A stretch of DNA of 31,856 nt from Pyrinomonadaceae bacterium (GCA_040003545.1 JBDUCF010000001.1:1-31856), one strand, 5' to 3'; positions 1 through 31,856 are shown, numbered from the stretch's first letter. Made by a program: numbers and translations. Notes: generated by a model not told the origin, from the letters alone.

Positions 1-523
1 GCAGGCGACGCGCCTCAGCCTCGTCTTCTCGCTCAGTGACGCGGGCCATCAGGTACTCAAGGGCAGAATAGACTATGTCAGGTTGAAAGGTCCATATGAC
101 TTCATCGCCCGGTGCTGAGCCGTCGTCCTCGTTTCCGCGCACGGAAGCCAGGAGCGCCGAAAATCTTGCGTCGGCAATTACAACGAATCGTTCGTTCACT
201 TTGTCGGCGGACGCGCGTTGTAGCAGCACCGGCTCCAGATTATGGTGGTCGGTTTTGAGAGCGAGGTTGTTGAGGGCATCTCCCGGCCTTACGAAAAAGA
301 AGGCGCTGCGTGCTGCGCGCGCCATTTCACGCACGCGAGTGCGATCGCGTATGGGGCGTTCGGCAGCGTACGGCAGACTCTCGGCGACGAGTGCCGCCAG
401 GCTATTCTCCAAGACTACATCTTCAAAATAGCGGTGCAACTGAGCAATGGTCTGCTCCGCGCAGCGAACAGGAGTTAGCTGCCGAAAATGCTGAGCTAGA
501 ATGGCGCTGTAGAGGGAGTACAT
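1..523 (-). CDS. Partial CDS running off the window edge; putative DICT-like sensory-domain signalling protein
   Basis: Manual translation from the ATG at 523 is open to base 1: MYSLYSAILAQHFRQLTPVRCAEQTIAQLHRYFEDVVLENSLAALVAESLP...NERFVVIADARFSALLASV...EVIWTFQPDIVYSALEYLMARV. This resembles the DICT pattern (E-x-FVV...FSAxL...WTF-x-PDIV). It is absent from the ORF track because it has no stop in the window. The output domain would lie outside. Confidence 0.6.
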   Translation of the reverse strand, partial: MYSLYSAILAQHFRQLTPVRCAEQTIAQLHRYFEDVVLENSLAALVAESLPYAAERPIRDRTRVREMARAARSAFFFVRPGDALNNLALKTDHHNLEPVLLQRASADKVNERFVVIADARFSALLASVRGNEDDGSAPGDEVIWTFQPDIVYSALEYLMARVTEREDEAEARRL

Positions 524-590
524 TGAAGGCTCGGGCCGGAAACTGGGCTGACTGGGGAACCTCCGAGGAGGGCTGCAGCGAGGCAAACAC

Positions 591-619
591 ATTCTGCCAC
601 AGATCAACAGCGTTGTCCA
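591..619 (-). promoter_or_regulatory. Candidate sigma70-type promoter for the DICT-like gene
   Basis: Minus strand reads TGGACA-17 nt-CAGAAT, with TG at the extended -10 position, about 65 nt upstream of the ATG at 523. Confidence 0.45.
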
Positions 620-638
620 CCGCTAATTGGGGCGATAT

Positions 639-657
639 ATGCCCCATTTTGGGGCAT
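639..657. repeat. Perfect 8-bp inverted repeat immediately after the paaI stop codon
   Basis: ATGCCCCA-TTT-TGGGGCAT; no clear U-tract on the minus strand. Confidence 0.6.
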
Positions 658-1080
658 TTAGGGAAGTCTGATGTAGGTCGTAACTGCCGTCGCCACGAGA
701 GCTTGCAGGTTATCGAAAACGTTTACCGTCACCACTAGCAGGCGTCGCCCGGAACGCAGGACGCGGGCCTCGGCAGCAACGCTGCCGCTGCTTACGGGAC
801 GAAGATAATGAATGGTTAAATCAGACGTGGTAGTACTTTGATCGGGCTCGAGCATGGTGATAACCGCAAAGGCTGCGGCTGTGTCAATTAATGACGCAAT
901 ACTACCCCCATGCAAAACGTCGCTAACCTGCCTGAGATCCTGGCGCGCGTCCATATGCATCCTGGCCGAGCCCCGGGTTGCCTCGTCAAGTTCAATGCCG
1001 AGTAGTTTCGCGTAACGTACACGCTGAAACAAGCCACGAAGAAGCTCCTGTTCAGCGTCCGACAACCCAGTCTCGCTCAT
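658..1080 (-). CDS. PaaI-family (hotdog-fold) thioesterase
   Basis: Contains LHGGSIASLIDTAAAFA and TxDLTIHYLRPV motifs; 140 aa; ATGA overlap with the upstream gene. Confidence 0.9.
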   Translation of the reverse strand: MSETGLSDAEQELLRGLFQRVRYAKLLGIELDEATRGSARMHMDARQDLRQVSDVLHGGSIASLIDTAAAFAVITMLEPDQSTTTSDLTIHYLRPVSSGSVAAEARVLRSGRRLLVVTVNVFDNLQALVATAVTTYIRLP

Positions 1081-1487
1081 ACTTGATAGCTGTTCCCGTC
1101 AGCGGGCTGTACTATCACGGCGGTGCCGTAGGCTATAACCTCAGTAACACCTGTGGATATTTCCGTTGTGTCGTAGCGGGCGCCGATGATGGCGTTGGCT
1201 CCGATTTCCGACGCATGCTGGATCATAATCTCGAATGCATCGGCGCGAGTCTGTTCACACAGTGTGGTCCAGACGGTGATATTGCCGCCGACAATCATCT
1301 GGAGCGTTGCGCCAAGCGTGGCGAATACGTTTCGCGATCGCACCACAATGCCCCGCACCACGCCAAGATTCTGGGTCACACGAAAATTCGGCAGCTCGAA
1401 AGCCGTTGTCACCATGTGATGGGACACCGAGTAGCGACGAGGACTCACTTCATATGGGGTTCTGCGTTGAAGGGGATCATTTTCCAT
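1077..1487 (-). CDS. YbjQ/UPF0145-family protein
   Basis: MVTTAFELPNF...LGVVRGIVV...GANAIIGARYD...EVIAYGTAV pattern; strong AGGAG Shine-Dalgarno before the ATG at 1487. Confidence 0.88.
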   Translation of the reverse strand: MENDPLQRRTPYEVSPRRYSVSHHMVTTAFELPNFRVTQNLGVVRGIVVRSRNVFATLGATLQMIVGGNITVWTTLCEQTRADAFEIMIQHASEIGANAIIGARYDTTEISTGVTEVIAYGTAVIVQPADGNSYQV

Positions 1488-1492
1488 TGTAG

Positions 1493-1915
1493 TTACTCCT
1501 GAACCGTAGAGCTTCTGAAAAGACTGGACTGCAGTTCATTGTCTTCCAGATCAGAATCTCCGGCGGCAGCTTGATCCGGAGACCACTGGTACTGCTCCAG
1601 CCGGCAACGGCCTCGCGAATCGAATTCAATTCCTTCCGCTTCAAGCAAACGTTGCTGCTTGTCTGGTGGGATCACAATGCGCCCGGTCGAACACCGACCC
1701 TGAGCGTTTATTACGCGATGCCAGGGCGTACTTTCTTCGTTAGCTCCGTGCATAACAAAGCCGACGGTGCGCGGGGTGTATCCCTCACCGAGCAAGTAAG
1801 CAATCTGCCCGTAAGTCATCACCCGACCAACCGGAATCCGGCGCACCAGCTTGTATACATGCTCGCGATAGCCAGGACTATCGACAGGATCACCGGCGCG
1901 TTTTTGACTCGGCAT
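1493..1915 (-). CDS. Alkyltransferase-like (ATL) DNA-binding protein, MGMT family, non-catalytic
   Basis: VRRIPVGRVMTYGQIA helix-turn-helix and PWHRV, with Trp in place of the catalytic Cys of PCHRV. Start taken as the internal ATG at 1915; the ORF is open to 1972. Confidence 0.85.
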   Translation of the reverse strand: MPSQKRAGDPVDSPGYREHVYKLVRRIPVGRVMTYGQIAYLLGEGYTPRTVGFVMHGANEESTPWHRVINAQGRCSTGRIVIPPDKQQRLLEAEGIEFDSRGRCRLEQYQWSPDQAAAGDSDLEDNELQSSLFRSSTVQE

Positions 1916-2000
1916 CTGATTGTTAGCCACTTCGGTTATACGGACGAATGCCTCGAACAGTTCTGGATACATTGTCGAGGGGCAGGAATACCCGCGCGAG

Positions 2001-2645
2001 TTATGGGAAGGTTCTCAGCACGGTTCGCGCGGGGGCGCCGTCGCCCGTGCCCTCCGCAATCAGCAACGGCAGGCAAATCAGCTCATAATCCCCGGCAGGC
2101 ACATCTCGCAAATTCAGCCCTTCGAGAATCACAACACTATTTGAAAGCAAAGCCAAATGTGTCTCGTGTTTCCCCGACTTAAACTTCTCAACCGAAAGGT
2201 AATCGACACCAACCAGCCGGATACCCTCAGCAACCAGATGCGTTGCCGCGCTCGGAGCCAGATAGGTGAAGTCCTTGTGAAAAACACCATTAGGTTCCGC
2301 CCAGTAACTGGAATTTCGCGTTTTGAACAGCAGGCGAGTAACTGACTCCAGATCCAAGTTGCTAACAAAGTCCTGGTCTATCTCCGCTGATTCACCGGGA
2401 ACTTCCACCACCCTCGCTGGTCCAATCAAAACGTCGAGTGCTAACTCGGAGACTTTCCCGGCGCCGTCAATAAAATGCGCCGGCGCATCGACGTGCGTTG
2501 CAGTGTGCGCCCCCAAATGCAGGAACGAAACATTTGCCGAATCGCCTTTGGCCAAAGCGGACCACTGCTGAATATCTATCCCGGGGTCGCCGGGATAAAC
2601 AGGCGTGCGCGCAGAAATGGGGACGCTGACATCGTATATGCGCAT
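2001..2645 (-). CDS. Cyclase-family metal-dependent hydrolase (kynurenine formamidase-like)
   Basis: HTATHVDAPAH metal-binding motif, GVDYLS, H...LL...ILEGL, and GAPAR. Confidence 0.88.
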   Translation of the reverse strand: MRIYDVSVPISARTPVYPGDPGIDIQQWSALAKGDSANVSFLHLGAHTATHVDAPAHFIDGAGKVSELALDVLIGPARVVEVPGESAEIDQDFVSNLDLESVTRLLFKTRNSSYWAEPNGVFHKDFTYLAPSAATHLVAEGIRLVGVDYLSVEKFKSGKHETHLALLSNSVVILEGLNLRDVPAGDYELICLPLLIAEGTGDGAPARTVLRTFP

Positions 2646-2910
2646 TCTTTTTGGTTAACCCCAGATTACGTTCGGCGCCAAATATAATTCCAAATGAGCA
2701 AAGGGGGAAGGAAAATCGATCCTACACGGGTAACTCCCGCGGTCGCCTGGTGTCAACCTAGCTGCTGATATAGCTTTCCGAACTGCAGTTGTTTACCGTC
2801 ACACCATTGATTATCAGGGCGAACCGTTTTTAGACTGGCGCTGCAAGTTCGTAGTAATATGCTGCGCCCCAGCAATGTTCAGAAACAACCGTTCAGCGGA
2901 GCAAACTACG

Positions 2911-4827
2911 ATGCACCGAAGATACCTTTCCGTTCTGACGCCGGCTGCTTTAGCGTTTATCTGTTTGGGGTCCACCGTCGCAACGGTGGCACAGCAATCT
3001 AACGCCCAATCTGCTTCGCCGGAAATAGCGTTCACGGTATCGATGCCCAAACCTCATACGCACCTGCTGGAGGTTGAGATTCATGTTACGCGCGGTTCAA
3101 TTGGCCAGCCTCCGGTATCAGAGCTGTTGGTGATGCCGGTATGGACACCGGGATCGTATCTCGTGCGTGAATTTGCCCGCCACGTGCAGGACTTTTCTGC
3201 AATTGACACTGCAGGCCGACCGCTGCGATGGGAAAAGATAAACAAGAATTCCTGGCGGGTGATGACGAACGGTTCAAATGATTGGCGGGCCACCTATCGT
3301 GTGTATGCTAACGAGCTTTCGGTCAGAACAAATGAATTAAACTCGGCCCATGCCTTCTGGAACAATGCCGCCCTGCTAATGTACCTCGAAGGCTTCATGA
3401 ATACCTCTTCAACTCTGCGTATCCTTCCCCCTCCGTCATGGAAGATTGCCACCGGTCTTCCCGCGGCGTCGGGAATGAAGGACACGTTTCGCGCAGAGAA
3501 TTTCGATATCCTTTACGACTCACCGGTTGAAGTCAGCAATTTCAAGACCCTCGCATTCGAAGTTAAGGGAGTGCCGCATCGGATCGTGATCGACGGAGAA
3601 GGAAACTATGACCCGGAAAGAATGCGGGACGATGTGCAGAAGATCGTTACGGCCGAAGTTGAATTAATGGGTGGGGAGATTCCGTATCACGACTACACTT
3701 TTATCCTGCATTTGAGGTCGACAGGAGGGGGCGGGCTCGAACACTTGAATTCAACCGCGCTCGGCTATCCTCGTTTTGGCTTCCTTTCCGAACGCAGCCA
3801 AAGCTCAAATTCAGCCGCTCCCGGCGCTCAGTCAGTGCCAACTTATCGAGGTTTTCTCGGATTGGTAGCGCATGAGTTTTTCCATCTTTGGAACGTCAAG
3901 CGCATTCGTCCCGACGCGCTCGGGCCATTTGACTACACGAAAGAGAATTACACAAAACTACTTTGGGTGGCAGAAGGCCTCACTGACTACTATGCGGGTG
4001 TTGCCCTGAGAAGGGCTGGATTAATCTCGCAAAAAGATTTTTTGGACGACACCGCCAGGGCAATCCAGAATTTGCAGAATACTCCGGGCAGGCTGGTGAT
4101 GACCGCGGAGGAAGCGAGCTTCGATACCTGGATCAAGTTTTACCGCCAGGACGAGAACTCAATAAACTCGCAAATATCCTACTATGAGAAAGGGGCCATA
4201 CTTGGATTACTTCTTGATCTTGAGATTCGTAAGCGGAGCCATGACGCGAAGTCTCTGGATGACGTGATGCGTTATCTCTATAACCAGTTCTATAAGAAAG
4301 GCCGCAACTATACGCCGCAGGATTTTCAGAAGGTTGCTGAGTTGATGGCCGGATCGAGTCTGGACGAATTCTTTGCCAGGTATGTTCATGGTCGCGAAGA
4401 GCTGGACTACAATGCGGCGCTCGACGCTGCCGGCTTGCGGCTGGAGACAGTCGGCGAAACCAGCACCATCAGGGCGATTGAGAAGGCTTATCTTGGCGCT
4501 GATCTGGCCCAGGAAGGTGAGCGGCTGATGGTCAAGCGCATTCGCGCGGGCTCGCCTGCGTACGACCAGGGTCTGAACGCTGGAGATCAAATCGTGGCCT
4601 GGAACAACATGCGCGTCACAAAGGAATTCTTCGAGGCCCGCCTTGCCGAACAGCGGCCGGGCGATCTAGTCAGTCTGACGATATTCCGATCAGACGACTT
4701 GAGTACGTTGCCAATCAAGCTCGGGGGAAGGGTGGACGCACCGTACCGGATAGTGCCGGTGACGAACCCGTCAGACCAAGAGAAGCGGATCAATGAATCG
4801 TGGTTGGCTGGGTCGCCGGCGAAATAG
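2911..4827 (+). CDS. Exported M61-family (glycyl aminopeptidase-like) zinc metallopeptidase with C-terminal PDZ domain
   Basis: Signal-peptide-like N-terminus, PVWTPGSY, GGLEH, HEFFH zinc motif, LWVAEGLTDY, SYYEKGA, and a PDZ-like GSPAYDQGLNAGDQIVA. GGAG precedes the ATG at 2911; the ORF is open from 2875. Confidence 0.93.
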   Translation: MHRRYLSVLTPAALAFICLGSTVATVAQQSNAQSASPEIAFTVSMPKPHTHLLEVEIHVTRGSIGQPPVSELLVMPVWTPGSYLVREFARHVQDFSAIDTAGRPLRWEKINKNSWRVMTNGSNDWRATYRVYANELSVRTNELNSAHAFWNNAALLMYLEGFMNTSSTLRILPPPSWKIATGLPAASGMKDTFRAENFDILYDSPVEVSNFKTLAFEVKGVPHRIVIDGEGNYDPERMRDDVQKIVTAEVELMGGEIPYHDYTFILHLRSTGGGGLEHLNSTALGYPRFGFLSERSQSSNSAAPGAQSVPTYRGFLGLVAHEFFHLWNVKRIRPDALGPFDYTKENYTKLLWVAEGLTDYYAGVALRRAGLISQKDFLDDTARAIQNLQNTPGRLVMTAEEASFDTWIKFYRQDENSINSQISYYEKGAILGLLLDLEIRKRSHDAKSLDDVMRYLYNQFYKKGRNYTPQDFQKVAELMAGSSLDEFFARYVHGREELDYNAALDAAGLRLETVGETSTIRAIEKAYLGADLAQEGERLMVKRIRAGSPAYDQGLNAGDQIVAWNNMRVTKEFFEARLAEQRPGDLVSLTIFRSDDLSTLPIKLGGRVDAPYRIVPVTNPSDQEKRINESWLAGSPAK

Positions 4828-4850
4828 TAGATGGTGGATTCGACTACGAA

Positions 4851-5681
4851 ATGGGGCCGACCAACGTTCAATCTTCCTCTGGCGGCTGGCCGCGCATAGC
4901 CGCCTCGAGTTATCTCAACACCGCTCCGCTCATCTGGAGTTTCCTGTACGGAACCCGGCGACACCGGACGCGCCTGGTGACCGATGCCGCGCCAGCCAGT
5001 TGTGCCGATTTGCTTGCCCGCAGTGAAGTTGATGCCGCCCTGGTGCCAATAATCGAATATCACCGAATCCCTGAGGTCCGGGTGGTACCGGGCGTCTGTG
5101 TCGGTTCCCACTCAGCCGTGCGCAGTGTGGTACTGGTAAGCAAACAAGATGACTTGAGGAAGGTTGGCAAAGTCGCTCTTGACGCTTCATCGCGAACGTC
5201 GCAGGCGTTGGTCAAGATTATCTTTCGAGAGTTTCTGGGATTCGAGCCGCAATGGCAGTCATCTGGTCCCGACGTTCCCCTGATGCTGAAGAACAATGAC
5301 GCGGCGCTAATTATCGGTGATCCGGCGATGAGGATCTCCGCGACTGACGTTCATATTTTTGACCTGGCAACTTTATGGCGCAAATTTACGGGGGTTGGTT
5401 TTGTATTTGCGATGTGGATGGCACGCGCAGGGGCTGAAAACATTCGCGATTTAGACTTCGCCGGGGCACGCGACGAAGGGTTGGGGCACGTCATGGAGAT
5501 TGCCAGGCAATACGAGCCATTACTCGGGCTGCCACAGGACGAGTTAGTAATCTACCTTTCCAATAACATATGCTTCAACTTTGACGACGATATGCAAAAG
5601 GGGCTGGAACTCTTTTTCAAGCTGGCGCACAAACACAGAATTATCTCAAACGCGACCAGTTTAAAAATGATTGACCCGTAG
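4851..5681 (+). CDS. mqnA: Chorismate dehydratase MqnA (futalosine menaquinone pathway)
   Basis: SYLNTAPL, SRTSQALVKII, ALIIGDPA, DLATLW...FVFAMW; adjacent to mqnC. The ATG at 4851 is preferred over 4800, which overlaps the upstream gene. Confidence 0.85.
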   Translation: MGPTNVQSSSGGWPRIAASSYLNTAPLIWSFLYGTRRHRTRLVTDAAPASCADLLARSEVDAALVPIIEYHRIPEVRVVPGVCVGSHSAVRSVVLVSKQDDLRKVGKVALDASSRTSQALVKIIFREFLGFEPQWQSSGPDVPLMLKNNDAALIIGDPAMRISATDVHIFDLATLWRKFTGVGFVFAMWMARAGAENIRDLDFAGARDEGLGHVMEIARQYEPLLGLPQDELVIYLSNNICFNFDDDMQKGLELFFKLAHKHRIISNATSLKMIDP

Positions 5682-5710
5682 TTGGATAATGAAGGTAATA
5701 CAAACTCCGG

Positions 5711-5719
5711 TGTTATCAT
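5711..5719 (+). promoter_or_regulatory. Candidate extended -10 promoter element directly upstream of mqnC
   Basis: TG-T-TATCAT ends 10 nt before the ATG at 5730; no Shine-Dalgarno lies between. Confidence 0.3.
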
Positions 5720-5729
5720 TGATTCCTGA

Positions 5730-6863
5730 ATGACTGGAACAAAGCAGACTCAAACAATCCTTGACCGGGTACTCGCCGGCGACCGGATGACCGCGCCGGA
5801 GTGCACTCTATTGCTGGAGTCGGACGACTTCGTGCGCATTGGACTTGCCGCCGACGAGATTCGCCAACGCCGGCACCCGGATAATATCGTCACGTACATC
5901 ATCGACCGGAACGTGAATTACACGAATGTCTGCAATGTGGTTTGCACATTCTGTGCGTTCTACCGGCGGCCCGGTGCGCCTGATACCTACGTGCGCACGC
6001 TGGAAGAAATCTGCCAGAAGATTGACGAGACCATTGCCCTGGGTGGGACTGGGGTCCTGATGCAGGGTGGACTGCACCCCGACTTCGGCATCGAATGGTA
6101 TGAAGACCTGCTGCGTACACTGCACGCCAAGTATCCGGAGTTTCAGCTACATTGTTTTTCGCCACCGGAGATTCACAACCTCCATCTCATTTCCGGTCTT
6201 GATTACGAAACGATCATGGGGCGGCTAAAAGAGGCTGGCTTGTACAGCATGCCTGGCGGAGGCGCGGAGATTCTTGACGATGAAGTTCGCAAACGTGTGG
6301 CTACGAAATGCACCACGGACGAATGGCTGGCAGTTATGCGGGCCACGCACCATGTCGGGCTGCGCTCAACTGCCACCATGATGTTCGGTATCGGCGATGG
6401 GATCAAACATCGCGTCGGTCATCTGCAGCGCATACGCGATCTTCAGGACGAAACGGGAGGCTTTACGGCATTCATTCCCTGGACCTTCCAGCGCGAAAAC
6501 ACGGCGCTCGGTCGTCGGATAAAAGATGAACCAACCGGGATCGATTATCTAAAGATGCTGGCCGTGTCTCGTCTGTTTCTCGACAACATCGAAAACTTCC
6601 AATCTTCGTGGTTAACCCAGGGATTGCGTTTGGGCCAGGTGGCACTCCGCTTCGGCGCCAACGACATGGGCTCAATTATGATCGAAGAGAACGTTGTCTC
6701 CGCCGCCGGCGCGCACAACGAAGCCGATGAGAAAATGCTGCGGTACCTGATTCGCAAAGCCGGCTTCACTCCGCGCCAGCGCGATATTCTCTACCGGCAA
6801 GTTCATCGAAGACCCGAGGCCGTGCAACCCGATCCCGCGTCCGAAGCCGTAGCAGTTAGTTAA
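5730..6863 (+). CDS. mqnC: Cyclic dehypoxanthinyl futalosine synthase MqnC (radical SAM)
   Basis: VTYIIDRNVNYTNVCNVVCTFC (CxxxCxxC), LMQGGLHP, MPGGGAEIL, ATMMFG, FTAFIPWTFQ, GANDMGSIMIEENVV. CofH/MqnC family; mqnA context favours MqnC. Confidence 0.9.
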   Translation: MTGTKQTQTILDRVLAGDRMTAPECTLLLESDDFVRIGLAADEIRQRRHPDNIVTYIIDRNVNYTNVCNVVCTFCAFYRRPGAPDTYVRTLEEICQKIDETIALGGTGVLMQGGLHPDFGIEWYEDLLRTLHAKYPEFQLHCFSPPEIHNLHLISGLDYETIMGRLKEAGLYSMPGGGAEILDDEVRKRVATKCTTDEWLAVMRATHHVGLRSTATMMFGIGDGIKHRVGHLQRIRDLQDETGGFTAFIPWTFQRENTALGRRIKDEPTGIDYLKMLAVSRLFLDNIENFQSSWLTQGLRLGQVALRFGANDMGSIMIEENVVSAAGAHNEADEKMLRYLIRKAGFTPRQRDILYRQVHRRPEAVQPDPASEAVAVS

Positions 6864-6913
6864 TCGAGTCCACGTTGAACCGTTCCCTCCGCCCAGTTTC
6901 CGGAAGGTTGTTT

Positions 6914-8632
6914 ATGTCTCACCGATGGTTTTTCATCAGCGTCACTGCTTCCGTTTGGTTGTTCTCGGTTTCGGCGCGTTCGCAGGAGCCTGCCCCTGGG
7001 CGAGGATCAGACGAAAGTGCGGCGACGGCAAAGAAGGCAGTCGACTTGCTGGAGTCAGTTGCGGGCCAGGTGGACAGCTTACATTCGGCTGAAAACCGTG
7101 CACGTATTGGATCCAACGTCGCCGAATTGCTTTGGAACTATGACGAAAAACGTTCGCGCAGTCTTTTCGCGATGATCGAGGAAGACATTAAGGCAGGGTT
7201 AAACGACACTGACCCTGATGATGGAGCACACAACCACGCGCTGATGGTTTTTGGCCAGTTGCGAGGCGACATTGTCGGCAGGATTGCCAAACACAATCCG
7301 GATCTGGCCCTCGAGTTTCTACAGGCAACTCGGCCCGCATCGGACACGCAGTTGCCTTACGAAATGAGGGACAGCGAGAAATCTCTGGAGTTGCGTCTGG
7401 CCGGTCAAATTGCGGCGAAGAATCCCCAGCTAGCCCTGAAGTTAGGGCTCCAATCTTTGGCGAAGGGCTATTCTCTTGATCTCCTGTCAGTGCGTTTTCA
7501 ACTACAGGAGAAGGACAAAGACTCGGCGCTGAGCTTTTACAAAGCGATTGTTGACAAGTTGCGAAGTGCGAACCTGGCGCGAGATCCAGCAGCACGTGAT
7601 GTTGCCCTAAGCCTCGCGCGATCGTTTCAGCCGCCGGAGGCTGACGAGCAGGTTTACCGTGATTTGATTGGCATCGTGTTGGAGAGTGCTTTAGCCGCCG
7701 GTTGCGCAAACGCGGCTTCCGAATACGACTCCTATTATCTCTGCGGACAGATTGGTCTGATCTTTTCTAAGTTAGAAAAGTACTACTCGCCACGCGCCGC
7801 GGGATTGCGGCGGTGGGCGCCGGACGGGCGAAGCGGTGAAGATCGGCGAACTGCAGTGTTTCAACAAGTCTACGAAGTTATTGACAGAGGAACCATCGAG
7901 GAGATGCTTGCCCTGGCGCCGAAGTATCCGGAGATGCAAAACCAGATTTACTGGGCGGCTATGTCGAAGGCGGAATACTCGGGCGACGTTGCCAGGGCGC
8001 GACAGATCGCTGCCGATTTTCCCGACGAAGAGCAGCGCCGCTCCATGCTCGCGCATATAGACGGCGATCAAAAGTGGAGGTCAATGAGCGACCAGAAGTT
8101 GGCTGAAATTCAACAGCTCCTGAGCAGCGTTCGTCGCCCCGAGGAGCAGACAAGACTTCTGCTGGAGGTGGCGAATCAAGTCGGTGGAAACGATCGGAAG
8201 GCGGCGTTGGGGTTTCTCAGTCAAGCCGGCCAGATCCTTGATTCCATAAAGTCTGGTAAGACACAAATCGAAGGTCAGATCGCGTTGGCTGTGGTGTATT
8301 GTTCGCTGAAGAGTGACCGTGGCTTCGCAATTATGGAATCACTGATTCCTAAACTCAATCAGCTGGTGGCTGCTGCCGCAGCCCTCGATGGGTTTGAGAA
8401 TAATTACCTCAAGGATGGGGAGTGGACCATGACCAGCGCCGGTAGCATTGGCACGCTCCTAACCGGCCTGGCTCAGAACGCAGGATATTTTTCCAGGCTG
8501 GACTTTGATCGCTCGGTAAGTCTGGCTAATCAATTCGAGCGGCCCGAATTGCGTCTTATGGCCGAACTAAAGATCGCGCAAGGTATCCTGACTAACCCAC
8601 CGATGGGCCGATCAACGGTAAGTATCCATTGA
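6914..8632 (+). CDS. Exported hypothetical protein, probably an alpha-helical solenoid
   Basis: Long ORF with signal-peptide-like MSHRWFFISVTASVWLFSVSARS, GAAGG before the ATG at 6914, and recurring amphipathic helical segments. No catalytic motif recognised. Confidence 0.7.
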   Translation: MSHRWFFISVTASVWLFSVSARSQEPAPGRGSDESAATAKKAVDLLESVAGQVDSLHSAENRARIGSNVAELLWNYDEKRSRSLFAMIEEDIKAGLNDTDPDDGAHNHALMVFGQLRGDIVGRIAKHNPDLALEFLQATRPASDTQLPYEMRDSEKSLELRLAGQIAAKNPQLALKLGLQSLAKGYSLDLLSVRFQLQEKDKDSALSFYKAIVDKLRSANLARDPAARDVALSLARSFQPPEADEQVYRDLIGIVLESALAAGCANAASEYDSYYLCGQIGLIFSKLEKYYSPRAAGLRRWAPDGRSGEDRRTAVFQQVYEVIDRGTIEEMLALAPKYPEMQNQIYWAAMSKAEYSGDVARARQIAADFPDEEQRRSMLAHIDGDQKWRSMSDQKLAEIQQLLSSVRRPEEQTRLLLEVANQVGGNDRKAALGFLSQAGQILDSIKSGKTQIEGQIALAVVYCSLKSDRGFAIMESLIPKLNQLVAAAAALDGFENNYLKDGEWTMTSAGSIGTLLTGLAQNAGYFSRLDFDRSVSLANQFERPELRLMAELKIAQGILTNPPMGRSTVSIH

Positions 8633-8655
8633 TAATCCGGGTACCGGCTACACCT

Positions 8656-11385
8656 TCATACAATCGCGAAATCAAATTGCTCCTGGTGGACGCGTGGATC
8701 GCTGGCGACGTCAACGGCGCCAAGGTAGGCTTCGATCTCTGCCAACACATCGTTTTCCGCGTGCAATGCGCGGGCAACCTCGGGATTAACCCGCAAGGTG
8801 GTCTGCTTGGCACGCTTGGCATCCGGTTCTTTCCCCAGACGTCGAGCCTGTTCCAGAATCTCGTAGCAGATTGTCTGCGGAGATTTTATTAGGCCCGCTC
8901 CCTGGCAGTAATTGCAGGGCGAGCATAGCGTTCTTTCCAGCGACTGCTTGACCCGTTTGCGCGTCATAATCACCAAACCAAAGTCATTAAACGAAAGAAC
9001 TTTGGTGGGCGACTTATCGCCCATGAGAGCTTCCTGCAGGGCCTGCATCACTCGCTGGCGGTTGCGGCGCTCTTCCATGTCGATCAAATCGAGTACGATA
9101 ATGCCGCCGAGGTCTCGCAAACGGATTTGCCTCACGATCTCGTCGACAGCTTCCAGGTTTGTGCGGGTAATCGTATCTTCCAAACGGCTGCCCCCACGAC
9201 CCACGAACTTTCCCGTATTGACATCGATGGCCACCAGCGCCTCAGTTTGATTAATGACCAGGTAACCACCGGATCTGAGCCATACCCGCGGCTTGATGGC
9301 TTTATCGATTTCAGCTTGCACCGCAAAGGCTTCAAGGATCGGCTCGTCCCGAGTGTAGAGTTTCACGCGCTTCACCATTTTTGGCTGTACGCGATTAACG
9401 AACTCGACAATGCGCTGGAATTCGTCTTCCGAATCCACCCGAATGGCCGTGAAGTCGTCGGAAAGCTGATCCCGCAAGATGCGTTGCACCAGATCGAGAT
9501 CCTTGTGCGCGATGGCGGGAGCTTTCGCCTTCTCCGCGTTGCGCCGAATCTCCAACCACGTGCGCACCAGGTAGCGCGCGTCCTCCCGCAGATCCGCTTC
9601 GCTGATGCCTATCCCGGCTGTGCGCACGATGAAGCCGCCCGAGGGCACATCTTCTTCCGCGCGAATTACCTGAATTAATTTGCGCAGCCGCGTCCGCTCG
9701 CTATCCGATTCGATTTTGCGAGAGACGCCGACGTGCTCCACGGTCGGCATGTAAACCAGAAAACGTCCCGGTAGAGCAATATGTGACGTGATGCGCGCGC
9801 CCTTCTTGGCGATTGGCTCTTTGGCGATCTGCACCAGGATTTCCTGACCTTCGCGCAGCAGATCGGTAATTGCGGGCTGCTGGTGATCTCGGCGCGAGCT
9901 ACGGTGTCCGCCGCGTCCTCTGCTCGGACGATCTTCCCGAGCCGGGCCGCGCGGCGCACGAGAGGCGCTTGATCCGTTCTCCGCAACTTTAGGTTCAGCG
10001 GCCTTTGGTTCGGCGGCCTTTGTCTCTGCGGGCTGATCGCTAACCTCGTCGGCGGCTTCGGGCGTTTCGTCTTTTCCATTTGTGCCCTGCTCTTCGCCGG
10101 CTGCGGCCGGCCGCTGGGGCTTGCGCCGCCGTCTTCCGCCGCGCCGGGTCGCAAACTCTTCATGTATGCGCCCGCTGGTAATCCCTGCTTCGCCATCGGG
10201 ATATCCGTCGTCGCGATCACTCAATCCAGCCGGGGTCAACTCGGATTCTCCAGCAGCGATGTCTTTTTCTTTTTTCGCGGCAGGTTTCTTGGTGATACGC
10301 GACAAAGCAGAAGCAACTTTCTTTGTCACACCGCCGCGAGATTTTCGTCTGGCCGCAGGCTGAGGTACTTCAGCCGCCAGAGTGGTTTTCGATTCTGAGG
10401 TTGGCTCGTCATCACTGACGCGTTCGAAGTTGGATTGTCTAACGCTCTCCTCGATAACTTCGTCTACGAAATCAGAAACGTGCGCTTCGACCATTTGACG
10501 GGGGCGGGAACGCTCCGAGACGACGGTCCCGGCACTGAGGTCACTATCATCCACGCGTTGAAACGAGCTATCGGCAGAGCGGCCGGCCGGCAATAACTTT
10601 CCGACTTCAGCACTCGAGACGTCATCCATATCAAATTCGACTGCATGAATTTGATCGAAAAGACGCTCCTGAAGCCGCGCGTCTTTGAACATGGCCCCGT
10701 TTTCGGCCGCGGCACGCTCATCCTCGTCCACTACGCGCTCGAACGACGAGGCCGCAGTAAGGAAAGGAGTGTCTATTGCTTCGGACTCAGGAAGGCGGGG
10801 CAGCACACTCTTCACATCTTTGGATTGGCTCTCTTCGGAAGCGTCTTCGGCGCCGCGACCGCGCCGGCGACCCCGCCGGCCGCGCCGTCGCGTACCCGAT
10901 TCAGCAGACTCGGTTTCGTCCGCAGCCTGGGCTGGTGTCTGTGCAGGCGACTCCGGCAGAGGTTGAGATTCAGCCTCGATTGCAATCTCGCCTGGTTCGA
11001 TCTCTCGTAGTGGCTCCGCGCGCTCGTGAGTGGCCTCGATCTGACGTTCTCGTTCGACGCGTGCCAGATGAATCTGTTCGGCAGCATCGCGCGCCGCCGT
11101 TTCCGGGTCCACCTTTTTGGATTTATCTACCACGATGCGTTCGAATTCCTCTTCCTCATCAAAGAAATCCGACACGTAAAGGAAGGCGTCGCGGTCGAGC
11201 CCGATGTCCACGAAAGCGGACTGCATACCGGGCAGCACGCGCATTACGCGGCCTTTATAGATGTTGCCGACGATGCCTTGATTCTCTTCACCACGCTCGA
11301 TGTAGAACTCAGTGACGCGTTCGTTTTCGATGATCGCGATTTTCTTTTCACGTCCATTGACGCTAACGATTAATTCTTTTGCCAT
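8656..11385 (-). CDS. Rne/Rng-family ribonuclease (RNase E/G) with a large insertion in the S1 domain
   Basis: GNIYKGRVMRVLPGMQSAFVDIG, EILVQIAKEPIAKKGARIT, IDVNTGKF, DLGGIIVLDLIDM, C-x-x-C zinc link (CNYC). AGGAG lies upstream of the ATG. The protein ends right after the catalytic domain. Confidence 0.95.
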   Translation of the reverse strand: MAKELIVSVNGREKKIAIIENERVTEFYIERGEENQGIVGNIYKGRVMRVLPGMQSAFVDIGLDRDAFLYVSDFFDEEEEFERIVVDKSKKVDPETAARDAAEQIHLARVERERQIEATHERAEPLREIEPGEIAIEAESQPLPESPAQTPAQAADETESAESGTRRRGRRGRRRGRGAEDASEESQSKDVKSVLPRLPESEAIDTPFLTAASSFERVVDEDERAAAENGAMFKDARLQERLFDQIHAVEFDMDDVSSAEVGKLLPAGRSADSSFQRVDDSDLSAGTVVSERSRPRQMVEAHVSDFVDEVIEESVRQSNFERVSDDEPTSESKTTLAAEVPQPAARRKSRGGVTKKVASALSRITKKPAAKKEKDIAAGESELTPAGLSDRDDGYPDGEAGITSGRIHEEFATRRGGRRRRKPQRPAAAGEEQGTNGKDETPEAADEVSDQPAETKAAEPKAAEPKVAENGSSASRAPRGPAREDRPSRGRGGHRSSRRDHQQPAITDLLREGQEILVQIAKEPIAKKGARITSHIALPGRFLVYMPTVEHVGVSRKIESDSERTRLRKLIQVIRAEEDVPSGGFIVRTAGIGISEADLREDARYLVRTWLEIRRNAEKAKAPAIAHKDLDLVQRILRDQLSDDFTAIRVDSEDEFQRIVEFVNRVQPKMVKRVKLYTRDEPILEAFAVQAEIDKAIKPRVWLRSGGYLVINQTEALVAIDVNTGKFVGRGGSRLEDTITRTNLEAVDEIVRQIRLRDLGGIIVLDLIDMEERRNRQRVMQALQEALMGDKSPTKVLSFNDFGLVIMTRKRVKQSLERTLCSPCNYCQGAGLIKSPQTICYEILEQARRLGKEPDAKRAKQTTLRVNPEVARALHAENDVLAEIEAYLGAVDVASDPRVHQEQFDFAIV

Positions 11386-12120
11386 GTTTGGTTTGTGTCT
11401 CCTGGTACGATCGTCTGCCCCACTGTGCTGGCCGGGGCACTAAAGCGCGCGCGTTCCGTAGAAGGGCGCCGGCGCTCCCGGACTGATCAGTCTGCGTTGG
11501 GATCGTTCTGTACAGATTGTGAAGTGTTGCCGGCATGCCACCTTGAAGCCCAAAGGCCGGGCGCACGCTGCATGCACGGGTAGCGAAAACAGGAAAGAGA
11601 TCGCCGTGAGATGTTAAGGTAAAAACGCGAGCGCCAGAGCGCCGCGTGTGCGAAGTGATAGCCCGGCGCACAGCCTTTTGGCTTGCGAGGCGCGGCAATC
11701 GCTTCTTATTGTTGATGATTCGTGAGCCGCGCGCAGGATTCATCCGGGACGGACGAATCTCTTGGTTTGCGCAAAGGCAGTAGGACAGGTCCAACTGGAA
11801 GCTCCGTAGGGCCGCTCGCTCTTTGCTGGAGCGACCTCGCAGTCAGGGAGCACTCTTACGAAACGACATGCTCTGAAACCTGGTTCTGCGTGTATCAATT
11901 CCGCTCCGATCCGGGCTTTTCAAATCGCGCCCTCGAGCTCAATCCGAGGCGGCCCTGGGGATCGTCTGCGTAACTCAGTAAAAGTCAAAACTGGCCGTTC
12001 ACTTAACGACCGCAAAATTCTTGTCTCGCCTGACGGTGCGCACTGGAAACCTTGTTGCCTGTGCTGAATGTCTACAAACGCTTGGTTGGCATTCGATGCG
12101 TCGGGAAGGACGAGCAAAGG
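11386..12120 (-). promoter_or_regulatory. Candidate long structured 5' leader of the RNase E/G gene
   Basis: About 770-nt gap without a convincing ORF, containing several stem-loops: 11416-11439, 11737-11759 (10-bp stem), 11816-11834 and 11993-12011. Confidence 0.45.
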
Positions 12121-12121
12121 G

Positions 12122-12150
12122 AGTATAGCGGAAAGCCCTTGAAAAGCGAA
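12122..12150 (-). promoter_or_regulatory. Candidate promoter upstream of the rne leader
   Basis: Minus strand has a good -10 (TATACT, 12122-12127) and a weak -35 (TTCGCT) at 17-nt spacing, just after the kinase stop codon. Confidence 0.3.
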
Positions 12151-12156
12151 GTCATA

Positions 12157-14589
12157 TCAGCGGGAAATCCTGCTAATCAGCGCTTTGAACCGCGAATCGT
12201 CACGAAGTGAGGCCAGATTGGGATCGTGCTCGAAGCAGGGACGGTTTTCGTTTCCCAGAGACACGGAGCGCTCCAGCCACTCGAATGCCTGGTCGGATTC
12301 TTTCTCAAGCGCGTACACCGAGCCAAGGGAATACGCAATGTCCGCATCGACGGCGGCGTTTCGTTTGACCGCGTCGGTAAGTTCGGCGCGCGCGGCTTCA
12401 TGTTGTCCCAGCGTACTCAGACACATTGCCAGAAAGGGGCGTACGCCGTGCATGTTGGGATGCCGATCCACGACTTGGCGCAGCAGGGTAGTAGCGTTTT
12501 CAGTCTCACCGAGGTAGTAAAGCGTCAGGGCGCGAAAAGTCTTGAGCAGGGGATTGTTTGGCTCGATCGCGGTGGCCTGATCCAGCTCGCGCATAGCCTC
12601 CTGTGGCTGGCCCTTGAAAATCAGGATCAGCGCCCGGTTGTAGCTGACAACGACATGCGCAGCCGGATCCAGACGCACGAGGCGGTCGTAACTGCGCAAA
12701 GCGCGTTCGTATTCGCCGTCGAGACGATGCAAGGTGGCTTTCACGAAGTGCACTACTGCTTCGTTTGGCGCTTCGCGACGCATGCGCGTCACCTCCTCGC
12801 GGGCCTTTTGTTTCTCTCCCCGCCAAAGGTAAACGAAAACCATTAACATGCGGGCTTCGATTAGATCGGGATCGAGCGCCAGAGCCTTGTTGAAAGCGGC
12901 TTCGGCTCGCTCGTAATCCTCCGCCCCACCCAAACCTTTGTGTACCCGATTTACATAACTGGCGCCGAGGCCGTCGTAGGCGAGGGCAAACTCCGGATCG
13001 AGTTCTATGGCGCGTTTGAAATGATTTATTGCCGCGTCACAGTCTTCCGAGGCTACGGTGCGGAAAATGAATCGCGCGAACAAATCGCGGCCGCGGAGAT
13101 ATTCTTCGTAGGCAGCGGCGTTCACCGTTGTTGGCTGGGCCAGGCCGGCTTGTTCGTCGGGACTCAGCTCCAGCCGCAATCCATCAACAATGCGCTGGGC
13201 GATTGTGTCCTGTACGGCGATGATGTCCGCCGCCGCTGCGTCTATGCGGTCGCTCCACAAGATGTCGCCGGTCGCTACGTCGAGCAGTTGTGCGGTCACC
13301 CGAAACCGTTCGCCGACATGAAAGAACCCGGTAGCCAGAACGGCAGTGACGTTTAGCTCGCGCCCTACGTCGCGCGGATCAACCGGCTGGCCCTGATACT
13401 TCGCGATGACGGACGAAGGCCGCACAACCAGCGAACGAATGCGGGCCAACTCGGTGATCACCGCGTCTGCCAGGGAAAACTCGTAGAAGCTTGATGCGGG
13501 GTCATTGTTCAGGTTTTTGAAAGGCAGGATGGCAATACTCTTTTTTTCGCGATCGGCAACAGTGGTGAACGGCGTCTCATGAAGAGTGGTTGGAGTACGC
13601 TGCGACGTGCCCGGAGTGCTGGTCTGTGATGGCGCCGTCGTTTTCGTCCGCAGCCACCGCATTGCCCGCGACACCGGATTAGCGCCGGCGATATGCCGGG
13701 GAGGGGCCGGCATTCCAGTCTCAACGACTTCACCAGGCGTCGATATTTCGCGCAGCACGCCTCGCAGATCATCCTGCAACTCAACGATCTTCTGGTAACG
13801 ATCGCGCGGCTCCTTAGCCATCGCCCGATCCAGGATCTGCTGCAGTCGGGGCGGTATGGGTTCTTTGCGTGTTTCGCTAACAGGCTTTGCGGCGTCGTGA
13901 ATCACTGCATGACGGACGTCGACGCTGGATTTGCCGCGAAAGGGCCATGTGCCCGTCAGCATCTCGTAAAGCAGCACGCCGGTGGAAAAAATGTCAGCCC
14001 GCGCATCGACGCGATCGCCGCGGGCCTGTTCGGGCGCGGCGTAGGTGGCGGTGCCATAGGGCACACCGACCTCAGTTAGCTCGGTCTGATGAATTTGCTT
14101 GGAGGCGGCCTCGTTCTCGTCTAATAACTTTGCCAATCCGAAGTCCAGAATCTTTACCTGGCCGGAGTCGGTGACCATCACGTTGCCGGATTTTATATCG
14201 CGGTGAATGATGCCGCGCGCGTGTGCCGCTGCCAGCGCATCGGTAACCTGCGTAGCAATTAAGAGAGCGCTGCGCAGCTCCAGTGGCCGGCCGCCCACCA
14301 GCTGGCGGACGTTGCGTCCTTCGACGTATTGCATGGTGATGAAGTGCAGGCCATTGGCCTCGTCCAGGTCGAAGATGGTGCAAATATTAGGATGGTCCAG
14401 CGTGGAAGCGAGGCGGGCTTCGCGTTCAAAGCGCTTGAGGTTGGTTTCTTTTACCGTCAGCTCGGCAGGCAGAACTTTGACCACAACGGTGCGGCCCAGC
14501 TTGTTGTCGGTGGCTTTATAAACCGCGCCTTGTCCGCCGGCACCGATCTTCTGCGTGATTTTGTAATTGCCGAGAGTTTGCCCGACCAT
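12157..14589 (-). CDS. Cytoplasmic Hanks-type Ser/Thr protein kinase with TolB-N/FlgO-like and TPR domains
   Basis: GAGGQGAVY, VVVK, HRDIKSGN, DFG, GTATYAAPEQ, DIFSTG; then SIAILPFKNL...LADAVITEL and TPR-like repeats. No transmembrane helix is evident. Confidence 0.93.
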   Translation of the reverse strand: MVGQTLGNYKITQKIGAGGQGAVYKATDNKLGRTVVVKVLPAELTVKETNLKRFEREARLASTLDHPNICTIFDLDEANGLHFITMQYVEGRNVRQLVGGRPLELRSALLIATQVTDALAAAHARGIIHRDIKSGNVMVTDSGQVKILDFGLAKLLDENEAASKQIHQTELTEVGVPYGTATYAAPEQARGDRVDARADIFSTGVLLYEMLTGTWPFRGKSSVDVRHAVIHDAAKPVSETRKEPIPPRLQQILDRAMAKEPRDRYQKIVELQDDLRGVLREISTPGEVVETGMPAPPRHIAGANPVSRAMRWLRTKTTAPSQTSTPGTSQRTPTTLHETPFTTVADREKKSIAILPFKNLNNDPASSFYEFSLADAVITELARIRSLVVRPSSVIAKYQGQPVDPRDVGRELNVTAVLATGFFHVGERFRVTAQLLDVATGDILWSDRIDAAAADIIAVQDTIAQRIVDGLRLELSPDEQAGLAQPTTVNAAAYEEYLRGRDLFARFIFRTVASEDCDAAINHFKRAIELDPEFALAYDGLGASYVNRVHKGLGGAEDYERAEAAFNKALALDPDLIEARMLMVFVYLWRGEKQKAREEVTRMRREAPNEAVVHFVKATLHRLDGEYERALRSYDRLVRLDPAAHVVVSYNRALILIFKGQPQEAMRELDQATAIEPNNPLLKTFRALTLYYLGETENATTLLRQVVDRHPNMHGVRPFLAMCLSTLGQHEAARAELTDAVKRNAAVDADIAYSLGSVYALEKESDQAFEWLERSVSLGNENRPCFEHDPNLASLRDDSRFKALISRISR

Positions 14590-14678
14590 TTGCGTGGGCG
14601 TATTTAACTCCTAACCGCCTTAGACTGCAACAGTCACTGCGCTCCAAAAAGATCAGCGGCCAACATTCCGCGGCGGGT

Positions 14679-15101
14679 TCATGGGGAGCCTTCGTTGAGT
14701 AGGTCGATGTACCCGGCCAAAGCCACCGCGCGTCTCTTCACCACTTCTAGACGCTCCGCGATACGCATGGGGATGTACATCGTGCCTTGCAGCGTATCGT
14801 AAATACTGTCGATGACTTTGAATTCTGAATCACGATATTTGAGCCAGTCGAGTTGCGCGGTCTTCAAAACCACCTTTTGCGCCGGTTTTAGCTGGCGCAT
14901 TAGCTGCACGTAGTTCTGGTTGAGCTCGCGGTCCCAGGCGGCATAAGCTTTGTCGGTACAGCGGATTGTGCCGGCCGTCGATCCGTCCTTGTCAGTGCAG
15001 GCATCAAGCGCCTTGTCAATCGGATGGGTGCTGGTTTCCTGCGCGAACAAAATCAGGGGTAGTAATAAAAGGACGAGAAAAGAAAGATATAGACGTGTCA
15101 T
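14679..15101 (-). CDS. Exported DUF1311/LprI lysozyme-inhibitor-like protein
   Basis: Signal peptide, then LDAC...STAGTIRC...WDRELNQNY..L...LKTAQLDWLKYRD, typical of DUF1311. Confidence 0.8.
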   Translation of the reverse strand: MTRLYLSFLVLLLLPLILFAQETSTHPIDKALDACTDKDGSTAGTIRCTDKAYAAWDRELNQNYVQLMRQLKPAQKVVLKTAQLDWLKYRDSEFKVIDSIYDTLQGTMYIPMRIAERLEVVKRRAVALAGYIDLLNEGSP

Positions 15102-15169
15102 GTGAAGCTCTCCTGCTCGGAAGCGAAAACTGCTGGCCGTGGCCAGGCCGCGATGCCCGCGCTACCAAA

Positions 15170-16291
15170 TCAATTCACGAATCGCCGCAGTTGCACGCTG
15201 ATGGCAAAGCCAATAGCAATAAATGTGGAGAGGACTGAAGACAGTCCCGCACTCATCAGAGGAAGCGGCACGCCTATGACCGGCAACAACCCCAGCGCCA
15301 TGCCAACGTTGATGAAAATCTGAAAGATAAGTCCGCCTACTATGGCCATGATCACCAGCATCCCGGTCCGGTCCCGGGAGCGGCGGGCGTCGGAAACCAG
15401 GCGCAAAAGCAGTATCGCGTAGGCCGCCAGCAGCAGCAGGCCGCCAACGAACCCCGTCGTCTCTGCGGTGACGGCGAAGATGAAATCGGTGTGCGGCTCC
15501 GGCAGAAATTTCAGACGGCTCTGCGAATAATCCGACGAGGCGCGCGTGCCTGTTAGTCCACCTTCGCCTACCGTGATGATCGATTGCCAGGTGTGATAAC
15601 CAAAGCCGCGCTTATCTGCATTTTCCGGATCCAGGATGACATTGATGCGCTCAAGTTTATAGCCGTGCAGGATTCCGGTCCTTACACCAATCATGTAGCT
15701 TGCCGGCGCCGCAACTACGGCAAATACCAGGGCTGCAATTACCAACCACATGCGCACCGAAGAGAGGAAGATTACGATTGCCAGCAGCGGCAAATAGGTC
15801 AGGCACTGGCCCACATCCGGCTCAAGCATTATGAGTCCGATGGGTAAACCAAGAATGCCGAGGCCGACGATCACTTCCCACCAGGAAAGGGCGCCCTGAC
15901 GATGCTTGCCGAAATACTTTGCCAGCATCAGGACCACCGGAATCTTTACGAACTCGGAGGGCTGAAACTGGCCCAGCCCCGGCAGCTTGATCCAGCAACG
16001 CTGGCCGTTGACTCTCATTCCTATTCCGGGAACAAGTACGACCACCAGCAACAGCAATCCAAAGACATAGAACGCAGGTGCAAATTCCACTAACCGCCGG
16101 TAGTCAGTGAAGGCAATTGCCAGCATCGCCACCAGAGCTATGCCGAGACCGATCAACTGCTTTTGCCAGAAGGCTTCGGTTGGCTGTGCGTTATGGATTT
16201 CCCATGCGCCAAAGCAGACGATGATCGTAGCCAGCAGAGCCAGCATCCAATCGAAGTCTCTTAAGCTGTGTCGTTCCAGGATAGCGACCAT
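15170..16291 (-). CDS. rodA: Rod shape-determining SEDS glycosyltransferase RodA
   Basis: Multi-TM protein with FQPSEFVK, EPDVG, FLPEPHTDFIF, GVPLPLMSAG; directly downstream of mrdA. Confidence 0.95.
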   Translation of the reverse strand: MVAILERHSLRDFDWMLALLATIIVCFGAWEIHNAQPTEAFWQKQLIGLGIALVAMLAIAFTDYRRLVEFAPAFYVFGLLLLVVVLVPGIGMRVNGQRCWIKLPGLGQFQPSEFVKIPVVLMLAKYFGKHRQGALSWWEVIVGLGILGLPIGLIMLEPDVGQCLTYLPLLAIVIFLSSVRMWLVIAALVFAVVAAPASYMIGVRTGILHGYKLERINVILDPENADKRGFGYHTWQSIITVGEGGLTGTRASSDYSQSRLKFLPEPHTDFIFAVTAETTGFVGGLLLLAAYAILLLRLVSDARRSRDRTGMLVIMAIVGGLIFQIFINVGMALGLLPVIGVPLPLMSAGLSSVLSTFIAIGFAISVQLRRFVN

Positions 16292-16363
16292 GGCATTGTG
16301 AATCGAGAACGGTAAACCGTTAATGGCCTCTAATTTAGTTCAGAGCTCAATCTTCATTCGAAC

Positions 16364-18268
16364 TCATCTAATTCTCATCGCGATTTGATTCGGCGGCGGA
16401 GCTTCGGGCCGCGTCTTCTTGTAGTAAACGTCGTAAACAGCACGCACCGAGGGAGCGCCGAAACGGGAACCGAGCCCGGCGTTCTCGATCAATGCGACGC
16501 AGGAGATCTCCGGCTTGAAGGCGGGTGCGTACGAGACAAACCACGAATGGTCCTTGTTCGCTCCCACGTCCTTGCCGAGGCTAACTACCTGTGCCGTTCC
16601 TGTCTTGCCCGCAATTTCGAAGCCGGCCATCTTTATGCCTGCCGCGGTGCCTGCCTCATTGACCACTGACCACATGCCTTTGACGACGAGATCGTTCTGG
16701 TCTTTAGGTATGGAAAGGATTTTTGGCTCAGGATGCTCGAACGCTCTGGCCGGCCGGGCGGGGCGGTAATCGGGAGTACCCGGTTCTCCAACCGCGGCGA
16801 TCGCTCGGATCTCTTTCATGACATGCGGCACATACATCTTGCCGCCCATACCTATGGCTGAGTGGGCCCGCAACAACGCAATCGGAGTCAGCACGTCTTC
16901 ACCCTGGCCGAAAGAAGAGTAGACCGTATCGATGTCTTTCCATTCCGGATCGGTGGGATAGAGTTTTGCCTTCAACTCGCGTGATGGAGTCATGCTGATG
17001 ATTTCATGTGGCAGATCGATGCCGGTGCGTTTGTTGAGATCGAACTCCTCCACCATCTCCTGGATGCCTTCGAGTTTCATCTTTAGGCCGAGACGATAGA
17101 AGTAACCGTCGCAGGATTTCATGATCGCGAAATGCACGTCGGGGGTGCCATGGTTGCCACCCATGCAGCGGGTGAACTTGTTGCCGATCGTGATGCCGCC
17201 GCCGCAGACCAGGTTTGAATGGTCGATTGTGATCGCGCCCTGCTGTAGCCCGGCTGTGGCCATCAAAGGCTTCCAGGTTGAGCCGGGCGGGTAGCGACCC
17301 TGGATGGCGCGATTGAGAAGCGGCTTTTTCGGATCAGCGAGCAATTTGGCATACTCGGCGCGTCCCTCTTTGCTGCCGATCCGTTGCGAAAAGAGATTGG
17401 GATCGAAGGTGGGATATGAGGCCATGGTCAGGACCTCGCCATTGTTTGGATCCATGGCGATAATCACACCGCGGCCCTGCGGTGACACCCGTAACTGATC
17501 CTCGGCCGTCTCTTGCAAATCGATGTCGATGGTGGTGACCATGTCCTGGCCAGGTTGCGGCTCTATTCTCTCGACTTCTCTTTGAATATGACCACCGCTA
17601 TCCACGATAACCTTGCGATAGCCGTCCTTGCCGCGAAGGTAGTCGTCGTACGCCTTTTCCAAACCGTCCTGGCCGATTACGTCGCCAGGTTTGTAGCCTT
17701 TATTCTTATTTTGCGGCAGCTCCAGTTGTTCCGGACTGACTTCGCCAACGTAGCCGAGCACGTGGGCCAGCATCCCGTTGTCAGGATAACGGCGCTGCGG
17801 CTGCTGCTCGATCCGCAGTTCAGGAAACTCAAGCTGGTGAGCATCTACCCACGCGATATCGTCCAGCGTGGCGCCCTCTTTGATCGTAATGGATTCGAAT
17901 GCCGGTTGAGATTTAATCTGATCAAATCGCTCGCGTAGGATGTCTCCATCAATGACGAGCGCTTCCGATAGCGGCTTGATCAGCTGATTCAGATCTTTTC
18001 CCTTGGTGTCTTCGCGCGAGAGAATGACGCTATAGATAGGACGTGAATCGACTAACTGGCGGCCATTACGATCTAAAATTGCTCCTCTGGGCGCCGGAAT
18101 CGGCAGCAGTCGCACGCGCTGATTTTCAGCGATTTCCGCGTAATGGCGGCCGTTAATAATCTGCAGGACATAGAGCCTGACCGCCAGCACGGCAAGCAGT
18201 AACAGCACAACGGCCTGGACCATTCGTAGCCGCATGCGCACGTTTTGTGAGTAGTCCTCAAATTTCAT
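16364..18268 (-). CDS. mrdA: Penicillin-binding protein 2 (class B transpeptidase)
   Basis: N-terminal TM, APRGAILDRNG, YPPGSTWK (SxxK), SCD, KTGTAQ, DHSWF. Confidence 0.95.
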   Translation of the reverse strand: MKFEDYSQNVRMRLRMVQAVVLLLLAVLAVRLYVLQIINGRHYAEIAENQRVRLLPIPAPRGAILDRNGRQLVDSRPIYSVILSREDTKGKDLNQLIKPLSEALVIDGDILRERFDQIKSQPAFESITIKEGATLDDIAWVDAHQLEFPELRIEQQPQRRYPDNGMLAHVLGYVGEVSPEQLELPQNKNKGYKPGDVIGQDGLEKAYDDYLRGKDGYRKVIVDSGGHIQREVERIEPQPGQDMVTTIDIDLQETAEDQLRVSPQGRGVIIAMDPNNGEVLTMASYPTFDPNLFSQRIGSKEGRAEYAKLLADPKKPLLNRAIQGRYPPGSTWKPLMATAGLQQGAITIDHSNLVCGGGITIGNKFTRCMGGNHGTPDVHFAIMKSCDGYFYRLGLKMKLEGIQEMVEEFDLNKRTGIDLPHEIISMTPSRELKAKLYPTDPEWKDIDTVYSSFGQGEDVLTPIALLRAHSAIGMGGKMYVPHVMKEIRAIAAVGEPGTPDYRPARPARAFEHPEPKILSIPKDQNDLVVKGMWSVVNEAGTAAGIKMAGFEIAGKTGTAQVVSLGKDVGANKDHSWFVSYAPAFKPEISCVALIENAGLGSRFGAPSVRAVYDVYYKKTRPEAPPPNQIAMRIR

Positions 18269-18287
18269 AAAAGCGATTACCCAAATA

Positions 18288-18322
18288 TCAGTTGTTAGTG
18301 GTCAGTTGTTGGTTGCTCTTGG
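18288..18322. repeat. Degenerate 7-nt tandem repeat in the mreD-mrdA spacer
   Basis: TCAGTTG TTAGTGG TCAGTTG TTGGTTG CTCTTGG. Confidence 0.6.
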
Positions 18323-18366
18323 TAAAGAACCTTACTTTTCCGCGACGGTAGTGTTCCCGCGACCGT

Positions 18367-18909
18367 TCATCTTCTCTTTAACAAACTCGGCCCCCGACGA
18401 GCTACGCGGCGTCTGCCGGCGAAGTGGCGTCGTTGCTGAGCGCGTTCACTAAAGAATGCTTCGAACACGTAAAGCAATACCGTGCCTACCACAGTCGTAG
18501 CAACCAACTCGTACAAAAGTGCCTGCACAAAAGGCACAGCCAGCGACTGGCCCAACAGCCGATGCATGCCGACAAACACCGACGCATCAATCAGAGTAGC
18601 AGCCGCCAGCACCGGAATGCGCAGCAGCGTGGTATCGAGCATTACCCGGGCCGCCGCCAGATAAACAATATACGCCGTGAGGGTTTTGGAAAACCCTCCA
18701 GCGCCCAACAATCCGCCGCCCAAAGCGTCTGTTGCCAGCCCGGCTGCGGCGCCGATCACCAGAGCCTGCAAGACGTCGCGCTGCAACGCAAAATAGATTA
18801 CGAGGATAAGGGGCAGGTCTACGTAAGCAAGGGGGGGCCAGACGGCGCGCAACGACGATTGCAAAGCAATTGCGAGGGCCAACACCGCTGCTATTTTCAG
18901 TTGATGCAT
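18367..18909 (-). CDS. mreD: Rod shape-determining protein MreD
   Basis: Hydrophobic multi-TM protein (VDLPLILVIYFAL...GLATDALGGGLLG) between mreC and mrdA. The ATG at 18909 is preferred; the upstream extension is repeat-derived. Confidence 0.88.
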   Translation of the reverse strand: MHQLKIAAVLALAIALQSSLRAVWPPLAYVDLPLILVIYFALQRDVLQALVIGAAAGLATDALGGGLLGAGGFSKTLTAYIVYLAAARVMLDTTLLRIPVLAAATLIDASVFVGMHRLLGQSLAVPFVQALLYELVATTVVGTVLLYVFEAFFSERAQQRRHFAGRRRVARRGPSLLKRR

Positions 18910-18930
18910 ATCAACTACAGTAAGCAGGGG

Positions 18931-18978
18931 GGAGTGCGCAGTGAACAAATGGCAGTGGGCAGTTGGCAAATGGCCGCA
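18931..18978. repeat. Degenerate 7-nt tandem repeat in the mreC-mreD spacer
   Basis: GGAGTGC GCAGTGA ACAAATG GCAGTGG GCAGTTG GCAAATG GCCGCAA. Confidence 0.65.
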
Positions 18979-19038
18979 AACACAAGCCTCCGACAATCTC
19001 GTTCATATCTTCCTGTCAGCGAGATGTATCGCTGCTGC

Positions 19039-19932
19039 TCACTGTTTTTTCGCGTTCGGCAATGCCTGATCGGATGCGACACGCTCCGGTGGCCGGTACT
19101 GAAGCACAGCGACTTCCTTGAGTCGATCCAAACTGGCGCCGGGCCGGATATGAATCACCTGCGCCAGCGTGGCTGACCCAGGTTTTACTTCCACTACTTC
19201 GCCTACGTTGTAGCCGGCAGGGAAAACACCATCCTGACCAGTCGTCGTGACGTAATCACCGGCGGTAACTTTCTCTAAACCAGAAACGTAGCGCATCTCC
19301 AGCAAGCCGCTTTCGCCGAGGCCCTTGATTGAGCCCAATGCGCTTGATTGCCCAAGCTGACCGACGATAGCTCCGAGCCCGGACTTTTCATTCGTAATCA
19401 GCATCACCTGGGCGCTCCACACGCTGGTGGAAACGACTCGGCCGACGATGCCGCTCGAATTAACCACCGGCATATTGTTCTCGACGCCGGCGGATCTGCC
19501 GCGATCGATGGTGATGGTGTCGAACCAGAGGGAAGGATCGCGCGCGATCACGGTTGCCACAATAGTTCCGTAGCTGCTCTTCTCTCTCAGCCCCAGCAGA
19601 CTTCGCAGCCGCTCGTTTTCCATGGCCTGGGTACGCGAGTCCCGCACTTCTGTCTCCAGCAGGGCCAGTCGGTTCTTCAATTGCTCGTTTTCGCTGGCGG
19701 CGCTGCGCAAGCTGCCAATGCGCTGGAAGAAGCCGACACCGGCGCCACCTGCCCCGGAGGTTGCGCGCTGTACGGGATAAGCAATCGCCTGGGCCCACAC
19801 GCGAATCATTCTCTGCTTGGTTGAATCTTCACGCGCGTCATAAGACATCAAAGCGAAATTGGCAAACAACAGTCCCGCCAGCCACCATGGGGCCCGTTGG
19901 CGAATCTCTTTTTGAGTGCGAATCGTGGCCAT
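19039..19932 (-). CDS. mreC: Rod shape-determining protein MreC
   Basis: TM plus coiled coil (ENEQLKNRL...ENERLRSLL), ITIDRGRSAGV, GIVGRV, TTGQDGVFPAG. Start set at the ATG at 19932. Confidence 0.93.
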   Translation of the reverse strand: MATIRTQKEIRQRAPWWLAGLLFANFALMSYDAREDSTKQRMIRVWAQAIAYPVQRATSGAGGAGVGFFQRIGSLRSAASENEQLKNRLALLETEVRDSRTQAMENERLRSLLGLREKSSYGTIVATVIARDPSLWFDTITIDRGRSAGVENNMPVVNSSGIVGRVVSTSVWSAQVMLITNEKSGLGAIVGQLGQSSALGSIKGLGESGLLEMRYVSGLEKVTAGDYVTTTGQDGVFPAGYNVGEVVEVKPGSATLAQVIHIRPGASLDRLKEVAVLQYRPPERVASDQALPNAKKQ

Positions 19933-20030
19933 TACATGCCCATTGCCGATTCCCGCTTGCCAAAGTTTTAAGAGACTTTTCCGGGGATATTGCTGAACCG
20001 ATCGTGTGCAGTCGAAAATCGGCGATATTA

Positions 20031-21077
20031 CTAGGTTCCGCTGGTCAGGCTGTTGTCCCACTTGACCCGCTTCAGCAGGTTGAAGTCGGAAAGCATTTTG
20101 CCTGTTCCCAGCACTACCGACGCCAGGGGATCGTCTGCGAGCGATACAGGCAAGCCCGTTTCGATCGAGAGGCGACGATCCAGGTTCTTCAAGAGCGCGC
20201 CGCCACCCGTCAATACAATGCCGCGCTCGACAATGTCAGCCGAGAGCTCCGGTGGCGTGCGCTCCAGCGCAATGCGCACCGCGTTGATTATCGTCGAGAC
20301 CGAATCCGCAAGCGCTTCGCGCACCTCTTCGTCGGTCATGGTAATTGTTTTCGGTATACCTTCAATGAGGTTACGACCGCGAACTTCGAACGACAGCGGT
20401 TCATCCAACGGAAACGCCGAGCCAAGCTCTATCTTGATCGCCTCCGCGGTACGTTCACCGATCAACAGGTTGTACTTACGTTTGATGTATTGAGTGATCG
20501 CTTCATCCATTTCGTTTCCGGCAACGCGCACGGAACGAGAATAGACGATACCGCTCAAGCTGATAACAGCGATGTCGGTGGTGCCCCCGCCGATGTCTAC
20601 CACCATGTTGCCGTGCGGCTCAGTGATGGGAAGTCCGGCGCCGATAGCCGCGGCCATCGCTTCCTCCACGAGATAAACTTCCGAAGCTTTGGCGCGATAG
20701 GCTGAGTCCTCAACAGCGCGACGCTCGACCTGAGTTATTTCAGAAGGAATTCCGATGACGACGCGCGGGCTTACCCACGTCTTGCCGTTGTGTGCTTTGC
20801 GTATAAAGTGCTGGAGCATCTTTTCGGTCACTTCAAAGTTGGCGATAACGCCGTCTTTCATGGGCCGAATAGCAACAATGTTACCGGGCGTGCGCCCCAG
20901 CATTTCCTTGGCGTCGCGGCCCACGGCCTCTACGGCGTTGGTAACCTTGTTGATTGCTACGATCGAAGGTTCAGAGACGACGATGCCGCGGCCCTTGGCG
21001 TATACCAATGTGTTGGCGGTGCCGAGGTCGATCGCGAGATCGCTGGAGAAGAGACTGAAAATGGATTTGAAAGGCAT
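20031..21077 (-). CDS. mreB: Rod shape-determining actin homolog MreB
   Basis: [42 protein letters not shown]. Confidence 0.98.
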
Positions 21078-21262
21078 CAGGATTTTCCCGCACTAAGTAG
21101 AATGAGGCGCCCGAAGAGGAGCGGTTACTGCACGCCTATTGACCGAGGTCTGAGGCGATCTTTTGCAGCGAAGCACTTCAGCGGGACCGCCGCTTTGGTG
21201 TTGCCAACTCACGCGAGCAAGCGCCAACTAACTAAGATACACTGATTGTTTGTGGGGCGCTA

Positions 21263-22858
21263 TCAGGAAATTGACTTTTTGTCTTCAATGCGAAGAATTT
21301 GTGGCGGAATGTCCGACGCGTCTTTGCGAGCAGTACGCGGAACCTCAGTACTGAAGCGAACGCAGTTCTTGTTCGCGGCTTTCGCTTCATACATCGCTGA
21401 ATCGGCGGAAGCGATTAATTGTTGTGGTGAAGAAGCGTGTTGAGGGAATATCGCCACCCCGAAGCTGGCTGTCAGCAGAAGCCGAAGTCGCCGGCCTCCA
21501 GTGAAGGCGTGGCGGGCAATCGTTTCTCGAATCCTCTCCGCAACCAGCGCCGCCTGGTCCAGTCCCGTCTCCGGCAGAATGACGACAAACTCGTCGCCAC
21601 CGTAGCGGGCCACAGAATCGGTGTCGCGCACGGAGGAGAGAATTACAGCGGCCATTTCCATCAGCACGTGCGACCCGACCAGGTGCCCGTGCCCATCGTT
21701 GATATGCTTGAAATCATCCAAATCGAAAAACAACGCCGCCACACTCGAGCCATACCTTCTGGCACGCCTGATCTCGTTCAGGAGATACTGACGCAAATAT
21801 CGGGCATTGTGCAGCTTCGTGAGATCGTCGGTTTGCGATAACCGCTCAGCCTCAGCGATGCGCGCGGAGTTCGCCAGCGCCGACCCGATCGGAACAGCCA
21901 ATCCCTCAAGTAACATTGCTTCGGACTTCTTGAAAGAGCGCGCTCCCTTATCTTCCCGGATCGCTTCGAGCACGCCGATAACTCTTTCACCGCTAATCAA
22001 AGGAAGCGCCACTACACGCCGGCCGGCTTCAGTTTTTCTGATAGTCGCCAATTGCGTGGCCGCTTCTTTTGCACTCTTCGATTCTGATCCGGGAGGAAGG
22101 ATCAAGTCATTCAGTACAGCCTGCCTCCAGTCATCGTCGGAAATCGTGGGCCGGTTCCCGGTCTGATCTCGCACTGCAAGAGGCTCGATGGTCACTGAAT
22201 CGGCGGTGCTTGATTCGGAAAGCAAATAGATGACCCACCGATCAGCCTTTACAAGATTCGATAGTCCCAGGAGGACTGCGTATGCCGCAGACCGCTGGTC
22301 ATTCGCAAAATGGAGCAGCGACACCAACTCGAATGCTGCGCGCAAATGCGCCGATGTCAGGGACGCCGGCAGAGAAAAAGAAATGGCCTCGGGAAGGTTG
22401 ACGGACTGAGGCAGTCGCAGTTCGCCGGTGGTGCCGCGCTCTTCAATTTGTCGCAGCAGGGCGGGCAATTGCGCCGCCTTGTCCGCGATAGCGCGAAAGC
22501 CGAGCCGTTGTAGAGCTGAGCCGTCAAAGACGCGAAGGTGCAGAGCGCTCCCGCCCCGAACAGGATGGCGGCAAGCAATTGCGGGGACACCTGGCCAGGT
22601 CGAGGTCGCGTGCTCAATTGCAGCATGGAGATCTGTTACGTCGGCGCCGGGGAAAACCTCGTAAAGAACGGCCAATGGCTGAGGAGTGGCAGGATCGCTG
22701 TCAGCTTCACGCTGAGGCTGCCGTGTGATGGCGGCTTCGAGTTCCGCTTCACGCAGTCCTTCGACCAGCACGGACACGCCGGCATCCTGCAGGACCTCAA
22801 TGAGTTCCAGCGCGGGCGCTTCATGCGCGTCGGTCAGCAGGATTACATGTCCAGTCAT
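21263..22858 (-). CDS. Soluble diguanylate cyclase: degenerate receiver-like N-terminus, GAF, GGDEF
   Basis: TDDLTKLHNARY, FFDLDDFKHINDGHGHLVG, RxxD I-site (RDTD) and intact GGDEF (21587-21601); GAF-like LPLISGERVIGVLEA. Confidence 0.9.
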   Translation of the reverse strand: MTGHVILLTDAHEAPALELIEVLQDAGVSVLVEGLREAELEAAITRQPQREADSDPATPQPLAVLYEVFPGADVTDLHAAIEHATSTWPGVPAIACRHPVRGGSALHLRVFDGSALQRLGFRAIADKAAQLPALLRQIEERGTTGELRLPQSVNLPEAISFSLPASLTSAHLRAAFELVSLLHFANDQRSAAYAVLLGLSNLVKADRWVIYLLSESSTADSVTIEPLAVRDQTGNRPTISDDDWRQAVLNDLILPPGSESKSAKEAATQLATIRKTEAGRRVVALPLISGERVIGVLEAIREDKGARSFKKSEAMLLEGLAVPIGSALANSARIAEAERLSQTDDLTKLHNARYLRQYLLNEIRRARRYGSSVAALFFDLDDFKHINDGHGHLVGSHVLMEMAAVILSSVRDTDSVARYGGDEFVVILPETGLDQAALVAERIRETIARHAFTGGRRLRLLLTASFGVAIFPQHASSPQQLIASADSAMYEAKAANKNCVRFSTEVPRTARKDASDIPPQILRIEDKKSIS

Positions 22859-22872
22859 GGAAATCGCTCGGC

Positions 22873-24120
22873 TTAACCCCTTCGTCCGGCTGCGGGTGCG
22901 ATCGCCAGGCGATATTGGCTGCTGTTGCCCTGCGGGTCTTGCGCTTCGACAGTCAGGCTGCGGGCCCCGGACGGCGCGGTAATCTGGAGCTGGAACGATC
23001 CGTCGCTGGTAGCGACGGTTTCACGTCCAGCAACGCGTAAGGTTGTTCCAGGCTGGGACGAGCCACGCACGAGATAGATGTCGCCACCAATGTATTCCGA
23101 AGAGAGGTTCGAGACGGAAACCGGTGAACCAGTACCGCGGGGCGCGACGATAAACTTTAGCGGCTCGCTCCAATCGCTGGCCTGGCCCGACGGCGCAGTA
23201 GCGCGAATGCGCCAGAAGTAAACGCCGGGCCGCAGGTCGCTGGCGGCGAACTCTGTCGCCGCAAGCTGATCGCGTTCAATCACGCGGCCCTCGGGAACGA
23301 AGAAGGGAGAGGTGGCAACCTCGACCCGGTAGTACGCTGCGGTACCCGATTGGGGTCGCTGCCAACGCAGCGCGATTGTTGCCGTGCCGCCGGCGGACGC
23401 CATCACTTTTTCCAGGTCGCGAGGTTCGGTAGGGTTGGGCACGTCGAGCAGGCGTTGGGGTTTTGAAATTGTGCCTGCGGTATTCACGAAAACGTATTCG
23501 CCGGCTTTCAAATCAGTGCGCTCACCGCTGCGGTTAGTGCTCTGTACTGCGCCTTGATTAACGCGAATCTCTTCGCCTTCTGAGCTGACGCCAAAACTGG
23601 CGTTTGTTTGATCGCCAATCTTATTTTTTGTTTTGGGGGTCTCAACAACATTATTGCCGCCGTCTGGTTGCTGCTCAGTGCGAACATACATCTGGCCGCT
23701 ATCGACGACGACATGCACGTTGGTAGGCTTGCCGTCTTCGGCGCCGCTATTGTCGCGGACAATGATCGTGCTATTGGGCCGCACCACCACGGTCGAGCCG
23801 TCGGCCATGCCGATGCGCGCGCGCCCGTCAGCCTGCGTCTGCACCGTGTCGCCGGGGAAGAGTTGGGTGTTGCTGGTAGCGGAAATCACTTCGCGCGTGG
23901 TGGCACGCAGGACGCGGACATCCCCTTCGAAAGAGATAAACCGGGCCCCGGTCAGATTCGCTACGGCGCCGACTTTTTTGAGCGGATTGCCGTATTTCCA
24001 CACGTATACGGCAGCGCCCGCCGCCACGACACAAAGTGCGAGCACTAAGATCATGACGTAGACGAACCGCTTCTGAATCACCCACCAATCAAGGGGGTAG
24101 CGAGGGGATCTGGTAACCAT
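22873..24120 (-). CDS. Single-pass membrane protein with FecR-like, fibronectin-III-like and Ig-like periplasmic domains
   Basis: TM near the N-terminus, then LFPGDTVQTQADGRARIGMADGSTVVVRPNS (FecR-like), LRWQ...YYRVEVA...LRPGVYFWRIRA (Fn3-like) and a C-terminal beta-sandwich. Confidence 0.75.
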   Translation of the reverse strand: MVTRSPRYPLDWWVIQKRFVYVMILVLALCVVAAGAAVYVWKYGNPLKKVGAVANLTGARFISFEGDVRVLRATTREVISATSNTQLFPGDTVQTQADGRARIGMADGSTVVVRPNSTIIVRDNSGAEDGKPTNVHVVVDSGQMYVRTEQQPDGGNNVVETPKTKNKIGDQTNASFGVSSEGEEIRVNQGAVQSTNRSGERTDLKAGEYVFVNTAGTISKPQRLLDVPNPTEPRDLEKVMASAGGTATIALRWQRPQSGTAAYYRVEVATSPFFVPEGRVIERDQLAATEFAASDLRPGVYFWRIRATAPSGQASDWSEPLKFIVAPRGTGSPVSVSNLSSEYIGGDIYLVRGSSQPGTTLRVAGRETVATSDGSFQLQITAPSGARSLTVEAQDPQGNSSQYRLAIAPAAGRRG

Positions 24121-24391
24121 TTGGTGGAAATTACTTTACGAGACGACTGAGTGACTTAAAGAGTCTTCGAGTCTTTCAAAAGGTGAGTCTTACCAGGCAA
24201 GGGCGACTACTGCCACAAAGAATCTAACACAGCGGAGAACGATGGTTCAAGAATAAGCTGTTCTTTCTTTAACGGTCGTTGGAAAAGGGGCTAAATTAGC
24301 GGAACGGGAAGCAAACAACGGGGTTTGAGACCCCTCCGTGGCCAGCAACTCGCGCGAACCAATGCTTCATCTCAACAGAGTGGCAGTCCCC

Positions 24392-24457
24392 GATTTCGGA
24401 AATCCAACGTCCTTGCGGTTTCAGTAAGGGATCTTAAAGGAGCAATAGTCTGAAACC
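24392..24457. repeat. Two inverted repeats in the divergent intergenic region
   Basis: GATTTC-G-GAAATC (24392-24404) and GGTTTCAG-25 nt-CTGAAACC (24417-24457). Confidence 0.5.
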
Positions 24458-24504
24458 TGGCCGCGGGTTCAGCGTGTACTCTGTGGGCCTCAGCTTGGCT
24501 GGCG

Positions 24505-24532
24505 GCTGACGAGCAAATACGCATGTTATACT
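24505..24532 (+). promoter_or_regulatory. Candidate extended -10 promoter of the secretion/pilus operon
   Basis: TG-T-TATACT at 24524-24532, with a CTGAC-containing -35-like element upstream, about 115 nt before the ATG at 24646. Confidence 0.45.
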
Positions 24533-24645
24533 CGACGTTCTATTTCGCTGTTGTTTCCCTGGATCAATGAAATAAGTAACCGGTGCTTGTACGCTTTGCG
24601 ACCATTCGAAGGCGAAAGTCAGGGAGCCTGCAAGCGCGTTGATTT

Positions 24646-25881
24646 ATGGCTGAGTTTATCTGTCGATTAGGAACTCCCGCGGGCGAGGTGATCACGCGCA
24701 CGGTGGAGGCGGTGGGTATTACCGAAGCGCGGGCCCGACTGGAGCGCGAAGGCTTCAGGGTCTTCAATGTTGCGCCGCCTAAAGCTATCGGTGTTGCCGC
24801 TTTCACGCGCATGGGACGCGCTGGCGGGCAAGCCCGCGTCAAAGCCAACGACTTCCTCTTATTCAATCAACAACTCGCGGCCCTTATTCGCGCTGGTATT
24901 CCGATACTGCAGGCGATTTCGATGCTGAGTAAGCGAGCGACTTCGCCGCGAGTCCGCGCAGTGCTGGGCGATGTCGAAGACGCAATTCGCGGCGGCTCCG
25001 CGCTATCGGCGGCATTTGCGGCGCAGGGCTCGATCTTTCCGCGCATCTATACCGCTTCGATACTGGCGGGTGAGCGCTCGGGCGCGCTCGACGAAGTACT
25101 GACGCGCTACGTTACGTACATGCGTCGCAACGTCGGACTGCGTCGGCGGATTCGCGGGGCACTGGCCTACCCCACGTTTCTCCTGCTGGCCTCCGCGGCC
25201 ATGGTGACGTTCCTGACAGTTTACGTGGTGCCGCGCATGTCGGACTTGTTTACCGGGTTTGGTAATGACCTGCCGACCGTAACAAAGCTGGTAGTGGGGC
25301 TCTCGGGTTGGCTTTCTTCGAATGTGTTTTGGTTTGCGCCGCTTGTAATCATCACCGTCGTCGCGACTTTCTTTTGGTCACGCACACCGCCCGGAAGGCT
25401 GGCGGTCGATCGCTGGATGCTGAAGGTACCCCTGGCGGGAAAACTTCTGGTGCAACTGTCGGTGGCCCAGGCGGCGCGTTCGCTCGCGACTTTGCTGGCT
25501 GGTGGCATCACTCTGGTCGAGTCCTGGGAGATTGCGGCCGAGTCAGTAACAAACCTTGAGTTGCGCCGGCGCAGTTCAGCCATCCTGCCGATGATTCGTG
25601 AAGGCCAGTCCTTTACAGAAAGTCTGGAGTCGGCCGGGTGGGTGCCCGACCTGGCAGTTGATATGATAGGCATTGGCGAACGGTCCGGCAGCTTGCGGGA
25701 GATGCTGGATGAAGTGGCGATCTTTTATGACGCGGAAGCAGAGGTAAAGCTGGAGCAGTTGACGACCACGCTGGAGCCTGCGATCCTAGTCGTGATGGGA
25801 GGAGTCGTAATTACTGTGTTACTTGCGATATACCTCCCCATCATTCAGTCGATTTCCGGAGGGCCCATGATGGGACGCTAG
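24646..25881 (+). CDS. Type II secretion system F / PilC-family inner-membrane platform protein
   Basis: FNQQLAALIRAGIPILQAI, AGERSGALDEVL, ALAYP, IGERSGSLREML, LEPAIL...AIYLPI. Confidence 0.95.
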   Translation: MAEFICRLGTPAGEVITRTVEAVGITEARARLEREGFRVFNVAPPKAIGVAAFTRMGRAGGQARVKANDFLLFNQQLAALIRAGIPILQAISMLSKRATSPRVRAVLGDVEDAIRGGSALSAAFAAQGSIFPRIYTASILAGERSGALDEVLTRYVTYMRRNVGLRRRIRGALAYPTFLLLASAAMVTFLTVYVVPRMSDLFTGFGNDLPTVTKLVVGLSGWLSSNVFWFAPLVIITVVATFFWSRTPPGRLAVDRWMLKVPLAGKLLVQLSVAQAARSLATLLAGGITLVESWEIAAESVTNLELRRRSSAILPMIREGQSFTESLESAGWVPDLAVDMIGIGERSGSLREMLDEVAIFYDAEAEVKLEQLTTTLEPAILVVMGGVVITVLLAIYLPIIQSISGGPMMGR

Positions 25882-25974
25882 GAAACCGAAAACGGTCAAA
25901 AGATTGCCCTCCCCAACTATTCTCGCTCCTGCAAACGGTTCGCATTTCAAAGACTATGCTGTTCAAAATAAGAG

Positions 25975-27693
25975 ATGAAGCAACTGACTGAAGAACCAGA
26001 ATCGATTTCCGCGCCGAACGATGTAGTGGCGAATCTCCCTGGCGAAGATGCTTTTTCGTTCCCGGAGAATAATGAGCCACCCGAAGTGACTGCGGCGAAG
26101 AAGTTGGCCCAACGCTATCGCCTGCCGTACGTTGATTTGCTACCTGTTAACGGAGACTCGCCGATCGACTATTCCTTGCTGGGTGAGTTACCCATCGACT
26201 TGATGTTGCGTCATCAGTTCGTGCCGCTACGGCGTGACGGCAAACGGCTACACATCGCGATGGCGGATCCGACGGACCTGGAAAAGCTGGATGAGTTGGC
26301 GCATGCATTGCGCGCGCGTCTGGTAGCGCATATCGCCACTGCGGGCGCTATTGACGTGGTGCTGCACAAAGGAGACGCAACCCAGCGAGTGTTGCAGGAA
26401 GCAACGTCCGGGTTTCGCATCTCTCTGGTACGCGAAACGGAGCAGGGCGAAGAAGTGCTCGACCTGGATCGGCTGGCGGCAGCAGACTCCGAGATGTCCC
26501 CGATCATCAAGCTGGTCGATACGATTATTTTCAACGCGATGGAGTCGCGCGCATCAGACATCCACATCGAGACCCGCGACACAGAAGTGCAGGTCAAATT
26601 CCGCATTGACGGCGCGCTGTATGCGAAAGTTGATCCCATTGACCTGGCTTATCACCAAAGACTTATTTCGCGCATCAAGGTGATGTCCGAACTCGACATT
26701 GCTGAGCGGCGCGTGCCGCAGGACGGGCGTTTTCGCGTGCGCTACAAAGGACGCAACGTTGATTTCCGCGTTTCGATAATGCCCACCGTTCACGGCGAAG
26801 ATGCGGTCATTCGTATTCTTGACAAGGAACAGATCAATGAGGCTTTCAAGGAGTTGCGCCTCGACGTAGTCGGGTTCAACGATGAAGACCTGCGAAAGTT
26901 TCGGCGCTACATCGCCGAACCGTACGGCATGGTCCTGGTAACCGGGCCTACCGGTTCCGGCAAAACCACTACTTTATATGCAGCGCTGAATGAGATTCGG
27001 AACGAAGAAGATAAGATTCTCACAATCGAAGATCCGGTCGAGTATCAGTTGCACGGCATCACGCAGATTCCGGTGAACGAGAAAAAGGGATTGACGTTCG
27101 CGCGCGGCCTGCGCTCCATCCTGCGTCACGATCCAGACAAGATAATGGTCGGCGAAATCCGCGATACCGAAACAGCGCAGATTGCCATTCAATCGGCGCT
27201 GACAGGCCATCTGGTTTTCACAACGGTCCACGCCAACAATGTGATCGACGTGATTGGCCGGTTCTTGAATATGGGGGTTGAACCTTACAACTTCGTTTCA
27301 AGTTTGAACTGCGTATTGGCCCAGCGGTTGATTCGGATGCTTTGTCCCGTTTGTAAGCGAGCTTATCGTCCTACCGACACGGAAGTGCTGGAATCGGGCC
27401 TGCGTCCGGAGGAACAGAAGGGGCGCGTCTTTTACATGCATGTGGGTTGCGATGCCTGCAATCACACCGGCTATCGTGGGCGTACCGCGATTCACGAACT
27501 GTTGGACCTCAGCGACAACATCCGCGAGATGATCGTGGAGCGCCGGCCCGGTTCAGAAGTTCGCCGCGCAGCGGCTGCAGAGGGCCTTACCAGCCTGCGC
27601 GAGTCGGCCCTGAAAAAAGTCTTCAGCGGCGTCTCGACTCTGCACGAAATCAATCGCGTAACATTTGTTGAGGAACTTAGCTTAACGAGGTAA
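25975..27693 (+). CDS. GspE/PulE/PilB-family assembly ATPase
   Basis: ASDIHIE, LDIAERRVPQDGRF, Walker A GPTGSGKTT, TIEDPVEY, LRHDPDKIMVGEIRD, His box TTVHAN, and CPVC/CDAC zinc motif. Confidence 0.96.
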   Translation: MKQLTEEPESISAPNDVVANLPGEDAFSFPENNEPPEVTAAKKLAQRYRLPYVDLLPVNGDSPIDYSLLGELPIDLMLRHQFVPLRRDGKRLHIAMADPTDLEKLDELAHALRARLVAHIATAGAIDVVLHKGDATQRVLQEATSGFRISLVRETEQGEEVLDLDRLAAADSEMSPIIKLVDTIIFNAMESRASDIHIETRDTEVQVKFRIDGALYAKVDPIDLAYHQRLISRIKVMSELDIAERRVPQDGRFRVRYKGRNVDFRVSIMPTVHGEDAVIRILDKEQINEAFKELRLDVVGFNDEDLRKFRRYIAEPYGMVLVTGPTGSGKTTTLYAALNEIRNEEDKILTIEDPVEYQLHGITQIPVNEKKGLTFARGLRSILRHDPDKIMVGEIRDTETAQIAIQSALTGHLVFTTVHANNVIDVIGRFLNMGVEPYNFVSSLNCVLAQRLIRMLCPVCKRAYRPTDTEVLESGLRPEEQKGRVFYMHVGCDACNHTGYRGRTAIHELLDLSDNIREMIVERRPGSEVRRAAAAEGLTSLRESALKKVFSGVSTLHEINRVTFVEELSLTR

Positions 27694-27911
27694 GCGGCGG
27701 CAGTAGACACTGACTGCCCCCCCCGTTAAGCTTCGAATTCGCTCAAATCTCCTCCACATTCACGCACAAGAGCCAGGCTGACATTTTCCGACATACCTTG
27801 GTGTGTGGCTTTGCCGGAACTGTTCCGCTAGAATTGCGTGTAACCAGACGGGTTCGAGATTCCTGCTCTCGAGGGCAGGCTTTGACGAAGATTCATCTTA
27901 GGGAGTTCGCT

Positions 27912-30617
27912 ATGAGATCAAGAAACAGTTTCCGCGCGATACTTTCGCTGCTGGTAGTGGCGTGCATTCTTTCAGCGCCAGTGATGGCGTTTGGTAAAAA
28001 AGGGAGCAGCCATTACAAAAAGGGATTGGAATACGAGAAGGCGCAGCAGTGGGAAAAGGCAGCGCAGGAGTTCACACTCGCGGTCGCAGCCGATCCTTCC
28101 AGTGTGGAGTTTCAACTTCATTACCGGCGCGCTGTGTTTAATGCGTCGCAGAGCTTCATGCAGCAGGGACGCGCACTTGCCGAGCAGCGAGACTACCTTG
28201 GAGGATACAACGCTTTTCGCCAGGCCTTTGCCTACGATCCGGTCAATCAGCTGGCCGTATCCGAAATGGAACGCATGCTGCGTTTGCAGAACGTAAAGGA
28301 GGGCCACGCCGCAACTTCCAATGGTGATGGCAAGTCGAATCCCGCGCCGGAGGACGAGGCTGGCGGAACCCCGGCTTCCGGATCAAATACGCGATCCGGG
28401 GCGCAGGAAGCAATTCCCCCGTCCACCCGCACTGAAGTATTGCGGTCCGTCATCTTTAGCGGCGACCTAAAAGCCTTCATTCGCACTCTGGCCGACCAGC
28501 TTAATCTCAACGTCATTTTTGATCGGCAATCGTTCGCCCAGTCGAAATCGATTGATATCAATCTGCGTGATGTAACTACTGCTCAGGCGCTCGACTATAT
28601 TTTTCTACAGGAAGGGCTGTTTTTTCAAAAGTTGAGCCGGCGCACCATCCTGGTTGCCGAGCAAACCAGGAGGCCCCAGTACCAGCAATTAGTGTTGCGG
28701 ACCTTCTATCTCGCGAACATGAAGCCAACCGACGCGAAGTCGTTCATCTCTCTTGCTATTCCCGCCTCGGTGGGCCGGCCGCAATCAATCGTTGTTTCGG
28801 ATGATGCGACAAACAGTCTGACTGTTCGTGACACAGCAGAGAACGTCAGGCTCATCGGCGAGTTGCTCGCAAGCATTGATAAGGACCGCGCCGAAGTAGT
28901 GATGGACGTAAACATCTATGAAGTTTCCCGTAGTGATTTCCTGCAATTGGGCAATCAAATCGGAGACGTAGGTGGCTTCAACATCGGCGGCTCGCCCGGT
29001 CTGAGCTTTCTCACCAGCAATGGCACGCTCAACAGAAACAATACCGGCGTTAATCTGAGTGGCATTGTGGGCAACACGCCGACTGCGCTGGCCGCCGCGC
29101 TGATTCTTCCCGGCTCCACGCTGACGGCATTCCAGGGCAAAAGCAATACAAAACTGATCGCTTCCACGCAGGTGCACGCGTTCACCGGCGAGGAATCCAC
29201 GGCACGCATCGGCCAGCGCGTTCCGGTGCAAACGGCGCAGGCCTATCCTTTCGGAGTGCAAACGGGAACGCCAGCCACAACGGGCGGGTTTCCCAGTGGC
29301 GGCTTTCCGGTAATCAACTACGAACCTACGGGACTGACCCTCAGATTCACACCCCAGGTCTTTCCCAATCTTGACGTGCAGGTGAAGATGTCTATTGAGT
29401 CCAAGGACGTTCTGGGCGCCAGTACACTGACGCCGACGTTTACTGAACGCACCATTACAGGCACAGCCCGGGTACAGAATAATCGGACCATGCTTTTAGC
29501 CAGCGTGGCCCAGGACGTTCAGGCAACTGGGCGAAAAGGTCTGCCATTGCTTGGGCTTATCCCCGTGCTTGGCCGTTTGTTTACTTCCCCGACGCGCGAC
29601 GATCGTCAGGTGGACATCGTTATTGCTGTAACGCCGCGAGTCTTGCGGGCGCCCGCGGTGACCCCGCGCGACGAAGAGATGCGTCCCAGCGGAACTTTGC
29701 AGTCCCCCACAACCGGCTCCCTGGAAGCGATGCTGCGTGAAGCTGAGACTGAAGATCAGCTGGCGGCAATCGCAGCCGCCCGCTCCGCCGCGCGAAATAT
29801 TCCCAGGAATGTTGTCGTTCAGGTGGCTGATGCTGATGCCGAACCGCCAGCTTACGTACCCGCGCCTAAAGCCCTGGTGGCCACTACCGCAGTTGCGACT
29901 CCTGGTCCGGAAAGCGCCGGAGCCAGGGTGACGTCCGTTCCAGTCGCGGTTCCTGCCGAAAAGAAAGAGGTCGCAGCGACTGCGCCCGCGCCGATCAACG
30001 TTTCTCTCGAGGGACCATCATACGTTCAGCGACCCGCTGATTTGCCCGCCGCTTTGAAGACTTTGACCAGCCAAACCACGGCAGTTTCATCACCCGTTCC
30101 AACCGCGAGGCAAAATCCATCCCTGGTTCCGATGGCGCAGAATCTCGCTTCGGTAAATCAAACGGGAGAGGCAGCAGACACGGTGGTAGCGACAGGCATG
30201 GCCGAGCTTAACCTTGCGCTCGGGAAGGAAGAGATGGGCGTCGGTGAAAAGCGAAGTTTGTCTATCGAGCTGAAGTCCGATGCGCCGCTTGGTCTGGCAG
30301 TGATCATGCTTCGATTCGACCCGAACGTGATCAAGATAAACAACGTTTCGCCCGGCTCGATGTTTGCGGGAGCTAAAACCCCACCGGTAATCATCCGATC
30401 GGTAGATGACAAGGGAATGCTTCTGGTGTCGATTGCCCCCGGGGCCGGCTCGCAGGGCCTGTCTGGGCAAGGCGCGCTGTTGCAACTTGACGTGGAAGCT
30501 CTGTGTGCAGGGGACAGCGCGTTTACGCTCGACCCGGGGAATGTTCACCTCGTTGCTGCCGACGGCCGGAGCCTGATGTTGCAAATGGGCCAGAGCCATC
30601 TGACGGTGAAACAGTAA
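27912..30617 (+). CDS. Outer-membrane secretin (GspD/PilQ family) with N-terminal TPR and C-terminal cohesin-like domain
   Basis: GGGAG before the ATG at 27912; signal peptide; TPR-like HYKKGLEYEKAQQWEKAAQEF; N-domains (DATNSLTVRD); secretin core (GLPLLGLIPVLGRLF, IVIAVTPRV); Ala/Pro linker; C-terminal beta-sandwich (LRFDP...SGQGALLQLDVEAL). Confidence 0.9.
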   Translation: MRSRNSFRAILSLLVVACILSAPVMAFGKKGSSHYKKGLEYEKAQQWEKAAQEFTLAVAADPSSVEFQLHYRRAVFNASQSFMQQGRALAEQRDYLGGYNAFRQAFAYDPVNQLAVSEMERMLRLQNVKEGHAATSNGDGKSNPAPEDEAGGTPASGSNTRSGAQEAIPPSTRTEVLRSVIFSGDLKAFIRTLADQLNLNVIFDRQSFAQSKSIDINLRDVTTAQALDYIFLQEGLFFQKLSRRTILVAEQTRRPQYQQLVLRTFYLANMKPTDAKSFISLAIPASVGRPQSIVVSDDATNSLTVRDTAENVRLIGELLASIDKDRAEVVMDVNIYEVSRSDFLQLGNQIGDVGGFNIGGSPGLSFLTSNGTLNRNNTGVNLSGIVGNTPTALAAALILPGSTLTAFQGKSNTKLIASTQVHAFTGEESTARIGQRVPVQTAQAYPFGVQTGTPATTGGFPSGGFPVINYEPTGLTLRFTPQVFPNLDVQVKMSIESKDVLGASTLTPTFTERTITGTARVQNNRTMLLASVAQDVQATGRKGLPLLGLIPVLGRLFTSPTRDDRQVDIVIAVTPRVLRAPAVTPRDEEMRPSGTLQSPTTGSLEAMLREAETEDQLAAIAAARSAARNIPRNVVVQVADADAEPPAYVPAPKALVATTAVATPGPESAGARVTSVPVAVPAEKKEVAATAPAPINVSLEGPSYVQRPADLPAALKTLTSQTTAVSSPVPTARQNPSLVPMAQNLASVNQTGEAADTVVATGMAELNLALGKEEMGVGEKRSLSIELKSDAPLGLAVIMLRFDPNVIKINNVSPGSMFAGAKTPPVIIRSVDDKGMLLVSIAPGAGSQGLSGQGALLQLDVEALCAGDSAFTLDPGNVHLVAADGRSLMLQMGQSHLTVKQ

Positions 30618-30629
30618 CGAGAAGCATGC

Positions 30630-30746
30630 GGACAGGGAGACTGGGAGATGGGGAGACAGGGAGACAGGGGAACGCGGCGGCGGGCAATGGAGAATCTTTT
30701 CTCCCCGTCTCCCCGTCTCCTTGTCTCTTCGTCTCGTCCCCCCTCC
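30630..30746. repeat. Palindromic 8-nt-period tandem-repeat cassette spanning the start and leader of pseudopilin 1
   Basis: Left arm has GGAGACAG-like units (GAGA at 30637, 30645, 30653, 30661); right arm has CCGTCTCC-like units (GTCTC at 30707, 30715, 30723, 30731). Confidence 0.85.
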
Positions 30747-31373
30747 CACGGTTTCACCCTGCTGGAATTAGTGATCACAATCACCGTGCTCACGATCCTC
30801 ACCCTGGGCGTGATTCCCATGATGAAGGTCTCGGTAAAGCGCCAGAAGGAGCAGCAACTGCGAGAGACTCTGCGTGAGATACGCACCGCGATCGATCAGT
30901 TTCACCGCGAGGCCATAGCCGGTGCTCAGGCCGGAGCACAGGCACAAGCACAACAGCAACAGCAGCAACAACAACAGCGACCGCAGCAACAGCCGCCCCA
31001 GCTCGATCCGCGAATACGTGTTTACGTCAGCGACCAGACAATCTTCACGGTTGATAATCCGGATCGTTACCCTCCCGACCTCGACACGCTGGTTAAGGGC
31101 GTAGATGTCCTGCCGTTCGCGACCGGTTCAATGGGTGGGCGGGGTAATCTGAATGTTAATGCCACGGAGGTCGGCAGAGAGCAGGCAACAGCGAAGAAAA
31201 AGGTTTACCTGCGCTTGATTCCAATCGATCCCATGACGGGGACATCCGAGTGGGATCTGCGCTCCTGCTACGATGCGCCAGACTCAAGTTCATGGGGCGG
31301 CGAGAACGTCTTTGACGTGCATTCGAAGTCGAAGGAGACGGCTCTGAACGGAGAGAAGTATAGTGACTGGTAA
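30648..31373 (+). CDS. GspG-like pseudopilin/prepilin 1 (class III signal peptide)
   Basis: G|FTLLELVITITVLTILTLGVIP with E5 and P22; poly-Gln insert; ends YSDW. The true start may be 30687. Confidence 0.9.
   Translation: MGRQGDRGTRRRAMENLFSPSPRLLVSSSRPPSHGFTLLELVITITVLTILTLGVIPMMKVSVKRQKEQQLRETLREIRTAIDQFHREAIAGAQAGAQAQAQQQQQQQQQRPQQQPPQLDPRIRVYVSDQTIFTVDNPDRYPPDLDTLVKGVDVLPFATGSMGGRGNLNVNATEVGREQATAKKKVYLRLIPIDPMTGTSEWDLRSCYDAPDSSSWGGENVFDVHSKSKETALNGEKYSDW
30921..31001 (+). repeat. CAA/CAG-rich tract encoding an Ala/Gln-rich segment with 9 consecutive Gln
   Basis: GAQAGAQAQAQQQQQQQQQRPQQQPPQ; the Q9 run is at 30951-30977. Confidence 0.9.
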
Positions 31374-31836
31374 AACGATTTCGGATTTCGGATTTCGGGT
31401 TTCGGATTCAAAAAGAGCTGATTTGCGTTTCAATCCGCAATCCGCAATCAGCAATTCGAAATCGACGGGCTTCACCCTGCTGGAGCTGATGATTGTGATT
31501 TCAATCATAATCATTCTGGCCGCAGTTGCCTTGCCGCAGTATCAGAAGACCGTCGTCCACGCGCGCGAGACGGTGTTGCATGATGATCTGTTCCAGATGA
31601 GAAAAATGATTGACCAGTACGCTGCCGATAAGGGCAAGCTGCCACAGCAGCTTGATGATCTGATCACTGGCAACTACATGCGCGAGATTCCGGAAGACCC
31701 GATCACCCGGGAGAAAGCCTGGGACACAGTGGCCGGCGCCGACCCGAGCTCAGTCGAGGGCGGAGACGGCATCGTCGATGTTCATAGCAAATCCACTGAC
31801 ACGGGCACAGACGGACGGCCATATAGCGAATGGTAG
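31363..31836 (+). CDS. GspG-like pseudopilin/prepilin 2 (class III signal peptide)
   Basis: GTG start overlapping the upstream stop; G|FTLLELMIVISIIIILAAVALP; DQYAADKGKLP, IPEDPIT; ends YSEW. Confidence 0.92.
   Translation: MTGKTISDFGFRVSDSKRADLRFNPQSAISNSKSTGFTLLELMIVISIIIILAAVALPQYQKTVVHARETVLHDDLFQMRKMIDQYAADKGKLPQQLDDLITGNYMREIPEDPITREKAWDTVAGADPSSVEGGDGIVDVHSKSTDTGTDGRPYSEW
31377..31464. repeat. Palindromic 7-nt-period tandem-repeat cassette encoding the leader of pseudopilin 2
   Basis: Left arm is (ATTTCGG)x3 plus GTTTCGG from 31378; right arm is AATCCGC AATCCGC AATCAGC AATTCGA from 31432. Confidence 0.88.
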
Positions 31837-31856
31837 CCGTTATCTTTGTACTTTGA

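What the first reader, a model, noticed from the sequence alone, without database searches (positions are those of the whole stretch)
21263..24120. FecR-Fn3-Ig membrane protein paired with a diguanylate cyclase instead of an ECF sigma: candidate envelope-sensing c-di-GMP relay between the pilus-like and elongasome operons
Seen: the FecR-like gene ends 14 nt before the GGDEF gene. The pair is co-oriented with mreBCD-mrdA-rodA (185-nt gap) and divergent from the secretion/pilus cluster. The FecR-like protein has only about 18 residues before its TM helix, and no ECF sigma or TonB-dependent receptor is in the window. The cyclase has intact GGDEF and RxxD I-site motifs and no TM helix. Established: canonical FecR relays signals from a TonB receptor to an ECF sigma through a longer cytoplasmic domain, and pilus-linked surface sensing raises c-di-GMP in other bacteria (PilY1/SadC in Pseudomonas). 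Inference: the periplasmic FecR/Fn3/Ig module may contact the secretin or envelope and signal to the soluble cyclase, linking pilus state, cell shape and c-di-GMP.
Basis: partly seen in the sequence, partly recalled or inferred. Interest (0 to 1): 0.72.

Follow-up and report, generated by a model that had tools for sequence, protein, structure and literature searches.

The report
Elongasome-linked FecR protein and cGAMP-type cyclase
A membrane protein with a FecR-like outer part and a signalling-nucleotide cyclase form the leading genes of the rod-shape (mreB) gene block throughout the soil phylum Acidobacteriota. The cyclase carries the hallmarks of enzymes that make cGAMP rather than only c-di-GMP, which points to an undescribed link between that messenger and cell-wall elongation, not to the neighbouring pilus genes.

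Summary
In detail: both genes, both gaps (14 nt and 185 nt), the short tail and the GGDEF and RxxD motifs are as described. The reading needs three changes.

1. The conserved partner is the elongasome, not the pilus cluster. The order FecR-domain gene, then an optional cyclase, then mreBCD-mrdA-rodA recurs in Pyrinomonadaceae, other Blastocatellia and 39 of 40 loci from 40 further acidobacterial families. The secretion cluster is adjacent only in this genus.

2. The enzyme is not a canonical diguanylate cyclase. It has a receiver-like domain, a GAF domain and a Hypr-type GGDEF domain: Ser396 at the guanine-selectivity site, Ala352 instead of the cross-dimer Arg, and GGDEF (never GGEEF). Its best match among solved structures is Geobacter GacA. 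I predict that it makes 3',3'-cGAMP, possibly with c-di-GMP.

3. Each gene occurs next to mreB without the other, so an obligate sensor-to-cyclase relay is unlikely.

The membrane protein is not an anti-sigma factor. Its roughly 16-residue tail carries a motif (D/E-W-aromatic-x-V/I-S/T) conserved across the phylum.

This scan noted the same block earlier on other DNA (e1-1171510 and others). I verified the Hypr lead independently. Function is inferred; there is no RNA or biochemical evidence.

The parts
22873..24120 (-). Gene for the FecR-Ig bitopic membrane protein (415 aa): short cytoplasmic tail, one TM helix, periplasmic FecR domain, FN3 and Ig-like domains.
24067..24108 (-). Cytoplasmic juxtamembrane motif SPRYPLDWWVIQKR (residues 5-18). 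W12 is invariant in 49 orthologs across the phylum. Consensus: (L/I)(D/E)W(F/Y/W)x(V/I)(S/T)(Y)(R/K).
23998..24066 (-). Transmembrane signal-anchor helix (residues 19-41).
23485..23946 (-). Periplasmic FecR-type beta domain (residues 59-212). It resembles the FecR part of PupR and BDI_1681.
23143..23436 (-). FN3-like beta-sandwich (residues 229-326).
22903..23115 (-). C-terminal Ig-like beta-sandwich (residues 336-406).
22859..22872 (-). 14-nt spacer between the two genes. In relatives this spacer ranges from -25 to +134 nt.
21263..22858 (-). Gene for the soluble cyclase (531 aa) with receiver-like, GAF and Hypr-GGDEF domains.
22436..22858 (-). Receiver-like (beta-alpha)5 domain (residues 1-141). 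It has no Pfam match, and Glu67 sits where the acceptor Asp is expected.
21869..22354 (-). GAF domain (about residues 169-330).
21365..21835 (-). GGDEF catalytic domain (residues 342-498).
21803..21805 (-). Ala352 codon. This is the cross-dimer position, Arg in canonical cyclases and Tyr304 in GacA.
21671..21673 (-). Ser396 codon. This is the base-selectivity position, Asp344 in PleD and Ser348 in GacA.
21587..21628 (-). RDTD I-site (residues 411-414) and GGDEF motif (residues 420-424).
21078..21262 (-). 185-nt spacer before mreB. Its 5' end (about 21218-21262) holds a block, TAGC-N17-19-TATCTTAG, conserved in 8 genera. The block is promoter-like by spacing; its function is not shown.
15170..21077 (-). 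mreB (20031-21077), mreC (19039-20061), mreD (18367-18996), PBP2 gene mrdA (16364-18268) and rodA (15170-16291). This is the conserved downstream partner of both genes.

Best explanation
The two genes are the leading members of an extended elongasome gene block: FecR-domain membrane protein, then cyclase, then mreB-mreC-mreD-mrdA-rodA. The block is conserved across Acidobacteriota.

Gene 1 encodes an N-in, C-out single-pass protein. Its periplasmic FecR, FN3 and Ig stalk faces the cell wall or the periplasmic parts of the elongasome. Its 16-residue cytoplasmic tail carries a conserved docking-type motif. It is not an anti-sigma factor.

Gene 2 encodes a soluble enzyme with receiver-like, GAF and GGDEF domains and the Hypr signature. 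I predict that it makes 3',3'-cGAMP, possibly together with c-di-GMP. I also predict that c-di-GMP inhibits it at the retained RxxD I-site, as shown for GacB of Myxococcus.

Working model (inferred): both proteins act with or on the rod-elongation machinery. The membrane protein reports on, or scaffolds, the periplasmic side. The cyclase turns a cytoplasmic ligand sensed by its GAF domain into a cyclic-dinucleotide signal, and it is expressed together with the elongasome. Direct activation of the cyclase by the membrane protein is possible but not required. The adjacent secretion/pilus cluster is unrelated.

Shown: gene order, domain make-up, motif conservation and the active-site signature. 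Inferred: the product, the partners and the physiological role.
For: Gene order:
- FecR-Ig, cyclase, mreBCD, PBP2, rodA in Pyrinomonadaceae and in three other families of Blastocatellia.
- In 80 further family loci, 59 of the 70 with enough flank have both the cyclase and mreB, and 11 have mreB directly.
- In 40 loci from 40 other families of the phylum, FecR-Ig lies directly upstream of mreB, or of cyclase plus mreB, in 39. This counts L058 and L067, which are placed only from the profile coordinates.
- Gaps are operon-like: FecR-Ig to cyclase -25 to +67 nt in 13 of 14 of these loci (220 nt in L061); cyclase to mreB -10 to +172; FecR-Ig to mreB -1 to +303.

Tail motif:
- W12 is invariant in 49 orthologs that share only about 20-30% identity.

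FecR fold:
- Foldseek matches to BDI_1681 (4m0n, rmsd 2.8 A over 135 columns) and to the PupR C-terminal domain (6ovk).
- FecR-FN3-like modules are fused to OmpA/MotB or peptidoglycan-binding domains in other bacteria.

Hypr signature:
- The best PDB sequence match is 6d9m, Geobacter GacA, at E 1e-44; PleD scores 2e-33.
- Ser396 is invariant, position 352 is Ala/Ser/Ile and never Arg, and the motif is GGDEF in all 13 aligned Blastocatellia orthologs.
- Among the 29 mreB-linked enzymes of the two locus sets, 25 have Ser, 2 have Gly and 2 could not be read; none has Arg at the cross-dimer site.
- All 61 further Pyrinomonadaceae enzymes with a readable site have Ser at that position.
- Six of the seven other GGDEF domains of this genome have Asp there.
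- The meaning of these positions comes from PMC6456294. GAF regulation and I-site cross-inhibition of a Hypr enzyme come from 10.1101/600031.
Against: - No transcript, protein or product data exist for any member.
- In this family the 185-nt spacer before mreB carries a conserved promoter-like block. The pair and mreBCD may therefore be separate transcription units here.
- Some Ser-type enzymes still make mainly c-di-GMP. In PMC6456294 the ones that did so had Arg at the cross-dimer site, which this enzyme lacks.
- The riboswitches found in relatives are G20-type (c-di-GMP-like), not the A20 cGAMP type.
- A subgroup of Pyrinomonadaceae keeps a 37-44% identical FecR-Ig gene next to TerC and away from mreB.
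- The tree of GGDEF domains is poorly resolved at its base. A single origin for the mreB-linked enzymes is compatible with it but not proven.
- My second-batch loci were chosen blind to mreB. Part of the first batch was chosen after I had already seen the adjacency.
Confidence: 0.6

Rival explanations
1. Obligate envelope-to-cyclase relay. The periplasmic FecR/FN3/Ig module senses an envelope cue. The short tail then activates the soluble cyclase, for instance through its receiver-like domain. The two proteins form one signalling unit.
For: - The spacer is tight or overlapping: 14 nt here and -25 to +67 nt in most other loci with both genes.
- Every cyclase in my sample that carries the receiver-like domain co-occurs with FecR-Ig.
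- In Myxococcus xanthus the cGAMP phosphodiesterase gene pmxA shares a locus with a FecR lipoprotein gene and a LysM-FN3 gene (PMC8844925).
Against: - FecR-Ig with an intact tail motif stands directly before mreB without any cyclase in 22 of 40 families, in G009 and in G047.
- A short Hypr cyclase stands before mreB without FecR-Ig in family f6.
- The tail motif does not differ between genomes with and without the cyclase.
Confidence: 0.2
2. The FecR module contacts the secretin or pilus machinery next door and raises c-di-GMP, coupling pilus state to cell shape.
For: - The genes are divergently adjacent to a T2SS/T4P-like cluster.
- The secretin of that cluster has a sub-threshold STN match. 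In canonical systems the STN domain is the type of domain that FecR partners bind (own knowledge).
Against: - The adjacency occurs only in this genus: L021, and 4 of 80 family loci.
- Elsewhere the upstream neighbour is TerC or an unrelated gene.
- The enzyme is not a canonical c-di-GMP synthase.
Confidence: 0.03
3. The enzyme is functionally an ordinary diguanylate cyclase, and the Ser substitution does not change the product in vivo. The block links c-di-GMP, not cGAMP, to elongation.
For: - Hypr enzymes are promiscuous in vitro, and some natural Ser-type enzymes make more c-di-GMP (PMC6456294).
- Relatives carry G20-type c-di-GMP-I riboswitches. G009, which lacks the cyclase, has none.
Against: - The full signature is present: Ser at the selectivity site, a non-Arg cross-dimer residue and GGDEF. 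It is conserved across the phylum and only in this paralog.
- The closest solved relative is GacA.
Confidence: 0.2
4. FecR-Ig is a RodZ-like membrane anchor or adaptor that binds MreB through its conserved tail. The cyclase is a later insertion with a separate role.
For: - The tail motif is conserved across the phylum irrespective of the cyclase.
- The gene is always immediately upstream of mreB.
- The protein has the same N-in, single-pass topology as RodZ.
Against: - RodZ_C-containing genes co-occur with FecR-Ig in most families of the class, so FecR-Ig is not a simple replacement.
- The tail is only about 16 residues long, whereas RodZ binds MreB through a helix-turn-helix domain (own knowledge).
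Confidence: 0.15

Closest known systems
GacB (MXAN_2643) of Myxococcus xanthus, a GAF-Hypr GGDEF GMP-AMP cyclase (10.1101/600031)
   Same: - A GAF domain stands in front of a GGDEF domain with Ser at the selectivity site.
- The RxxD I-site is retained. In GacB it binds c-di-GMP as a cross-inhibitor, and cAMP activates the enzyme through the GAF domain.
   Different: - This enzyme has an extra N-terminal receiver-like domain.
- It is encoded between a FecR-domain gene and mreB.
- The GAF ligand and the product are untested.
GacA (GSU1658 / Gmet_1914) of Geobacter, the founding Hypr GGDEF (PDB 6d9m/5VS9; PMC6456294)
   Same: - It is the best PDB sequence match, at E 1e-44 (46% identity by Foldseek).
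- It shares the GHLVGS selectivity motif, GGDEF and a non-Arg cross-dimer residue.
   Different: - GacA has a true receiver domain and Tyr at the cross-dimer site. This enzyme has Ala there, a degenerate receiver and a GAF domain.
- GacA controls extracellular metal respiration through riboswitches and is not linked to mreB.
FecR/PupR-type anti-sigma factors of cell-surface signalling (PDB 6ovk; BDI_1681, 4m0n)
   Same: - Single-pass, N-in topology.
- A periplasmic FecR beta domain with matching fold.
   Different: - No cytoplasmic anti-sigma domain; the tail is 16 residues.
- No STN-like C-terminal subdomain; FN3 and Ig domains stand in its place.
- No ECF sigma factor or TonB-dependent receptor gene was seen in the window or in the loci I annotated.
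pmxA locus of Myxococcus xanthus (MXAN_2063 FecR lipoprotein, MXAN_2062 LysM-FN3 protein, PmxA cGAMP phosphodiesterase; PMC8844925)
   Same: Extracytoplasmic FecR-domain and FN3-domain proteins are encoded beside an enzyme of the Hypr-cGAMP pathway.
   Different: - There the enzyme is the phosphodiesterase, not the synthase.
- The FecR and FN3 parts are on two proteins.
- No link to mreB is reported, and the functions of the two proteins are unknown there as well.
RodZ, the bitopic MreB-binding elongasome protein
   Same: - N-in, single-pass protein with a beta-rich periplasmic part.
- Genetically tied to MreB.
   Different: - RodZ binds MreB through a cytoplasmic helix-turn-helix domain (own knowledge).
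- RodZ_C genes co-exist with FecR-Ig in many of these genomes.

Membership tests
FecR-type anti-sigma factor (cell-surface signalling) | Cytoplasmic N-terminal anti-sigma domain of roughly 80-90 residues that binds an ECF sigma factor | tested here: not met
   Only about 16-18 residues precede the TM helix, and the open frame extends just 5 codons upstream. The longer (about 480 aa) orthologs add a helical hairpin after the TM helix, not before it.
FecR-type anti-sigma factor (cell-surface signalling) | Periplasmic FecR domain (PF04773 fold) | tested here: met
   Pfam E 9e-7, 29.7 bits against a cut-off of 24. Foldseek matches 4m0n, 4m0h and 6ovk_R.
FecR-type anti-sigma factor (cell-surface signalling) | C-terminal STN-like subdomain that docks on a TonB-dependent transducer | tested here: not met
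   The C-terminal half consists of FN3 and Ig-like sandwiches. The structural match to the anti-sigma factors covers only 135-175 columns, which is the FecR part.
FecR-type anti-sigma factor (cell-surface signalling) | Gene neighbourhood with an ECF sigma factor and a TonB-dependent receptor | tested here: not met
   Pfam found neither among the window's large ORFs. In the related loci the downstream neighbour is mreB or the cyclase. Those loci were probed with the window's own genes, not with sigma-factor or receptor queries.
Hypr GGDEF (GMP-AMP cyclase) | Ser/Thr at the base-selectivity position (GacA Ser348, PleD Asp344) | tested here: met
   Ser396 lies in KHINDGHGHLVGS and aligns with the Ser of GHLVGS in 6d9m. 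The position is defined in PMC6456294.
Hypr GGDEF (GMP-AMP cyclase) | GGDEF with a central Asp, never GGEEF (the Goldilocks rule) | tested here: met
   GGDEF at residues 420-424. All syntenic enzymes whose motif was found have GGDE[F/Y]; in one (L083) the motif could not be read.
Hypr GGDEF (GMP-AMP cyclase) | The cross-dimer Arg of canonical cyclases is replaced (GacA Tyr304) | tested here: met
   Ala352 in LHN-A-RY. None of the 29 syntenic enzymes has Arg there. PMC6456294 states that enzymes with Tyr, Ser, Ala or Gln at this site make mainly cGAMP.
Hypr GGDEF (GMP-AMP cyclase) | Makes 3',3'-cGAMP from ATP plus GTP | not testable with these tools
   This needs an enzyme assay with LC-MS.
Canonical diguanylate cyclase | Asp at the guanine-selectivity position and Arg at the cross-dimer position | tested here: not met
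   The enzyme has Ser396 and Ala352. Six of the seven other GGDEF domains of the same genome have Asp at the selectivity position.
Response-regulator receiver domain | Sequence match to the Response_reg family and an acceptor Asp at the end of strand 3 | tested here: not met
   No Pfam match for residues 1-150 even at E 10. The AF2 model shows a (beta-alpha)5 fold, with Glu67 where the acceptor Asp is expected. It is a receiver-like pseudo-domain.
RodZ | Cytoplasmic helix-turn-helix domain and a RodZ_C periplasmic domain | tested here: not met
   Neither domain is present in P0001. Separate RodZ_C genes exist in most genomes of the class.

The most novel reading that the evidence does not exclude
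FecR-Ig is an unrecognised accessory subunit of the acidobacterial elongasome. Its conserved D/E-W-aromatic tail docks on MreB or another core component. The operon-embedded Hypr cyclase makes cGAMP as a signal that tunes rod elongation. This would be the first mechanistic link between cGAMP signalling and the cell-shape machinery.
Probability: 0.2. Interest if true: 0.85.

Novelty: new variant of a known kind. Interest (0 to 1): 0.62.

Why it matters
Acidobacteriota are among the most abundant soil bacteria, and almost nothing is known about how they grow and keep their shape.

A gene block places a FecR-domain envelope protein and a cGAMP-type cyclase directly in front of mreB. It is conserved across more than 40 families. 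This gives a concrete, testable entry point in three ways:
- It names two candidate elongasome accessory factors.
- It predicts a physiological role for Hypr-GGDEF signalling outside the Deltaproteobacteria-like groups where it was found.
- It shows that FecR domains work outside sigma-factor control.

My full-text searches found no paper on this link. The search for FecR, mreB and Acidobacteri returned nothing, and none of the papers listed for c-di-GMP, MreB and elongasome concerned such a link.

Tried and rejected
- Complex prediction of MreB with FecR-Ig residues 1-60, both given as 49-row alignments, returned 'no answer'. This is not evidence either way.
- Rfam scan of 20900-24800 at E up to 1: no hit, so no riboswitch lies in the spacers. 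The consensus fold of the mreB leader from 8 genera gave no structure.
- The promoter/terminator scan found no terminator-like site on the minus strand in either spacer and nothing above shuffled expectation.
- FecR-Ig as a RodZ replacement: weakened, because RodZ_C genes co-occur with it.
- I first mis-assigned the selectivity residue to Leu360, nine residues after the N of LxN. I corrected this by counting the PleD alignment. The relevant Asn is the N of KxxND, and the selectivity residue is Ser396.
- The search for related loci with the 49-row alignment failed because no block was conserved enough. With A1 it returned only Pyrinomonadaceae and Blastocatellia MAGs. Distribution outside Acidobacteriota was therefore not examined.
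- The tree of GGDEF domains clusters the syntenic enzymes (0 of 500 shuffles as low). It does not resolve a single clade: 60% of bootstrap trees, and the paralog branches are long.
- Pfam on residues 1-150 of the cyclase gave no match.
Full report
**Observation**

Two ORFs lie on the minus strand. The first, 22873-24120, encodes 415 aa. The second, 21263-22858, encodes 531 aa. They are 14 nt apart.

Downstream on the same strand, after 185 nt, come mreB, mreC, mreD, a PBP2 gene and rodA. A Ser/Thr kinase-TPR gene and an RNase E/G gene follow. Upstream and divergent lie a T2SS-F-like gene, a T2SS-E-like ATPase gene, a secretin gene and two pseudopilin genes. No ECF sigma factor or TonB-dependent receptor appears among the large ORFs of the window.

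**The membrane protein**

- Pfam finds a FecR domain at residues 91-192 (E 9e-7, above the cut-off) and sub-threshold Ig-like matches. Homologs carry precomputed fn3 matches.
- An AF2 model built on 21 orthologs has pLDDT 86. It shows a disordered tail, a TM helix at 17-43, a beta domain at about 59-212 and two beta-sandwiches at 229-326 and 336-406.
- Foldseek matches the beta domain to the anti-sigma proteins BDI_1681 (4m0n, rmsd 2.8 A over 135 columns) and PupR (6ovk). The match covers only the FecR part.
- The open frame extends just 5 codons beyond the ATG, so there is no room for an anti-sigma domain.
- By three of four defining features it is not a FecR-type anti-sigma factor. It lacks the cytoplasmic domain, the STN-like subdomain and the sigma/receptor neighbourhood.

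**The enzyme**

The GGDEF domain is unambiguous (E 3e-45), and a GAF domain precedes it. The AF2 model adds an N-terminal (beta-alpha)5 receiver-like domain at residues 1-141. That domain has no Pfam match even at E 10. Glu67 sits where the acceptor Asp would be.

I tested this claim here.

- The best match among all PDB sequences is 6d9m, the Geobacter GacA Hypr GGDEF (E 1e-44; 46% identity by Foldseek). PleD scores 2e-33.
- PMC6456294 defines the signature. It consists of Ser instead of Asp at the position that reads the Watson-Crick face of the base (GacA Ser348), GGDEF rather than GGEEF, and loss of the cross-dimer Arg (GacA Tyr304). The paper states that enzymes with Tyr, Ser, Ala or Gln at the cross-dimer site make mainly cGAMP.
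- The window's enzyme has Ser396 (GHLVGS, identical to GacA), GGDEF and Ala352.
- I first mis-assigned the selectivity position. I corrected it by counting the PleD alignment.
- Six of the seven other GGDEF domains of this genome have Asp at that site, so the signature is specific to this paralog.
- The RxxD I-site is kept. In the GAF-Hypr enzyme GacB this site binds c-di-GMP as a cross-inhibitor, and the GAF domain binds cAMP (10.1101/600031).

**Conservation in the family and class**

Names given by sources place the organism in Pyrinomonadaceae, class Blastocatellia.

- FecR-Ig is found in 35 of 36 genomes of the family that were searched, and in three other families of the class.
- The cyclase ortholog lies directly downstream in most of them.
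- In 20-kb loci the order FecR-Ig, cyclase, mreBCD, PBP2, rodA is seen in G001, G012, G018, G027, G031, G008 and G022. In G005 the pair is intact, but mreB lies 4.4 kb further on. The same order is seen in families f2, f4 and f9.
- G009 and G047 have FecR-Ig directly before mreB, with no cyclase.
- Six genera keep a 37-44% identical FecR-Ig gene between a TerC gene and a cation-efflux gene, away from mreB.
- In 80 further loci from public MAGs, 70 have enough flank. Of these, 59 have both the cyclase and mreB, and 11 have mreB directly. Only 4 have the T2SS-F gene upstream.

The pilus cluster is therefore a genus-level neighbour.

**Conservation in the phylum**

- A profile of FecR-Ig hits 130 of 251 Acidobacteriota genomes at E 1e-15 or better. 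mreB is present in 250.
- I fetched 40 loci from 40 further families. FecR-Ig lies directly upstream of mreB in 22. In 16 a GGDEF gene sits between them, counting L058 from the profile coordinates. In L067 only those coordinates place a partial FecR-Ig match next to mreB. In one locus there is no mreB within reach.
- Gaps are small. FecR-Ig to cyclase is -25 to +67 nt in 13 of 14 loci and 220 nt in L061. Cyclase to mreB is -10 to +172 nt. FecR-Ig to mreB is -1 to +303 nt.
- Part of the first batch was picked after I had seen adjacency in the coordinate lists. The second batch was picked blind.
- Among the 29 mreB-linked enzymes of the two locus sets, 25 have Ser at the selectivity site, 2 have Gly and 2 could not be read. 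None has Arg at the cross-dimer site. All whose motif was found have GGDE[F/Y], and the motif could not be read in L083.
- In family f6 a short Hypr enzyme stands before mreB with no FecR-Ig gene.

All four combinations therefore exist. Each gene's constant partner is mreB, not the other gene.

**The tail**

The roughly 16 cytoplasmic residues carry a motif with the consensus (L/I)(D/E)W(F/Y/W)x(V/I)(S/T)(Y)(R/K). It sits directly before the TM helix.

- W12 is invariant in 49 orthologs that otherwise share about 20-30% identity.
- The motif is the same with and without the cyclase.
- The longer orthologs (about 480 aa) add a helical hairpin on the periplasmic side, not a cytoplasmic domain.
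- Such conservation argues for a specific contact, but I could not identify the partner. The one complex prediction I could run, MreB with residues 1-60, gave no answer.

**Other context**

- FecR-FN3-like modules are fused to OmpA/MotB or peptidoglycan-binding domains in other bacteria.
- In M. xanthus the cGAMP phosphodiesterase gene pmxA shares a locus with a FecR lipoprotein gene and a LysM-FN3 gene (PMC8844925).
- Both points fit a cell-wall-facing role for the periplasmic module. They also suggest a recurrent association with Hypr-cGAMP genes. This is an inference.

**Transcription**

- No terminator-like site lies on the minus strand in either spacer, and there is no Rfam hit.
- The 5' end of the 185-nt spacer carries the block TAGC-N17-19-TATCTTAG. 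It is conserved in 8 genera, including G009, which lacks the cyclase. It has no consensus fold.
- In this family mreB may therefore have its own promoter. In other classes the cyclase abuts mreB.

**Against the cGAMP reading**

Relatives carry c-di-GMP-I and c-di-GMP-I-GGC riboswitches. The six aptamers whose alignments I read (five loci) keep G at the position that is A in cGAMP riboswitches (the G20/A20 rule is from my own knowledge). The product remains a prediction.

**Verdict**

- What is there is the leading pair of an extended elongasome gene block found across the phylum. One gene encodes a non-sigma FecR-domain membrane protein. The other encodes a cyclase with receiver-like, GAF and Hypr-GGDEF domains.
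- The scan noted the same block before on other DNA (e1-1171510, e1-4899826, e1-1174810, e1-3764168).
- My literature searches found no paper on it.
- Unpublished genomes G020, G035 and G082 enter only the tallies. No stated conclusion depends on them.

Noticed in passing
L022, L024, L025, L027, L028, L030-L035: A TerC membrane-protein gene lies just upstream of the FecR-Ig gene in many Pyrinomonadaceae. In six genera the order is TerC, FecR-Ig, cation-efflux (CDF) gene, with gaps of 20-30 nt and no mreB nearby.
   Followed up: partly
window 21218-21262 (minus strand): The block TAGC-N17-19-TATCTTAG lies at the start of the spacer before mreB. It is conserved in 8 genera, including one that lacks the cyclase. 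It is promoter-like by spacing, has no consensus RNA fold and has no Rfam match.
   Followed up: partly
L085-L090 (relatives G013, G007, G016, G037, G015, G004): c-di-GMP-I and c-di-GMP-I-GGC variant riboswitch aptamers occur in relatives, with a second aptamer about 400 nt away in two of the six loci (L086, L087). They are present in most Pyrinomonadaceae searched. None was found in G009, which lacks the cyclase, or in this window's genome, which is 74% complete.
   Followed up: partly
own genome, contig C364:1308-1811: A second GGDEF domain has Ser at the selectivity site but a GGEEF motif. PMC6456294 reports this combination as inactive.
   Followed up: no
L171-L173 (G045, G049, G057): In one Blastocatellia family a short (330-385 aa) Hypr-type GGDEF gene stands directly before mreB without any FecR-Ig gene. 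G057 also has two PBP2 genes in tandem.
   Followed up: partly
window 25975-26500: The secretion ATPase has a Pfam MshEN-family N-terminal domain (E 2e-18). Its sequence shows no RLGxx-type c-di-GMP-binding motif.
   Followed up: partly
window 8656-14589: An RNase E/G gene follows the mre block, as rng follows mreBCD in E. coli (own knowledge). In this genus a Ser/Thr kinase-TPR gene is inserted between rodA and the RNase gene.
   Followed up: no
window 6875-8632 and 978-1502: Two sizeable ORFs (585 aa and 174 aa) have no Pfam match.
   Followed up: no
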